This document shows positions 1 to 64,000 of a stretch of DNA of 64,000 nucleotides, piece after piece. The position numbers were made by a program, and so were the translations under genes. Positions within the stretch are counted from its first letter, which is position 1, and the number at the start of each line of letters is the position of its first letter. The stretch spans positions 247,531-311,530 of the forward strand of contig CAWKJU010000009.1 in the NCBI GenBank assembly GCA_963849955.1. Reading direction: 5' to 3'. The stretch is from an uncultured Cytophagales bacterium (GTDB lineage: Bacteria > Bacteroidota > Bacteroidia > Cytophagales > JAAEPT01). Under the pieces are notes generated by a model, which ran no database searches, was not told the origin of the DNA, and worked only from the letters and a program-made list of their open reading frames with translations.

Positions 1-1525
1 TTAAATGTACAATGTGGTTAGTATCTATTTTATTTTTTATAATTCCTTCAAAAGCGATTTCATAATAATTGGAATTAATTTCATAACCTTCTTTATCTAA
101 CGCTTTCAATGCAAAACTATACTCTTTATCATCTTGTAAGGCTACTTTGAAAAAACCGTTTTCATCACTTATTCCTAAATTACGGTTGGTGAGTTTGTCA
201 TAAATAAGCACATTACCCAAATTTGATTCAGAAGATTTTGCACCTGCTTTAGTAAAGCCCTCCATATAAACCGTCTTCGTCTTTTTAGTGGAAATTTTAT
301 AAATGTCGTCTTTGCCAAACCCACCTTTTCTTGATGAACTTATGAACCCATAACTACCATCTTTTGACAATGTTATTCCAAAATCATCACTTGGACTATT
401 CACTGGTTCTCCTAAATTAAAAACTTGACCAGAATCAATTCCAGATAAAGACATTTTGTAAAGGTCTAAACCACCTAAGCCAGCATGACCATCAGAAGCA
501 AAGTACAAAATAGTGTCATTGTGAAAATAAGGAAACATTTCATTACCTAATGTATTTAACATACCCTCTATTCGAGTAGGTTTAGACCAATCATCGCCCA
601 TCTTTTTTGACCTATATAAATCTTTATTTCCATTCACATCTGAAACAAACACTAAATATTGTCCATCATTGGATATGGCTGGGTGTCCTTCTGCCACTCC
701 ATTTTTCATTAAATTAAGCGGAATTGGCTTACTCCATTCCCCTGCAGCGTTTCTGTTGGATTGATATAATCGAAGTAGATTTTTATTTACTCCTGTTTGA
801 TTAGATCGTGTGAAAATAAACGTATTACCTATCATGACGCCAGGCCCGTCATGAAATTTATGTTTCTCTCCATTCCATAAAGATATGATTGACTTAGATA
901 AACTGTCTGCTGAATATTTAACTAAAAACAATTCAGAATATGCCCTCCCCATTGCATCTACAGCATTCGCATTTCTATCTGACACTATAATTACCCCCTC
1001 GTCTGTGATTAAAGGACTATATTCAGAATATTGCGTATTAAAAGTTACTGGTTTAATCGCATAATTTTCACTATGAGATTGATAATAAGCTCTGTTATTT
1101 AAAAAATTCAACTGCTTATCGGTGTAATCATTCCCACCTGTTTCTCGATCATAATACGCTAACCAAACTTTTGCTTGTTCATATTTCCCATTATGAGTTA
1201 ATAATTGAGCATAATTCAAATAATATTCATAGGGCAAATGTGAAACAGAATCAATAACTCTACTATAAGCTTTTTCTGACGCTGTGTACTGATGTGATTT
1301 TCGATAAGCTTCAGCAATCTTGAGCTTTATAAATTTGTTATTTGGCAAAAGCTTTTCTGCCTTTCTATATTGTTTAATTGAGTTATCATAGTCATTTTTT
1401 TTAAAAAAACGATCCCCTTTTTTTATATATGCAGAAGACCCTCCCGAAATATCATCTTGGGATTTTGCTTGGTAACAAGTTACAAGCAATACAATTATTA
1501 ATATGTTTCTAACTAATGTCTTCAC
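1..1525 (-). CDS. TPR/PD40 (TolB-like beta-propeller) repeat protein, probable OmpA-family partner of PorP/SprF; N-terminal ~508 codons only, 3' end lies beyond the window start
   Basis: Manual minus-strand translation from a GTG at 1525-1523 (it overlaps the PorP stop by 1 nt). It shows signal peptide MKTLVRNILIIVLLVTCYQAKSQ, TPR-like helices, then repeated PD40-like strands (VIIVSDRN, QYLVFVSD, ILYFASDG, GFISSSRKGG). The frame stays open to position 1. It is absent from the ORF track, apparently because no stop lies inside the window. Its position after adhesin and PorP/SprF matches the common Bacteroidota triad. Confidence 0.55.
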   Translation of the reverse strand, partial: MKTLVRNILIIVLLVTCYQAKSQDDISGGSSAYIKKGDRFFKKNDYDNSIKQYRKAEKLLPNNKFIKLKIAEAYRKSHQYTASEKAYSRVIDSVSHLPYEYYLNYAQLLTHNGKYEQAKVWLAYYDRETGGNDYTDKQLNFLNNRAYYQSHSENYAIKPVTFNTQYSEYSPLITDEGVIIVSDRNANAVDAMGRAYSELFLVKYSADSLSKSIISLWNGEKHKFHDGPGVMIGNTFIFTRSNQTGVNKNLLRLYQSNRNAAGEWSKPIPLNLMKNGVAEGHPAISNDGQYLVFVSDVNGNKDLYRSKKMGDDWSKPTRIEGMLNTLGNEMFPYFHNDTILYFASDGHAGLGGLDLYKMSLSGIDSGQVFNLGEPVNSPSDDFGITLSKDGSYGFISSSRKGGFGKDDIYKISTKKTKTVYMEGFTKAGAKSSESNLGNVLIYDKLTNRNLGISDENGFFKVALQDDKEYSFALKALDKEGYEINSNYYEIAFEGIIKNKIDTNHIVHL

Positions 1526-2445
1526 TAAAAATACCGAGGCGAATATACTTTATCTTTTTCGTTTTCCTGAGGAACAAGCCTAAAACCTAACATGATTTCG
1601 TGTGATCCTGAATTGTATTGACTAAAATCGGATAATCCAAAATCGTAAGAATATCCTAAGCGCAAGCGTTCACTGAGGTTCAACTCGAATAAGAAATCTA
1701 AGGATTCTGTTGTTCGATAGGAAAAACCAAACCATATCACATCGTAGATTAACATGTTCAAGTTAACATCTACTTGAACAGGCATATCTTTCGTGTACCG
1801 AACTTGCACGTTGGGCTTTAATTTAAAAGATTGTCCTAATGGAATTACATAACCAGCATTAAAATAATAATGTCTGTTTAAAGTTGATTTACTTGCATTA
1901 GTTTTATTCGTTAGAATCCGAGGTAATGATAGACCAACATAAAATTTAGCGTTGTAATAAAATAATCCTGCTCCGAAATTAGGAAGAAAGGAAGAACTGT
2001 TTTGTCCATTATTAAAAGCTACATCTCCTTCATCACGTAAATTCAAACTACTATTATTTGTGGTATAATGCATTGCACCAGCACTAAGTCCCATAGCGAG
2101 CGTAGTTTTCTTAAAAATAACCCGATGTGAGTAGGCACCACTAAATGAAATTTTCTTGGTGTATAGGTCTTCATCATATAGTATACCACCGCCTACACCT
2201 GTTTTTTGGTTTCCTAATAATGTATGCGCATTGGCTATGTAAGTTTTAGGACTAGTTATACCTTCTCTAGCTCCTACCCATTGGTATCTGGATTGAATTG
2301 TCGTGGCTAAATAATCTTGACTTCCCGCGTAGGCAGGGTTATAAACAAATGGATTAAACATGTATTGAGTCAACAAAGGGTCTTGCTGAGCCCAAATTGA
2401 ACCAAGAGAAAAGGATATAAATAATATAGTAATGAGTCTCTTCAC
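1525..2445 (-). CDS. type IX secretion system membrane protein, PorP/SprF family
   Basis: 306 aa with a signal peptide. The N-terminal QQDPLLTQYMFNPFVYNPAYAGS signature and the beta-barrel-like C-terminus (GYSYDF...MLGFRL) are typical of PorP/SprF. It lies immediately downstream of a T9SS-CTD adhesin. Confidence 0.8.
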   Translation of the reverse strand: MKRLITILFISFSLGSIWAQQDPLLTQYMFNPFVYNPAYAGSQDYLATTIQSRYQWVGAREGITSPKTYIANAHTLLGNQKTGVGGGILYDEDLYTKKISFSGAYSHRVIFKKTTLAMGLSAGAMHYTTNNSSLNLRDEGDVAFNNGQNSSSFLPNFGAGLFYYNAKFYVGLSLPRILTNKTNASKSTLNRHYYFNAGYVIPLGQSFKLKPNVQVRYTKDMPVQVDVNLNMLIYDVIWFGFSYRTTESLDFLFELNLSERLRLGYSYDFGLSDFSQYNSGSHEIMLGFRLVPQENEKDKVYSPRYF

Positions 2446-2447
2446 GT

Positions 2448-5400
2448 CTATCGTTGCAATATTATCGTTCCGGTTATGGGTTCTAATTCTATATTATCAG
2501 ATTTTATCGCAAAATAATAAACCCCTTCAGGAACTCCTTCTCCATCCCATAAGCCATTTTCACCAATAGATAGAGATAAATGTTCATAAACTACACTCCC
2601 CCATCTATTAAAAATCTGCAGGGTACTGCCTTCATATTCTTCTATGTTATCAATAGTCCATACATCGTTTATTCCATCTCCATTCGGAGAAAAACCATCA
2701 TAAGTAACTATATCTTCTTTCTGTTGAAATTGAATAATCACCTTGTCTGTTTTACACATACAAGAATAATCACATAACCGATAGTTAATTGTATCAGCCG
2801 TAGGCAGTTCCTCATTCAATCCGTAGTTATATTTAATAGTGTGTTGAGCGGTAACCAGACTTGTACCAAATAATGAAGGTTCAACGATTGTTAAAGTTGT
2901 AAAATCAACTCCATCCATATCAGTAACATTTTCTAGCACATCAATTTCATAACTTAGAGAATTATTATCGGGGATTGTGAAATAAATTGTATTAGTTTTT
3001 GGTGGAGCATTTTTAATGATATCTACAACTATTGTAGCTGTATCGCAGTTGTTTAGCGTGTCACACAGTCGGTATTTAATATCAAATTGTTGCTGAAAAA
3101 TTGTATCTGGATAATAATCAGCAGTCAACTCACCTGTTAGGCTTAAATTCCATAAAAATCGTTTAGGAAAAGGCAATAGTGATAAAGTAGAATAATCAGC
3201 TAAACCTTTTAAAGAATCATTCGAAAGGATATTTATTTGTCCTGTTACACAACCCTCTTTAAAAGTGAAATAGTCATCATTTAAAACCATTTTACTCGTA
3301 GATACGGAGGAGGTATCAGTGACTTTTATTTCTAAGAAACCCGTGTTACACACACAATTTGAATCACAGACTTCATAGCTTAACTTATCGGTCCCAACAA
3401 AAAAACTAGTATTTGAATAAACAAGTTGGATAATCCCCCCTATCGATTTCAGTGCAACCCCATTTTTTAAATTTGATGTGATTTTTAGGCTGGAGAAATC
3501 TAAACCAATCCTATTATCAAAATCATTTTTAAGCACATTAACAAGAGTATCGGTGCCTTGTCGGATAGTGATTTTATCATTCCCAACTACTGGTGCCGTA
3601 TTAAAAACCACATCGATAACAATAAATGATGAATCACATAGTCCTTGTGTATCACAAACCTTATATTGAAGCGAATCTAAACCAAAAAAATCAGGCTTAG
3701 TTGAGTAGTCAAAAAACAACTGACCTTTTGCATCTTTTGAAGGTGATATACCAGATATTGACTCTCCAATTTGAAAACTTGAAAAATCTAGACTGTCGTT
3801 TTCATCTGGTTCAATTACATCTTTTAAAACCTCCAAAAACAGCGTATTATTACAATTTCCTTGAATGGTCTTTTCCGTTACACGTACAGTTATTGGGGCA
3901 TCATTTTGTGCTGAAATAAATATGTAAAGAGTATCTTCAGCACAATTTAAAGTAAAATCACATACTCGATAAATAATTGTATCGACTCCGTTATAATTTG
4001 TATTCGGAAGATAGCTTATCCGCTCTATATCTGAATTATAAGTCGCTACACCATGAAGACCATTTTTAACTATTTCCAATGACTGGCGGTTCATATTGTC
4101 ATCTTCATCTGTATCATTAGCTAGTACATCGATAGTTTTCACCTCATCTTCTAAAAGCATTAAAGTATCTGTTTTTGTAATAGGAAAGCTTCCTGAGTTA
4201 ACAAACACAAACACATACCCTGTATCACAAAGCCCTGTACTATCGCATATTGAGTATGTAATGGTATCTTTACCTTTAAATGAAGGAATAAGGCTATAGT
4301 CAATTTTAATTTCACCTATTTCTTCATTATTAACTGATATAATGGCATTACTCACAGATTTAAGTACACTAATTGAGCTTTTCTTTATATCACCATCAGG
4401 ATCGATATCATTAGTAGCGATATCAACAACAACTACGCTAGCTTGAGCTGTACCTATTGAATCTGATTGTACCATGGGTGGATCTTCTTTTGACAATACT
4501 GTTACCTGGACTATTGCACTATCACAGAATGGCTCTCGACTTGTTAAATCACAGACTTTATAAGCAAAAATATCGCTTCCGTTGAAATTTTTATGTGGTG
4601 TATATGAGATACGATTATCTAGTAACTGAGCTAAACCATTCATCGAATAAGGAGCTATCAAGACCATGCTACTGGAATCAAGATTATCATCAACATCGTT
4701 TAGCAATACGTTAAAAACCGATGACTCGTCTTCATTGATCAAAAAAGTGTCATTAACAACATTAGGGAGTACAAAATCAGCTTTAAGTACCAAATTTGAA
4801 AATTCCGAAGTATTTCCGTTTTCACTAGCTAGTACTGAGAAAGATCTTTGGGTAGAATTAAAAGCAAATGTTTCTTTAATCTTTGCACCATCCACAACTT
4901 CCAGTGATTTTGAACCTAAAAATATTTCTCCTGAAAACTTGGAGGTATCACGTGTGTCATTTGAATAGAAATCGAACCGTATGGTGCCATTTAAACCGAT
5001 ATGTGTAAGATAAAATGTAACACTATCATCTAAAATATAAACACTGTCTAATAGTGGTCTGTTTTGAAATCCATTAGGCCCATCATCTAAATCTCCTGGA
5101 TCTCTAATATCGTTTAGATCGTCACCTAAGTCTATTCCTAAATCGGTATTACCGTAAATTGAATTATAGTTCAGGTCATTGCTTTGACTATTGCCAACAA
5201 CTACCACGCCATCGGTTATTGATTTTGTAATGATATTTTTTCCAGATTCAGTGCCATCACCTATTAAATTAAAAGAAGAATTATTAATAAAAATACCCAC
5301 ATCATTATTTTCAAATAGGTTAGAAAAGACACCAACATTAAACGTGTTATCCATCAAAACTGCAGCAGCAATAAAACCTTTAAATTTTAAATGTAAAACA

Positions 5401-5762
5401 GTACTCAATTCAGCTCCAGCTATAAAAATCAAACCATGAGGTCGAACTCGCTGACCGTCTAACGAGATTAAGTGTAGACTTGAGTCAATTCCTCGAAAAG
5501 CATTTTGAGACAAACCATCAACAAAAACTTTATCGGTAATAGTAGGTAGGAGTTTGTCAAGCAGTATGATTTGTTCTCCATCTTGAGGAATATTAAAAAG
5601 AATAGTATCTTCTCCAGGTCGTGTATTCGCTAATTCGATTGCATTGTTTAAACTTCCTAAGCCAGATGAATTAGCATTTATTACTGTATACTTATCTGAA
5701 AAGGCCATAAATGCCAAGAAAAAAAATAAAAAAGAAAACAAACACTTTTTTGTAATCCGCAT
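2448..5762 (-). CDS. large cell-surface adhesin with type-B T9SS C-terminal sorting domain (gliding motility-associated C-terminal domain) and seven Cys-pair Ig-like repeats
   Basis: 1104 aa. C-terminus is YDGFSPNGDGINDVWTIDNIEEY...LQIFNRWGSVVY, matching the FSPNGDGxNDxW type-B CTD. Seven ~95-aa internal repeats end in Y[KR]VCDxxxxC[DN]TAxVxVxV-like motifs (YKVCDLTSREPFCDSAIVQVTV through YRLCDYSCMCKTDKVIIQF). Signal peptide is present. Confidence 0.8.
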   Translation of the reverse strand: MRITKKCLFSFLFFFLAFMAFSDKYTVINANSSGLGSLNNAIELANTRPGEDTILFNIPQDGEQIILLDKLLPTITDKVFVDGLSQNAFRGIDSSLHLISLDGQRVRPHGLIFIAGAELSTVLHLKFKGFIAAAVLMDNTFNVGVFSNLFENNDVGIFINNSSFNLIGDGTESGKNIITKSITDGVVVVGNSQSNDLNYNSIYGNTDLGIDLGDDLNDIRDPGDLDDGPNGFQNRPLLDSVYILDDSVTFYLTHIGLNGTIRFDFYSNDTRDTSKFSGEIFLGSKSLEVVDGAKIKETFAFNSTQRSFSVLASENGNTSEFSNLVLKADFVLPNVVNDTFLINEDESSVFNVLLNDVDDNLDSSSMVLIAPYSMNGLAQLLDNRISYTPHKNFNGSDIFAYKVCDLTSREPFCDSAIVQVTVLSKEDPPMVQSDSIGTAQASVVVVDIATNDIDPDGDIKKSSISVLKSVSNAIISVNNEEIGEIKIDYSLIPSFKGKDTITYSICDSTGLCDTGYVFVFVNSGSFPITKTDTLMLLEDEVKTIDVLANDTDEDDNMNRQSLEIVKNGLHGVATYNSDIERISYLPNTNYNGVDTIIYRVCDFTLNCAEDTLYIFISAQNDAPITVRVTEKTIQGNCNNTLFLEVLKDVIEPDENDSLDFSSFQIGESISGISPSKDAKGQLFFDYSTKPDFFGLDSLQYKVCDTQGLCDSSFIVIDVVFNTAPVVGNDKITIRQGTDTLVNVLKNDFDNRIGLDFSSLKITSNLKNGVALKSIGGIIQLVYSNTSFFVGTDKLSYEVCDSNCVCNTGFLEIKVTDTSSVSTSKMVLNDDYFTFKEGCVTGQINILSNDSLKGLADYSTLSLLPFPKRFLWNLSLTGELTADYYPDTIFQQQFDIKYRLCDTLNNCDTATIVVDIIKNAPPKTNTIYFTIPDNNSLSYEIDVLENVTDMDGVDFTTLTIVEPSLFGTSLVTAQHTIKYNYGLNEELPTADTINYRLCDYSCMCKTDKVIIQFQQKEDIVTYDGFSPNGDGINDVWTIDNIEEYEGSTLQIFNRWGSVVYEHLSLSIGENGLWDGEGVPEGVYYFAIKSDNIELEPITGTIILQR

Positions 5763-5834
5763 TTTCAGGTTGATATTGTCAACAAAGTTTGATTAAATAT
5801 ACTTAATTAACAAGTTTGAAAAAACATTCATCAC

Positions 5835-6494
5835 TTGGCTATGAAATTCATTAACCTTCACTGTCACCGATTGACACAATCTGAAACAGAATTACGGATA
5901 TATAACAGGTATACAAATGAAAATAAACCTCATGGTTTTTACAGTTGTGGCATTCACCCTTGGAAAATTGAAAATTGGGAAGCACAATTTGAAACGTTAC
6001 AAGAGTTAGTAAAAGATGAAAATTGTATTGCCATTGGGGAATGTGGTGTTGACCGAGTGATTGAAACTTCCATTGAATTGCAACAAACCATTTTTGAACA
6101 ACAAATTATTTTAGCTGAAAAAGTTAAAAAACCCTTGATAATTCACTGTGTTAAAGCGTTTGACATCCTTTTATATTTAAATAAAAAACATCAAATATCT
6201 GTTCCTGTCATCTCACATGGATACAAAAGTAAACCCGAACAACTTCAACAACTTACTCAGGCAGGAATCAAAGTTTCCATTGGAAAAGCAATACTTAATG
6301 ATAACTCACCTTTAGAAGAATGTCTGAATCAACTATCTTTGCGCGATTTCTTTTTAGAGACAGACAATTCACCTGACATAAGTATTGAACAGATTTATGA
6401 AAAAGTAAGTGAATTAACAAAATATACTGTTGATGAATTGAAAACTGCGTTGTATCAAAACTTTATTGAAACCTTTCCACATGCACGACTTTAA
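5835..6494 (+). CDS. TatD-family metal-dependent hydrolase (DNase-like)
   Basis: 219 aa. It shows INLHCHR (HxH), GIHPW and GECGVDR motifs in TatD order. The 3' end overlaps the next gene by 29 nt. Confidence 0.65.
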   Translation: MAMKFINLHCHRLTQSETELRIYNRYTNENKPHGFYSCGIHPWKIENWEAQFETLQELVKDENCIAIGECGVDRVIETSIELQQTIFEQQIILAEKVKKPLIIHCVKAFDILLYLNKKHQISVPVISHGYKSKPEQLQQLTQAGIKVSIGKAILNDNSPLEECLNQLSLRDFFLETDNSPDISIEQIYEKVSELTKYTVDELKTALYQNFIETFPHARL

Positions 6495-7227
6495 CTGGCT
6501 TTCACGCACAGAGCTATTAACTGGTAGAGAAAAATTAGAATTATTAGCATCAAAACACGTACTTATTGTAGGACTTGGAGGTGTGGGCTCGTATGCTGCG
6601 GAAGCAATTTGTCGAGCTGGAATAGGGAACATGACCATTGTAGATGGTGATGCCGTGGACCCTACCAACAAAAATCGGCAATTGGTAGCCCTCGACTCTA
6701 CGCAAGGTAAACTTAAAGCTGATATTATGGCTGATCGAATCAAGGATATCAATCCTGAAGTCAACTTAACTGTTCATAAATCTTTTTTAGAGCCTGATAA
6801 GATGAAAGCTTTATTGGATAATAATTCGTTTGATTATGTAATGGACTGCATTGACAGTGTGACTCCAAAAATCACGTTAATTTCTCAAGCGTATGAATCG
6901 GGAATAAAACTCGCGAGTTCTATGGGTGCAGGAGGAAAAATGGATCCTACAATGGTGCAAACAGCTGACTTTTCGGAGACCTACAATTGTAAACTCGCAC
7001 GTTATCTTCGTAAACGATTGCATCGAATGAATATTTACAACGGGTTTAAAGTCGTGTTTTCACCGGAGTCTATTTCTAAAGATTTTTTAATTCATACAGA
7101 TGGAAGTAACTTTAAACGATCAGCCTATGGTACAATAAGTTATATGCCTGCCGTTTTTGGATTAACATTGGCTTCTATTGTAATTCGTGATTTGCTGGAG
7201 TGGAAAACCATTGATAAAAACAGATAA
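6466..7227 (+). CDS. tcdA: tRNA threonylcarbamoyladenosine dehydratase (TcdA/CsdL, ThiF/MoeB E1-like fold)
   Basis: 253 aa. It carries the Rossmann motif VLIVGLGGVGSYAAEAICRAGIGNMTIVDGD, and its length and conserved tail are typical of TcdA. The true start may be an internal Met (MHDFNW...). Confidence 0.65.
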   Translation: MKPFHMHDFNWLSRTELLTGREKLELLASKHVLIVGLGGVGSYAAEAICRAGIGNMTIVDGDAVDPTNKNRQLVALDSTQGKLKADIMADRIKDINPEVNLTVHKSFLEPDKMKALLDNNSFDYVMDCIDSVTPKITLISQAYESGIKLASSMGAGGKMDPTMVQTADFSETYNCKLARYLRKRLHRMNIYNGFKVVFSPESISKDFLIHTDGSNFKRSAYGTISYMPAVFGLTLASIVIRDLLEWKTIDKNR

Positions 7228-7251
7228 TAGTCTTAAATACATTATGCTGCT

Positions 7252-8217
7252 ATGCCATTTATAACTCGTGAAGACTTCAGGGATGTGTATATAAAAACCC
7301 TCCAACGAGGTATAAAATTTTTACTTTCAAAATTCACTTTAAAAGCAGAAGAAAGAACAAAAAGCGCATTTAACGAAGTTAATATTGAAAACTCCAATTG
7401 GTGGAGTATACCTAAAGTAATTGAAAGATGGAATAAACTTATCACGGGTGATAAAACTAAAAAATACGAATATTACCTTAGCGAAGTGCTGCTTCAAAAT
7501 CAAACTACCCTCCTTTCAATAGGCTCTGGTGTTTGTAGTCATGAGCTTTTATTGGCAGAACTCAATCCTCACCTTCACATCACTTGTGTTGATATCTCCA
7601 ATGAACTATTAAACCAAGCTGCAAATACAGCCAAAGAAAAGAACATTTCTAACATTACTTTTCTTGCAGAAAACATTTACGACTATTCCTTCCAAAGCAA
7701 TTACTATGATACGGTGTTTTTCCATGCTTCACTCCACCATTTTAAAGACATGGAACAATTTATCCCAAACATCATCAAACAAGTTTTAAAACCTAATGGA
7801 TTTCTCATCATCAATGAATATGTTGGGCCAAATCGAATGCTTTATACTAATGATCAAATCCTCGCTATTAATTCTGCTTTAAAGTTAATACCTAAAAAGT
7901 ATAGATCTATTTATAAAACAAATTTAACAAAGTCCCATTATTATGGTTCTGGACTATTGCGAATGATTATAGCTGACCCATCAGAATGTGTGGATTCTGA
8001 AAAAATATTACCTGCTATTAAACAGCATTTTAAAACCATAGAGGAAAAGCCCTATGGTGGGAATATCCTGATGAGTGTTTTAAAAGATATTTCACATCAT
8101 TTCATTATTCTAGATGATGAAAAGAAACAACTATTAGACAAATTGTTCAACTATGAAGACGTCTATTTAACAAAACATTCGAGTGATTTTGTGTTTGGCA
8201 TCTATCAAAAATACTAG
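7252..8217 (+). CDS. class I SAM-dependent methyltransferase
   Basis: 321 aa with motif I LSIGSGVCSHE, VDIS, HASLHHF and LKPNGFLIINEY, as expected for class I methyltransferases. Confidence 0.65.
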   Translation: MPFITREDFRDVYIKTLQRGIKFLLSKFTLKAEERTKSAFNEVNIENSNWWSIPKVIERWNKLITGDKTKKYEYYLSEVLLQNQTTLLSIGSGVCSHELLLAELNPHLHITCVDISNELLNQAANTAKEKNISNITFLAENIYDYSFQSNYYDTVFFHASLHHFKDMEQFIPNIIKQVLKPNGFLIINEYVGPNRMLYTNDQILAINSALKLIPKKYRSIYKTNLTKSHYYGSGLLRMIIADPSECVDSEKILPAIKQHFKTIEEKPYGGNILMSVLKDISHHFIILDDEKKQLLDKLFNYEDVYLTKHSSDFVFGIYQKY

Positions 8218-8222
8218 TACTT

Positions 8223-8780
8223 GTGAAAATTGACCTTAAATATAGTTCTATTGAAAAAGAACAACTCGTTAAAACTAGTTATGACAATTGTACCTTTCAC
8301 AATTGTGATTTTTCTGAGCTTAACCTCTCCGATTATGTATTTATTGAATGTGAATTCAGCAATTGCAATTTAAGCTCATCTAAGCTACTCAACACGGCTT
8401 TTCGAGACGTAACTTTTAACAATTGTAAATTGCTTGGTCTTCACTTTGAAGACTGCAATGAGTTTTTATTTCAACTATCATTTAACGATTCAATTGTTGA
8501 TTTTTCATCCTTTCACAAGAGAAAAATGAAAAAAGCACAATTCATCAATACAAGTTTTAAAGAAGCTGATTTTTCAGAGGCCGACTTATCCGAAGCTTCC
8601 TTCCATAACTGTGATTTGTATGGTGCAACATTTGAAAAAACAATCCTCGAAAAGGCTGATTTTAGAACTGCTATTAATTATTCCATTGACCCGGAGTCGA
8701 ATAGGCTTACTAAGGCCAAGTTTTCCTTGCAGGGCGTTGCTGGTTTACTTGATAAGTATCACATCAAAATTGAGCGATAG
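8223..8780 (+). CDS. pentapeptide-repeat protein
   Basis: 185 aa made of tandem A(D/N)LxX pentapeptides (CTFHNCDFSELNLSDYVFIECEFSNCNLSSSKLLNTAF...). It starts at a GTG. Confidence 0.7.
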   Translation: MKIDLKYSSIEKEQLVKTSYDNCTFHNCDFSELNLSDYVFIECEFSNCNLSSSKLLNTAFRDVTFNNCKLLGLHFEDCNEFLFQLSFNDSIVDFSSFHKRKMKKAQFINTSFKEADFSEADLSEASFHNCDLYGATFEKTILEKADFRTAINYSIDPESNRLTKAKFSLQGVAGLLDKYHIKIER

Positions 8781-8781
8781 A

Positions 8782-9909
8782 CTAAATACCCTCAACCTTG
8801 TTCACTAACAAATCGGCATACTTCATATGCCAACTAATTGTCGGGTGCCAATCCTCTCCATATACCTCCTGATGATGGGGAAACTCTAAAAAATGAAATT
8901 TGTCCCTATTCGATCTGCTATTGGCTTCACTAACCACGTTATGCACATAACTTCCTATTTTTGACAAATTATTTCGACCAGCGGGCCAGCTATCACTCAT
9001 CATCCCTCCTACTACACATATAAACTGTGCTTTTGGAAATGTCTTTTCTAACTCAGATAAAAAATTGAGGTAGGTGGATACGTATGCTGAAGAATCAACC
9101 ATCTGAACAGGTGTACGAGTTTCTCCAAAAAAATCATTCGTACCTAATTTCACCACTATCACATCGGGAATATATTTCGTCATCTCCCATTTCTGACCAT
9201 TCGGTTTATCCGGGAAAATTAAAGGAAATATATCTGGTAAAGTTCCCGTTTTTGTCAAATCGAAATTGCGATACAGGCCTTTACCTGAATAGGCAATACA
9301 TTGGTACTGATAGTTTAACTTTCTTGACGCTAATGCACCATAGGCCATGTAATTGTTTTCATTTTTAGCATGAAACCCTACTTCCGGATTGTTTTCAGCA
9401 GTTATTTCAACACCATTACCATAACCACAAGAAAAAGAGTCTCCAATAACCAATAATTTTTTGACTGGTTTCTCAACGTTTATTATTTCTTTTAAATCCG
9501 TAAACTCGAATCCGTACAAACGGGTAATTCCAACAAATGACTCGGTACGCTTGAATAGTTGAATGGTGTGAAAAACTGACTCATCCAAATCATCAATCAA
9601 CAAATAGCTTTCTTTCTCTTCGGTAATCGCTAGGGTCTTAACCACCTCGCCATCCACTATCACATTAAAATAATTCTGTCTACCACCATCCAGGTCTTTT
9701 AAAACCGCAGAAACAGACTTTGCTTTTACTTTTATGGTAACACTTACTCCTGGATAGGCAAAATCCAAACTTTGCTTTTCAACTTCAGCAGACCGACCTT
9801 GTATAAAAACTGATGAATCAGTTGCATTTAAAAAATTAGAGTCATTCAAGGCACAAGACATTAAAACTCCTAATAGGACTAAGGAGATAACTATCAATGT
9901 TTTTTTCAT
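8782..9909 (-). CDS. SGNH/GDSL-family hydrolase with N-terminal beta-sandwich domain (secreted esterase)
   Basis: 375 aa. Signal peptide, the LLVIGDSFSCGYG block (GDS motif) and the KLGTNDF block are present. Domain order resembles CE2-type acetyl esterases. Confidence 0.65.
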   Translation of the reverse strand: MKKTLIVISLVLLGVLMSCALNDSNFLNATDSSVFIQGRSAEVEKQSLDFAYPGVSVTIKVKAKSVSAVLKDLDGGRQNYFNVIVDGEVVKTLAITEEKESYLLIDDLDESVFHTIQLFKRTESFVGITRLYGFEFTDLKEIINVEKPVKKLLVIGDSFSCGYGNGVEITAENNPEVGFHAKNENNYMAYGALASRKLNYQYQCIAYSGKGLYRNFDLTKTGTLPDIFPLIFPDKPNGQKWEMTKYIPDVIVVKLGTNDFFGETRTPVQMVDSSAYVSTYLNFLSELEKTFPKAQFICVVGGMMSDSWPAGRNNLSKIGSYVHNVVSEANSRSNRDKFHFLEFPHHQEVYGEDWHPTISWHMKYADLLVNKVEGI

Positions 9910-10478
9910 TAGTTCATGTTTTGATTAAAATACGCTGACACACTTTGACAAAAATATCGTAATGCTTGATTGATGTTCTTTTTTCCAAAATCTACTACCA
10001 CATATTCCTCTTCAGAATGCGTTTTATTGATATAATAATAAATGTATAAATCTTTAAATGCAGGCACACTGGTATCTGATTCCTCTAACAATGTTTCCAA
10101 TAAATCGGGATTTTCTAAGTAATAATAGGCCATTTTTCGGGTCAACTGACTAAAGCTTTCCAAGACAAACACTTGCTTTTTTATTTGTTGTAATTTATTA
10201 AGTGAAATAGTTTTATAGGAAAATGGATATTCTGCAGCAAAAATCTTCTCAACCATTGCGTTAGCTTTTTCTATTTTCTTGTTGCGTTTAACTACACGAT
10301 CATAATCCCGCTTCTCAATAACTGTTCGAGGTGTCTTTTTTGTTAACGGATAATAATCAAAAAGAGGGACATATAAAGTGTCCGTTTTTAAGCTTTCAGG
10401 ATAATCAAAATAAGTTTGTGCCTGAATTTGATGGAAAAAAGTACTAAGAAGAAGAAATAATATAACTTTGCGTATCAT
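9909..10478 (-). CDS. hypothetical secreted protein
   Basis: 189-aa ORF with an N-terminal signal peptide (MIRKVILFLLLSTFFHQIQAQ) and no recognisable catalytic motif. Confidence 0.4.
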   Translation of the reverse strand: MIRKVILFLLLSTFFHQIQAQTYFDYPESLKTDTLYVPLFDYYPLTKKTPRTVIEKRDYDRVVKRNKKIEKANAMVEKIFAAEYPFSYKTISLNKLQQIKKQVFVLESFSQLTRKMAYYYLENPDLLETLLEESDTSVPAFKDLYIYYYINKTHSEEEYVVVDFGKKNINQALRYFCQSVSAYFNQNMN

Positions 10479-10484
10479 ATATAT

Positions 10485-11087
10485 TTGATGAAATTAATGA
10501 CCAATTTACGAATTCCAATAGACTCAAAGACAAAAGCACTTATTTTTGATATAGATGGCACACTGTTAGACACTATGCCCATACATTATAAAGCCACCCA
10601 AATAGCTTGTGCTAACTATGGCTTTGAATTTCCCTTGGATTTTTTTTATGCTACCGCAGGAACTCCAACTCTCGAAGTATTCGAAATGCTTGGAGCGAAA
10701 CTCAATATCGATGCCAACTTTAAACAAGCCGCTCTCGACAAAGAAGAAATCTATAAATCACTTGCTGCTGAAATAAAACCTTTAGGAATTGTAGAAGAGA
10801 TCGTTAAATACTACTATGGCAAATTGCCTATGGTTTGTGGTACCGGGGGCACCCGTGAAATAGCAGAACTCAATTTACAGTCGAGTGGCATGAAACACTA
10901 TTTCGAAACAGTAATTACCTGTGATGATGTCACTCACCCCAAACCACACCCTGAAACTTTTCTTAAGGGGGCTGAATATTTAGGAGTTGACCCTCAATAT
11001 TGTCAAGTATTCGAAGATGCTGACCTCGGTTTACAAGCTGCACAATCAGCAGGGATGATTCCAACAGACATTCGACTTTATCTATAA
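10485..11087 (+). CDS. HAD-IA family hydrolase (beta-phosphoglucomutase-like)
   Basis: 200 aa with HAD motif I FDIDGTLLDT and a C-terminal EDADLGLQAA motif IV. Confidence 0.7.
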   Translation: MMKLMTNLRIPIDSKTKALIFDIDGTLLDTMPIHYKATQIACANYGFEFPLDFFYATAGTPTLEVFEMLGAKLNIDANFKQAALDKEEIYKSLAAEIKPLGIVEEIVKYYYGKLPMVCGTGGTREIAELNLQSSGMKHYFETVITCDDVTHPKPHPETFLKGAEYLGVDPQYCQVFEDADLGLQAAQSAGMIPTDIRLYL

Positions 11088-11108
11088 AATACTAGAACTA
11101 CCAAAGCT

Positions 11109-13403
11109 TTGAGAAATAAAACAACAATTAAAAAAAAGGGTAAAATCACATTTCTTCGATTTTTAATCTATTGCTTGTTGGGAGCAATTATTGTTGGTGC
11201 CATCTTTATTTTTGGATTTTATTATGCCGTAGCTTCAGGCTTATTTGGAAAGGTTCCTTCGAATGAAGAATTGAAGGAGGTGAAAAACTTTCAAGGTTCT
11301 GATATATATTCTGCTGATAACCAGCTAATGGGTCGATATTTTGTGGAGAATAGAAGCAATGTATCGTTTGAAGAACTTGCTCCATGTATTTCTCAAGCGT
11401 TAGTTGCTACAGAAGATGTACGGTTTTACCAACATCAAGGCATCGATCAACGAAGTTTAATGCGCGTACTTTTCAAAACCATTATTTTAGGTCAAAACAC
11501 GGGAGGTGGCAGCACAATTAGTCAACAGTTAGCAAAAAACTTATTTGGAAGAGAAAGCCATGGTTTTTTGACTATGCCCATAGCTAAGATTAAAGAAGGC
11601 ATTATAGCTAACCAACTCAATGAGCTATATACTAAGGAAGAAATTTTAACGCTTTACCTGAACACAGTATCACTTGGTGAGGACACCTATGGAATAGAAA
11701 CTGCTAGCGAACGTTTTTTTAATGTTACCCCAGAACATATCAAAGTTGAAGAAGCCGCAGTTTTAATCGGAATGCTTAAAGCACCTACCACGTACAACCC
11801 CCGTTTAAACCCGAATAATGCCTTAAGAAGAAGAAACACCGTATTGTCTCAAATGCACAAGTACAATTACTTAACCCAAGCAGTTTATGACAGCTTAAAA
11901 GCACTTCCTATCGTGTTGAATTATACTCGAAAAGACAAAAATGAGGGCTTAGCAGGATATTTCCGTGAACATGCAAAACAAGAGGCGGAAGCTTTACTTT
12001 TAGAGTATAAAAAAGAAAATGGAAAGCCTTATGATTTATATACAGATGGCTTAAAAATATACACTACTATTGACTCCCGCTTGCAAATTGCAGCTGAAAA
12101 AGCTTTAACCAACCATGTTGCAGCATTAACTAAACAAATTAGAAAAGAGCTTTGGACAGATTTAACCCGCGGAAGTAAGAAAAATATTACATTAAATGCC
12201 TTAAAAAAGTCGCCCCGTTATCAAACACTAAAACAAACTACTTCCTCTGAAAACGAACTCCTAAAAGCATTACGAACACCAATTAAAACGACCTTGTTCA
12301 CATTCAAAGGTGAAGTAGACACGACCATTTCCCCACTCGATTCGGTTGCTTACAACCTATCATTTCTACAATCTGCTTACATGGCGGTTAATCCGCAACA
12401 AGGCAATCTGTTGGCATGGGTTGGTGGAATTAATTATAAGTTTTTCCCTTATGACCATGTACTATCCTCCCGACAATTAGGGTCTGTTTTTAAACCATTA
12501 ATTTATGCCAAAGCTTTAGAAAGAGGTCGTGATATCTGTGATAAAATTAATAATGAGCAAATTAAATACACCCAATTTGACGACTGGTCTCCTAAAAACT
12601 CTGACGGTGAATATGGTGGTAAATATTCTTTAATAGGTGCCTTAACTAACTCCATTAATACGGTTAGTGTACAACTACTTATGGAATCAGGAATAAAAAA
12701 TCAATTGGACTTCTGTAAGCGTCTCGGGATAGAGGATTCCTTACCGGCAGTGCCCTCTATGGCACTGGGGACAGCTAACGTCTCATTAAATAAAATCATA
12801 GAAGTATACACGGTGTTTGCCAATCAAGGAAAAAAACAACCCATTTATTTCATTGAGAAAATAACTACTGCAGACGATGTGATCATTTATCAGCACAAAC
12901 AACCGGATGCAGAACAATTAATAGATACCCTTGTCGCTCAAAACATCACAAGAATGTTACAAAGTGTTACGGATAGTGGAACAGCCTCTCGTCTCCGCTA
13001 TAAATATAAATTCAAAAATGACATTGCAGGAAAAACCGGAACTACTCAAAATCAAACGGATGGCTGGTTTATAGGCTACACTCCTACTTTTCTTGCTGGC
13101 GTATGGACGGGTGCAGACAACCCACAAATTCACTTTTCTTCTATAAGAGATGGTCAGGGTGCAAATATGGCACTCCCAATTTGGGCAGAAGCTTTTAAAT
13201 CGTTTACCCGAGTTGATTCCATCAGAAGATATTATGCTCCTCCCTTCAATTATGATATTGAGGTCGATTGTGATTTATTCTACCCCGAAAAGACCGATTT
13301 CTTTCATCAATTATTTAAGCGAAAAACTCCCCGTGAAAATGAGTCAGATGGACTGGAAGGAAAAAAGAGAAGGAAGAAGTTTCGATTATTTGGAAGAAAC
13401 TAA
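11109..13403 (+). CDS. class A penicillin-binding protein 1A (glycosyltransferase + transpeptidase)
   Basis: 764 aa. N-terminal TM helix, GT51 motifs (ATEDVRFYQHQGID, GGSTISQQLAKN), and transpeptidase S*xxK (SVFKP) plus KTGT motifs are present. Confidence 0.85.
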   Translation: MRNKTTIKKKGKITFLRFLIYCLLGAIIVGAIFIFGFYYAVASGLFGKVPSNEELKEVKNFQGSDIYSADNQLMGRYFVENRSNVSFEELAPCISQALVATEDVRFYQHQGIDQRSLMRVLFKTIILGQNTGGGSTISQQLAKNLFGRESHGFLTMPIAKIKEGIIANQLNELYTKEEILTLYLNTVSLGEDTYGIETASERFFNVTPEHIKVEEAAVLIGMLKAPTTYNPRLNPNNALRRRNTVLSQMHKYNYLTQAVYDSLKALPIVLNYTRKDKNEGLAGYFREHAKQEAEALLLEYKKENGKPYDLYTDGLKIYTTIDSRLQIAAEKALTNHVAALTKQIRKELWTDLTRGSKKNITLNALKKSPRYQTLKQTTSSENELLKALRTPIKTTLFTFKGEVDTTISPLDSVAYNLSFLQSAYMAVNPQQGNLLAWVGGINYKFFPYDHVLSSRQLGSVFKPLIYAKALERGRDICDKINNEQIKYTQFDDWSPKNSDGEYGGKYSLIGALTNSINTVSVQLLMESGIKNQLDFCKRLGIEDSLPAVPSMALGTANVSLNKIIEVYTVFANQGKKQPIYFIEKITTADDVIIYQHKQPDAEQLIDTLVAQNITRMLQSVTDSGTASRLRYKYKFKNDIAGKTGTTQNQTDGWFIGYTPTFLAGVWTGADNPQIHFSSIRDGQGANMALPIWAEAFKSFTRVDSIRRYYAPPFNYDIEVDCDLFYPEKTDFFHQLFKRKTPRENESDGLEGKKRRKKFRLFGRN

Positions 13404-13483
13404 CCTTTTTTCGTGTTAATAAGTCAGTTTTTTGTTTTTCGATAACTCTCTTATTTTTGCGCCCCTAACCAAAAAAACAAAAA

Positions 13484-14824
13484 ATGATCAATAAATTTTT
13501 CTTATCAATAGCCTTCACAACGCTATTTGTAAGTACCTCTATGGCTCAGAGCGAACCCTCGGCTACCTTAGATACAGGAAACACCGCCTGGATGCTTATT
13601 TCTACCGCTCTGGTGATGTTAATGACCCCGGCAGGGTTAGCTTTATTTTACGGTGGTTTAACCCAAAACAAAAGTGTGTTAAATACGATTGGGATGAGCT
13701 ATGTAGCCTTCTGCACAGGTACAGTCACTTGGGTAGTTATTGGTTATTCATTAGCTTTTTCTGAGGGAGCAACACAATTTATAGGAGGTTTAAGCCATTT
13801 TATGTTACACGAAATTAAAGTCACTGACCTGGTTGAGTTTGCAGGAATTCCAAAACTGCTGGATGTGGCTTTTCAAGGCACCTTTGCTGCTATTGCCATC
13901 GCGATTGTCAGTGGATCTGTTATTGAGCGAGTACGATTTTCAACTTGGGTTGTATTTTCTATACTGTGGATAATAGCTGTCTATGCTCCAGTCTGCCACT
14001 GGGTGTGGGGAAGCAGTGATGGTTTTTTACATGGTGATTTAGATTTTGCAGGAGGCACTGTAATCCATGTTAATGCAGGAGTAGCTGGTTTAGTGTTATC
14101 GCTTATTCTGGGTAGACGCTTGAACCTTCAGGAAGAACGCAAACCCTCTTCTATCAAATTAATGATTCTAGGATCTGCTTTATTATGGTTTGGCTGGACG
14201 GGATTCAATGGCGGTAGTGCATATGGTGCAAACTTCCTTGCTGCAAATGCTGTTTTGGTCACATATGTGGCTGCATGTATTGGCGGACTGGTATGGTTAA
14301 TTATAGAGTGGTTTATCATCAAAAAACCTACGCTAATCGGTATTGCCTCTGGAGCTGTTTCTGGACTGGTAGGTATTACTCCTGCTGCAGGTTTTGTTGA
14401 CGTGCAAGGCGCACTTATTATTGGTATAATTTCCAGCTTAGTGGGTTATCTTGGCGTAGTGAAATTAAAAGAATACTTCGGTCATGATGATACATTAGAT
14501 GCTTTTGGAATGCATGGTTTAGTTGGAATTGCAGGAGCAATATTAACCGGTTTATTAGCTAACCCTGAAGTAGATGGTGAATCTGCAGGGTTATTTTATG
14601 GCAACCCCATGCAATTAGTCTTACAAATGAAATCGGTCGTAGTAACCATACTATATTCTGGAGTAGCTACTTATCTTGTATTTAAAATTAGCGCCTTTCT
14701 AACCGGAGGCAATGGCCGTATTAACCGTGCTATTGAGTTAGAAGGTATGGATATTGGATTTCACGGGGAACACCACATCGTCATTGAAACCCACAACATT
14801 CATGACATGAAAGTGAGAAAATAA
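13484..14824 (+). CDS. amt: ammonium transporter Amt
   Basis: 446 aa, polytopic, with Amt/MEP signature regions (DFAGGTVIHVNAGVAGL, GWTGFNGGSA). A strong terminator follows it. Confidence 0.85.
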   Translation: MINKFFLSIAFTTLFVSTSMAQSEPSATLDTGNTAWMLISTALVMLMTPAGLALFYGGLTQNKSVLNTIGMSYVAFCTGTVTWVVIGYSLAFSEGATQFIGGLSHFMLHEIKVTDLVEFAGIPKLLDVAFQGTFAAIAIAIVSGSVIERVRFSTWVVFSILWIIAVYAPVCHWVWGSSDGFLHGDLDFAGGTVIHVNAGVAGLVLSLILGRRLNLQEERKPSSIKLMILGSALLWFGWTGFNGGSAYGANFLAANAVLVTYVAACIGGLVWLIIEWFIIKKPTLIGIASGAVSGLVGITPAAGFVDVQGALIIGIISSLVGYLGVVKLKEYFGHDDTLDAFGMHGLVGIAGAILTGLLANPEVDGESAGLFYGNPMQLVLQMKSVVVTILYSGVATYLVFKISAFLTGGNGRINRAIELEGMDIGFHGEHHIVIETHNIHDMKVRK

Positions 14825-14830
14825 AAAAAA

Positions 14831-14863
14831 AGCCCCGATTGATAAAAATCGGGGCTTTTTTTA
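14831..14863. terminator. bidirectional rho-independent terminator between amt and the convergent lipoprotein gene
   Basis: The sequence agccccgatt-gataaa-aatcggggct is a 10-bp GC-rich stem, flanked by an A-run and a T-run. Confidence 0.8.
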
Positions 14864-14878
14864 TGAAATTATCAAGAA

Positions 14879-15427
14879 TTAAAATTCATCAATAATGTCT
14901 TCGATATGTCCCATTTTATCTGCTGTATAAGCTCCAGATGTCATGTAGACTACGACTCCATCTTTATCCAACACATAAAAATAAGGCTCATCTTTATTAG
15001 AAAAATTAAGTACATCCTTATAATCATTTAATTTGCCCTTGAATATTAAGATATGGTCTTTTAATTCCTCATCTGCACCTTCCTGCATTTGTTTGGTTGC
15101 AGCACCAGCGGCAGCTGCTTTCACCCCTGTGAACATTGGTACAAAATATAAATTCACATCATAAGGTTCATCCGCTAACAGCGAGTTTTTAGGAGCAACA
15201 GCAATGAACTTCGAATAAATTGGTTTGTACCAACTCTGTAAAGCTTCTTCTGATTTTTTTGAATAGGCTAAACCAAGTAAAGTATATTTTCCGGTGTTTT
15301 TTAATGGTAACACTACTTCCTTATCATCTAAGTCTTTACAACTCATCTCGGGAAAAGGCTTTCCTTTTTGTGCTTGAACAAAAAAAGCACTGCATACTAT
15401 TAATGCTGAAGTAACTATATTTCTCAT
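14879..15427 (-). CDS. hypothetical lipoprotein/secreted protein
   Basis: 182 aa with a signal peptide (MRNIVTSALIVCSAFFVQAQ) and no clear motifs. Confidence 0.4.
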   Translation of the reverse strand: MRNIVTSALIVCSAFFVQAQKGKPFPEMSCKDLDDKEVVLPLKNTGKYTLLGLAYSKKSEEALQSWYKPIYSKFIAVAPKNSLLADEPYDVNLYFVPMFTGVKAAAAGAATKQMQEGADEELKDHILIFKGKLNDYKDVLNFSNKDEPYFYVLDKDGVVVYMTSGAYTADKMGHIEDIIDEF

Positions 15428-15535
15428 ATTTTCTTTAAAATTTAATTGATAATATAAACAAATCTTACTGATTCAAAAAGACAATTTCATGATTCAGACA
15501 ATCGTTAGTATATTTGTAATAAATATCATACCAAT

Positions 15536-16528
15536 ATGACTAAACTACTATTATCTTCTCTTGTACTAATTTCTTTTATCGGCTTTTCTCAACCTGATAT
15601 TAACTGGTTAACCATTGAAGAAGCTGAAGCACAAAACAAGATAACACCTAAACCCTTTTTAATTGACATTTACACAGACTGGTGTGGATGGTGTAAAAAA
15701 CTGGATGCCACAACCTATAAAGACCCTCAAGTTGTTGGCTTCGTTAACGAAAATTTTTATGCGGTAAAATTTAATGCTGAAACGCAGGATACCATTGAAT
15801 TTCAAGGTGAAACTTATGTTAACAAAAGTTCGGCAAACCGGTCAACTCACCAACTCGCTTATAAGTTTATGCCCGATAGAAGATCATATCCTACTACTTA
15901 TTTCATGGATGAAACAATGAAAATCAACCTCATTGTACCAGGTTACCTTGACTCCAAAGACATGGCACCTTTTTTAGTTTTTTACAACGAAAAAGTCTAC
16001 GAATCATCCAACATCAATGACTTTAGAACAAACTTTAAAACTACTTTTGAATCAGAAACAACTGAAAACGTTAACTGGCTTACCATGCAAGAGGCATTGG
16101 AAAAAAACAAGACGGAAAAGAAGAAAATTTTAGTGTTTTTAAATGATGAGGCCACTATCTCAGGGAAAGTTATGAAAGCAACTAGCTTAGAAGACTCGGC
16201 TGTTGCGGCTTACATCAACAAAAACTACTTGGCTGTAAACTTCAATACGCGTTCTCGAGATGAAATAACCATCAATGATCAAAAGTTAATCAATGACCCG
16301 GCCGATGGTCCTTATCATCAACTGGTTATTGCTGGCATGAATGGCAATCCAGTAAAATTCCCATCGTGTCTGTTTTTTGATGAGAACAACTTACTGATCA
16401 CCCCAGTACCACAATATATGGATCCGAATTTCACTATTCCTGTAATTACTTATTTTAAGGAAGATAAATATAAGGATACAGAATTTGCTGCCTATTTAAA
16501 TGAATACCGTGCTAATCAGGCTAAATAA
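15536..16528 (+). CDS. thioredoxin-fold protein (tandem thioredoxin-like domains, secreted)
   Basis: 330 aa with a signal peptide. A WCGWC CxxC active-site motif sits in the first domain, and the second half is a degenerate repeat. Confidence 0.6.
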   Translation: MTKLLLSSLVLISFIGFSQPDINWLTIEEAEAQNKITPKPFLIDIYTDWCGWCKKLDATTYKDPQVVGFVNENFYAVKFNAETQDTIEFQGETYVNKSSANRSTHQLAYKFMPDRRSYPTTYFMDETMKINLIVPGYLDSKDMAPFLVFYNEKVYESSNINDFRTNFKTTFESETTENVNWLTMQEALEKNKTEKKKILVFLNDEATISGKVMKATSLEDSAVAAYINKNYLAVNFNTRSRDEITINDQKLINDPADGPYHQLVIAGMNGNPVKFPSCLFFDENNLLITPVPQYMDPNFTIPVITYFKEDKYKDTEFAAYLNEYRANQAK

Positions 16529-16579
16529 TTCACTCCATCTAATTCTAGACTTTCTGTGTTAACTGGTTGAAGTATTTAA

Positions 16580-17452
16580 ATGACCACACTCCTTTATTAT
16601 CTCCTTCTTCCCCTAATTTATGGTATATCTTTACTTCCATTTAGAATATTATATCATCTATCCGATTTTTTGAACTTGATACTTTTTAAATGTATTGGGT
16701 ACCGAAAGAAAATCATTGATCAAAACTTAAAAAATTCTTTTCCAGAAAAAACTGAAGATGAAATCCAACAAATAAAAAATCAGTTTCATGAATTTTTCTG
16801 TGACCTGATTGTTGAAACAATAAAATCATTAACTATATCCCCTACTACTTTATTAAAACGCGTTGCCTTTGAGGACAATGGTTTATTTGAACACTACTAT
16901 AAACAAAAGCAAAGTGTAGTAGTTGTTATGGGTCATTTAGGTAATTGGGAGCTTGGTGGTGCTCGGTTTAGTCAAAACCAGTATCATCAACTCTACATCA
17001 TTTATCACCCTATGTCTATTAAACTCTTTGATCAGTTAGTTTACAAAATGCGAACCCGCTTGGGCAATAAGCTGTATGCCATGAAGGATACCTTTAGAGG
17101 GATGCTAAAAAACAAAAATGAACTTACAGCAACTGCCTTTATAGCGGATCAAACTCCACCGCCAAAAAATGCGTACTGGACTACATTCTTACATCAAGAC
17201 ACCCCAATATTTGGTGGTACTGCAAAAATTTCTAAAAAATTTAATTATCCAATCATCTATATATCGATCACAAGACCTCAGCGAGGGTATTATGCGATTA
17301 AAAGCGAATTGCTTATTGAAAACCCTGATTATCTGAGCGAAAACGAAATTTCAGAACTTCACACGCGAAGATTAGAAAAAGATATTCGTCAATATCCTTC
17401 TATTTGGTTTTGGGTACATCGGAGATGGAAGCATAAAAAATCAATTACTTAA
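16580..17452 (+). CDS. lipid A biosynthesis acyltransferase (LpxL/HtrB/MsbB lysophospholipid acyltransferase family)
   Basis: 290 aa. It has an N-terminal TM segment and the MGHLGNWE block (HX4[DE]-like acyltransferase region), with family-typical length. Confidence 0.65.
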   Translation: MTTLLYYLLLPLIYGISLLPFRILYHLSDFLNLILFKCIGYRKKIIDQNLKNSFPEKTEDEIQQIKNQFHEFFCDLIVETIKSLTISPTTLLKRVAFEDNGLFEHYYKQKQSVVVVMGHLGNWELGGARFSQNQYHQLYIIYHPMSIKLFDQLVYKMRTRLGNKLYAMKDTFRGMLKNKNELTATAFIADQTPPPKNAYWTTFLHQDTPIFGGTAKISKKFNYPIIYISITRPQRGYYAIKSELLIENPDYLSENEISELHTRRLEKDIRQYPSIWFWVHRRWKHKKSIT

Positions 17453-17467
17453 TGTATATTTACAAGA

Positions 17468-18448
17468 ATGTTGGAAGGAAAAGATTTATTATTAGCAACA
17501 CGGAAGTACGCTAAAGAAGATAGAAAAAAGAGCTGGTTTTTATTTCTAAGCACTTTTTCTTTAATGATAGCTGCTTATGCAGGTGCCGTTGTATCTCCTT
17601 TTTTAATTCCTCAGATTATATTAAGCATCCTTGCCGGACTTATTTCTGTGCGCTTATTTATCATCTACCATGATTATTTGCACAACTCAATATTGCAAGA
17701 TTCAATTTTTGCTAAAATTTTATTCATGTTTTATGGCCTCTTCATGTTAACGCCCACTTCTATCTGGAAACGTTCCCATGATTATCATCATGCCAACAAT
17801 GCTAAGCTTTATACCACTAGCATTGGATCATTTCCTTTAGTTACAAAAAAAGAATTTTTAGCTGCTAGTAAAAGTGAGCGTTCTAAATACCTTTTTGTAA
17901 GAAATCCTTTTACAATAGCATTTGGTTATTTCTTTGCATTTCTCTGGGGTATGTGTATCAGAACCTTACTTGTAAATCCAAAAAAGCATCTTGACACGTT
18001 CTTTGCTATACTTTTCCATTATGGAATAGGTTTTACTATTTATTATTTCTTTGGCTTTCAAAGCTTTTTCTTCGGGTTCTTCTTTCCTACTTTCTTCAAC
18101 TGTGCCTTGGGTGCTTATTTGTTTTATGCACAACACAATTTCCCTGGCGCGATCTACAAAAATAAAGAAGGATGGGATTATACCCATGCAGCATTATATT
18201 CGTCCAGTTTTATGAAAATGAGTGGCGTAATGCACTGGTTTACAGGAAATATTGGTTATCACCATATTCATCACTTAAACCATAAAATACCTTTTTACAA
18301 CTTACCAAAAGCATTTAACGAGATGGTAGAATTACAACAACCTGTAATCACATCGCTATCTCCATTAGACATCTATCAGTGTCTTAAATTAAAAGTTTGG
18401 GATCCTGAAAATGGTAAAATGATTGGTTTGAAAGAAGTTTATGCCTAA
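17468..18448 (+). CDS. membrane fatty-acid desaturase
   Basis: 326 aa, polytopic, with three His boxes (HDYLHNS, HDYHHAN, HHIHHL). Confidence 0.75.
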   Translation: MLEGKDLLLATRKYAKEDRKKSWFLFLSTFSLMIAAYAGAVVSPFLIPQIILSILAGLISVRLFIIYHDYLHNSILQDSIFAKILFMFYGLFMLTPTSIWKRSHDYHHANNAKLYTTSIGSFPLVTKKEFLAASKSERSKYLFVRNPFTIAFGYFFAFLWGMCIRTLLVNPKKHLDTFFAILFHYGIGFTIYYFFGFQSFFFGFFFPTFFNCALGAYLFYAQHNFPGAIYKNKEGWDYTHAALYSSSFMKMSGVMHWFTGNIGYHHIHHLNHKIPFYNLPKAFNEMVELQQPVITSLSPLDIYQCLKLKVWDPENGKMIGLKEVYA

Positions 18449-18632
18449 TCAGAATAGATTAGGCTCAAATTCTTCTTTATCAATTGAATATAATAATTTA
18501 TACTCAACTATTTTTTTATATTTATAACCAATGAAAATTGATCCTTTTCACCAAAAAGTCATAAAAAGCAATTGTTCATATCTTCGACAATACCTATTTA
18601 ATTATATTTCTAAACAATAATATTATCCCCTC

Positions 18633-19232
18633 ATGAAAAAGAACTTAATTTTCCCATTAGTGACCACCTTATTGCTGATCGTATGTTTTGCATTTAACAA
18701 TTCCTTGGTATCGTATAAAGTCAACCCAGGACTATCCACTTTGAAATGGAAAGGGTCGAAAGTAATTGGCAGTAGTCACACCGGAAACATAAAGCTTAAA
18801 AGTGGTACACTGCTTATGGAGTCTGACAAATTGAAAGGTGGAAATTTCACTATTGACATGACCAGTATCACAAACTCGGATATTGAGGATAAAAAAAACA
18901 GACAAAAATTAGTTAATCACTTAGAATCTGATGACTTTTTTAGTGTAAAACAATACCCTGAAGCAACATTTAAAATCACTTCTTTTGTTGATAAAGGTGA
19001 TGGTAATTATACAATAAATGGCGACTTAACTATAAAAGATAAGACAGAGCCAATTAGCTTTCCTGCGATAGTTATGCATAAAGATTCGCAGGTGGTAGCC
19101 TCAGCTAAAATAACATTTGACCGTTCAAAGTTTGATGTACGTTATGGATCAGGTAGCTTTTTTGATAACCTGGGCGACAAAGCTATTTCTGATGAAATTG
19201 AAATGGATGTTGCGTTAATTGCTAAAAAATAA
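18633..19232 (+). CDS. YceI-family periplasmic protein
   Basis: 199 aa with a signal peptide. Its beta-barrel-like composition and conserved pattern (STLKWKGSKVIGSSHTGNIK ... DLTIKDKTEPISF) are typical of the YceI-like domain. Confidence 0.7.
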   Translation: MKKNLIFPLVTTLLLIVCFAFNNSLVSYKVNPGLSTLKWKGSKVIGSSHTGNIKLKSGTLLMESDKLKGGNFTIDMTSITNSDIEDKKNRQKLVNHLESDDFFSVKQYPEATFKITSFVDKGDGNYTINGDLTIKDKTEPISFPAIVMHKDSQVVASAKITFDRSKFDVRYGSGSFFDNLGDKAISDEIEMDVALIAKK

Positions 19233-19248
19233 ATAAACAGTAAAAAAA

Positions 19249-19285
19249 ACGGCTGTTTGAATTAACACAAACAGCCGTGTTTCAT
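19249..19285. terminator. bidirectional rho-independent terminator between yceI-like gene and metY
   Basis: The sequence acggctgtttg-aattaacac-aaacagccgt is a stem, with an A-run before and a T-rich stretch after. Confidence 0.75.
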
Positions 19286-19291
19286 TTATAA

Positions 19292-20566
19292 TTATTTTGA
19301 CTTTGCAAATGCCTGATCTAAATCGGCTTTTAAATCATCAATGTGTTCAATTCCTATACACAACCTCAGCAAATCGGGTGTAATACCTGCTTTTGATTGT
19401 TGGTCTACTGTCATCTGACCGTGAGTAGTTGAAGCGGGGTGACAAGCTAGCGATTTTGCATCACCGATGTTCACTAATCGTTTAAACAAACCAAGTGCAT
19501 CGTAGAATTTAACTGCAGCATCATATCCTCCTTTAATTCCGAAAGTTAATAATGAAGAAGGTTTACCATCACAGTACTTTTTAGCCAAATCGTAATATTC
19601 ACTGCTCGATAAACCACCATACCCTACCCATTCCACTTGTGGGTGTTTCTCTAAATACTTCGCTACCGCCAATGCATTATCACAATGGCGTTCCATCCGA
19701 AGACTTAAGGTCTCTAGGCCCTGCATCAATTGAAAGGCTGACATCGCTGGCAAGGCTGCTCCGGTGTTTCTCAACCCAATAGTTCACATATAAGCGATGT
19801 AGGCGGCAGGACCAAAAGTTTCATTGAACACCAAACCATGATAACTCGGTTCTGGCTCATTAAATTGCGGGAATCGATCCACATGTTTGTTCCAAGGAAA
19901 TTTACCACTGTCCACAACCACACCTCCCAGGGTGGTACCATGTCCGCCAACGTATTTTGTTAATGAATGCACAACGATGTCTGCACCATACGCAATGGGA
20001 TTGATGAGTATAGGCGTAGCTACGGTATTATCAACTATTACAGGTACCCCATTCTGGTGTGCTACTGCTGAGATACCTTCGATATCTGTAATGTTTCCTG
20101 CGGGATTGCCTATTGACTCACAAAATACTGCTTTCGTTTTATCATCAATTAACTTAGCAATGTCTGCAGGTTCTGAAGAGGCTGCAAAACGCACTTGGAT
20201 ACCCAATTTTGGTAAAGCATGAGCAAATAAGGTATAAGTTCCACCATACAGTTGGGGCGAAGCAATGATATTGTCTCCCGCTACGGCTAAGTTTAAAATA
20301 GCATAGTTGACTGCAGCACTACCCGAGCTAACACATAACGCTGCCACTCCACCTTCCAATGCCGCCATTCTTTTTTCTAGGACATCCACTGTAGGATTCA
20401 TAATTCTACTGTATATGTTACCTGGAACGGCTAAATTAAATAAGTCTGCACCGTGTTGAGCGTCATCAAACTCATATGCTACGGTCTGATAGATTGGTAC
20501 CGCTATGGACTTTGTTGTTGGCTCCGTTTCGTATCCTGCATGGATACTTAATGTTTCTTTTTTCAT
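19292..20566 (-). pseudogene. metY: O-acetylhomoserine aminocarboxypropyltransferase/sulfhydrylase (MetY, PLP-dependent) interrupted by a single in-frame TGA
   Basis: Two track ORFs (19784-20566 and 19292-19774) are in the same frame and separated only by a TGA at 19784-19786 (...[29 protein letters not shown]...). Together they give a ~425-aa Cys/Met-metabolism PLP enzyme ([10 protein letters not shown] lysine motif). TGA is a genuine stop elsewhere in the window. Confidence 0.6.
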
Positions 20567-20634
20567 ATTGATTCTGAACTATTTGATATCAACTCAATTA
20601 ACACCTAACTCTTCTTATAGTTGAGGCGAACTAA

Positions 20635-23600
20635 TTAAATCACTTCTTTACCCATTAGGTTACCATAACGATGATAGCTGTAAGAAATACTTTGTTCCGT
20701 CAGGTAATTTAACAATTCAAAGCGACCACTGGCTTTTGGGGCATATCCATATAAGTGAATGGTTTGGTCATGTGCTTTTTTCAAGACAGATTCGTCAATG
20801 CGTGTTTTATTGAGCGCTCGAATTACGATCTTATTGCTGAAGTAGTTAGTTAGTTCGTCCCATGACTTCAGTTTTTCTTTTGGCGCATCGGGGAACCCTT
20901 CCAGTACTTCTGGATTATCCGTATGCAAAATAGTCATTGGTATTGCTAAGGTTTTACAAGCAAGCTGAACCAACCACAAGTCATTTTCGGTGACTTCGCT
21001 GTCAACAGTTACCACCACTTGATCTGGCTTTAAATACCTACTCGTGTTATACTCTCCTCGAACGTGCGAATAATCTATCTCTCTTGAAAAATGTTCATCA
21101 TACCATTTTTTAAAGTTCTTTTCAGCATAGGCTAACTCCGATCCTGAATCAACTTGAACGGCAGATTTAAGAAACTGTGTCACATAATTCAACCCTCCTG
21201 CTTTCATACCAAAGCCAAAACACGAGGCTTTCATTCCTCCAAACGGTTGACGTTGTACAATTGCCCCTGTAGTTGATCGGTTGATGTACAAGTTACCAGC
21301 CATAATGGTGTTTTTCCATTTGGTGATTTCATCTTCATCCAACGATTCTAATCCTGATGTTAAACCGTAATCCAGGTCATTAACTAATTTCATGGCCTGA
21401 TTTAAGTTCTTGGCTTTCATAACACTTAAAACAGGACCAAACAACTCATTAGAGTATTCAAAATCCTCTGTTGTAATTCCCCACTTTATACCCGGAGTCA
21501 TGAACTGACCATCAACAGTCGGTTTTACTAACCATTGGCTATCGGGTGTTTCTTTAAGCGATTTTTGTATTTTTTCGTTAGGAGCCATAGCTAAAGGTCC
21601 AATCACTGAATCCAATTCATACGGTGAACCAACTTTTCTACTTTCTAAACCATCTTTTAAGAGTTTCTTAAAGTGGGCATCGTTAAACACATCCTCCTCT
21701 AAAATTAATAAGGAAGTAGCGGAACACTTTTGCCCTGCATTGCCAAAGGCAGAGTGCAAGACGTGTTTGATTACCTGATCATAATCAGAAAGCGAACTAA
21801 CTATGGTTGCATTTTTACCACCCGTTTCGGCAAATAAATTTAAGTGGGGGTTTCTCTTTAAAAGGAACTTCGCTGTATCGGTTCCACCCGTTAAAATCAC
21901 AGCACTAAAGGTATCTCCTTCCGCCAAAAATTCATCCAGAACCGATTCGTCAGTAGGTAAAAATGCTAAGGCGCTTTTTGGAATTCCTGCACGCCATAAA
22001 CATTGGCACATGACATAAGAACACGCTGCAGCATTCATTGAAGGTTTCAAAATGACAGTATTACCTGTTACTAACGAAGCTAACACCCCACCTGCTGAAA
22101 TTGCCACTGGGAAATTCCAAGGTGAAAGTACTAAATTCATCCCTCTACTCTCGTAGGTTTGATTACTTTCATCCAACAACTTCTCCATCGAATAGGCATA
22201 AAAATTAGCAAAATCTACTGCCTCAGAAATCTCAGGATCAAGCTCACGTATTAATTTACCTACTTCTTCCATGCCCACCCCGATAAGGTCTCCACGTTGC
22301 TTTTGAAGTTCTAAAGCCGCATTTCGAATGATTGTAACTCGTTCACGTGGAGTAAGATCCAACCACGTTGACTCTTTTGCATCTTCAATTACTTTTCTGT
22401 AATCGTCCGCGTCCGCTAATTCATATTCCCATGCGGTTTTACCTTGCCAATTTTCTAATCTAATTTTTTTACGCTCTTTCTGGTCAACACTTCCCACAAT
22501 TGGCACATAGCTTTCACCATTGATTGTAGGTGTACCTTGCCATTTTTTGATAACGGATTTAATCCACTCCTGATTTTGAGGTAAAATCCAATCGGTATCG
22601 GGTGTGTTTTCAAATGTTCGATCTGCTTGAATAGTTTCAACCTCGTTCGCTCTGTCTTGCTGTCTTCGAGGTTTGTCAAGGACGTCTCCAATACCGTAAT
22701 ATGACTCTAAAAATGAGCTTTGAAGACTTTCCCATTTACGACTGTCGGTCGGTAACTGGAATCCTTCTTTCAGATAATTTCCATCCTGCGTACCTTCATC
22801 TAATCGTCTAACTAAATAAGCAATAGCACTCATGTACTGTTTTTTGTCGACTACGGGGGTGTACAACAAGACACTCCCGCCAAGGTCTTGTACCTCTTTC
22901 ACCAAGTTCCCTGCCATGCCTTCTAACATCTCAATGTCCACAGCATCCTCTATATTTTGCTCTTTAGCTAATGTTAGAGCAAAGGCGATATCGAAAACAT
23001 TGTGCGAAGCAACACCCACATGAATACTTTTACATGAATAGCTTGTTAGCAAACGCAAGAGCATTTTTTTATAGTTGGAGTCAGTATCAATCTTGCGGTC
23101 ATAGGTCACCAGGGACCAACCTTGGGTGGAGGCTTCTGTTTTTTCCATTTCCATGTTGGCCCCTTTCACTACTCTAATTTTTATAGGTGCACCACCATCT
23201 TCTACCCGCTTAGCTGCCCATTCCTGGATTTTAATTAACCAATCATATGAATCGGGTAAATAGGCTTGTAACACAATTCCTGCATACAGGTTTTTATATT
23301 TATCCAAAGAAAGCGTCTCAATGAAAGCATCCACCGTTAGCGAGAGGTCGCGGTACTCTTCCATGTCCAAATTCACAAACTTCCACTCCCCTGTTTTTTC
23401 GTGAATAGTTATTAATTCATCGTATAATATGGACAACCTATTAATGAGTTCGTTCAGTGTCTCTTGATGAGCCAATGGTTCTATTTGAGAATAAATAGTT
23501 GAAATTTTAACCGACACATAGTTTACCGACTTACTGCGCAATAAATCGATGTATTGTTGAATCCGTAATTCTGCTTCCTCTTTCCCTAATAATGCTTCTC

Positions 23601-24039
23601 CAATTAAGTTAATGTTGGAGGCTACGTTTTGTGATTTTCTTTTTTTGATATGCTTGTGAAAAAGGTCGCTATCCTTTTCAAACACAATGTTTTCTGATAC
23701 GTCTCTTATTTGACTACGCATTAGTGGAATACTGACCTGTGGTACTAAATAACCCACCATCCGATAGACACGAACTAAGGCAAATTCTGTATCGGTAAAA
23801 AGCACGCGAAACTTCACTTTCGATTCAAACATCCGTTTGACAAAATCTGCTACTTTTGAAAGATTAGATGATCTAAAGGTGACATCCATCAAATGAATTA
23901 AAAAGGTTTTTGCTTTCGGGTAATTTAAAAGGGGTTTTAATCGTTTTGAAAAAGTAGTTGCATCACTTTTCTTTAAACTGCTCTCCTGAAGTCGCTTTGC
24001 TAGCGTTAACGTTTTTTCTATTGTCTCATTTCTCTCCAT
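20635..24039 (-). CDS. putA: bifunctional proline dehydrogenase / L-glutamate gamma-semialdehyde dehydrogenase PutA
   Basis: 1134 aa with an N-terminal PRODH barrel region and a C-terminal aldehyde dehydrogenase domain (FGNAGQKCSATS catalytic Cys; ELGGKN-like FAETGGKNA). Confidence 0.85.
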   Translation of the reverse strand: MERNETIEKTLTLAKRLQESSLKKSDATTFSKRLKPLLNYPKAKTFLIHLMDVTFRSSNLSKVADFVKRMFESKVKFRVLFTDTEFALVRVYRMVGYLVPQVSIPLMRSQIRDVSENIVFEKDSDLFHKHIKKRKSQNVASNINLIGEALLGKEEAELRIQQYIDLLRSKSVNYVSVKISTIYSQIEPLAHQETLNELINRLSILYDELITIHEKTGEWKFVNLDMEEYRDLSLTVDAFIETLSLDKYKNLYAGIVLQAYLPDSYDWLIKIQEWAAKRVEDGGAPIKIRVVKGANMEMEKTEASTQGWSLVTYDRKIDTDSNYKKMLLRLLTSYSCKSIHVGVASHNVFDIAFALTLAKEQNIEDAVDIEMLEGMAGNLVKEVQDLGGSVLLYTPVVDKKQYMSAIAYLVRRLDEGTQDGNYLKEGFQLPTDSRKWESLQSSFLESYYGIGDVLDKPRRQQDRANEVETIQADRTFENTPDTDWILPQNQEWIKSVIKKWQGTPTINGESYVPIVGSVDQKERKKIRLENWQGKTAWEYELADADDYRKVIEDAKESTWLDLTPRERVTIIRNAALELQKQRGDLIGVGMEEVGKLIRELDPEISEAVDFANFYAYSMEKLLDESNQTYESRGMNLVLSPWNFPVAISAGGVLASLVTGNTVILKPSMNAAACSYVMCQCLWRAGIPKSALAFLPTDESVLDEFLAEGDTFSAVILTGGTDTAKFLLKRNPHLNLFAETGGKNATIVSSLSDYDQVIKHVLHSAFGNAGQKCSATSLLILEEDVFNDAHFKKLLKDGLESRKVGSPYELDSVIGPLAMAPNEKIQKSLKETPDSQWLVKPTVDGQFMTPGIKWGITTEDFEYSNELFGPVLSVMKAKNLNQAMKLVNDLDYGLTSGLESLDEDEITKWKNTIMAGNLYINRSTTGAIVQRQPFGGMKASCFGFGMKAGGLNYVTQFLKSAVQVDSGSELAYAEKNFKKWYDEHFSREIDYSHVRGEYNTSRYLKPDQVVVTVDSEVTENDLWLVQLACKTLAIPMTILHTDNPEVLEGFPDAPKEKLKSWDELTNYFSNKIVIRALNKTRIDESVLKKAHDQTIHLYGYAPKASGRFELLNYLTEQSISYSYHRYGNLMGKEVI

Positions 24040-24274
24040 GCTTTATATTACGAAAAAATAATGCCCTAGACACGGCTAAAATGTGATAATATTCCACAAA
24101 ACCCTATTATCGACTACAAATGAAGGAGTTATACCGTACTCTAAAAAAATAGTCTTTTAGATATGTATTCTATTTGCATTATACTTCAACAAAAAAATCA
24201 CGATAATGCTCAACAATTCTATAATACGAGGATTTTATTCCACACATTTTGAATGAGTTAACAAAAAACAAACT

Positions 24275-25069
24275 ATGTATAAAGGTGTCTTAACAAAAAT
24301 GCGAACCGAGTTTATCTCACCTATTCACTATTACCTTGAATTAGGTGAAGATGAACTCCTCGTGAACGAATTATTAGGACTCAATATCCGCATAAATCTC
24401 GTAGGGTATCAGTGCCTGCATTGTGGTATGCACAAACCCATCTATCGCCAAGGGCATTGTTACGATTGTTTCTACAGCCAACCCCAAACCGCTGATTGGA
24501 TTATGCGGCCGGAGCTTTCAACTGCCCATCTTGATATTGAGGATCGAGATATTGCCTTTGAAAGACAGGTGCAACTTGCCCCCCACATTGTGTATTTGGC
24601 GTTGTCGAGTAATGTGAAAGTAGGTGTTACACGAAAAACACAAGTACCTACCCGATGGATAGATCAGGGTGCCGTTGCTGCTTTAGAAATTATCGAAGCC
24701 CCCAATCGTTATTTAGCGGGAATCGCAGAAGTAGCTTTAAAAAAGTTGATAGCGGACAAAACCAATTGGCGCAAGATGTTAAAAAACGAATTGGATAGCG
24801 ACAACCTGTTAGAACTGCGTGACACACTCTTAGAACATCTACCCGAAGAAGCACGACCTTATTTTTTAACGTCTAACACGAAGAAGTGGCAAATTGATTT
24901 TCCGGTGCACCGTTACCCACAAAAAATCAAATCCCTGAATTTGGCTAAAACCCCGGTTTTTGAAGGAACTTTAGCTGGGCTTAAAGCACAATATTTTATT
25001 TTTGAAGACGACACCGTATTTAATGTGAGAGGAAATGAAGGGGCAATAATTGAACTGACTTTGCTGTAG
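24275..25069 (+). CDS. hypothetical protein with zinc-ribbon-like Cys cluster (DUF2797-like)
   Basis: 264 aa with a CxxC...CxxC cluster (YQCLHCGMHKPIYRQGHCYDCF) near the N-terminus. Confidence 0.4.
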   Translation: MYKGVLTKMRTEFISPIHYYLELGEDELLVNELLGLNIRINLVGYQCLHCGMHKPIYRQGHCYDCFYSQPQTADWIMRPELSTAHLDIEDRDIAFERQVQLAPHIVYLALSSNVKVGVTRKTQVPTRWIDQGAVAALEIIEAPNRYLAGIAEVALKKLIADKTNWRKMLKNELDSDNLLELRDTLLEHLPEEARPYFLTSNTKKWQIDFPVHRYPQKIKSLNLAKTPVFEGTLAGLKAQYFIFEDDTVFNVRGNEGAIIELTLL

Positions 25070-25166
25070 AGAAGACCAAAACCAAATTAAAACAGCAGAA
25101 CCCTAGCCTCTGATATATTTTTCTTACCTTTCAGAGGTTAAACCCTAACATAAAATCAATTATAAT

Positions 25167-25994
25167 ATGCAAAAAATAAACATTCTAGTCATCGGTGCAG
25201 TAGTTATCATTATTACCCTCTTTTTGGTAGGTAACAGCCTGACTTTTCAAATCGAACCAGGTGAGGCAGGTGTTGCATACAAACCCTTGGCAGGTGGTAT
25301 CGACAGAGACAATGTGTACACCAAACAAGGGCTTCATTTTAAAATGCCCTGGAACAAAATCATCAAATACAATGTCAAACAACAGGATTTAAAAGAAACC
25401 ATTACAGCACTTTCTTCTAATGGTTTAACTATCTCTTTAGAGTTGACATTGTGGTATCGTCTAATTCCTAATGAAATTGGTTACTTACATGAAGAAAAAG
25501 GTAAAATGTATGAAACAGAATATATAGTACCTGCCATCCGTGCGTCTGGTAGAACAGCCATTGGGAAATACATTCCGGAAGAACTTTACTCTACGAAAAA
25601 AGATGCTGTCATTGAATTGATTCGTTCTGAAACCAAGAAGATTCTTGAAAAGCGCCATATCATTTTAGAAGAAGTACTGATTAGAGACATCAAATTACCA
25701 GCTGGTCTTTCTCAGTCGATTGAACAAAAACTGCAAGCAGAACAAGCTACACAGCGAGCAAGAGAGGAAGCTGAGCGTTTAATAATCCAAGCTCGAGCAG
25801 ATTCTACTGCTAAAATGATTGGTGCAACCACTGCTGCCGCTGCCAACCGCGCCATCAATGCCAGTTTGAACGACAACTTGATAAAATGGAAAGGTATTGA
25901 AGCAACGATGAAATTAGCTGAATCTCCCAATGCTAAAGTGGTGGTAATTGGAAACTCTAAAAATGGCTTACCGCTTATTTTAGGAGATAAATAA
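25167..25994 (+). CDS. SPFH/band-7 (prohibitin/HflC-like) membrane protein
   Basis: 275 aa with an N-terminal TM segment, an SPFH core, and an Ala/Glu/Arg-rich coiled-coil tail (QAEQATQRAREEAERLIIQARAD). Confidence 0.7.
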   Translation: MQKINILVIGAVVIIITLFLVGNSLTFQIEPGEAGVAYKPLAGGIDRDNVYTKQGLHFKMPWNKIIKYNVKQQDLKETITALSSNGLTISLELTLWYRLIPNEIGYLHEEKGKMYETEYIVPAIRASGRTAIGKYIPEELYSTKKDAVIELIRSETKKILEKRHIILEEVLIRDIKLPAGLSQSIEQKLQAEQATQRAREEAERLIIQARADSTAKMIGATTAAAANRAINASLNDNLIKWKGIEATMKLAESPNAKVVVIGNSKNGLPLILGDK

Positions 25995-26010
25995 AACCGT
26001 TTTCATTCAT

Positions 26011-26358
26011 TTGAATCAAATCAATTACCATAACAAACGATTTAAGTCTGTTTCGAATACGCCCAATGGTGAAGTTTCGGAGCAGACTTTTTTTACTTAT
26101 TACCAGGATGGAAATAAACTTTCCGGAGTATATGCTGGAGGTGATATTGTGAGCGGTAAACTGGTAGGTTCGATTCAACCCAATGGCAAATTGCATTTTT
26201 CATACAAACACCAAAACACTGCAGGGGAAACCAAGGAAGGGAAATGCATCTCCACTCCCACTCGATTAGCTGATGGAAGGATGCAACTACATGAAAAATG
26301 GCAATGGACGACTGGTGACCGTTCCAGTGGTGAATCGGTGGTTGAGGAGGTTATTTGA
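26011..26358 (+). CDS. hypothetical protein
   Basis: 115-aa ORF directly after the SPFH gene with no diagnostic motif. The start is uncertain. Confidence 0.35.
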   Translation: MNQINYHNKRFKSVSNTPNGEVSEQTFFTYYQDGNKLSGVYAGGDIVSGKLVGSIQPNGKLHFSYKHQNTAGETKEGKCISTPTRLADGRMQLHEKWQWTTGDRSSGESVVEEVI

Positions 26359-26605
26359 TTTTTTAATAACATAAGCCTTAATTATTTAAACTTTCATCAA
26401 CAACCTAGTGATAATCATTAGATAGATTGTAAATTTCACAACATACTTGTTTTCAAGACACTGATTGTATTATCTTTGCATCAATAATAATAAACAGATG
26501 ATACAAGTAAATATTTATCACATACCAACTGATTCAGGAGAATTCCTGAGAATAAAGGGTATTTACTGTTTACAACCGAATTAGAATAAATCTACTTTCA
26601 ATAAG

Positions 26606-26642
26606 AAAAGGTTCGGGTGTTCACATTCGAACCTTTTTTGTT
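26606..26642 (+). terminator. rho-independent terminator-like hairpin in intergenic region
   Basis: The sequence aaaggttcg-ggtgttcacatt-cgaaccttt is followed by TTTTG. No annotated upstream CDS is close, which suggests a small transcript. Confidence 0.5.
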
Positions 26643-26769
26643 GGGTTAAAAACAATACGACTATGCAAAATTTCAATTATCACAAAACGGAAATTGGCCA
26701 ATTTATTGACCATAGGTCGGATTTTATGAGTTTCAGTTAACCTTTCTCTTTGAAAAGTTAAACTTCTTA

Positions 26770-26800
26770 TAAGCCCGACCAATTAGGTTGGGCTTTTTTA
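26770..26800 (+). terminator. second intergenic terminator-like hairpin
   Basis: The sequence aagcccgacc-aatta-ggttgggctt is followed by TTTTATT. Confidence 0.5.
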
Positions 26801-26845
26801 TTAGCCCACAAATTAAAATAATGAGATGAGCAGCAATGCTAACGG

Positions 26846-27478
26846 GTGGGTGAAATAGTGACTCTCGCATGTTGCGGAGATCAGGGAATGTCTCATAAAA
26901 AATTAAAAAACAAGAAAATGTACACTGATACAGATATATATTACGATGAAGAACGAATTCTTCAAGCAAAAGACCTGATAAGTGATTGGGAGAATGTAAA
27001 AGCAAAACGAGTATTGGAAGAAATACTTCAAGACGACCCTTTATGTGAAACTGCCCACTACTTATTGGGTTGGATTTATGATCATCGTTATGATGAGGCA
27101 AAAGAAGCTTTACATTATTATCATAACGCGATTAAAATCAATCCGCATTATTATGAAGCCTTAGCTGATTTCACTAAGCTTTTGAATGAAGAAGGAAAGC
27201 CAAAGTTAGTGCTTAAGTATGGTGAAAAAGCTGTTGCCAGATGTTCAAAATTTCAAAACTATATTCATTTTGAAATGATTTTGGCTTATGAAAAACTGAA
27301 GCAATTTGAAAAAGCTATTTCAGAAATAATAGTACTCAAATTCAAAACTACTGATGATAGTTTATTGGAAGAACTAGATAAAGTAGAAACACGAGTTATT
27401 TCTAAATTGGAATTAAAAAACCAAGAGAGCATACCAAAAATCAACGATTGGAATATTCAATTTGTGAATACTACATAA
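26846..27478 (+). CDS. tetratricopeptide-repeat protein
   Basis: 210 aa. TPR helices are present (AHYLLGWIYDHRYDEAKEALHYYHNAIKINPHYYEALADF). The true start is probably an internal Met (MSHKK or MYTDTD). Confidence 0.5.
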   Translation: MGEIVTLACCGDQGMSHKKLKNKKMYTDTDIYYDEERILQAKDLISDWENVKAKRVLEEILQDDPLCETAHYLLGWIYDHRYDEAKEALHYYHNAIKINPHYYEALADFTKLLNEEGKPKLVLKYGEKAVARCSKFQNYIHFEMILAYEKLKQFEKAISEIIVLKFKTTDDSLLEELDKVETRVISKLELKNQESIPKINDWNIQFVNTT

Positions 27479-27534
27479 AAAAAGGGTGCGGTACAAAATA
27501 CAAAAACTTAAAAAGCACTTACTTTAAATATGAT

Positions 27535-27569
27535 AAAAACCTCAATTCATAGCGAATTGAGGTTTTTAA

Positions 27570-27570
<1 letters not shown>
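27535..27570. terminator. bidirectional terminator between TPR gene and rtcB
   Basis: The sequence aaaacctcaattc-atagc-gaattgaggtttt is an 11-bp stem with flanking A/T runs. Confidence 0.7.
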
Positions 27571-28973
<1,403 letters not shown>

Positions 28974-28976
28974 TCA

Positions 28977-29561
28977 CTACTTCCAAAGCTGCCACCATTT
29001 TTTGGTTGATATTTCTTCAATTATTTCTGTTTTTATATTAGTAGCTGCTTTCATTTCAAAATATGGAAACTTACTTATTTCGAACCCTGGCATTTTAGAC
29101 TCTTCAATAGTAATTCTTATCAATAATTCTAGGGCATATTTTCTTAGATCACTTTTTAATTTATCAATTGGATCATTATTTCTTGACCAATAATCAAAAA
29201 CACCACTGCCTAGATAATGTAGTAGAGTACATTTATCGTAATCCCAATCATTAAAGTACCCCAAAGCTTTAGCGTGTAAAGTATCCTCTTTACCAATTGC
29301 TAAGACAGACAAATACGCTTTCGAACGCCATAGCTTTAACTCAGCTTCATCAAGAAATGGAGTCACGATTTTTGTAAACTCATAAACAGCACCACTCCTT
29401 TTGTAGTCAAATGTAAACAGCGACAGATTTAACTCATTCTCTAAATCTTCAACTAACTCTGTTTGTGTATATAACCATGATTCAAATTCATCTATGGGTA
29501 TAGTTTCTGATATTGCCCCAAACAGATATTCCTTTAGTTCTTTCTTAATTTCCATACCCAA
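28977..29561 (-). CDS. hypothetical acidic protein co-transcribed with rtcB
   Basis: 194-aa ORF, 21 nt upstream of rtcB on the same strand, with no motif recognised. Confidence 0.4.
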   Translation of the reverse strand: MGMEIKKELKEYLFGAISETIPIDEFESWLYTQTELVEDLENELNLSLFTFDYKRSGAVYEFTKIVTPFLDEAELKLWRSKAYLSVLAIGKEDTLHAKALGYFNDWDYDKCTLLHYLGSGVFDYWSRNNDPIDKLKSDLRKYALELLIRITIEESKMPGFEISKFPYFEMKAATNIKTEIIEEISTKKWWQLWK

Positions 29562-29575
29562 AGATGAAATCCACC

Positions 29576-29595
29576 TACGCAGTCTTTTTGCGTAG
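29576..29595. repeat. 20-nt hairpin motif tacgcagtctttttgcgtag (copy 1 of 2; copy 2 at 33498-33517)
   Basis: This is an exact 20-nt repeat. It is an inverted repeat tacgca/tgcgta around gtcttttt. Both copies are followed by a related AAtTTATTT tract. Copy 1 fills the 40-bp gap between the NTase and hypothetical genes. Confidence 0.6.
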
Positions 29596-29601
29596 ATAAA
29601 T

Positions 29602-30654
29602 TTATTTGTAAATTTCTTTTCGAAAGTTTACTAAAGCATCTTCTAGTTCTTCTTTATTTGTTCTTTCTGGTAACTGACTAGATTCATAGGCTTTTTCCAT
29701 TGAGCTTATTTTTTCTTCTGCCATTTCAAGAAGGTGATTGTATTCAAATTCTCCAGAACGAATTTTTAGTAAGAAATCACGGTCGCTTCGTTTAACAAAA
29801 ACCTCCCCTTCACGAGCTATTTCATCTGCCATTGTTAGTAATCGAAAAGTGTGCATCATGTTTTTTGAATCGTAGTTTTTACCATGGCCAATTGTATTTT
29901 CATAACGCGCTTCATTTCTTCTATCAACCCAATCCCAATATTCTTTATACTCTTTACAATAAGTAGAATATCCAGACTGATTAAAGGATAAAAGTGCCTC
30001 TGGTTCTACATCACTTTCTACAGAACTGAGTGATACTTCATTGGCTTCCGCCTTTTGAATAATACCTTTGTACTGCTTTGTTTTACTATGGTACAACGCA
30101 TATACCTCATTCAAACGGGGTATTTTACTCAAACCACAATCAGATTGATCCCATCCTTTTATGACCAAGAATTTATTCAATGAAACCGAACCTTGGTGAA
30201 GAGGTACATAACAAAAGTCAAGCACCGACTTACGCTCTTTCTCCATAGGATTTAACACCTTCTTGTTTAACCCTTTTGCTTTACGAATTTGAGTGATGGC
30301 ATAACCTGCAAACGTGTTTTTACATTCTTTTGTCAAATACCATTCTTTCTTAATCGAGTTAAATAGTGGATGTTTTGTTAGTACTGACTCTTTTGAGGTA
30401 TGTAATAGTTCTATCATCGTGGGGTTGCTTTTTGCTAACAACTCGAAAAAGCGTCCTAATTCAGTGTATGATTCATCGTTAGAATCATTACTAATTTGGT
30501 CTATTGAAGAAAAACCATAAAAGCGGAGTTTCGGTAGATAGAAAACACCTCTTTTATCGGTATCTGATGTAGTAGTTGATAAACCGTAAGCTCTACTCCC
30601 ACTAATACAGTCGAGCAACAGTAAACGCTCTTTTTTTAATGTTCTAATATCCAT
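29602..30654 (-). CDS. minimal pol-beta-superfamily nucleotidyltransferase, paralog B (350 aa)
   Basis: Its N-terminal hG[GS]xxxG...[ST]DxD signature is ISGSRAYGLSTTTSDTDKRGVF, and it has a helical C-terminal extension. It overlaps the upstream NTase gene by 19 nt. Confidence 0.6.
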   Translation of the reverse strand: MDIRTLKKERLLLLDCISGSRAYGLSTTTSDTDKRGVFYLPKLRFYGFSSIDQISNDSNDESYTELGRFFELLAKSNPTMIELLHTSKESVLTKHPLFNSIKKEWYLTKECKNTFAGYAITQIRKAKGLNKKVLNPMEKERKSVLDFCYVPLHQGSVSLNKFLVIKGWDQSDCGLSKIPRLNEVYALYHSKTKQYKGIIQKAEANEVSLSSVESDVEPEALLSFNQSGYSTYCKEYKEYWDWVDRRNEARYENTIGHGKNYDSKNMMHTFRLLTMADEIAREGEVFVKRSDRDFLLKIRSGEFEYNHLLEMAEEKISSMEKAYESSQLPERTNKEELEDALVNFRKEIYK

Positions 30655-31394
30655 TTTCTAAACAGCTTATTTAATTGTTCAGTTTTTCCTTTTGGTTCAC
30701 AGCCCATGTGGATTATCTTATCTTCTATTTCTAAAATGGTTTTTGATAAGTAGCTATCCACCTTATTAAATCGATTGACCTCCAAAGCTTCACCATGTTT
30801 AGATTTTAATGACAACATTATATCTACCCATTCAATTAGTTTTTCATCGGTTAACAAGGTTCTCAAAACACCAAATTCCATTGGCGGAACCTCGCCTGTA
30901 GCTACAATCCACTTGGCAGCTAATGTTGATCGAAGTACATAGAAATATTTTTTGAGTTTGACCTTTTCTCCCATCACATACGCCTTCATAAAATTCTTAC
31001 TAAGCGAAAGGTAGTGATGAACTCCTGACAAAGGTCTGTAATACTCCTTTTCCAAATGCAACAAGTTATTTTTGAAACCTGACACCTCTTTATATATTAT
31101 AGGTGACCGTAATTTCTCATATAAACTAGCATTAGAACCTCGGAACAAACGCATCGTTTTCCGCAATTCCCAGCCAGCAAAATCCAACACTGCTCCTACA
31201 TCGGTAATTGTGTCTTTATCATCATCAATTTTTAAATACCAAGCTTCTGGATGTTTGTAAATAAACCGGACATCATAGTCGCTATCTAAAGATGGGAATC
31301 CCCATGCTCTGGAGCCAGACTCGCAGGCATTTAGCACTTCTACATGGTGTTTCTCTTCTATTTCTCTAAGTTTATTAGTTATCTCCGCTCTCAT
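30636..31394 (-). CDS. minimal pol-beta-superfamily nucleotidyltransferase, paralog A (252 aa)
   Basis: Its signature ESGSRAWGFPSLDSDYDVRFIY is clearly paralogous to the downstream 350-aa protein. Confidence 0.6.
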   Translation of the reverse strand: MRAEITNKLREIEEKHHVEVLNACESGSRAWGFPSLDSDYDVRFIYKHPEAWYLKIDDDKDTITDVGAVLDFAGWELRKTMRLFRGSNASLYEKLRSPIIYKEVSGFKNNLLHLEKEYYRPLSGVHHYLSLSKNFMKAYVMGEKVKLKKYFYVLRSTLAAKWIVATGEVPPMEFGVLRTLLTDEKLIEWVDIMLSLKSKHGEALEVNRFNKVDSYLSKTILEIEDKIIHMGCEPKGKTEQLNKLFRKWILEH

Positions 31395-31450
31395 GTTATC
31401 TCTCTATTTAAGGACTTAGTCCAAGTGAACTAAGCCCAAGTTTAAACCAG

Positions 31451-32551
31451 TTAAGAACCTGTAAACAATTGCTTCATCTGACCTAAGATTTGACTCCCGC
31501 CAGACACTGTTATTTCACCCACTTTTTCAGCGACCTTTTCTACGTATTCCATTTCTTTTAACTTGAACAACATGGCGTTTTCTTCCATTAATTTAGCTGT
31601 GTTCAACAAACTCCTTGTAGAAGCAGTCTCTTCACGCCTCATGATTGTATTTGCTTGTGCTTTTTTCTCAGCAATTAATACTTGATTCATGATGTCCTTT
31701 ACTTCACCTGGTAAGATGATATCCTTGATACCACCGCTTAACACTTGTACTCCCAAGATTGCTGCGCTGTCACGAACAGTTTCACCAATTTCAATGGCCA
31801 ACTCTTCTTTACGAGCCATTAATTCATCTAAGGTTAAGGATCCAATCGACACTCTAATAGCTAATTGAGTAATAACATATAATTGTTTTTCAAATTCTTT
31901 GTTATTCGTCAACGCCTTCATCACGTCTGTCACTTTATATTGTGAGAAGTAATTTACTCGAATGGCTGCTTTGTCCTTTGTTAAAATTTCTTGTCCGGAA
32001 ACTTCCATTTGCTGAACTCTCAAATCCACTTTGTTTAACTTGATTTGTTCAGCAGTTTTCCAAAAGAAGTAGGTACCGGCTTCTAACATGCGCTCCACTC
32101 GACCATCGACTTCCATTATTGCTCGTTCATACGACTCTACTACGTAAACCCGGACATATTCAAAGATTTCTCTTCGTGCCAATAATGCTTTTGAGATGTT
32201 TTCAGTAATCTCTTTTTTACTTAAATCGATGCGTGTGAAAGAATAGTTAATTAACCCTTTCCAGAAAGCATATTTACCTGTTTTTAATACAGCCGTAAAT
32301 TTTCCATCGTTATATTGAATCACGATTTCATCGTCCTTTACTTCTACCACGGTAACTAATTGCTCAAACTGTTTATTCCTCAATAAGAGCGTTAAATGAG
32401 CTTGAGAACTTGCTATTGGAGTATCCATATTAAATAACACTTCAGTTTCATTAAAGCCTATCCAATACACACCTTCTGTTAAAACACGGTTTAAATCACC
32501 GTATTTATACACCATGGCAACTTTTCCTGCATTTACTCTTACTCTTTTCAT
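31451..32551 (-). CDS. SPFH/band-7 (stomatin/flotillin-like) protein
   Basis: 366 aa with an SPFH core (QEILTKDKAAIRVNYFSQYKV ... IRVSIGSLTLDELMARKEEL ... GVQVLSGGIKDIILPGEVKD) and a C-terminal coiled coil. It is the first gene of the rtcB cassette. Confidence 0.65.
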   Translation of the reverse strand: MKRVRVNAGKVAMVYKYGDLNRVLTEGVYWIGFNETEVLFNMDTPIASSQAHLTLLLRNKQFEQLVTVVEVKDDEIVIQYNDGKFTAVLKTGKYAFWKGLINYSFTRIDLSKKEITENISKALLARREIFEYVRVYVVESYERAIMEVDGRVERMLEAGTYFFWKTAEQIKLNKVDLRVQQMEVSGQEILTKDKAAIRVNYFSQYKVTDVMKALTNNKEFEKQLYVITQLAIRVSIGSLTLDELMARKEELAIEIGETVRDSAAILGVQVLSGGIKDIILPGEVKDIMNQVLIAEKKAQANTIMRREETASTRSLLNTAKLMEENAMLFKLKEMEYVEKVAEKVGEITVSGGSQILGQMKQLFTGS

Positions 32552-32868
32552 CTTCTTATATATTAACTTTGTACTTATTATTGATCAAAAGAAGTTGTTG
32601 ATGACATCATCCAACTCAACCGGAATTTTCATTGAGTGTAGTTGACATCATTGGTTCTTTCCTACTTACTGCTCTTTTCTTTCAACAGCTATTGCTGCTT
32701 ATTCAATGAAGATTTGTGTTAAGATTGAAGCAACAATTTACCCTACACGGTATCCTGAAACTTTCGGGGTTCAACTGAACTGTTCTTTTTCTCGAAAGAA
32801 ACTGAACGGATATCCAATCAACCACTTCTTATTTCTACTTTTTTTAGAAGAAGTAAACTTCATCATCG

Positions 32869-33260
32869 CTAGATCCTAAATCTAGTGTTCTACCAATTGA
32901 ACTACTCTAACCGCGAGTCAGAGATGGGATTCGAACCCACAACTCGATCTTGTTGTTCTTACCAACTGAACTATCCCGACTAATCGGGAGAGGGAATCGA
33001 ACCCTCGACCTACAAGGTGAGAAAGATGTCCATTTCAAAACCAGTATATTAAAACCTACAAGGCTAACACTACCGAGCCATACAGAGACCCAGGTTTCAA
33101 TTTATAAACAACCGTCTTTCGTTGTCGGAAAAGGATTCGAACCTTTATCTTCAGCATTAAAACTAACGTCCTACCATTGGACCATCCGATAATATTTTTG
33201 TCTCCTCTCCCGGATTCGAACCGAGACCTTCTTTAACAGAATCGCCAGGCTATAAATACG
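32869..33260 (-). tRNA. aberrant tRNA-like array: four T-arm/acceptor-3' modules interleaved with 5' acceptor/D-arm modules (pseudo-tRNAs, rearranged or non-canonical tRNA genes)
   Basis: On the minus strand there are four GGTTCGA(A/T)TCC T-arm modules, at approximately 32924-32940, 32990-33006, 33133-33149 and 33209-33225. There are three D-arm modules (GTTCAATTGGTAGAAC, GTTCAGTTGGTAAGAAC, GTCCAATGGTAGGAC). A clean 5' part of tRNA-Leu(TAG) (acceptor GTTAGAG, anticodon stem-loop CTAGA-TTTAGGA-TCTAG) sits at 32869-32911 with no downstream T-arm. No module gives a fully canonical cloverleaf in my hand fold. Confidence 0.4.
33122..33191 (-). tRNA. best-formed tRNA-like unit of the array (perfect D- and T-arms, acceptor with one A.C mismatch, poorly paired anticodon stem); probable pseudo-tRNA
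   Basis: The layout is TATCGGA TG GTCC AATGGTA GGAC G TTAGT TTTAATG CTGAA GAT AAAGG TTCGAAT CCTTT TCCGACA A. Only 3 of 5 anticodon-stem pairs form. Confidence 0.3.
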
Positions 33261-33417
33261 CTTCCCTACTCTACTTCTTTAGATCGGTATTTCGGTGCTT
33301 CTGTAAATTCTATTCATCCAGATCTTTCACTAAACGACATCTTCCTGACTGTCCACGATTAAGCAATTTTCCCGCAGCACTTCCTTTTATGCTAAGAGGA
33401 GTTTAATTTTTCAATTA

Positions 33418-33442
33418 CCCGTTCCGCCATTTACGGAACGGG
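33418..33442. other. strong stand-alone hairpin cccgttccg-ccattta-cggaacggg
   Basis: A 9-bp GC-rich stem lies between the tRNA array and the divergent DUF559 gene. The plus strand carries a G/T-rich tail after it, so it could be a terminator or an attenuator. Confidence 0.35.
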
Positions 33443-33497
33443 GGTTTATATTTAATCCATCGATTAATTAATCAACACTTCAAAGTTGAGGTGTAAG

Positions 33498-33517
33498 TAC
33501 GCAGTCTTTTTGCGTAG
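33498..33517. repeat. 20-nt hairpin motif tacgcagtctttttgcgtag (copy 2 of 2)
   Basis: Identical to 29576-29595. It lies ~50 nt upstream of the DUF559 ORF, which directly precedes the WYL-regulator gene. Confidence 0.6.
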
Positions 33518-33688
33518 TGAAAATTATTTCGTTTTTTTAAGAAAATAATTTTACTGGGCCTTTAGATTTTGGGAGCTAGAATGCGTATTAAAAAAATTGA
33601 AAGTTACTTGGAGAAAAGAACTTCGGCTATAAAACACCCCCCTAACCCGTCTGAAGAGGGGAATACCTTATTTACTACTTATAGTACT

Positions 33689-34138
33689 ATGGCAAGAAAC
33701 AAAATCATTTCTTATAGAAAAGACCTGAAACAAAAAGCACGAGAACTTAGAAAGAATAGTACGTTAGCGGAAGTGCTCTTATGGAGTGAGATCAAGAATA
33801 AACAACTTGAAGGGCATCAATTTCATCGACAAGTTCCAATGTTAAATTATATCGTAGATTTCTATTGTCATGAGCTGATGCTTGCTATAGAAATTGATGG
33901 TGATAGCCACAACTCAGCTGAAGCAGTAAAATATGACATCAAAAGACAAAAGGCATTAGAACTTGAGGGAGTACATTTTTTGCGTTTTGATGACTTAGAT
34001 GTAAAGAAGAATATTGCGTTTGTTCTCAATTCGATTTTAGAAACCTTTGTAGAAAATCAATCTGACCACACTCAACAAACGACCACTAACTCCTCCCTTG
34101 AGGGAGGTGCAGGAGGGTTGTTAACACTAAACCTATAA
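33689..34138 (+). CDS. DUF559 endonuclease-like (Vsr/restriction-endonuclease fold) protein
   Basis: The conserved core is STLAEVLLWSEIKNKQLEGHQFHRQVPMLNYIVDFYCHELMLAIEIDGDSHN...ALELEGVHFLRF. The track ORF starts at 33569. A start at the internal Met 33689 (MARNKII...) gives the usual ~150-aa size. Confidence 0.6.
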   Translation: MARNKIISYRKDLKQKARELRKNSTLAEVLLWSEIKNKQLEGHQFHRQVPMLNYIVDFYCHELMLAIEIDGDSHNSAEAVKYDIKRQKALELEGVHFLRFDDLDVKKNIAFVLNSILETFVENQSDHTQQTTTNSSLEGGAGGLLTLNL

Positions 34139-34141
34139 ACT

Positions 34142-35872
34142 ATGCCAGTTAACAGAAACGCGCTCATTCGGTACACCACTTTAGACAACTGCCTCAGAAA
34201 CAAGTACCGTAAGTGGACACTCGATGATTTAATTGACGCCTGCTCTGAGGCACTGTATGAATTTGAAGGAATCGACAAAGGTGTTAGCAAGCGTACGGTA
34301 CAAATGGATTTGCAAATTATGCGCAGTGAAAAACTGGGATATAATGCTCCAATAGTAGTGATTGATAAAAAGTATTATACGTATTCCAATTCTGAGTACT
34401 CAATTACCAACATTCCACTTACTGATCAAGATTTAGGTAAACTATCGGAAGTGGTGACCATACTGAAACAGTTTAAAGGCTTTACACATTTTAAAGAATT
34501 GAGCGGCATGCTCCAACGGTTGGAAGACAAAGTGCACACGTCAAAAACCCGAGAAAGATCTATAATTGATTTAGAGAAAAATGAATCATTGAAAGGTTTG
34601 GAGTTTATTGACCCTATTTATCAATCGATTTTAAAGAAAAAGTGCCTCAACATCACTTACCAATCGTTTAAGGCAAGACATGAAAACACTTTTGTTTTTC
34701 ACCCCATCCTGTTAAAGGAACATAGAAATCGATGGTTTGTCCTCGGAAAGAAAAATAAACGGAAAGAGACTCTATTGTTAGCACTTGACCGAATAATCAA
34801 CCTATCGGACTGTGAAACACCAATCATGGATTATGACGAAAAATATTTCTCTGATTTCTTCCAACATGTCATTGGAGTAAGTGTAAACGAAGGACAAGCC
34901 CCACAAGAAATTGTGTTGCTTGCTACCCATGTGAATGCACCATATTTAGAAACAAAACCACTCCACCACAGTCAAAAAACGTTGAAAAAGACTAATGAGG
35001 GTACGTATTTTTCTCTGTTTGTTCAACACAACTTTGAATTAGAACGAGACATACTTGCATTTGGCGACCGCATAAAGGTAGTTTCTCCACCCCGCCTTCG
35101 ATCAATCATTATGCATCGCCTATCTCATTCGCTTGACTTGTATAAAACTGAGTTAAACACAAGTTTACTCAAAAATTACAGTCAACAACTAGAAGCGAAA
35201 GGATCAATAATTAACGATAACATTTACACAAAAAAAGAAATTGGAATAATGGGGAAACTCATTAAAACCTATTACGACAACCAACCAGACACTCACAACG
35301 AAACGTTTGCTATCCGCGAACTTTTCATTAAGATCCCTCAATTGGCTAGTGTCTGCTTGAACAGTAATTTAAAAAAAATATTAAGTCATTTAGACAAACA
35401 GGTGTTTCTGACAAAAGCCATCTTTTTCACAAAACTACCGGAAGCAAATTGGTACGTCACGTGGCACCAAGACCTGGCTATTAATGTGATGAAAAAAATT
35501 GACACTAATGGGTACTCAGGTTGGACAGTAAAAGAAAATGTAATAAGTGTAATTCCTCCTGAGGAGATTATAAGGTCCATAATTACTATTCGCATTCACT
35601 TAGATGATACAAACCAGGAAAATGGAGGGCTCAAAATTATTACTGGCTCACATAAAAAAAGACTTACTGATGATGAAATTAAACTAATCACTAACAACGC
35701 CTTGCCAACCACTTGTGACATTTCATCTGGAGGAATACAAATAATGAAACCTTTATTGCTACACGCATCAAATAAGTCAACTAATAACAAACCGAGAAGA
35801 GTTATTCATCTGGAGTTTAGTGCAACTACGCTACCTAACGGATTAGCTTGGCGTGAACATCATAACATATAA
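34142..35872 (+). CDS. WYL-domain transcriptional regulator (wHTH-WYL-WCX) fused to a C-terminal phytanoyl-CoA dioxygenase (PhyH)-like Fe(II)/2OG oxygenase domain
   Basis: 576 aa. The N-terminal wHTH is LIDACSEALYEFEGIDKGVSKRTVQMDLQIMRSEKLGY. The WYL-like core is TYQSFKARHENTFVFHPILLKEHRNRWFVLG...LDRIINL. The C-terminal ~200 aa carry the PhyH HxD motif (WYVTWHQDLA) and a distal His (GGLKIITGSHKK). Confidence 0.55.
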   Translation: MPVNRNALIRYTTLDNCLRNKYRKWTLDDLIDACSEALYEFEGIDKGVSKRTVQMDLQIMRSEKLGYNAPIVVIDKKYYTYSNSEYSITNIPLTDQDLGKLSEVVTILKQFKGFTHFKELSGMLQRLEDKVHTSKTRERSIIDLEKNESLKGLEFIDPIYQSILKKKCLNITYQSFKARHENTFVFHPILLKEHRNRWFVLGKKNKRKETLLLALDRIINLSDCETPIMDYDEKYFSDFFQHVIGVSVNEGQAPQEIVLLATHVNAPYLETKPLHHSQKTLKKTNEGTYFSLFVQHNFELERDILAFGDRIKVVSPPRLRSIIMHRLSHSLDLYKTELNTSLLKNYSQQLEAKGSIINDNIYTKKEIGIMGKLIKTYYDNQPDTHNETFAIRELFIKIPQLASVCLNSNLKKILSHLDKQVFLTKAIFFTKLPEANWYVTWHQDLAINVMKKIDTNGYSGWTVKENVISVIPPEEIIRSIITIRIHLDDTNQENGGLKIITGSHKKRLTDDEIKLITNNALPTTCDISSGGIQIMKPLLLHASNKSTNNKPRRVIHLEFSATTLPNGLAWREHHNI

Positions 35873-36060
35873 CCATCAATTAGTGAAATCTCTTAATTTA
35901 AAGACTTATCTTTATGGTCAGTCATACCTATCACTAGAATACTCAAAGTATAGAAAGGACAACTCTGATGAAAGGTGAAAATTACTCTATTAAAAATGAA
36001 TAACCTGTAACTAATTGATCATTCCTCATTACTAATAATACTTACATCAATACAACCTAC

Positions 36061-37449
36061 ATGAAACACATAATTTTGATTCGCCTAAGTATATTATTAA
36101 CTACTACTTTATTATTGAATAGTTGTGGTAAACAACATCAAGAAGCCTCATCGACTGGTACAATCGCACCCGAAAATGCACCACTTCTTAAGGATGATGT
36201 AACTCCATCTAATAATACAAAACTAGCTTCATTAGTTGAATCACAAGTGTACGACTTCAATGCCTCTGAAAATTTTGTGACAACTACGCGACATGGAATG
36301 AAAATAAATATCCCTTCAGGATGTTTAGAAGATTTAAATGGTAACCCCATTTCTGGTCAAGTAAAATTGGAAGTTACAGAGTACTACACCGTTGGAGAAA
36401 TTATCTTAGGTGGAATTTCGATGCACTATAAAGAAGGTGAACAAATTCACCATTTTGAGTCGGATGGCATGTTTACTATGCATGCTTCTCAAAACAATAA
36501 ACCGCTAAAAATAGCTGAGGGAAAACAGATTTCTGCAGTCACTCAAAGGACCAAAACTAATAAAGGATTTGAGTTTTACGTGATGAATGATACTGCCTGG
36601 GAAAAGGACGCAACCAATGACATTGCTGATATCGATCAACAAGTTTTACCGGTTTTACAAAAACCTATCAACCCCCACACACCAACGCCTTTAATCCAGT
36701 TTAATCCCAACCTATATACACTTGAACAGGATATCAGAAAATATTTACCCGAAAATTCAACAGCCAACATGTCACAAAACACCGTTGTTCAACTGGATAT
36801 TGATATACGGGAAAACCGATGGATTTTAAACAAAAAAAACTGGAAGTTTGACCATAAAATATCAAGAATACTCAGAAATAAAGAAGGTGAGAAGGGTAAA
36901 TTTGATACCATTGAATACACAACCATTTATGCCGTAAGAGGAAATAAAAAATATGAAGAATTAGTCAGTCAAAAAGAGCAATACGACAAGGAGTTAGCCG
37001 CATATAATGAAAATTTTGCCGCTCGTAAAAGTGCTGGACAGTTAAGTGTTGCTGAGCTGAGTCAGGAGTTAATCATCACCCAGTTTGGGACCTATAACAT
37101 TGATAGATATCTATCATTGCCCCCTCAATTAATGGTTGAAAAAAACTTTATTATATCTGCACCGATCAACATCACTTCCAATAGTAAAGTTTACATGATT
37201 GCTAAAGACAGTAAAAATGTAATCTATCCAATTGATTTAACCGTGTATAAAGACCTGCTTCGTTTCAAGAAAAATGAACAAAATGCATTAATCGTGATTA
37301 ATGAAGATAAAATTTATGGTATAAATCAAAAGGTGTTTGAACAGACCGCTAAAAGTCAAATAAACCAACCACAATTTGATTTCCAATTAAAAGAATTAGC
37401 ATTCAATGACGTGGAAAGTTTTGACAAAGCCCTGGAGTCACTATTTTAA
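36061..37449 (+). CDS. hypothetical lipoprotein
   Basis: 462 aa with a lipoprotein signal (LLLNSCGK). It is Asn/Lys-rich and shows no catalytic motif. Confidence 0.4.
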   Translation: MKHIILIRLSILLTTTLLLNSCGKQHQEASSTGTIAPENAPLLKDDVTPSNNTKLASLVESQVYDFNASENFVTTTRHGMKINIPSGCLEDLNGNPISGQVKLEVTEYYTVGEIILGGISMHYKEGEQIHHFESDGMFTMHASQNNKPLKIAEGKQISAVTQRTKTNKGFEFYVMNDTAWEKDATNDIADIDQQVLPVLQKPINPHTPTPLIQFNPNLYTLEQDIRKYLPENSTANMSQNTVVQLDIDIRENRWILNKKNWKFDHKISRILRNKEGEKGKFDTIEYTTIYAVRGNKKYEELVSQKEQYDKELAAYNENFAARKSAGQLSVAELSQELIITQFGTYNIDRYLSLPPQLMVEKNFIISAPINITSNSKVYMIAKDSKNVIYPIDLTVYKDLLRFKKNEQNALIVINEDKIYGINQKVFEQTAKSQINQPQFDFQLKELAFNDVESFDKALESLF

Positions 37450-40400
37450 GGCATTCTATTTCCTTAGCTGTTTTTTATTATCCCAAGTTGTTGTAGCCCA
37501 GCACCTCTACCCTATTGTAGATGGCAACTACTGTGGGTTAATCAATCCGTCAGGAGAGAGCAAAGTCCCTACTACTTATCATATCTGTAATTATGACCAC
37601 GCTATGGGTCTGGCATTTGTTAAGAATGAAAAGGGATGGTCGATAAAAAATAATATGGGAGCAACCATCTCCTCCTTTTATTCTGATACCATCTGGAAGT
37701 TTAGTAATGACTACATCATCTGTAAACATACTGGTGGAAGTAGCCTTTTTCAGCTGAAAGGAGCACACCTCAAACTGATTGAAAAAGCTGATTCAGCGAC
37801 TCTTTTTCATGACGCAGAAACTCTTTACTTGCGTTTGTACAACAACCACAGCAGCTATTTATTCAACAAAGAAGGCAGCTATTATTTGAAAGAGCTACAG
37901 GTGAATTCCTTTGAAAAAATAAGTAGCCAACATTTTTTAGTATCCAAAGATCACCATTTCGGAATAACAGACCTACTCGGAAACACCTATTTAAACATAG
38001 AATATGACAGTATTCAACATTATTATGGTGGCCTAAAGTTTTATAAAAACTCAAAAGTAGGTTTCAAAAAAAAACATTTTTATCTCAACTCAAGAAAAGG
38101 TGATCACTCCTATACTTTTTTAACTGCAAGTTATGATTTAATTGAAACCTTCGGAGAACACTATCTAAGACTAAAAAAAAGTGATCAACTTATTCTATAT
38201 CATATTAAAGATCAAAAAAATGTAACCCAGAACTTCAACCATCAAGCGATTCCTTTTACGGAACTTCACCACATCTACAAGGTGGGAAACAGGTATGGTC
38301 TTACCGATCTGGAAGGTAAAATACTTTCTCAACCCACGTATGATAAATTATTTGACAGTGGTCACCCAAATGTCATCATCTATGTGAAAGACAACTTATT
38401 TGGTTTTTTGGATGGCAAAGGAAATGAATTAACAGATAATTTATTCGACTCCATTGCTCCGTTCAAAGAAAAAGGCATATTTCCTCGTTCCTTTACTAAA
38501 TACAAACAAAACAATTATTTCGGATTGGTCAATATAAAAGGCGACACCCTTTGTGGACCACGCTACGCTGATATTCATTTAATCTCAGACGACAGAGCGG
38601 CATGCATGCGGACAGACTCATCTGCTCGAATCTTTCTACTTAATAAACGTAATGCTGAGTTAGAGGATTATTACGACATTCTGCACATCAAACAATTAGA
38701 CATCTCCAAGTATTTAATACACACAGGAACTGATGCACTAACCACAAAAATTGGCCCTCATGACAATCGCTATTTTGCCCATAAAATTTATAATTACGAC
38801 AATGTATTGAGACAAAATTTCCAGTACAATCTTGCTGACTACTCCAAGGTGGTGCTGAAAAAGGTGAAGAATAACCACCTTTTTTTCTGTTACCATTTAA
38901 ATGAAAACAGCTTTGCACCTACTGATGAAAGCATCACGCTTTTATCAGTGGATCATAGCCATCGAAGTGGGTATAGATTTTACAACCCCGTGATATATGC
39001 TAACGAAACCTATCAATCGACACAATTAATTGATCATACATTTATTAAAGCCGTGGACTTCAACAATAAAGTCACCTATTTAAACCTCGATTTATCTCCT
39101 TTTCTGCTGACTGGTTATGAAGGTAAAACCAAAAAATCGATGCTTGTTTCTGATCATTTTACAGGTTCAAAATCTTTCCCCAATGTTTTTAAAGTAACCG
39201 CATTCGCAGGTGAAGCCAATTACCTGGTGCCACATAACAACTATCAGGAACAACATATACCCATAGGCTATGACAGTTTAAAAATCAATGATACCATTAT
39301 CATAGGTCGCAAAAATAATTACTGGCAAATAGCCAATTACGACTCACTAAAACTTCCAGAAAAAGCAGTTGACATCAGTTTTAACGACTCCCTTTACTTA
39401 ACCACTCAGAAACACCGTTCTTATTATATATATGACAAATACGGCAACGAAACCCTGCACTTTGATTCCATCACGGTAATAGATGAATCTGTAGACGGGT
39501 TAATTTTGATTGAAAAAGACAGCTTATTTAACTTCATAAATCCCGCTGGTAAATTGATTTTAAATGAATGGGTGGAAGATGTGCAACCCTTTAAAAACGG
39601 GTTTTCTTCTGTCAGAAACCAAAACATGTTTAACACTATTAATACCAATGGAGTTGTTATCATTTCCAACCAAAGCAAACCACTCTTTTTTAATGCAGCG
39701 GGGGTAGCCGTTTATTATCATGAAAAGAATTACGGATTGATCGATTCAACTGGTGAAATCATTGATTCAGCACATTACTATTTTCTAAAAACAATAGAAA
39801 ATACGAACCTGTTTATGTTTAAAAATAATAGACAAGATGAATTAGGGATTATATCCTCAACGGGGTTAAAACTACAAATAAATGAATTTAAAAAAGTAAG
39901 CCATTTAGCCGACAACCTCATTTTGATTACGTCCAAAAAAGGTGTGGGGATATTGAATGCAACCACCGGGAAAATTGTTTCAAAACCGTCATACAGTAGT
40001 ATTAAGTATGCAGGTGAAGGTTTTCTTCTTGTCAAGAAAAAAACAAAATGGGGACTTTACAATCAATTTGGAGCCAAAATTTTGCCATTAAAATACTATG
40101 CTATTAGTTACTTTAGATCCAATGGATATGCTATGGCAAAAGGCAAAAAGAACACCTTCTACGTGTTGACCGATGGAACGATAACTCAAGATAAACCAGC
40201 TGATCCACCAAAGCCCGAGTGTGACATACAACCCTTGATTTTAAATTATCTAGGCGAATATTGTGGAATTGAAAAGCTGAAGATACCTGCACAATTTCAT
40301 AAAATCACTCCATTTCGAAATGGTTGTTATTTAGCTGAAAGAAATCATAGATATCTTATTACGAATTTAAATGGCAAAGTATTATTAGAGTCAGACTCGT

Positions 40401-40498
40401 GGCTGGCTGCCAATATAGTAGATAATTACATCATGAAAGTTCAACTTGAAAACAGCGTTAAGTATTATAACCTTAGAACAAAAACGTGGGTGTATTAA
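37406..40498 (+). CDS. large WG/KWG-type beta-repeat protein
   Basis: 1030 aa with many ~40-aa repeats of the form (Y/F)G(L/F)(I/L/V)DxxGxxI(L/I)xPxYD (YGLTDLEGKILSQPTYDKL, FGFLDGKGNELTDNLFDSI, YGLIDSTGEIIDSAHYYF, WGLYNQFGAKILPLKYYAI). It overlaps the previous ORF by 44 nt, so the real start may be downstream. Confidence 0.5.
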   Translation: MTWKVLTKPWSHYFKAFYFLSCFLLSQVVVAQHLYPIVDGNYCGLINPSGESKVPTTYHICNYDHAMGLAFVKNEKGWSIKNNMGATISSFYSDTIWKFSNDYIICKHTGGSSLFQLKGAHLKLIEKADSATLFHDAETLYLRLYNNHSSYLFNKEGSYYLKELQVNSFEKISSQHFLVSKDHHFGITDLLGNTYLNIEYDSIQHYYGGLKFYKNSKVGFKKKHFYLNSRKGDHSYTFLTASYDLIETFGEHYLRLKKSDQLILYHIKDQKNVTQNFNHQAIPFTELHHIYKVGNRYGLTDLEGKILSQPTYDKLFDSGHPNVIIYVKDNLFGFLDGKGNELTDNLFDSIAPFKEKGIFPRSFTKYKQNNYFGLVNIKGDTLCGPRYADIHLISDDRAACMRTDSSARIFLLNKRNAELEDYYDILHIKQLDISKYLIHTGTDALTTKIGPHDNRYFAHKIYNYDNVLRQNFQYNLADYSKVVLKKVKNNHLFFCYHLNENSFAPTDESITLLSVDHSHRSGYRFYNPVIYANETYQSTQLIDHTFIKAVDFNNKVTYLNLDLSPFLLTGYEGKTKKSMLVSDHFTGSKSFPNVFKVTAFAGEANYLVPHNNYQEQHIPIGYDSLKINDTIIIGRKNNYWQIANYDSLKLPEKAVDISFNDSLYLTTQKHRSYYIYDKYGNETLHFDSITVIDESVDGLILIEKDSLFNFINPAGKLILNEWVEDVQPFKNGFSSVRNQNMFNTINTNGVVIISNQSKPLFFNAAGVAVYYHEKNYGLIDSTGEIIDSAHYYFLKTIENTNLFMFKNNRQDELGIISSTGLKLQINEFKKVSHLADNLILITSKKGVGILNATTGKIVSKPSYSSIKYAGEGFLLVKKKTKWGLYNQFGAKILPLKYYAISYFRSNGYAMAKGKKNTFYVLTDGTITQDKPADPPKPECDIQPLILNYLGEYCGIEKLKIPAQFHKITPFRNGCYLAERNHRYLITNLNGKVLLESDSWLAANIVDNYIMKVQLENSVKYYNLRTKTWVY

Positions 40499-41191
40499 TT
40501 AGATTAATGCTTTTCCAATTGCTAAATCAAAGTGCCTTTCATCATAATTTTGTAAAGCTGTATTTGCTCGATGGCGAATTTTTCTATTCATTAACCGTCT
40601 TTCCCAGCTAGTCATCCACCCACGGTTTACATTCCAGGAATAAGAATATAGTAAATTAGACACTAAGTTCGCTTCCAGCTTATCAACACGCTGTTGTAAT
40701 TCACTATCAATTAGTTGTAGGTGTGTAATATATGCTTTGGAATAAACGATTTTAAAATAATAGGAAGGCACTAAACAATAATACCTGACACTACGCCCAC
40801 GCCAAGAACTCCAACTCAATTCATATTTGTAAAATAGCTGCTTGGCCTTCTCAGGCAATGACTTATGCTGATCACTATCAATGCAAGCAAACCCAGGCCA
40901 AATCCATTCTTTGTTTTCGATTACATACCGATCCCATTTCTTATTTGCTGCTTTTTTAGTGTTACCCCAAACCCATTGAGCACCCACATTTAAAATCTCT
41001 TGATAGAGGTCAGCATCTTTCCTACGGGCAATATCATCGCGTAAGATCAGGTGTTTGTACCAACCATTTCTTATCGGTTTTTCTAATGGCACCGGTTCAA
41101 GTTCGCTTTTAGCGCGCTTCAACAACCTTAGCTCTTTTTGAATTTGTCTTACCACCTTTCTCCTTTCTTCTTTCGAATTAAAGCTTTTCAT
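40499..41191 (-). CDS. hypothetical basic Trp-rich protein, translationally coupled to prfH (third gene of the rtcB2-prfH module)
   Basis: 230-aa ORF. Its ATG overlaps the prfH TAA (TAATG junction at 41189-41193). No motif was recognised. It is Lys/Arg/Trp-rich (WYKHLILRDD, WVWGNTKK, WIWPGF, SWSSWRGRSVRYY). Confidence 0.45.
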   Translation of the reverse strand: MKSFNSKEERRKVVRQIQKELRLLKRAKSELEPVPLEKPIRNGWYKHLILRDDIARRKDADLYQEILNVGAQWVWGNTKKAANKKWDRYVIENKEWIWPGFACIDSDQHKSLPEKAKQLFYKYELSWSSWRGRSVRYYCLVPSYYFKIVYSKAYITHLQLIDSELQQRVDKLEANLVSNLLYSYSWNVNRGWMTSWERRLMNRKIRHRANTALQNYDERHFDLAIGKALI

Positions 41192-41832
41192 TATTTTAAT
41201 TGAACAAATTTTCGTCCTTCAAATACTTTTGTTGCGTTGCCTCTTTCTAAAGACAAGTGCTCTTTCCATAGCTCATCCTCACGCTTTCGGAGGCCATCCA
41301 TTTCATGCTGGCGTACCGCTAACTTTATCTTCTCCAATGCTGCTTTCTTATTTTGAAGTTGTGATTTTGAATCGGTGGCTGTAGCAGTAACTCCTGTAGG
41401 TTTATGGGTTGCTCTTACTGCGGTTTCCACCTTGTTTCGATGTTGTCCACCAGGACCAGAGGCTCGAAATGGCTGAAATTCTACTTCGCTTTCATTAAAG
41501 GTTTGCACCTCCACATCAACAAAAAAGCTAACTCCCACAAACCAATTTTTCCGTTTGTGAAACTTGCGATAAGGACTTTGTCCAATCCACTGAATGGTCC
41601 CTTTCCATGTTGCAAGGGCTTTCTGCACCTCTTTTCCTTCTACTCGAATGGAACATGAATTCAAAGTTCCATGCTCTGTGCCATCACTTTTTTGAAACAC
41701 TTCATAGCCAAACCCATAAGTCCGTATTTCAACAAGTAGTGTTTTTAATACTTGAGCAACTACCCAGCAACATTCAGCAGGACCCTTTCCTGCTGAAATC
41801 TGTATATAGCGTATTTCTCCCTTTTGTTTCAT
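41191..41832 (-). CDS. prfH: peptide chain release factor H-like protein (PrfH), GGQ-motif peptidyl-tRNA hydrolase domain
   Basis: 213 aa with the SGPGGQHRNKVETAVR GGQ block. It lacks the RF codon-recognition N-domain, and it sits immediately downstream of an RtcB paralog. Confidence 0.7.
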   Translation of the reverse strand: MKQKGEIRYIQISAGKGPAECCWVVAQVLKTLLVEIRTYGFGYEVFQKSDGTEHGTLNSCSIRVEGKEVQKALATWKGTIQWIGQSPYRKFHKRKNWFVGVSFFVDVEVQTFNESEVEFQPFRASGPGGQHRNKVETAVRATHKPTGVTATATDSKSQLQNKKAALEKIKLAVRQHEMDGLRKREDELWKEHLSLERGNATKVFEGRKFVQLK

Positions 41833-41837
41833 CGTAT

Positions 41838-43235
41838 TTAGTTTTTATCCATTCTTACAATTTGTGGCATAAATGTTCCGATGATGTCCACTAGCTCTTT
41901 TTGACTTGCCATTACCTGCTCAAGATCTTTGTAAGCAATTGGAGCTTCATCGCTGCCTCCACCAATTAAATCAACTCCGTTTCTGCTCAATATCTTTCGC
42001 ATTTCACTTCCCGAAATCGACTCCTTGGCAGCTTTGCGCGACATTTTCCTTCCTGCACCGTGCGAAGCACTTTGTAAGGATTTTTCATTACCCCTTCCTC
42101 TTACGAGATAACCCGGAGTTGCCATAGAACCAGGTATTATTCCCAACACCCCTTTCCCTGCTGGAGTAGCTCCTTTGCGGTGAATCACTAAATCAGAGTG
42201 GTCTTCTTTCCAGGCAAAATTGTGGTGATTTTCAACCCTCGCAATCGGTTTTATCCCCAAATACTTACTCAAATGAAAATGAATCATATCATGACACGCT
42301 TTCGCATAATCACCTGCTAAATTCATTGACAACCAGTATTCTTGCCCTGCTTCAGTAGCTAAATCCAGCCAGGCTAAGTGATGCGCCTGCCGCGGCAACA
42401 GGCATTCGTCCATCGCGATCCCCATGTAATGTTTCGCGATTGTCGCACCTAATCCCCGGGAGCCTGAATGAGACAATAACCCCACATATTCACCTGGAGC
42501 GATGCCTAAGTCATTTCCATCATGCAAATCAACCAATCCAAACTCCACAAAGTGATTTCCAGAACCTGAGGTTCCTAATTGCTTTGCAGCCCTACCGTGT
42601 AGTTGTTTGAGCAACGCTGTCGATTGAAAATCAGGATGATCCAACACTTCATGTTCTTGTTGAATCCCAAGCTCACCTCCTGTCCCAAAGTTGGTTCTTT
42701 CCTTCAACGCCATTTTGAACTGGTAGCTGTGTCGTTTCAAGTATGCCGCATTGACATCGTAAATGCTTAAACTCATTCTACAGCCGATATCCAACCCAAC
42801 ACCATAGGGAATCACTGCGTTTTCAGTTGCTAATACCCCTCCAATGGGCAAGCCATACCCTTGATGTGCATCGGGCATCATCGCTCCTTTTCTAGCAATG
42901 GGAAGTCGCATGGCCAATTCCATTTGTTGATAGGCATTACTCGTAATATGCTTTCTACCAAACACATTAAAATCACCGCTATTCCTCAATAATTGAATCT
43001 CAATCTTCTTTTTAAGCGCTACTTCGGGTTCAAATTCTTTTGCCAACTCGTGCAAAAACTCATGCCCTAAGTAGTTGTGATAATTTTCCTTTACATCATT
43101 TAATAGTTCTATTTGCTCCTCCTTCGAAGCATGTTTATAATTTTTAGAAATGATACCTACCGCCAGACTTATTGCTCTGTTCGATGCGTATCCAATTAAT
43201 CGAAGGTCTTTGCCTTTTAATTTAATCTTGCCCAT
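41838..43235 (-). CDS. rtcB: RNA ligase RtcB, paralog 2 (RtcB2 type paired with PrfH)
   Basis: 465 aa with MPDAHQGYGLPIGG, GTSGSGNHFVEFG and SHGAGRKMSR blocks. The N-terminal ~100-aa extension is as in PrfH-linked RtcB2. Confidence 0.85.
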   Translation of the reverse strand: MGKIKLKGKDLRLIGYASNRAISLAVGIISKNYKHASKEEQIELLNDVKENYHNYLGHEFLHELAKEFEPEVALKKKIEIQLLRNSGDFNVFGRKHITSNAYQQMELAMRLPIARKGAMMPDAHQGYGLPIGGVLATENAVIPYGVGLDIGCRMSLSIYDVNAAYLKRHSYQFKMALKERTNFGTGGELGIQQEHEVLDHPDFQSTALLKQLHGRAAKQLGTSGSGNHFVEFGLVDLHDGNDLGIAPGEYVGLLSHSGSRGLGATIAKHYMGIAMDECLLPRQAHHLAWLDLATEAGQEYWLSMNLAGDYAKACHDMIHFHLSKYLGIKPIARVENHHNFAWKEDHSDLVIHRKGATPAGKGVLGIIPGSMATPGYLVRGRGNEKSLQSASHGAGRKMSRKAAKESISGSEMRKILSRNGVDLIGGGSDEAPIAYKDLEQVMASQKELVDIIGTFMPQIVRMDKN

Positions 43236-43350
43236 AAAGCATTAATAGTTTGTATAGCATCATAGGTCAGACATGTGTTGTCTGCTATGAGCATTTTTAA
43301 TTTTTAAAATTGTTGGAAGACCAGAAAAAAGAGCATAAAAAAAGTCCTGA

Positions 43351-43382
43351 CGTCTAAGACATCAGGACCGGATTATTCTACT
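43351..43382 (-). terminator. rho-independent terminator downstream of mcrC
   Basis: The minus strand reads gtcctgatg-tcttagac-gtcaggac followed by TTTTTTT. Confidence 0.6.
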
Positions 43383-43656
43383 TACGGTAAATGATTTTAC
43401 CTGTTTCCGGTCTTAGTTGCGATATGGTTGTGCTCTAAAAACATAAGTGACTCCTTTCTTGGATAGAACCAATGACACAAAGGTAAGTGAAGTTTTTTGA
43501 TATTTCCAAAATAAAATTTCAACGCTAGATATTTGATTGGCTAATACTTTTAGAAGAGTCTATGATTTTAGAATAAAACGAAATATTTAAAACAGCGTAA
43601 TCATGATGTATGAACCTTTGTTGGCGGCTAAAGAGTCCAAGAACAATGAATAATGG

Positions 43657-44901
43657 TTATTTAATTAAATCAGACACAAAAGTATCCCCTAAGTCTTTCT
43701 TCAACTTTTTATTCTCATCCAGTACGCTAACATAGTGCATCTCCCCTGTTTGACCTGTCTCTAGTTCACCATTGCCAGTTTGATACTGTCCTTTTGTGTT
43801 TCCAAGAATAGTATCTGCTTTAGGATATAACAAGATCCCTCGTTTGGCATTCCAAAGCTTATTATAGACATAGATTTGCTTTAGGTCATCATCTGATGGT
43901 CGACCATTTAATGGTAGTTTCCATTTTGTATCTATGATATAGGTTGCGTCTCCTTTTTTTATGACAATATCAGGCTTAACTAATTTAGACATATTGGAAG
44001 TCGATGAACTCCAGAACGTTTTCTGTTTCTGGCCATAAACAACAACTCCTTCTTCTTTATTTTTTTGAAGCGATCTTAAAATGTACTCCTCCCAAAGTTT
44101 GTTCATATCAAAAAGTAGTGCGAGCATCTTTTCATTGCCACCTGCTATATCAGGTGAATAGTTTAGCAAGATCAATCGTGCTAATTCTAAAGCTCGGGCG
44201 TATGGTACTGTTTTTCTGTTTAAGGTAATAGCTTCTAATTGCTGTTGGGTGATTCGCTTTCGATCTAATTCGGGAAAACTAAACTGTGTACGTTTGCATT
44301 TGTCCTGCAAAAACGTCCCTTTTGTACACTGATCTACTACACACAAAGCTTCATTTAATATATAGTGTAGTTCGTGTTCGTGGTCATACACTTGGTGTGT
44401 GGTATAAAATCGTTCTTTGTGTACTAGATTTGAGCGAATGTGTGTACTGAATTCCAGTCTTCCTTTTAACGCCTTTACATTGCCCGTTTGCTTTCGATAC
44501 TTTTTAACTAACCCTGTGTGTACAAGCTGATTGATCTCATTTAAATAGAAATCAAAGTACAGGTCGAGTAAATTTAAATTTTGTTTTCGCACCAAAGCAT
44601 CGCCATAGGTATCTGCATTGAGTTTCTTACACACCTTCAACATGTCGATGAGTACGGTTCTCCAATCCGTTTTTTCATCCGACTTATTGATTTTAGGAAG
44701 TATTTCTATGATTAGGTCATCAACCTGAATTACTCCTACATACTGCGAAAACCGTATCCCATTATGGATAACCGTAAAATAGTTACCACCATGTAGTTCA
44801 TTGAGTTTTATCAAGGCTTTCCAGTGTTTGTCTTCAAACCCTTTCTGCCCTACTCTCAGCGAATCATATTCATATACTGGTATCGTATCGGGTTTTGACA
44901 T
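43657..44901 (-). CDS. mcrC: 5-methylcytosine-specific restriction system subunit McrC (PD-(D/E)XK nuclease)
   Basis: 414 aa, directly downstream of the McrB-like GTPase (1-nt gap). The C-terminal nuclease block is KPDIVIKKGDATYIIDTKWK (D...D/E-x-K). Confidence 0.7.
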   Translation of the reverse strand: MSKPDTIPVYEYDSLRVGQKGFEDKHWKALIKLNELHGGNYFTVIHNGIRFSQYVGVIQVDDLIIEILPKINKSDEKTDWRTVLIDMLKVCKKLNADTYGDALVRKQNLNLLDLYFDFYLNEINQLVHTGLVKKYRKQTGNVKALKGRLEFSTHIRSNLVHKERFYTTHQVYDHEHELHYILNEALCVVDQCTKGTFLQDKCKRTQFSFPELDRKRITQQQLEAITLNRKTVPYARALELARLILLNYSPDIAGGNEKMLALLFDMNKLWEEYILRSLQKNKEEGVVVYGQKQKTFWSSSTSNMSKLVKPDIVIKKGDATYIIDTKWKLPLNGRPSDDDLKQIYVYNKLWNAKRGILLYPKADTILGNTKGQYQTGNGELETGQTGEMHYVSVLDENKKLKKDLGDTFVSDLIK

Positions 44902-44903
44902 GA

Positions 44904-46937
44904 CTAGAACTTAATACCCTTCAAAGCTTCCTCAAACTCAACATTTGACATGTGTGAGACATTTTTCAAGTGATAAACATTACCTTCAAATGAAATATCT
45001 GCATTTATGGCAAATGCCACTGAAGAGACTTCTTTTTTGGGTTCAAAAAAACCAGCCCCAAGTACCAACTCAATTTTGCTGTAATCGCCATAAAAGTACT
45101 CCTGTAACAATGGTATTATCTTATCTGAAAAAACATCCTGTAAATCTTTAAGTGTTTCAACATTCATAAAAAAAGCATGACCAATGGTATGATCTCTATC
45201 TACTAATACTTCAATTCTGTCATTTATTACACTCAATAAATTTTGAAGATTAATCCCGTGAAAATCTACCTTTAGCTCATTTGGATCTGGTAACATTTCA
45301 TGGAAAGAAAACCTTCTTCTCAAAGCAGTATCTAAGGCCTCTACACTTCGATCAGCCGTGTTCATGGTTCCTATTATGTGTACATTGGGTGGTACACTAA
45401 ATGTTTTTTTTGAATATGGTAAGGTTACCGAGAGTTCATTTTTCATTCCTTCTCTCTTATCATCCTCAATTAGCGTGATTAACTCCCCAAAAATTTGAGA
45501 AACGTTCCCCCTATTAATTTCATCAATGAATATAGCGTATTGATTACTTATGTCTTTTCTAGCCTTCAAACATAGTTTTTTAAAAACACCATCTTCAAGA
45601 ATGTAACCTACGTCATTATCAGTATCATCTAAAACAGGTTTTATACCTTCTATAAAGTCTTCATAACTATATGACTGATGGAAAGTAATGAATGAATACC
45701 TTTTAATTACAACATCATTCTCTTCTGTGAATCCCTTTATCTTTTCGTGTATAGCCAATAATTCTGGCGCTTGTTGTTCAATTTCAGTTTGAATAATCTC
45801 CCAATGTTTATCGTCAGTTTTATTAAAAAACTGTGGACTCGACCTTTTTGCCACTTTTACTGTTTCACATGCATCAACTGTATGTGCTTGAAGTTGCCCC
45901 CATATTGTTGGAGTAACAGTCGTAGAATTTGATATTGAAGCTTTATATTTCACATACTCATGTTCATGAATATCAGCGACTTTAGCTTTCCCTATTTCTA
46001 AAACAGCCAAAGCAATTACCTCCCACCATGATTTATCTACAAGTAGTGCTTTTACAAAATCGTTTTTGCTAACTGATGCTTTTTCTGAGGTGAAAAGTGG
46101 GAAATACTCCTTACTTAACTTGTATGTTTTCCCCGTACCCGGAGGACCATATAGAATTTGATTTAAAGGTATTTTCACATCAGGTTTGTTTTCGTTCATA
46201 GCTCCCATAAGCCTCTCATAAAATGTTTCAAAATTGGGGTGATCTGATTTGTATTCTGTTATGTCTGTTAATGTTTTAAGGACAAGGTCAAAGTCTAATT
46301 TCCAAACTCCTTTTTTAATCCATTTAACATCCCTACGCTTTTGATAGGTCTTTTTTGTTGAATCGTAATAGTAATCAGAAGTCACTTCTCCATAACCTAA
46401 CAACGTACGTCTTCCTTTTTTTACGATGACAATGTCTCCAACAGACAAACCTTCTTTGAACTCATAATTTGATGTAGCGTCATTCTTTTTAGAACCATCC
46501 GTTTGTTCTAACTCCTGAAGTTTTGTAACTATTTCAGCTTTACTTGAATACTCATTTAAATCACCTAGTTCATCAAACCCTAAGCCCATCACTCCCTCAT
46601 GATAAAACTCGTCCCACAAGTCAGCATTTTGCCCAGGGGCGTATAACCAATATTTCATATTTACCTTTTTTTGTCCCTTCGTGCCTTTTTTTGAAACTTG
46701 TAAACCTATTCTATTATAAAAAGCATTTGTTTGATTTCCAGCACTAAATTCGGAAGGGTTTAACTCTACTCCATTTGCAAACTTATTGGCTATTGAAAGC
46801 ACATATTTTGGAGGATACTCCTCTCCTTCATATTTTAAATAGTGAGTATACGACTTACGAGAATCTGGAACACCCTCTCTCTTAATTTCCGCAATTGCAC
46901 TAAGAATATGTTCTTTGGTTATATTGTCTGGAATCAT
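44904..46937 (-). CDS. mcrB: McrB-family GTPase (AAA+), with two N-terminal putative modified-DNA reader domains
   Basis: 677 aa. Walker A is ILYGPPGTGKT, Walker B/sensor is IFIDEINRGNVSQIFGELITLIE, and the McrB-type C-terminal half is present. Its N-terminus contains YTHYLKYEGEEYPPKYVLSIANKF, then an EVE/PUA-like block (KYWLYAPGQNADLWDEFYHEGVMGLGFD ... VGDIVIVKKGRRTLLGYGEVTSDYYYD). Confidence 0.75.
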   Translation of the reverse strand: MIPDNITKEHILSAIAEIKREGVPDSRKSYTHYLKYEGEEYPPKYVLSIANKFANGVELNPSEFSAGNQTNAFYNRIGLQVSKKGTKGQKKVNMKYWLYAPGQNADLWDEFYHEGVMGLGFDELGDLNEYSSKAEIVTKLQELEQTDGSKKNDATSNYEFKEGLSVGDIVIVKKGRRTLLGYGEVTSDYYYDSTKKTYQKRRDVKWIKKGVWKLDFDLVLKTLTDITEYKSDHPNFETFYERLMGAMNENKPDVKIPLNQILYGPPGTGKTYKLSKEYFPLFTSEKASVSKNDFVKALLVDKSWWEVIALAVLEIGKAKVADIHEHEYVKYKASISNSTTVTPTIWGQLQAHTVDACETVKVAKRSSPQFFNKTDDKHWEIIQTEIEQQAPELLAIHEKIKGFTEENDVVIKRYSFITFHQSYSYEDFIEGIKPVLDDTDNDVGYILEDGVFKKLCLKARKDISNQYAIFIDEINRGNVSQIFGELITLIEDDKREGMKNELSVTLPYSKKTFSVPPNVHIIGTMNTADRSVEALDTALRRRFSFHEMLPDPNELKVDFHGINLQNLLSVINDRIEVLVDRDHTIGHAFFMNVETLKDLQDVFSDKIIPLLQEYFYGDYSKIELVLGAGFFEPKKEVSSVAFAINADISFEGNVYHLKNVSHMSNVEFEEALKGIKF

Positions 46938-46977
46938 TTTATCAAAAATAAATTCATTTTAAATATATTTATAACGC

Positions 46978-47925
46978 TTAGGTTAACTCATCATGAATAT
47001 CTTTAGTGAATTTTGACAAAGGCTGATGTAAGAAATCATCTTCATTCAATGATTTCCCAAAAATATATTCATATACATCCTGATCACTATGAAATAAATT
47101 AGGAAAAGCTGTCTTTACTTCTTCTATATAACCATTCGGATGCAAATCTTTCTTCCTTAAAATATAATGCAACTCTCTATAATGAATAGAATATTGATCA
47201 TTTAATCTAAAAAGCTCAATACTTTTACGAATTTTGCTCGCTTTTTTTGTGAACGGTGACAATAAATTCAATTGAATATTTACACCTTCTCCACCTTTTA
47301 AACTATCGTAGGTTTTTGGAATGAAGCTAAACTTCGCATCATTACCGAACCCATCCTTGTAAGGATAAATAAAATCTCTAAGATTTGTATCTTTATATTG
47401 TTTTGCTTTTTGGTTACATGTACCACACGATGGAATAAGATTGTAGAAATGAAACCTAAAATATGGATACTTCGACTTACTTAAAAAATGATCAAAATCT
47501 GCTCTAAAAAACCTCTCTTTGTCTGTACCAATAGTTGATATATAATTTCTATTGCAATATGGACAACAGTGTATATCTAAAATTTTTAAGATTTCATAAG
47601 ATTTCCATTTATCGTAACTGGAATAAAAAAACACCTTATCAATTGATTTTTTTAATTCACTTTTGTCATTGTTCTTCAACCAATATTCTCGCTGAAAAAG
47701 TTTAGTAAGAATCACATTATGCTTCCGAAATGAATATTCCAAGTTATTAATCAAAAAATCCTTTAAGTTATGCTTCAAATAAAAATAAAGTGATTGACCA
47801 TTTCCTACTCTATATTTCTTTAGAATAGGATACTCATTTTTTAAATTAGTTTCAACTTTCTTTTCAACAGTTCGCAAAAAGAAGCTTGATGCATCCTTGT
47901 GATTTAAATAGTTTATTTTAATCAT
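46978..47925 (-). CDS. ptuB: HNH endonuclease (Septu PtuB-like)
   Basis: 315 aa with HNH/Zn motif CCPYCNRNY...DFDHFLSKSKYPYF...FYNLIPSCGTCNQKAK. It overlaps the upstream ATPase gene by 4 nt (ATGA). Confidence 0.5.
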   Translation of the reverse strand: MIKINYLNHKDASSFFLRTVEKKVETNLKNEYPILKKYRVGNGQSLYFYLKHNLKDFLINNLEYSFRKHNVILTKLFQREYWLKNNDKSELKKSIDKVFFYSSYDKWKSYEILKILDIHCCPYCNRNYISTIGTDKERFFRADFDHFLSKSKYPYFRFHFYNLIPSCGTCNQKAKQYKDTNLRDFIYPYKDGFGNDAKFSFIPKTYDSLKGGEGVNIQLNLLSPFTKKASKIRKSIELFRLNDQYSIHYRELHYILRKKDLHPNGYIEEVKTAFPNLFHSDQDVYEYIFGKSLNEDDFLHQPLSKFTKDIHDELT

Positions 47926-49739
47926 TCCAATTCAGCAATTTTTTTTTGATAATATTCTTTAAGCGACTTTTTTGGGTTGTTAGAAGTTACACTATGCAGC
48001 ATTTGTAAAAGTTTAGAACGTACTACATCATCACCAATAATTTCAATAAGTTTTAAAATTGATTCTTTTTCATCTACAATATTATTACTAGCCAATTGAT
48101 CACCCTCGTATATTGCTTTGTGAAATTTACTAATAACATCATTAATCTTAGCCTTAGCAAATTCACCAATTAACCCTCCTTCTAAAAAAAATGAGTCTTT
48201 ATAAAGTGAATGGATATTTGCTCCAAACGTTTCTGGTTTTTCAGTTCCAGATCTCCCTAAATAAATAACGTTATCGCCTGGAATATCCGATAACATGATT
48301 GGTGAGTGAGTAGTGAAGATCATATGTACATATTGATCAACACCTCCAAATATCCAATTTATCGATTTTAGAAAATCATTCATAAATCTCTTTTGCCATT
48401 GTGGATTCAGATATGTATCAGGTTCATCGATGAGTAAGATACATTTATTGTGAAATCGATGTGAATGAAGTTTCAGCCTACTATAAATGTTAAATAGTGC
48501 AATTTCACCACTACTTAAGCCTGACCATTTAAACTTCATTAAAGAAAATGTAGAAGCCCCACTCCTTGGTTTTCCATATTTATCAATCCAATCATTTGAT
48601 TCATCAAATAATTGGAAAGCTTTTTTAAGAAATTTTAAATTTTCCGCATTCACATGACCTTTCGAATCGAATAATTCAATTACAATCGCTGTATCATCTT
48701 TTTTTCTACCTATAAATGGTGAACCAGAAAGATCATTTTTAATAGAAAAATCGGACAATTCATGTATAAAAAGATTTCTAATTTCATCTAAAACACTAGT
48801 CGAAACATTGTGTTTTTTTAGTAAATACTTAAAATCTCTATCATAATCCTTTGATTCAAATGGAATCTTTTCACCATTATTAACATCTATTTTTTCTAAA
48901 TCAGATAAAACTTGATTTATATCTTTTTCTTTAAAAATTATTGCTGAAAAAAAAACCCAATTAAGTATGAATTTTAAAGAATTACTCAAATCACCTTTTA
49001 ATTTCCGTAGTCCATTTATAGTAAGTTGATTTAATCTTTTATACTGTTCTGGAGTTAGATTTTTACTCTTTGTTAGATAATTAAATGTGATTTCTATTGC
49101 TTTAGGGAGCTTAAATGGTGGACTCCCAAACAAATCTGACCCCTTCAGTTCAAAAACCTCTAATCCATTAATTAATTCAGCAATTTTATAATCAATTACC
49201 TTCATTGATCTCAAAAAATAATCAGTTGAAAGATTAAAATAATTAGGATATGAAGAGTCTTTAGATGTATGAAAATCAATACTCATTTCTCCATCAAAAA
49301 TATTAGACAAAAAAATCACAGAAAGATCATTATGCTTATTTACAAGATGTTTCTTTTCATCTTTCAAGTTGTTAATATTTGGTTCTAATTCCTTAAAATC
49401 AGAGTTTATATTTAGCTCTATAGATTCATGGTGATATACCTCTAACTTACCATTAACCTTACAAATAAAGACACTTACTTGTTCTGATGGAAATGTGAAT
49501 TCTGAAACAATAGCGTCTAAAACACTTGTTTTCCCACTGCCATTACTTCCGACTATAGCCGTAACTTTTGTTCTTTCACCAAAAATTTCAAAAGACTCTT
49601 TTAACGAAACAAGATTTAAATTAATTTTTAATCCATTATTGTCATCCACTGTACTTTTAAAAACATAATCAGATGAAAAATTTAATTCAAGCCCCTTTTT
49701 ATCATGAATATACTCACGCCATAAATACACTAACTCCAT
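47922..49739 (-). CDS. ptuA: AAA_15/AAA_21-type ABC-like ATPase (Septu PtuA-like)
   Basis: 605 aa. N-terminal Walker A is AIVGSNGSGKTSVLDAI. C-terminal Walker B/H-loop is CILLIDEPDTYLNP ... HMIFTTHSPIML. An HNH partner lies immediately downstream. Confidence 0.55.
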   Translation of the reverse strand: MELVYLWREYIHDKKGLELNFSSDYVFKSTVDDNNGLKINLNLVSLKESFEIFGERTKVTAIVGSNGSGKTSVLDAIVSEFTFPSEQVSVFICKVNGKLEVYHHESIELNINSDFKELEPNINNLKDEKKHLVNKHNDLSVIFLSNIFDGEMSIDFHTSKDSSYPNYFNLSTDYFLRSMKVIDYKIAELINGLEVFELKGSDLFGSPPFKLPKAIEITFNYLTKSKNLTPEQYKRLNQLTINGLRKLKGDLSNSLKFILNWVFFSAIIFKEKDINQVLSDLEKIDVNNGEKIPFESKDYDRDFKYLLKKHNVSTSVLDEIRNLFIHELSDFSIKNDLSGSPFIGRKKDDTAIVIELFDSKGHVNAENLKFLKKAFQLFDESNDWIDKYGKPRSGASTFSLMKFKWSGLSSGEIALFNIYSRLKLHSHRFHNKCILLIDEPDTYLNPQWQKRFMNDFLKSINWIFGGVDQYVHMIFTTHSPIMLSDIPGDNVIYLGRSGTEKPETFGANIHSLYKDSFFLEGGLIGEFAKAKINDVISKFHKAIYEGDQLASNNIVDEKESILKLIEIIGDDVVRSKLLQMLHSVTSNNPKKSLKEYYQKKIAELE

Positions 49740-49783
49740 ATTTCAAAATTTACAAAATCCATTTTTTACAAAACACCCTTAAA

Positions 49784-52780
49784 TCAACCACCACTAGCCG
49801 TCAACCGTTGGTACACTCTTTTCATTATTAATGCTTTTGCATCATCACCAAAGGCTTTGTCATCCATTATTTTGGCGAATATGCCTTGATTCTGTGCCAT
49901 GCGGTCTATTAGGGAATTCATTACTGCTTCTTCACCTATGTAGTTGAAGTTTTCTTCTGTGTTGGAGGTTGCTGCTTGCTGCAAGGTTTCGTTGGCTACA
50001 CAGTCGGCTATTATTTGGTCGAAGAACAACTTGTCACCTTCGTTGAATTCTGTTCCGAACTTCTTGTTTAATACTTCTACAATTTCTGATAGTAATGCTT
50101 GTTCTTCTTTTTTAGAACGAATACCTGCTTCATCCCCATTTTCTAAACCATACTCCCCTAGCGATTCTAAAAGGATGTTTTGCTCACTTATTTTCTGTAA
50201 TCGGTAATACTCTAATTCTACTTCGTCACCCAATTTAAAGCGGTCGTTGTCGCCTTTGCGTGGAAGTTTTTTGAGTAGAAAGCGACAATAGGTGAAAAAT
50301 TTCTCCAAGTCAACATCGCTGAATGGCATAATTTGACTTAAAAACGAGTAGGTTCTTGTAAACACTTGAATGGCGTGTTTTAAATCATCTTGTGTGATTA
50401 GCCCAGATAGATCTGATTCTTCTGGAAGTTGCAGAAACCGTTCAACAGCAGGGTCTATGTAAGCATTTAACTTGCCTTGGTCTGTTTTTGAAAGTAGCTT
50501 TTGTGACTTAAAAAAGACGTTACAAAAGTTGTCTATTTCTGTTTGCCATAGTATTTGAGCGCCTTCTATGGTGGTTTTTAAATCATATAACCTGTTGGGG
50601 TCAGTGGTTTCTTCTATGGAAGTTAACTCGTAATACGGTTGAAATGATTTTTGTATTTCTTCACCATCATTGGCAAAGTCTAATACGAAAGTATCTTCTT
50701 TCCCTCGTGTGGTTCTGTTGAGCCTCGAAAGGGTTTGCACTGCCAATACACCACTCAATTTTTTATCTACATACATAGTATGCAGTTTCGGTTGATCGAA
50801 GCCTGTTTGGTATTTACTGGCTACTATTAAAATCTGATAATCGGGAGAATCAAAATGTTTGGGTAGCTCACTTTCCTTTATTCCATTCACTTGTGCTTCG
50901 CTTACTCCTTCTGGGTAGATGTCTGTAATTAACTGACCTGAAAATGCAACGAGCGTGTTTATCTTGTATCCCTTTTCCTTGATGTATTTATCAAACTCTT
51001 CTTTGTAGCGTAGGGCGTGTAGTCGTGATGAACTCACCACCATTGCTTTTGCTTTCCCACCTATTTTCTTTGCAACTATTTGACGGAAATGCTCAATAAT
51101 CACTTCTGTTTTTTGTGCTAAGTTATGGGGGTGTAAAGACAAGAAACGTGCGATTGCTCTAGCTGCTTGTTTTTTATTGACGTTGGGGTCTTCTTCTATT
51201 TGTTTTGAAAGCTTAAAGTAAGAATTATAGGTCGTGTAGTTTTTTAGTACATCATGTATAAACCCTTCTTCTATGGCTTGTTTCATGGAATACAAATGAA
51301 ATGGTTTTGGTATTCCTGCTTCATCGGGTGTACCAAATACCTCCACTGTTTTTGGTTTTGGTGTAGCGGTAAAGGCGAAGAAACTGAGATTGTTTTGTTT
51401 GCCTCGTGCCAACATACTTGATCTTATTCCGTCTTCAGCATCTTCTTCTAAACCCGAATCTAATTCTTCTGCTTCAGCTTCTTCGAGTGTTTTGGCTGAA
51501 AGCACTTCTTTCATCTTTTTGGTTGCTTCACCGCCTTGGCTCGAATGCGCTTCATCTATAATGATGGCGTAGTTACATGCTTTTAATTCACCTATTTTCT
51601 CTAAAATGAAGGGGAATTTTTGAAGGGTGGTGATGATGATGTTTGATCCTGCGGTAATGGCATCGGCTAACTGTTGGGACGACTTATCAATCTTCACTAC
51701 TACACCGTCTTTATGCTCAAATTGGTAGATGGTGTTTTGTAGCTGTGAGTCTAACACCCGTCTATCGGTAATAACGATAACTGAATCGAATACCCGTTCG
51801 TCTTTCTTGTTGTGAAGCGAGGATAGTCGGTAGGATAACCAAGCAATTGAATTGGATTTACCTGAACCTGCTGAATGTTGAACTAAATAGTTTTTGCCTG
51901 TGCCACTTTCTCGTGCATCTTTGGTTGCTTTTCGAACCACTTCCATTTGATGATAACGTGGGAAAATGATAACATCTTTTTCCGCATCTATGTGTACAAA
52001 CTTTCCTACGATGTCTAATAGGGAATCCTTTGTCCAAACACCTGCCTGTCCGTTAGGCTGGTACTCCCAAAGGTAGGATGTGCGGTATCCGTTTTTGTTG
52101 GGTGGGTTTCCTTTTCCGTTGTTAAAACCTTGATTAAAAGGCAAATAAAATGTGTTTTTACCTTGCAACCGAGTACTCATGTAACATTGGTCGGTATCTA
52201 CTGCAAAGTGTACTAAGGCTCTTTTCTTAAATTTAAAAATGGCTTCTGATGGTTCACGGTCGTACACATACTGCTTTTTTGCGTTGTTCACGTCTTGACC
52301 GCTAAACTGATTTTTTAACTCAATGGTACTAATCGGCAAACCATTTAACACCAACACGATATCTAATGAATTCCTTCCTTCTTTTTGATAATAAAGCTGC
52401 CTTACAACCTTTAAATCATTTTGCTCATACAAGTCAAATGCTTCTGGGTTTAGATTACTCTCAGGTACAAAAAATGCCATTTTGAACTTTACACCATAAT
52501 CGGTGAAGCCATAACGAATCACATCCAACACCCCACGACTATCCAATTCTTTAATGAGGCGTTTTAGTACCTTTTCTTCTACCGCTGTTTTATGAATACC
52601 TTCAAGTTTAGCCCATTCCTTTGGCTGAGAAGCTTTTAAAAAATTAGTGATGTAACTAGGAAACAAACCCAGTTCAGCATCAAAATCAGCAGACAACCCT
52701 TTTGTGTAGCCACCTGACTCTAAAAGTGCTGCTTCTATGTTTTCTTCAAAAGTTAATTCGGTATGTATTCCAGTAGCCAT
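49784..52780 (-). CDS. hsdR: type I restriction endonuclease R subunit (HsdR)
   Basis: 998 aa with an HsdR_N-type start (MATGIHTELTFEENIEAALL), SF2 helicase motif I QHSAGSGKSNS, motif II AIIIDEAHSSQ, and length typical of HsdR. Confidence 0.85.
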   Translation of the reverse strand: MATGIHTELTFEENIEAALLESGGYTKGLSADFDAELGLFPSYITNFLKASQPKEWAKLEGIHKTAVEEKVLKRLIKELDSRGVLDVIRYGFTDYGVKFKMAFFVPESNLNPEAFDLYEQNDLKVVRQLYYQKEGRNSLDIVLVLNGLPISTIELKNQFSGQDVNNAKKQYVYDREPSEAIFKFKKRALVHFAVDTDQCYMSTRLQGKNTFYLPFNQGFNNGKGNPPNKNGYRTSYLWEYQPNGQAGVWTKDSLLDIVGKFVHIDAEKDVIIFPRYHQMEVVRKATKDARESGTGKNYLVQHSAGSGKSNSIAWLSYRLSSLHNKKDERVFDSVIVITDRRVLDSQLQNTIYQFEHKDGVVVKIDKSSQQLADAITAGSNIIITTLQKFPFILEKIGELKACNYAIIIDEAHSSQGGEATKKMKEVLSAKTLEEAEAEELDSGLEEDAEDGIRSSMLARGKQNNLSFFAFTATPKPKTVEVFGTPDEAGIPKPFHLYSMKQAIEEGFIHDVLKNYTTYNSYFKLSKQIEEDPNVNKKQAARAIARFLSLHPHNLAQKTEVIIEHFRQIVAKKIGGKAKAMVVSSSRLHALRYKEEFDKYIKEKGYKINTLVAFSGQLITDIYPEGVSEAQVNGIKESELPKHFDSPDYQILIVASKYQTGFDQPKLHTMYVDKKLSGVLAVQTLSRLNRTTRGKEDTFVLDFANDGEEIQKSFQPYYELTSIEETTDPNRLYDLKTTIEGAQILWQTEIDNFCNVFFKSQKLLSKTDQGKLNAYIDPAVERFLQLPEESDLSGLITQDDLKHAIQVFTRTYSFLSQIMPFSDVDLEKFFTYCRFLLKKLPRKGDNDRFKLGDEVELEYYRLQKISEQNILLESLGEYGLENGDEAGIRSKKEEQALLSEIVEVLNKKFGTEFNEGDKLFFDQIIADCVANETLQQAATSNTEENFNYIGEEAVMNSLIDRMAQNQGIFAKIMDDKAFGDDAKALIMKRVYQRLTASGG

Positions 52781-52839
52781 AATTTTATATTCTATTCTAA
52801 AAACATTACTCTGTTCCCTTTTAGCGTCATTTTATTAAA

Positions 52840-54855
52840 TCACCAATCGTGTTTATTTAATTTCAAGGTGTTTAATGCCTTCATTTTTTTTGCTGTTTCA
52901 ATAAGCAAGTCGAAGTATTTATATTCAGTTGGAACTTGTAACCTACCAGTACTTTTAATATCGTTTATTTGACAAAACAAAGAATTTCCATGTAAGCCAC
53001 TTGGCACAAGCCGATAGTTAATTAATAAATCTTCAGTTTGGTATTGATAAAACACATCATTTAAATTTGCTACAAGTCTATGTTGATTGCTATCTAAAAC
53101 AACTAATAAAAAACCTATTAAACCAAACCCAGTTGAATCATCGTCAAATGTTTCCCAGTAAAATTCTTTACATTCTTGAAAGGCAGAAATTAAGTCATCT
53201 AAATTTTCATAAAATTGAAGTAAAAACTCAAAAATAAACAAGACTTCTAATTCCTTGCCATTTACATGATGGGACACCCCTAGGTTTGGGGCATAATTAT
53301 TTCGTTTAAACTTTAAATTAAAAATTTTCTTGAACCGCCTATAAGATAGTTTGTTTGCTTTTACTAGAGCTATTAAAATGTAGGCGATAGATTTTGGTAG
53401 TACATTTTCTTTGGCGTGTAAATCAAAAAACTTGTCTCCTTCGTTATCGTGTTCAATGTTTTTTATCAAATCCCAAATTTGACTTTGAATTGCTTCTGAA
53501 TTGTCAAAATCAAAAATTTTAATCGAATAAAACTTATCTAAATAGCCTGAGTAATCTACATCAGAACCGTATTTGTTGTGAAATATTTGTCTTACATTTT
53601 GTTTGTCAAACACTAAGATGACTTTATCGAAACCAAATTTATTTTTCATTTCAGAACCTTCTCTTTCATCAAAATGTGCTGATAAAACATTGAGAATTCT
53701 AAAGACGTGTTCAGGGTCAATTCGATCTAAATCATCCAGTATAAGTACAGTTTCCTTCTTTTTACCTTTTTTATCTTTAACCTTTAGTTGATCTACAAAT
53801 TTCACAATCAATTGGGTGTAAAAGTTCTCTTCGAAAATAGAGCCTTTACTTTCAGTAAATGCTTCTAAAAAAGTTATTACTTCTGATTTTTCATCAACCT
53901 GTGGTGCTTTATGGTATTTTTCAAATTCTTTAGCAACTTCTTGTAAATCCTTTATAATGGCATGAACATCCTTACCGATTTTTGGTATTAATCTTACAAA
54001 AGGATGAAGTAGGCTTTGCCAGTTATTAATAGCAAAAAAGCTTGCGGAAAGTGTTTTAGCTATCTCTGAAAATTCAAACTTTAAATCTTTTTTTAAGAGC
54101 TCAAATAAGATGTCATATTTTATTAATTCGAAGATGTCTTTATTGTCTGCAACTGAATAGTTTACAGGAAACAAATGAATAACATCATATGCTTTAGTAC
54201 CCTCAAAAAATTCTTTTAAAAAATAAGTTTTACCACAACCAAAAGGTGCTGAAAAAATAATGCGTTCATTAAAAGGTAAGATCAAATGAGAATGAAACTC
54301 AACGTGTGGATATTCTATTGATAACCTTATTCCAAATTCCTTTATTTTATGATGATAGGAGTCAACATCAAAGGGTGTTAAATCAGTAGTTGAAGCCCCA
54401 TCATGAAATGGATGCCTTGGGTGTCCATTTCTAGTAAGTTCACCTAGTTTTAAAAAATTGAAATCTTCTATTGGGAAACAGGTTAATACTTTTTCCAAGC
54501 ATTCTTTTAAATAGGGACGTTCCTCAATGGAATTTCCCCAAGCACTACAAATATCTTTATAGATTCCCTTTTCTAGTTCTATTTTAACGTTGTGGAGGTT
54601 GGTGGTAATTTCTTCTTTCGCTAAAGTTTCGGGTAATAAACCCGTTCGGGGAGTGAGAACAGGGCAAACATTGATTATCAGCCAACCATCATAACTATTT
54701 TTTTGAACAATCTCTTTCACTTTTGTAGTGAATACATCATCATGGTCTTTTGCTAATGTGTTTGGCATCAAACCAATAAACACCAATGGGTTAGTACCTT
54801 CTTCACTTAATAAATATCTGCTATTTCCTTGTGTGCTTATACTTCGTTCAGCCAA
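52840..54855 (-). CDS. KAP-family P-loop NTPase nested between hsdS and hsdR
   Basis: 671 aa. Walker A is SAPFGCGKTYFLKEFF, and the KAP-type Walker B is VLILDDLDRIDPEHVFRILNVL. Long helical insertions are typical of KAP NTPases. It overlaps the hsdS start by 8 nt. Confidence 0.55.
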   Translation of the reverse strand: MAERSISTQGNSRYLLSEEGTNPLVFIGLMPNTLAKDHDDVFTTKVKEIVQKNSYDGWLIINVCPVLTPRTGLLPETLAKEEITTNLHNVKIELEKGIYKDICSAWGNSIEERPYLKECLEKVLTCFPIEDFNFLKLGELTRNGHPRHPFHDGASTTDLTPFDVDSYHHKIKEFGIRLSIEYPHVEFHSHLILPFNERIIFSAPFGCGKTYFLKEFFEGTKAYDVIHLFPVNYSVADNKDIFELIKYDILFELLKKDLKFEFSEIAKTLSASFFAINNWQSLLHPFVRLIPKIGKDVHAIIKDLQEVAKEFEKYHKAPQVDEKSEVITFLEAFTESKGSIFEENFYTQLIVKFVDQLKVKDKKGKKKETVLILDDLDRIDPEHVFRILNVLSAHFDEREGSEMKNKFGFDKVILVFDKQNVRQIFHNKYGSDVDYSGYLDKFYSIKIFDFDNSEAIQSQIWDLIKNIEHDNEGDKFFDLHAKENVLPKSIAYILIALVKANKLSYRRFKKIFNLKFKRNNYAPNLGVSHHVNGKELEVLFIFEFLLQFYENLDDLISAFQECKEFYWETFDDDSTGFGLIGFLLVVLDSNQHRLVANLNDVFYQYQTEDLLINYRLVPSGLHGNSLFCQINDIKSTGRLQVPTEYKYFDLLIETAKKMKALNTLKLNKHDW

Positions 54856-56074
54856 TTAGCACCTCCTCTCTTACATCTACCTTACCCAACACCACTTCCG
54901 ATATTAAAGCTGTTTTGTATTCTTTTAATAACTCGATTTCTTGTTCTGTTTTGGAGATTTTGTTCTCGAATTCCTGTTTAAATGACTTAATGAATCGTCC
55001 TATTTTTTTAGATACATCAATATCGGGAATTGGAATTTGTAGGTTTTTTATCTTTTCAACAGCTAATCCAGGTTGAGCAGAAGCTTGTGAGTATTGATTT
55101 AGATTCATTGATGCCAATAATTCACCCAACCATATCCAATCGTGCCCTAGTAGTTGTTCACAAACAACTGCGTGTTCGGATGCCCAAAACTCTCCTTGTG
55201 CATAATTAATATTGCCACAAAGTGCTCCTTGCCTTCCTATAAGGATATGATCTCCTGAATGTGTATATTCATCAAAGTAACCTCTCAATCCATTACCTCC
55301 ATAAACTGGGTATCTACCCGATTCATTTATTTGTTCTGAAACAATATTGTTTCCACTTTTCATAGAACAAACAAACTTTAACTTTCCAACCTCCCAATGC
55401 TCAGGAATATCACCCAACCACTCGATGCCACTGTCTTTCATAGGCACATTAGGGTCTAAACCTTTGGTTACCGCTTGGTTTATAGTAGCGGTGCGTTCTT
55501 CTTTATAGAGGGTGATGAGTTGTTTTTTCTGTGCTATAAGGGTGTCTATCTCTTCCGTTTTTCGGTCGAGGTAGTTGGCTATTGTTGTTTGTTCTTCTAA
55601 TGTGCCAATTGCAATTTGGAAATTTTGAAACATTGGTCTTCTCAGAGAGTCTACTGTAGACTTTGCAGATAGTTTTTTGACTTCTAAAACAAAGTTCTGT
55701 TTTAAGTAGTAATAAAGAAATTTACCTATTACGCCATCAAAATCACTCATACGATAAACTCTTTGATGATAATCAAATTTACCATTGAGGTAATGCCAAA
55801 CTTTACAAACTCCAACACCATCTCCTGCTGTTAAAATCGCTTCACCATCAAATGTGTAGCTCGAAATTCTTTCTATGGTTTGCGATCTGACAAAAAATGG
55901 ATACTCCCCATCATCTTCTGCATTTTCAGTATCCTTATCACCTGTACCTATATCACATAGGTACTTCATTCTTACAATCTCCCAATGCTCAGGAATTTCA
56001 CCAATCCATTCGATACCGCTGTGTTTGTATGTTGAGTAAGGTTTCATGTTCGGTAATGTTTGTTTTGTTAACAC
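54848..56074 (-). CDS. hsdS: type I restriction-modification specificity subunit (HsdS), two target-recognition domains
   Basis: 408 aa with duplicated conserved spacer regions (YSTYKHSGIEWIGEIPEHWEI and MKDSGIEWLGDIPEHWEV) flanking two variable TRDs. Confidence 0.8.
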   Translation of the reverse strand: MLTKQTLPNMKPYSTYKHSGIEWIGEIPEHWEIVRMKYLCDIGTGDKDTENAEDDGEYPFFVRSQTIERISSYTFDGEAILTAGDGVGVCKVWHYLNGKFDYHQRVYRMSDFDGVIGKFLYYYLKQNFVLEVKKLSAKSTVDSLRRPMFQNFQIAIGTLEEQTTIANYLDRKTEEIDTLIAQKKQLITLYKEERTATINQAVTKGLDPNVPMKDSGIEWLGDIPEHWEVGKLKFVCSMKSGNNIVSEQINESGRYPVYGGNGLRGYFDEYTHSGDHILIGRQGALCGNINYAQGEFWASEHAVVCEQLLGHDWIWLGELLASMNLNQYSQASAQPGLAVEKIKNLQIPIPDIDVSKKIGRFIKSFKQEFENKISKTEQEIELLKEYKTALISEVVLGKVDVREEVLIG

Positions 56075-56137
56075 GTGTACTTTAATATGTTAACAAAATT
56101 GATTTTTGTTAACACGTTATTGTTTCATGTTAACGTT

Positions 56138-57235
56138 TTACTCTTTTTTAAACTTATGTAGTTCGGGTGCATTGTAGAGGTAATCGAACAGCACGGAATT
56201 TATATAATAGTTTTCTTTTCCTATTTTGTGCAGGTTGAGCAAGCCAATACCTACCAGTTGGTCTAAATATTTAGAGGCTGTTTGTCGAGTAACGCCTAAG
56301 TCTTGTACCAAAAAGTCTATTTTGGTATAAGGATGTTTAAAGAGGTTGTTAATTAAGTCCTGAGAATATATTTTAGGCAGCTCGGTTCTTATTTTCTGCT
56401 TAAACTCCAGCATTAGTTTTTTTATTTCTCTAATAATGTTGGTGGTTTGTAGCGAGGTTTGCTCTACAGCTTCTAGAATAAAGAAAATCCACTTTTGCCA
56501 ATCTTGTTGCTCTCTAGTTTCTTGTAATAATGCGTAATAGCTACTCTTGTTGTGGTTAATGTAACGGCTAAGGTAAAGAATAGGCAGTTTTAATAAACCT
56601 GCTTTCACGAGGTATAAAATATTGATTATGCGCCCTGTTCTACCATTACCATCATAAAACGGGTGAATGCTTTCAAACTGATGGTGAATAATTGCCATTT
56701 TCACCAAAGGGTCGAGGTCAGATAAGCTTTCGTCATTCATGAAAGCTTCCAAATTGTCCATTAAACTAACGATTTCATCATGGGTTTGAGGTGGTGTATA
56801 GACCACTTCTCCCGTTTGGTCGTTTTTTAAGGTAGTGCCTGGTAACTTTCTAAAGCCAGCTTTATTTTCTTCTAAAATCCCTTGAATTTCAATTATCTGG
56901 TTGTTCGTAATCAGTTTTAGGTCTTTTACTTTTTTAAAGCCACCTTTTAAAGCATCGGCATAGTTGTGTACTTCTTTGGCTGCGGTACTGGTAAAGTGCT
57001 GCGCTATTACATCACTACTAAAAAGTTCATCGTGTGTGGTTATAATGTTTTCAATAGCAGAACTGTCTTTAGCTTCTTGTAGCGAGAGTGTATTTAAAAT
57101 AATTTGCTCGTTGGGAATGGTTTCCGCAACACCATTTAACTCCGCCAACGCCTTGTGAGCAAGGGTAAGTTTCTTTAAAACCTGCTTTGTTTCTACATCG
57201 TGAGAAAAAGGAAGAGTTGGTATGGTGTATTGCAT
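56138..57235 (-). CDS. Fic-family protein (AMPylase/adenylyltransferase-type) nested in the type I R-M operon
   Basis: 365 aa with Fic motif HPFYDGNGRTGRIIN and a C-terminal wHTH-like tail. Confidence 0.8.
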   Translation of the reverse strand: MQYTIPTLPFSHDVETKQVLKKLTLAHKALAELNGVAETIPNEQIILNTLSLQEAKDSSAIENIITTHDELFSSDVIAQHFTSTAAKEVHNYADALKGGFKKVKDLKLITNNQIIEIQGILEENKAGFRKLPGTTLKNDQTGEVVYTPPQTHDEIVSLMDNLEAFMNDESLSDLDPLVKMAIIHHQFESIHPFYDGNGRTGRIINILYLVKAGLLKLPILYLSRYINHNKSSYYALLQETREQQDWQKWIFFILEAVEQTSLQTTNIIREIKKLMLEFKQKIRTELPKIYSQDLINNLFKHPYTKIDFLVQDLGVTRQTASKYLDQLVGIGLLNLHKIGKENYYINSVLFDYLYNAPELHKFKKE

Positions 57236-57316
57236 AACTAAGTGTGTATCTCTAAATTAAGCCAAAATATTTTTAATGCAGTCTAATGCGCAGGAATTTC
57301 ACTTTTACATTCGATG

Positions 57317-58444
57317 TCACTGTATAGGTTGTTGGGGGTTTCTTTCTTTGAAAAACTTAAAGACTTTCATGAAAATTGTTTTCAACTCAGTTTCATTAAT
57401 GGTTGTAGCTATAAATTCGGCTAAATTTTCAACACTGTCTTTATCTAAGTCCTTTTCAACTGTTACTAAATGATACCATCTTGCATTCTTCTCAGGTACT
57501 TTCGCATTCAGATATTCATCATAATAGGAAGTTGTAAATAAAGCTTTTATTTCTTCGTGTTTTTTTAACCCCTCATGATTTAACTCTATAATCAGTTGAA
57601 TTTTGGGTTTAGTTTGATTGATGTACAAGGGAGAAATAGTAAAAAAAACCTGAGGATTTGCTTCATCCCTATAATACGTCAAGTTCCATTTGTATTTATG
57701 GTCATTTACAAACTTCACCTCTGGTATTTCAATAAGTCGCCAAGCCCTGTTGATTTCATCCCAAATATGTTTTTCTAACTGAGCTTTTAGCTTCTCTACT
57801 TTTTGAATGAAACCAAAATTATCAGTATAAAAATCTAAGTACTCGCCAATTTCGTGAGCCATATTAAAGTTTTTTAAGTTCGTGGTAAATTGCTTTAAGT
57901 GAAATAAACTTTCATGACTGATAGAAAAGAGCGTTGTTCCACTCATTTCCCAAACTTTATCTATCCATTGATTATGAGTAATATTCACAAAACGATTATC
58001 CCTTGTGTCTAAAGGTTGTATGGTGAGTACAACCCCTTTCTTAAATTCATCAGCTAATTTAAATTCAGTATAATAGTCGTTTAAATCATTATTCAAATGA
58101 TGATACATTTTGTTCTCTATAATAATTGTATTGTATGATTCATCAGATGAACCTTGTATCACAACATCAATTCGCATACCTGAAGCAGTATAATATTCTC
58201 GTGTAATTTCGGGAGCTGCAAAAACAAACGAAGTCCCAATTATTTCTTGTAAAGCATCCAAAAACAATGATTCCAAACCATGCTTCTCATTTGGATCTAA
58301 AAAATAGGCATAGAAGTTAGAAATAACATTTTCGTAATGCGGAAACCTTGCAATATCAAAAAATGTGGTCTCCCATTCCTTTATATCCGGAACACCTTTG
58401 TTGGCAAATTTCTGTAACTCGATAAGATCTATGGACTCTGTCAT
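57317..58444 (-). CDS. PD-(D/E)XK-like nuclease superfamily protein nested between hsdM and fic
   Basis: 375 aa. The N-terminal FFDIARFPHYENVISNFYAYFLDP block resembles the PDDEXK_4-type proteins common in R-M loci. It overlaps the hsdM stop by 4 nt. Confidence 0.45.
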   Translation of the reverse strand: MTESIDLIELQKFANKGVPDIKEWETTFFDIARFPHYENVISNFYAYFLDPNEKHGLESLFLDALQEIIGTSFVFAAPEITREYYTASGMRIDVVIQGSSDESYNTIIIENKMYHHLNNDLNDYYTEFKLADEFKKGVVLTIQPLDTRDNRFVNITHNQWIDKVWEMSGTTLFSISHESLFHLKQFTTNLKNFNMAHEIGEYLDFYTDNFGFIQKVEKLKAQLEKHIWDEINRAWRLIEIPEVKFVNDHKYKWNLTYYRDEANPQVFFTISPLYINQTKPKIQLIIELNHEGLKKHEEIKALFTTSYYDEYLNAKVPEKNARWYHLVTVEKDLDKDSVENLAEFIATTINETELKTIFMKVFKFFKERNPQQPIQ

Positions 58445-60156
58445 GCCAACACCTTTTTAATCCCGTCAAAAGTTGCTTCCTCCAAAGCCAAAATATCGGC
58501 TTTAATTTCTGCTAAAGAGCGTAGTGGTTTGTACTCGTAGAAGTATTTGGTGAAATTAATTTCATAACCTACTAATGATTTTTTCTCGTCTACCCAGGCA
58601 TCAGGCACATGAGGCAATACTTCACGTTTGATGTATGTTGAAATATCTTCTTTCAACGGAATGCTTTCAGTATCTCGTAATTTGGAGTCAGGTTTTGGTT
58701 TGCCGTTTTTATCTGTTACTATTTCACCCTTTTTGTTGCGTTCAGGTCGCTCAACAGTTACTTTGTTGTAGCCAAAATCTTCGTTATCAAAAATCTTACA
58801 GCAGTCACTTGGCTCAAAAGCCCCGTATATTTCGGTTATTTCTTTGATGTGTTCATCAGAAAGCTCGTGTCGTTTACTACCCAATGACTTAGACATCTTC
58901 TTAAAAAACTTCACCCCATTAATCAACTGTACTTTGCCTTTTCGTTCTTTGGCTTTGCGGTTATTAATTACCCATATATACGTGCTAATTCCCGTATTAT
59001 AAAACAGTTGATCGGGCAAAGCGATAATGCTTTCTAGTAAATCGTTTTCAATAATCCATTGGCGAATCGAGCTTTCGTTTTTGTTTTTACTTGGAGAACC
59101 AGAAAACAAAGGAGAGCCATTAAACACGATTGCCAAGCGTGAGCCTTGTGCATCTTGCTTCATTTTAGAAATCAAGCTCATTAAAAACAAAAACGAGCCA
59201 TCACTCTTCGCTGGCAACCCAGCACCGAAACGACCACCGTGTCCTAACTCATCGTGTTCTGCCTGTACTTTTTTTGCTATTTTATCCCACTTCACCCCAA
59301 ACGGTGGGTTGGTAATGAGGTAATCGAACTGTTTGCCTTCCAATTGGTCTTCAGAAATGGAGTTGCCTTTCTTAATGTTAGTAGCATTTTGTCCCTTAAT
59401 CAACATATCACTTTTGCAGATAGCGTAAGACTCAGGGTTGAGTTCTTGCCCAAACACTTCCAGTCGGGCATCGGGGTTTAATTCATGTAAATATTCCTCT
59501 GCCACAGAAAGCATCCCTCCTGTACCTGCACAGCAATCGTAAATCGTTTTTACAATGCCTTTTTTGGTGAGAATATCTCGGTCATTTAAAAACAAGATGT
59601 TGACCATCAAGCGAATGACCTCACGAGGTGTAAAGTGTTCCCCAGCGGTTTCGTTAGAGATTTCAGCAAACTTTCTGATTAACTCTTCAAACATATACCC
59701 CATCTCCATTGAAGAGATTGTTTCAGGATGAAGGTCAATTTCTTGAAAGCGTTTCATCACCATAAACAACAAGTTGTTGTCGTCTAGTTTGGTTATTTGA
59801 TTTTCAAATTCGAACTGCTCAATGATCTCACGAGCATCTTCCGAAAATCCGTTGATGTAGTTACGAAGGTTTGAAGCAATGTTGTTGGGATCAGCTACAA
59901 GCTTATCAAAATCAAACTTGCTGCGGTTATGGAATTTATAGCCTGCAACCTTATTGAGAATAGGGTCAACATTATCAATTGTTAAAGTCGCTGCGGTTTT
60001 TAACACTTTTTCTTTCGTAGCTTCCAGTACACAATCCAAGCGTCTAAGTACCGTAAGCGGAAGAATTACTTTACCATAATCAGACTGTTTGTAATCACCC
60101 CTTAACAAGTCAGCCACAGACCAAATGAAGTTGGCAGAATCTTTAAAATTTTTCAT
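58441..60156 (-). CDS. hsdM: type I restriction-modification N6-adenine DNA methyltransferase (HsdM)
   Basis: 571 aa with the HsdM_N region, SAM motif I (DCCAGTGGML) and catalytic motif IV (DYLITNPPFG). Confidence 0.85.
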   Translation of the reverse strand: MKNFKDSANFIWSVADLLRGDYKQSDYGKVILPLTVLRRLDCVLEATKEKVLKTAATLTIDNVDPILNKVAGYKFHNRSKFDFDKLVADPNNIASNLRNYINGFSEDAREIIEQFEFENQITKLDDNNLLFMVMKRFQEIDLHPETISSMEMGYMFEELIRKFAEISNETAGEHFTPREVIRLMVNILFLNDRDILTKKGIVKTIYDCCAGTGGMLSVAEEYLHELNPDARLEVFGQELNPESYAICKSDMLIKGQNATNIKKGNSISEDQLEGKQFDYLITNPPFGVKWDKIAKKVQAEHDELGHGGRFGAGLPAKSDGSFLFLMSLISKMKQDAQGSRLAIVFNGSPLFSGSPSKNKNESSIRQWIIENDLLESIIALPDQLFYNTGISTYIWVINNRKAKERKGKVQLINGVKFFKKMSKSLGSKRHELSDEHIKEITEIYGAFEPSDCCKIFDNEDFGYNKVTVERPERNKKGEIVTDKNGKPKPDSKLRDTESIPLKEDISTYIKREVLPHVPDAWVDEKKSLVGYEINFTKYFYEYKPLRSLAEIKADILALEEATFDGIKKVLA

Positions 60157-60392
60157 CGGCTACAAGTTAGAAACTTTCTCCTAAAAGAAGTTAGAGAAAT
60201 GTAGGCAAGTGGTGAAAAAAGATTCTACCTAATGAATATGAAGGTATTTTTTTATTGAGATAAAAATAAACTTACATTGAAGTAAGTAACTGTTAGACTG
60301 AGGACAATTGGAGCTTGAGACATTAAATAGGGTTCTTTTTTTGTACACACACTCTTTATTTTTTGAGTTAATTTACGACCTTGTAAGTACAC

Positions 60393-60623
60393 ATGAAATT
60401 GAAAGCACTACACACAGCAAGTACACTAGACATATTTTCGGCTAATACCGTTACTAGCCTACATTTGCCCTATATTCCTTCGGGAATAAGTGCTGGTTTT
60501 CCATCTCCTGCGGATGATTTTTTAGACTTATCCATCGACCTCAATCAAGAACTGATTAAACATCCTTCTTTTACTTTCTACGGAAGAGTGAAAGGAGAGT
60601 CAATGAAAGGATTTAGGGATTAA
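60393..60623 (+). pseudogene. truncated S24 peptidase fragment (UmuD/LexA-like C-terminal domain start)
   Basis: 76-aa ORF containing the S24 motifs SAGFPSPADDFLDLSIDLNQELIKHPSFTFYGRVKGESM (AGFPSPA...G(D/E)SM). It stops ~60 aa short of a full domain. No umuC follows. Confidence 0.45.
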
Positions 60624-60912
60624 CTAAACTCTCACGAAGGCAGAAATCCTTTCTGAAAAATAGGTTTGACAAGTGAAGTCTCTCAACATTTTAGCTTAAC
60701 TTAATTACACATGAAACAGATGACTCGATTTCTTATTACTGTATGGACGTTAGCAACAACTTTCACTTTTGCACAACTGGTAGAAGACCAGTCGTATTTA
60801 GACCAAGATTTTGTAAAATTTAAAGCTCAACTATCTTTGGTTAAGAAGTAAAACCAAAACTATCCAAACTTTATTATTAAAAAACATAACTTGCCGACCA
60901 TGAACATAATTC

Positions 60913-61368
60913 ATGTTTGACTTACCTAATAACCCCATGGACATTCCTGAAAAAATAATCTACAAGTACAACACTAAAAAAGCACTTACTTATGTACTCG
61001 TTGGGTTAGGACTTACTTTGGGGTCTATTATTGTCCCGGTAGTAAGAATTCTTGTGTTCATTGTTGGTCTTATGGTAACCTTTACTGGTCTAGGGGCTTT
61101 AGTCCGCAGAAAACCGCAACTTTTATTGGATAAAGAAGGGTTATATCTTGGCTTTAAGATTAAAAGGAAAATACCCTGGCGATTTATAGATGCAACTAGT
61201 GTAAAAAAAGAAAAAGTAGATGATCGGCTTGTGTGGTATTTAAGAATACGTACTAAGTCGGTAAAAGGCGGGGTTATCGGATATAATAATTTTGAAGCAA
61301 ATCTCGACTTATTAAAAATTGATTCTTATGTACTAAAGGAACAACTGAACCATTTTAGAGGAATTTAA
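60913..61368 (+). CDS. hypothetical membrane protein (two TM helices + PH-like C-terminal region)
   Basis: 151 aa with two N-terminal hydrophobic helices (LTYVLVGLGLTLGSIIVPVV, ILVFIVGLMVTFTGLGALV). Confidence 0.35.
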   Translation: MFDLPNNPMDIPEKIIYKYNTKKALTYVLVGLGLTLGSIIVPVVRILVFIVGLMVTFTGLGALVRRKPQLLLDKEGLYLGFKIKRKIPWRFIDATSVKKEKVDDRLVWYLRIRTKSVKGGVIGYNNFEANLDLLKIDSYVLKEQLNHFRGI

Positions 61369-62001
61369 GACCAGCCTATTTTCAATCTCCTTTAACACCG
61401 ACACATACAACTTACTAATCGTTGCTTTGGAAGCCCCATTTTTATTGATATAAACCAACAGATGCTGATCATGGTACTCAATACATAGTTTCTCAAAGTC
61501 TTTTGCTAGCCGCCTAACTGTAGCTCCCACATGTTGTTCAAACGTATCTTTTGAAGGCGTTTTTAAAAAGAGTGTAGTAGATAATCCACCAAGTTTCACA
61601 AACCCTGCAGACTCCAAGTCGGGTTTGCTGATTCGTCCCAATGAATCCAGTGATTCGATCACAAAGGGTGGCCAGTTACTATCAGGTAAACCAAAAATAA
61701 GTACCATACGTGTGTACTTGATATCCATATTGCCAGTGCTTGCATACACCCAATCAAGTGCATAATCACGGGACTCACCTCTACTTTTTAGATAGCAGTT
61801 TTCCATGTCTACGACAGGCCCTTTTGCTTCTAAAAACGTCTTTGGGAAAAATGATTGCAGCTGCTCGTTAAAATCTTCTTTAAAACTTTTAAATCCCAAA
61901 TCGGTAAAAAGCTGATCTAGTTTTTCAGTTCTTCGTCTTCTAAGACCGATACCTATCACTGCAAACAATCCGAGGAGGACAAGAATTAAAGCTTTTACCA
62001 T
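61333..62001 (-). CDS. hypothetical membrane-anchored protein
   Basis: 222-aa ORF with an N-terminal TM/signal (MVKALILVLLGLFAVIGIGL) and no motif recognised. Confidence 0.35.
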   Translation of the reverse strand: MVKALILVLLGLFAVIGIGLRRRRTEKLDQLFTDLGFKSFKEDFNEQLQSFFPKTFLEAKGPVVDMENCYLKSRGESRDYALDWVYASTGNMDIKYTRMVLIFGLPDSNWPPFVIESLDSLGRISKPDLESAGFVKLGGLSTTLFLKTPSKDTFEQHVGATVRRLAKDFEKLCIEYHDQHLLVYINKNGASKATISKLYVSVLKEIENRLVLNSSKMVQLFL

Positions 62002-62151
62002 GACCTAAAGTTAGCCAATTCGTAAAATTTTACTTTCTAATATAAAACTTTTGATCGGTTGGTTTCTAATTATGTGATTTTGTAAAAAATTGGAGATAAA
62101 TATTATTAGAACTAAAACCTCCATTTGATTTCCTAATTTAATTCCAATATT

Positions 62152-62493
62152 CTAATTCGACCAAACCGCATACCCTTTTCTTCTCAATTCAAGGGTTAAC
62201 TGCTTTTCCATTTTTAGAGCTTCTTCTCGGGTTTTGTATGGTGGTAAATGGCCGTATAAACTCGAACGTAAATAAGCACCATACTTCTCGACAATGGAGG
62301 AGGAAATCTTATGCCCTTTTTTACTTACCGCACTCGTTTTATGCTGTAAAAACCGCTCTTGAGGTGTTTTACTCGTCATACCTACATACACACATTCCAT
62401 AGCGCCATTGTATTGGGGATTTGCTATCCTAAATCGGGTATTTTCAGAATACACTTTGCGTTTAAGCTCGATTACGTAAACTGTATAGGGCAT
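62152..62493 (-). CDS. GIY-YIG nuclease-domain protein (113 aa)
   Basis: YTVYVIELK ... CVYVGMTSKTPQERFLQHK fits a GIY-YIG core (TVY...YVG, R, E/H). Confidence 0.45.
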   Translation of the reverse strand: MPYTVYVIELKRKVYSENTRFRIANPQYNGAMECVYVGMTSKTPQERFLQHKTSAVSKKGHKISSSIVEKYGAYLRSSLYGHLPPYKTREEALKMEKQLTLELRRKGYAVWSN

Positions 62494-62845
62494 AGTAGAT
62501 TTGAGTTGAAACGAGTACGATTTTTATAGTTCTTCAATAAATACGCTGGGTTAATAATAACTCTTAATAATCAAAAAAGGTTATCTAACTGCTTTGAATG
62601 TATTATGGTAGATGATTTTTCGTAAAAAGAATAATTATGTTAATGAATACATTGAAGTCAATCTTCACCTTCCCCAGTTTAAAAATTGCCTAAACTTTAC
62701 TAACTCGTCTCCGTCTCAATGGGATTCCTGATCAACTCCACTTTGCTACGTTGTCTGGAATGACGGTTTTGGGAGTTGGGTTTACGAGTATACCTGATGC
62801 ATTTGTAAAAAAAACAATCCCTAAAAATGAAATAGGCTTACCCCT

Positions 62846-62910
62846 TCCCGATAGCTATCGGGAGAAATAAGCCTTTGCTTTCATGAGCCCCCTCCCGATA
62901 GCTATCGGGA
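62846..62910. repeat. two copies of perfect 18-bp palindrome TCCCGATAGCTATCGGGA (62846-62863, 62893-62910) plus partial copies (gaagctatcgggac, tatcgggac)
   Basis: Exact self-complementary 18-mer. The first copy sits inside the loop of a longer hairpin (aggctta...taagcct). In the authentic locus that hairpin is a simple terminator (ggcgtaca-tttttgg-tgtacgcc). Confidence 0.75.
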
Positions 62911-62950
62911 CGGAAGCTATCGGGACTATCGGGACGGATTCGAACCTAAT

Positions 62951-63232
62951 TCAATATTTACTAAGTAACTTCTCACTAATCTCGGGGTATTTAACCAAAT
63001 TCTCTAAATACTTCCTCGATTTCATTCTCTTGATATGAGCTTCTATTTTTCGTGCTTGAATTCTATCAACACAATTTATCTGGAAAAACAATACCCAATC
63101 ATCTGCTTTACCAGTATGTGATTTCTCATAAAAAGAGGTGTTATGCTGATTTATCCGTTCGAATAAATCTTCGCATTCGCCAATATAAAATTTATCTAAC
63201 TGCTTTGAATAAAGTATGTATACCTGATGCAT
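62951..63232 (-). CDS. GIY-YIG nuclease mini-protein (93 aa), copy in unit A
   Basis: MHQVYILYSKQLDKFYIGECEDLFERINQHN carries GIY-YIG motifs (VYILYS / FYIGE, R, E...N). It is 87% identical to the unit-B copy. Confidence 0.6.
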   Translation of the reverse strand: MHQVYILYSKQLDKFYIGECEDLFERINQHNTSFYEKSHTGKADDWVLFFQINCVDRIQARKIEAHIKRMKSRKYLENLVKYPEISEKLLSKY

Positions 63233-63276
63233 TTGTTAAAAAAAATTACTCCTTAAAAACAAAATAGGCGTACATT

Positions 63277-63341
63277 TCCCGATAGCTATCGGGAGGTGTA
63301 CGCCTTTGCTTTTGTGAGCCCCCTCCCGATAGCTATCGGGA
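63277..63341. repeat. two further copies of the 18-bp palindrome TCCCGATAGCTATCGGGA (63277-63294, 63324-63341)
   Basis: Same palindrome as in unit A. The first copy is inserted into the loop of the terminator-like hairpin ggcgtaca...tgtacgcc. The second replaces the acceptor-proximal part of a tRNA-Thr 3' fragment (…cgggacggattcgaaccc). Confidence 0.75.
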
Positions 63342-63372
63342 CGGAAGCTATCGGGACGGATTCGAACCCAAT

Positions 63373-63654
63373 TCAATATTTACTAAGTAATTTCTCACTG
63401 ATTTCTGGGTATTTAACTAAATTTTCTAAATACTTCCTAGATTTCATCTTTTTAATATGAGCTTCTATTTTTCGTGGTTGTATTCTATCAACACAATTTA
63501 TTTGGAAAAACAATGACCAATCATTGACTTTACTGGTATATGATTTTTCGTAAAAAGATGTGTTATGCTGATTTATCCGTTCGAATAAATCTTCGCATTC
63601 GCCAATATAAAATTTATCTAACTGCTTTGAATAAAGTATGTATACCTGATGCAT
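63373..63654 (-). CDS. GIY-YIG nuclease mini-protein (93 aa), copy in unit B
   Basis: Paralog of 62951-63232 with the same GIY-YIG motifs. It lies immediately downstream (on the minus strand) of tRNA-Thr. Confidence 0.6.
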   Translation of the reverse strand: MHQVYILYSKQLDKFYIGECEDLFERINQHNTSFYEKSYTSKVNDWSLFFQINCVDRIQPRKIEAHIKKMKSRKYLENLVKYPEISEKLLSKY

Positions 63655-63722
63655 TTGTTAAAAAAATTACTCCTTAAAAACAAAATAGGCGTACATTTTT
63701 GGTGTACGCCTTTGCTTTTGTG

Positions 63723-63796
63723 AGCCCCCAGTCGGATTCGAACCAACGACCTACTGATTACAAGTCAGTTGCTCTGGCCAACTGAGCTATGGAGGC
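63723..63796 (-). tRNA. tRNA-Thr (anticodon TGT)
   Basis: Hand-folded cloverleaf: GCCTCCA TA GCTC AGTTGGCCA GAGC A ACTGA CTTGTAA TCAGT AGGTC GTTGG TTCGAAT CCGAC TGGGGGC T. The anticodon stem is perfect with loop CUUGUAA. CCA is not encoded. A terminator hairpin (ggcgtacacc-aaaaa-tgtacgcc + T-run on the minus strand) follows. Confidence 0.75.
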
Positions 63797-63883
63797 CTCT
63801 GTTCTATTTGAACGGCTGCAAATGTAGTGGTCTATTTATAGATTTGCAAACCTACAAACAGCTTTTTTGAAGATATTTTGCAC

Positions 63884-64000
63884 TTAATATTCAAAGTTAT
63901 TGATTAACTGCATTTTACGCTTCAACTCTTTGAGCTGCTTTTCTGCTACCGCTACTTTTTGGTCTACTTCTACCCGTAATTTGTCTGCATTCTTCGAGCG
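63884..64000 (-). CDS. 3' end of a minus-strand gene continuing beyond the window (coiled-coil-like C-terminus)
   Basis: The frame is open from the window edge to TAA at 63884-63886 (…RSKNADKLRVEVDQKVAVAEKQLKELKRKMQLINNFEY*). Identity is unknown. Confidence 0.3.
   Translation of the reverse strand, partial: RSKNADKLRVEVDQKVAVAEKQLKELKRKMQLINNFEY

Follow-up and report, generated by a model that had tools for sequence, protein, structure and literature searches.

A possible selfish GIY-YIG nuclease cassette stacked beside a tRNA-Thr gene, and its putative 18-bp palindromic partner in Bacteroidota

Free-standing GIY-YIG homing endonucleases are known from phages, such as I-TevI and SegB of phage T4, the latter located in a tRNA gene cluster. 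Palindromic elements are known from Rickettsia, and some insertion sequences, such as IS1397 in BIMEs, target the loops of palindromes. In prokaryotes, an Slx1-like GIY-YIG domain was reported in fusion with a TrmH-like tRNA D-loop methyltransferase (PMC1564403), and incomplete copies of a tRNA are recognised as a mark of integrated elements (PMC9897764). We found no description in the open-access literature of a GIY-YIG gene combined with a tRNA gene and a palindrome, the palindrome sequence itself included, and the survey of the GIY-YIG superfamily (PMC1564403) is silent on this combination.

The DNA analysed here is a stretch of 64 kb (the window), in which a tandem array lies next to a tRNA-Thr(TGT) gene. 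Tandem Repeats Finder placed the array at 62788-63698 with a period of 422, 2.1 copies, 89% matches and a score of 1444, and the repeat families in it were spaced by 422-431 nt. It contains two intact units of about 422-431 bp (A and B), followed by a third that is truncated and by an older remnant. A perfect palindrome of 18 bp, TCCCGATAGCTATCGGGA (P18), composed of two abutting 9-nt inverted halves, recurs in the units. The features are listed in order from the tRNA outwards; L247 denotes a close relative.

63722 to 63796, minus strand: intact tRNA-Thr(TGT), anchor of the array (ARAGORN; Rfam RF00005, 70.6 bits)
63687 to 63711, minus strand: terminator-like hairpin h1 after the tRNA-Thr, AGGCGTACACCAAAAATGTACGCCT and a T run, loop without the palindrome (terminator scan, 9 pairs; DNA fold)
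63373 to 63654, minus strand: GIY-YIG mini-gene A, 93 aa, intact (ORF list; Pfam PF01541; AlphaFold; fold matches)
63315 to 63368, minus strand: duplicated tRNA-Thr 3' piece of unit A (alignment to the tRNA; sequence)
63324 to 63341, no strand assigned: P18a, within tRNA fragment A (pattern search)
63266 to 63305, minus strand: hairpin h2, a copy of h1 with an 18-pair stem (alignment; terminator scan)
63277 to 63294: P18b, in the loop of h2 in place of about 3 A (alignment)
62951 to 63232, minus strand: GIY-YIG mini-gene B, 93 aa, intact (ORF list; Pfam PF01541)
62884 to 62947, minus strand: duplicated tRNA-Thr 3' piece of unit B, with two partial palindrome copies (sequence; pattern search; alignment)
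62893 to 62910: P18c, within tRNA fragment B (pattern search)
62834 to 62874, minus strand: hairpin h3, a diverged copy of h1 (sequence; pattern search; alignment)
62846 to 62863: P18d, in the loop of h3 (pattern search)
62788 to 62802, minus strand: truncated third mini-gene, of which only the start ATGCATCAGGTATAC is kept; also present in L247 (repeat families; alignment)
62576 to 62693, minus strand: older, rearranged mini-gene remnant; also in L247 (repeat families D2 and D5, 68-84% identity; blastn to L247)

In the duplicated tRNA pieces, GGTTCGAATCCG and GGGGGCTCA are both intact, and the ACT between them is replaced by P18 together with 15-24 nt of partial P18 copies. The order in unit A is GGTTCGAATCCG, a partial palindrome copy, P18 and GGGGGCTCA, and in each unit P18 sits between the T-arm and the acceptor strand of the duplicated piece. 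P18 was also found in the loops of the duplicated terminator hairpins, where about 3 nt are replaced, and it is absent from the hairpin adjoining the real tRNA. All four copies of the palindrome core in the window fall within the array (0.01 expected by chance), and the other 62 kb carry no P18 copy. The decay of the units grows with the distance from the tRNA-Thr, which fits repeated insertion beside the tRNA. Upstream of the tRNA-Thr there are TAnnTTTG-like boxes, which presumably form its promoter, and the tRNA-Thr probably supplies the promoter for the array.

A single base separates the tRNA-Thr of the window from its counterpart in a Cyclobacteriaceae MAG (L018), and a variable defence island borders the window's tRNA-Thr. 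An Rfam search of positions 60000-64000 (E <= 1) gave the tRNA as the sole match, and the window otherwise held no relevant families. The orthologous tRNA-Thr locus of L247 is 92-96% identical; it has kept the truncated unit and has no intact unit, and the deletion junction falls in the hairpin loop that P18d occupies in the window. A deletion would account for this state as readily as a gain. A 113-aa GIY-YIG-like ORF at 62152-62493 was rejected as a member of the array; it is conserved in L247 and at another locus (L248) without an array or a link to a tRNA.

The products of mini-genes A and B scored 37.7 and 40.8 bits, respectively, against Pfam GIY-YIG PF01541 (cut-off 22.6). The codon differences between them were 15 synonymous and 7 non-synonymous, indicating that both window copies are under purifying selection. 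The residues Y5, Y16, G18, R26, H30 and E64, which are the catalytic residues of GIY-YIG, were invariant in 33 aligned sequences. The AlphaFold model of the mini-gene product (pLDDT 92.6) had UPF0213 BH0048, Slx1 and the I-TevI catalytic domain as its top fold matches, and the closest proteins by both sequence and fold were 1zg2 (E 2.6e-5), 1ywl and Slx1. In the model, the 93-aa protein consists of the nuclease domain and two short helices only, with no separate DNA-binding domain, and NCBIfam TIGR01453 gave a score of 20-22 bits, under its cut-off of 56. Judged from the sequence and the model, this protein belongs to the Slx1/UPF0213 (structure-specific) branch and is no more than a catalytic domain, and nuclease activity is predicted for it. 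To our knowledge, the characterised GIY-YIG enzymes are all DNA nucleases. A conserved C-terminal motif, HIKKMKSRKY..L..YPE, corresponds to two extra helices and marks a distinct subfamily, and the family comprises about 1,000 clusters at 50% identity (E <= 1e-10). Gene callers run the ORF into the tRNA, and predicted lengths of 120-135 aa are common in the family.

An earlier note on this DNA had described tandem GIY-YIG units, two full, a third partial and an older remnant, next to the tRNA-Thr(TGT), with both 93-aa genes intact, and the repeat finder, the ORFs, ARAGORN and the Pfam scores agree with it in this. The protein identity of 87% that it gave is in fact 92% (7 of 93 residues differ). 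It was right that the T-arm is kept in the tRNA fragment and that the terminator hairpin is repeated in every unit. However, the acceptor side, which it took to be altered, is intact in GGGGGCTCA and the change is the swap of ACT for P18; the hairpin copies are likewise not plain, as P18 occupies the duplicated loops only. The array was seen, but the most conserved DNA feature, P18, was overlooked. The note had proposed to compare strains for the copy number of the unit, and this number does vary between close relatives, as L247 has no intact unit.

A set of 80 Bacteroidota genome loci carrying relatives of the mini-gene was compared. A tRNA or tmRNA gene on the same strand lay within 150 nt of the gene in 61 of the 80 loci and within 600 nt in 69, and no such neighbour was on the opposite strand. 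Two further loci adjoin an intron-bearing tRNA-Met, which gives 71/80 in total. The tRNAs used include those for Asn, Leu-CAA, Leu-TAA, Leu-GAG, Met, Phe, Thr, Val-TAC and Val-GAC, as well as tmRNA; altogether at least 10 tRNA species are used besides tmRNA and the intron-bearing tRNA-Met, and the target types are interleaved in the protein tree. Almost all loci carry a partial duplicate of the neighbouring tRNA. P18 was found within 120 nt of the gene in 73 of the 80 loci, and on the gene side opposite the intact tRNA, within the partial tRNA copy, in 56 of 58. In every cassette at least 6-14 nt of tRNA sequence flank P18 on both sides, and the fragment bearing P18 follows the sequence of its own tRNA. 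In about half of the loci the cassette lies at the 5' side of the tRNA and the D-loop is interrupted. The junction of the Asn 5'-type is identical across many Flavobacteriaceae genera, and this cassette looks vertically inherited among them. Tandem arrays were also present elsewhere, including one of at least seven nearly identical 429-bp units (L015) and two others (L067 and L074). Many contigs end at cassettes, which seem to cause assembly breaks.

The earlier note had proposed a tRNA-targeting selfish element inserted into the 3' end of the tRNA-Thr, probably at the T-arm, with the nuclease as its likely homing enzyme, and had named random gene locations without tRNA fragments as a finding that would refute it; this test came out in favour of the note. 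The 61 and 69 loci beside same-strand tRNA or tmRNA genes and the near-universal partial copies of the adjoining tRNA bear out the association, but not the confinement to 3' ends or the T-arm, as the 5' cassettes with an interrupted D-loop indicate. The DNA-binding domain that classical GIY-YIG homing enzymes carry is also absent from the 93-aa protein.

In 53 of 64 junctions P18 stood in place of exactly 3 nt, and these were always purine-N-pyrimidine; no target-site duplication was seen, and 3 nt of the target are lost instead. Within 150 nt of the gene its density was 1.81 per kb, against 0.072 per kb in the remainder of these loci, and the excess of P18 beside the gene over the rest of the loci is 25- to 140-fold. 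The stem covaries, with 12 cells changed on both sides as against 3.5 +/- 1.5 in shuffles (0 of 500 shuffles reached 12), and G-U pairs are not favoured over other mismatches. The variants of P18 track the protein clade or the taxon. P18 also lengthens terminator stems, and P18-to-P18 deletions were found in the pseudo-tRNAs of two loci (L054 and L080). Modules of a tRNA fragment and P18 without the GIY-YIG gene exist as well, which suggests that the tRNA duplication may not need the gene.

Beyond the cassettes, P18 occurred in over 120 stretches of metagenome DNA and in 46 viral ones, mainly in intergenic positions (10% of sites in ORFs vs 63% of control positions). Filled and empty alleles were found outside tRNAs, viral contigs included, by an all-against-all comparison of the fetched loci, and the same difference exists between the paralogous hairpins of the window; a pattern scan for the empty allele of one viral P18 site found none. 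A doubled P18 searched by BLAST against cultured phages gave chance matches only. About 8% of dispersed P18 sites lie at the apexes of perfect stems, as compared with 0.6%, but the hairpin preference is weak outside tRNAs and perfect hairpins, and the energy test is confounded because P18 itself nucleates pairing. As far as sequence comparison can tell, P18 is a mobile dispersed repeat, and at 18 bp it would be smaller than the mobile elements known to us. About 97% of the sampled P18 sites have no nearby GIY-YIG gene of the 93-aa family, which is the sole recurrent non-phage-looking gene family near P18. The gene family is absent from the 2.9 million viral contigs scanned, 46 of which carry P18, and this implies action in trans. 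From their association we infer a partnership between the protein and P18.

Taken together, we tentatively suggest, with a little less than even confidence, that the array represents locally stacked copies of a selfish, Bacteroidota-wide cassette, in which an Slx1/UPF0213-like nuclease parasitises tRNA transcription units and P18 is its cognate mini-element. Such a cassette would have three parts: a gene encoding a free-standing GIY-YIG nuclease (about 93 aa) of the Slx1/UPF0213 branch; a seat within the transcription unit of a tRNA or tmRNA, in the same orientation, riding on the tRNA promoter; and, on the side facing away from the intact tRNA, a leftover partial tRNA duplicate in which about 3 loop nucleotides have become P18. 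The nuclease, probably as a dimer, would act on the tips of hairpins or cruciforms and on P18. If a tRNA gene were broken, it could then be repaired from an occupied allele, the outer-flank end pairing with the P18-bearing fragment and the other end with the intact tRNA, so that the gene, P18 and the replacement part of the tRNA would be copied in and the tRNA would stay functional. Since an intact tRNA persists in the occupied allele, a nuclease cutting tRNA loops would be able to attack this allele too. The restored tRNA would still be a target, and repeated rounds or unequal exchange may stack the units with the newest beside the tRNA, in the window as A, B, truncated C and the old remnant. 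P18 alone would be a non-autonomous mini-element of 18 bp, inserted in trans by the same enzyme with a swap of a purine-N-pyrimidine triplet and no target-site duplication; its landing sites would be the loops of tRNA copies, terminators, P18 itself and other intergenic sites.

It is also conceivable, though we think it distinctly unlikely, that the P18-split tRNA fragment is a guide for GIY-YIG homing, either as RNA made together with the gene or as DNA exposed in single-stranded form. In that case the P18 hairpin would be a handle for the nuclease dimer, the tRNA arms would pair with the target around an unpaired purine-N-pyrimidine triplet that defines the cut, and the dispersed P18 copies would be self-homing 18-bp elements guided by their own flanks. 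Such a guide would explain how a nuclease without a DNA-binding domain could be specific for a locus, why 6-14 nt or more of tRNA stand on either side of P18, why exactly 3 nt are replaced, and why the fragment matches the sequence of its own tRNA.

The vertical pattern of the Asn 5'-type cassette is equally compatible with a domesticated gene of the RAYT kind and with an active homing element. The nuclease could be vertically inherited and static at tRNA loci, where it would only mobilise or maintain the dispersed P18 palindromes in a RAYT/REP-like way, and the tRNA fragments and arrays would be by-products of P18 insertion, palindrome breakage and unequal recombination. This would agree with the constant junction across many Flavobacteriaceae genera, the dispersal of P18 mostly without a gene nearby, the gene-less modules of tRNA fragment and P18, the P18-to-P18 deletions in the L054 and L080 pseudo-tRNAs, and the L247 deletion junction at a P18 site. 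However, the presence of the gene at 10 or more tRNA species and tmRNA, interleaved in the tree, argues for repeated relocation, and it is the gene-containing unit itself that seems to be copied, judging from the gradient of decay in the window and from arrays whose units are identical; we regard a domesticated gene as somewhat unlikely. The head-to-tail units with their long homology would also be produced by plain tandem duplication, through unequal crossing-over, of a gene co-transcribed with the tRNA. In this case P18 would be an unrelated REP-like hairpin of the host, for example a terminator or mRNA stabiliser, gathering in dispensable DNA, as its general intergenic occurrence and the terminator stems extended by it may suggest. 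We consider this unlikely given the 25- to 140-fold higher density of P18 beside the gene, its place opposite the intact tRNA in 56/58 loci, its phylum-wide presence at 73/80 loci with a precise 3-nt replacement within the tRNA copy, and variants that follow the protein clade.

The protein might instead act on RNA and cleave or process the tRNA or pre-tRNA, with the P18-split fragment as a decoy, antitoxin or processing signal in the same transcript; the gene is always co-oriented with and abutting the tRNA, and the fusion of an Slx1-like GIY-YIG domain to a TrmH-like methyltransferase (PMC1564403) would be in line with such a role. The P18 insertion alleles are DNA events at many non-tRNA sites, however, and G-U pairs in P18 are not favoured over other mismatches. 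With the characterised GIY-YIG enzymes all being DNA nucleases as far as we know, an action on RNA appears quite improbable. Partial tRNA duplicates are typical of integrated elements (PMC9897764) and a variable defence island adjoins the tRNA-Thr, so the duplicates could be read as attachment-site scars of integrase-mediated islands that carried the GIY-YIG genes as cargo. But the unit has only about 425 bp and no integrase, the duplicate is split by P18, and the same layout is found at tRNA 5' ends and in D-loops. As no second, uninterrupted copy of the tRNA 3' end lies farther off within the 64 kb of the window, this reading was rejected as hardly credible.

If the selfish cassette with its P18 partner is real, a biological role would be found for an abundant, unnamed family of small proteins annotated as "GIY-YIG nuclease family proteins", and a second enzyme class would stand beside the HUH transposases for long-lived intragenomic replicators of the REP/RAYT type. 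It would also define a mobile palindrome of 18 bp with the unusual signature of a 3-nt replacement without duplication. The pseudo-tRNA fragments that the cassettes yield could be mistaken for tRNA genes in annotation. Moreover, the system would be a tractable test of how a structure-specific nuclease can propagate a selfish element by way of essential tRNA genes and yet leave these genes undestroyed.

Compared with the known systems, the family shares with the phage GIY-YIG homing endonucleases the catalytic domain, the position of a gene, here putatively selfish, beside conserved genes including tRNA genes, and perhaps a presence that varies between relatives. In contrast to them, it is chromosomal and absent from viral contigs, its 93-aa protein has no DNA-binding domain (TIGR01453 at 20-22 bits vs 56), and the occupied allele keeps an intact target and has a conserved palindrome in the unit. 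UPF0213/YhbQ-like proteins and Slx1 are the closest matches by sequence and fold and share the bare URI-type domain, whereas the subfamily described here has the HIKKMKSRKY..L..YPE motif; we know of no reported tie of those proteins to tRNA genes or to a palindrome. The tRNA-targeting integrative elements likewise restore an intact tRNA on one side and leave a partial copy on the other, but the cassette is about 0.4 kb, without an integrase, with both 5' and 3' layouts and a duplicate interrupted by P18.

P18 resembles the Rickettsia palindromic elements and IS1397-type insertions as a palindromic mini-element in structured RNA genes, rarely in frame in ORFs, with some preference for hairpin tips. 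It differs from them in its far smaller size (18 bp), in the replacement of a 3-nt target without target duplication, and in having a candidate dedicated GIY-YIG partner. Transposons of the MITE type have terminal inverted repeats and a target-site duplication, whereas P18 has abutting 9-nt halves and 3 nt are lost. With REP/REPIN sequences and RAYT, the system shares a short, dispersed intergenic palindrome with a covarying stem, a small gene in one or few copies flanked by the palindrome (here P18 within 120 nt at 73/80 loci), a gene family that looks partly vertical and an apparent action in trans. However, RAYT is an IS200/IS605-type HUH tyrosine transposase and the enzyme here is a GIY-YIG nuclease, the gene sits within tRNA units that include a tRNA duplicate, and the repeat is a single 18-bp perfect palindrome that replaces 3 nt.

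The array beside the tRNA-Thr gene of the window has a period of 422 and 2.1 copies with 89% matches (Tandem Repeats Finder), and its features are as follows.

Features of the array beside tRNA-Thr, in order from the tRNA
63796-63722, minus strand: tRNA-Thr(TGT), called by ARAGORN and Rfam
63711-63687, minus strand: terminator-like hairpin h1, 3' of tRNA-Thr
63654-63373, minus strand: intact GIY-YIG ORF A, 93 aa
4 bases past the stop codon of A, minus strand: tRNA-Thr piece, copy of the T-loop and 3' T-stem, GGTTCGAATCCG
farther on in the same piece, minus strand: copy of the 3' acceptor strand and discriminator, GGGGGCTCA
between the tRNA piece of unit A and ORF B, minus strand: hairpin h2, a copy of h1
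63232-62951, minus strand: second intact ORF, B
after B, in this order, minus strand: second tRNA-Thr piece, hairpin h3, first 15 nt of a third ORF
62693-62576, minus strand: older rearranged remnant

These features bear out the earlier note in its description of tandem GIY-YIG units with pieces of the tRNA-Thr 3' end, copied hairpins, a partial third unit and an old remnant. The A and B proteins differ at 7 of 93 residues and are therefore 92% identical, not 87% as stated there. The acceptor side of the tRNA fragments, described as altered, is intact; what had been overlooked is that in both fragments an 18-nt perfect palindrome, TCCCGATAGCTATCGGGA (P18), stands in place of the ACT that separates T-arm and acceptor strand. 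P18 is accompanied in these fragments by 15-24 nt of partial copies of itself. In h2 and h3, P18 likewise takes the place of about three loop A residues, and the loop of h1 is without it. The 64-kb window holds four copies of P18, all within the array, against a chance expectation of 0.01. An inverted-repeat motif, GTCATTCC...GGAATC, was also seen at 62700-62760 (minus strand), where it separates the truncated third unit from the old remnant, and again in the close relative L247 at about 7860-7920.

Both A and B score above the Pfam GIY-YIG threshold. Their relatives are Bacteroidota proteins of about 94 aa, annotated at the fullest as "GIY-YIG nuclease family protein", and among 1.84 billion representative proteins 1,020 clusters matched the family profile at E <= 1e-10. 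Many family members are called as 120-135 aa in the databases because the ORF is extended upstream through tRNA sequence, as in the ORF of locus L129. Residues Y5, Y16, G18, R26, H30 and E64 are invariant, and the C-terminal motif HIKKMKSRKY..L..YPE is nearly so. The confident AlphaFold model (pLDDT 92.6) consists of a GIY-YIG core and two C-terminal helices, and the DNA-binding modules of classical homing endonucleases are absent from the product. Since the nearest solved structures, by sequence and fold, are the UPF0213 proteins (1zg2, 1ywl), Slx1 and the I-TevI catalytic domain, the product is predicted to belong to the structure-specific (URI/Slx1) branch as a bare nuclease domain. The codons of A and B show 15 synonymous and 7 non-synonymous differences, and each gene has therefore been maintained by purifying selection.

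The same architecture recurs across the phylum. Among the best 80 genome loci encoding relatives, a tRNA or tmRNA gene lies on the same strand within 150 nt of the gene in 61 and within 600 nt in 69, and in none of the 80 is the nearest tRNA on the opposite strand. At two further loci (L036 and L069) the gene adjoins a tRNA-Met that went undetected by ARAGORN because of its group I intron; here the tRNA is split after the anticodon by Intron_gpI (L036 3414-3739, 76.5 bits; L069 3300-3630, 63.7 bits; Rfam), so that two different selfish insertions share one tRNA gene. Most of the remaining loci are cut by a contig end or are internal array units, with tRNA fragments still present. Many contigs, among these loci and other family members, stop 100-800 nt from the cassette, so it appears to disrupt assembly. 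The targets are Asn-GTT, Leu-CAA, Leu-TAA, Leu-GAG, Met, Phe, Thr, Val-TAC, Val-GAC and tmRNA.

The cassette takes two layouts that mirror each other. In the 3' type the intact tRNA comes first, followed by hairpin, gene and fragment; in the 5' type promoter, fragment and gene precede the intact tRNA, which starts 4-10 nt past the stop codon. P18, with up to three mismatches, is no more than 120 nt from the gene in 73 of the 80 loci and on the opposite side of it from the intact tRNA in 56 of 58, and it occurs at 1.81 copies per kb up to 150 nt from the gene versus 0.072 per kb elsewhere in the same loci. Beside the gene it invariably lies in a second copy, whole or partial, of the adjacent tRNA, its junctions falling in the D-loop region (28), the T-arm or acceptor region (31) or the anticodon or variable region (5). 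Exactly 3 nt of tRNA are swapped for P18 at 53 of 64 distinct junctions, and 4 or 5, never 0-2, at the others; the lost triplet is purine-N-pyrimidine throughout (GTT, AAT, ACT, ATT, GTC and so on). At three loci (L055, L070, L079) there are whole pseudo-tRNAs whose D-loop and T-loop each contain P18, and at two others (L054, L080) the stretch between the two copies is gone. Tandem arrays were also found in L067, L074 and L015, the last with at least 7 units of 429 bp showing 0-1 differences. In a rough protein tree the clades partly match tRNA type, and the Asn 5'-type clade extends across Flavobacteriaceae genera with an identical junction throughout. tRNA types are also interleaved in this tree, and the cassette has therefore switched tRNA species several times.

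P18 also occurs as a dispersed element. Exact scans placed it in more than 120 metagenome stretches among the matches listed and in 46 viral contigs. A gene of the family lies within 600 nt at only about 5 of some 185 sampled sites, and no other recurrent gene family that looked non-phage was found near P18. The family is absent from 2.9 million viral contigs, so P18 in phage DNA is independent of a phage-borne gene copy. P18 falls in ORFs of at least 150 aa at 10% of sites versus 63% of random positions, and within an ORF it is translated in frame as PDSYR(D/E) or PIAIG; sites in long ORFs were seen in L098, L103, L110, L142, L174, L210/L214 and L211/L241. Sites at the apex of perfect hairpins (about 8% vs 0.6%) and near tRNA genes (8% vs 2%) are over-represented, as are those beside partial copies of P18. 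Modules that lack the gene also occur: 16-60 nt upstream of an intact tRNA there is a 5' fragment of that tRNA whose D-loop contains P18. Such modules were found for Met, Ala, Phe and Val, and for an Ala in a 16S-23S rRNA spacer; in this last module (L143 322-339) the intact tRNA-Ala is 54 nt away and no GIY-YIG gene is present.

Comparison of filled and empty sites shows that P18 is mobile. It replaces AGC in L176 versus L151, ACG in the tmRNA body of L029 (3543-3560) versus L031, and GGGTTA in the viral contigs L212 and L226 versus L244 and L229; the tmRNA gene of L029 otherwise scores normally (Rfam 115.8 bits). Hairpins h2 and h3 versus h1 in the window are a further case. In the filled/empty allele pairs the two alleles differ in length by a net 15 or 12 nt, so that a reading frame would be preserved, and no target-site duplication was seen at P18, the event being a replacement. 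The stem covaries, with 12 cells changed on both sides versus 3.5 ± 1.5 after shuffling (0 of 500 shuffles as high), and base changes are tolerated mostly in the four central bases. Symmetric variants track protein clade or taxon, for instance TTCC..GGAA in L025 and L067 and CCCC..GGGG in L036/L069 and L061/L070.

The close relative L247, whose DNA is 92-96% identical to the window, has an orthologous locus with tRNA-Thr, one P18-free hairpin, a truncated gene start and the same old remnant; an intact mini-gene, a tRNA fragment and P18 are all absent from it. The left arm of its hairpin is that of h1 and the right arm resembles that of h3, which places the junction within the loop, exactly where the h3 copy of P18 (62846-62863) stands in the window. 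Breakage at P18, with the repeats on either side then annealing, would give such a hairpin, judging from this single case. Because the divergence of A and B, about 9%, is similar to the difference between the two genomes across the flanking 1.7 kb downstream, a loss in L247 is no less likely than a gain in the window.

Just downstream of the array, a separate 113-aa ORF (62152-62493, minus strand) has a weak GIY-YIG match (Pfam 23.1 bits). It is conserved in L247 and in another relative, L248, where it has no array, tRNA or P18 beside it and its neighbours are of defence type (AbiEii, a MazG-like gene and a SLFN-like helicase). A defence-island-like set with type I R-M HsdM, PDDEXK_4 and an AAA_5/McrB-like ATPase adjoins tRNA-Thr at about 44000-60200, and L247 has different defence genes at this position (AbiE, HipA and a SLFN-like helicase). 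Elsewhere in the window, at 32842-33230 (minus strand), there are three atypical tRNA-like genes (Rfam tRNA 52.5, 38.0 and 36.1 bits), one called 'tRNA-???' by ARAGORN, with an extra T-arm-like piece adjoining. With its SPFH/Band_7, RlaP, RtcB and WYL-WCX regulator genes, the region 27570-35872 resembles an RtcB RNA-repair operon that includes tRNA-like or Y-RNA-like RNAs.

The architecture of the cassette, its recurrence throughout the phylum, and the mobility and stem covariation of P18 are shown by these data. We infer from them that this is most likely a two-part selfish system, in which an autonomous nuclease gene resides in a tRNA unit and P18 is non-autonomous; the connection between nuclease and P18 is associative. 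The tRNA-targeting selfish element proposed in the earlier note is supported in part, and was drawn too narrowly, as both tRNA ends are used, tmRNA is also targeted and P18 was missed. The tRNA gene may be cut in the D-loop or T-loop, and the double-strand break mended with an occupied allele as template. Of the two ends, the one joined to the outer flank would pair with the fragment as far as P18 and the other with the intact tRNA, and all sequence between them would be copied in. Such a scheme would hold for the 5' and 3' layouts alike, and would explain why, in the copy contiguous with the outer flank, P18 stands precisely where the triplet was lost. As the restored tRNA would still be a target, arrays would grow with the youngest unit beside the tRNA; in the window, A, B, a truncated third unit and the old remnant follow in this order from the tRNA, and h1 is free of P18. 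The symmetric purine-N-pyrimidine target and the 3-nt loss would fit a dimeric enzyme making staggered cuts with 3' overhangs. GIY-YIG enzymes typically leave 3' overhangs, which are trimmed and not filled in.

Weak points of the selfish-system reading are that an occupied allele, which keeps an intact tRNA, would not be immune, and that the scheme does not account for the switch to another tRNA species. Some of the family seems to be inherited vertically, and a domesticated RAYT-like nuclease is therefore a serious rival, one that overlaps with the selfish reading. An integrase island, plain duplication and action at the RNA level fit less well.

The pattern of gene, tRNA and palindrome is strong and phylum-wide, and is apparently undescribed, as no description was found in the open-access literature, including a search with the palindrome sequence. 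Its outcome resembles that of tRNA-targeting integrative elements, but these use an integrase, which the cassette system lacks, and it is not a member of this group. REP/RAYT systems depend on a HUH transposase, and free-standing homing endonucleases have a DNA-binding domain and an immunity logic, whereas the cassette system has none of these. By analogy, the cassette and P18 together may be regarded as a cross of REP/RAYT systems and free-standing homing endonucleases, belonging to neither.
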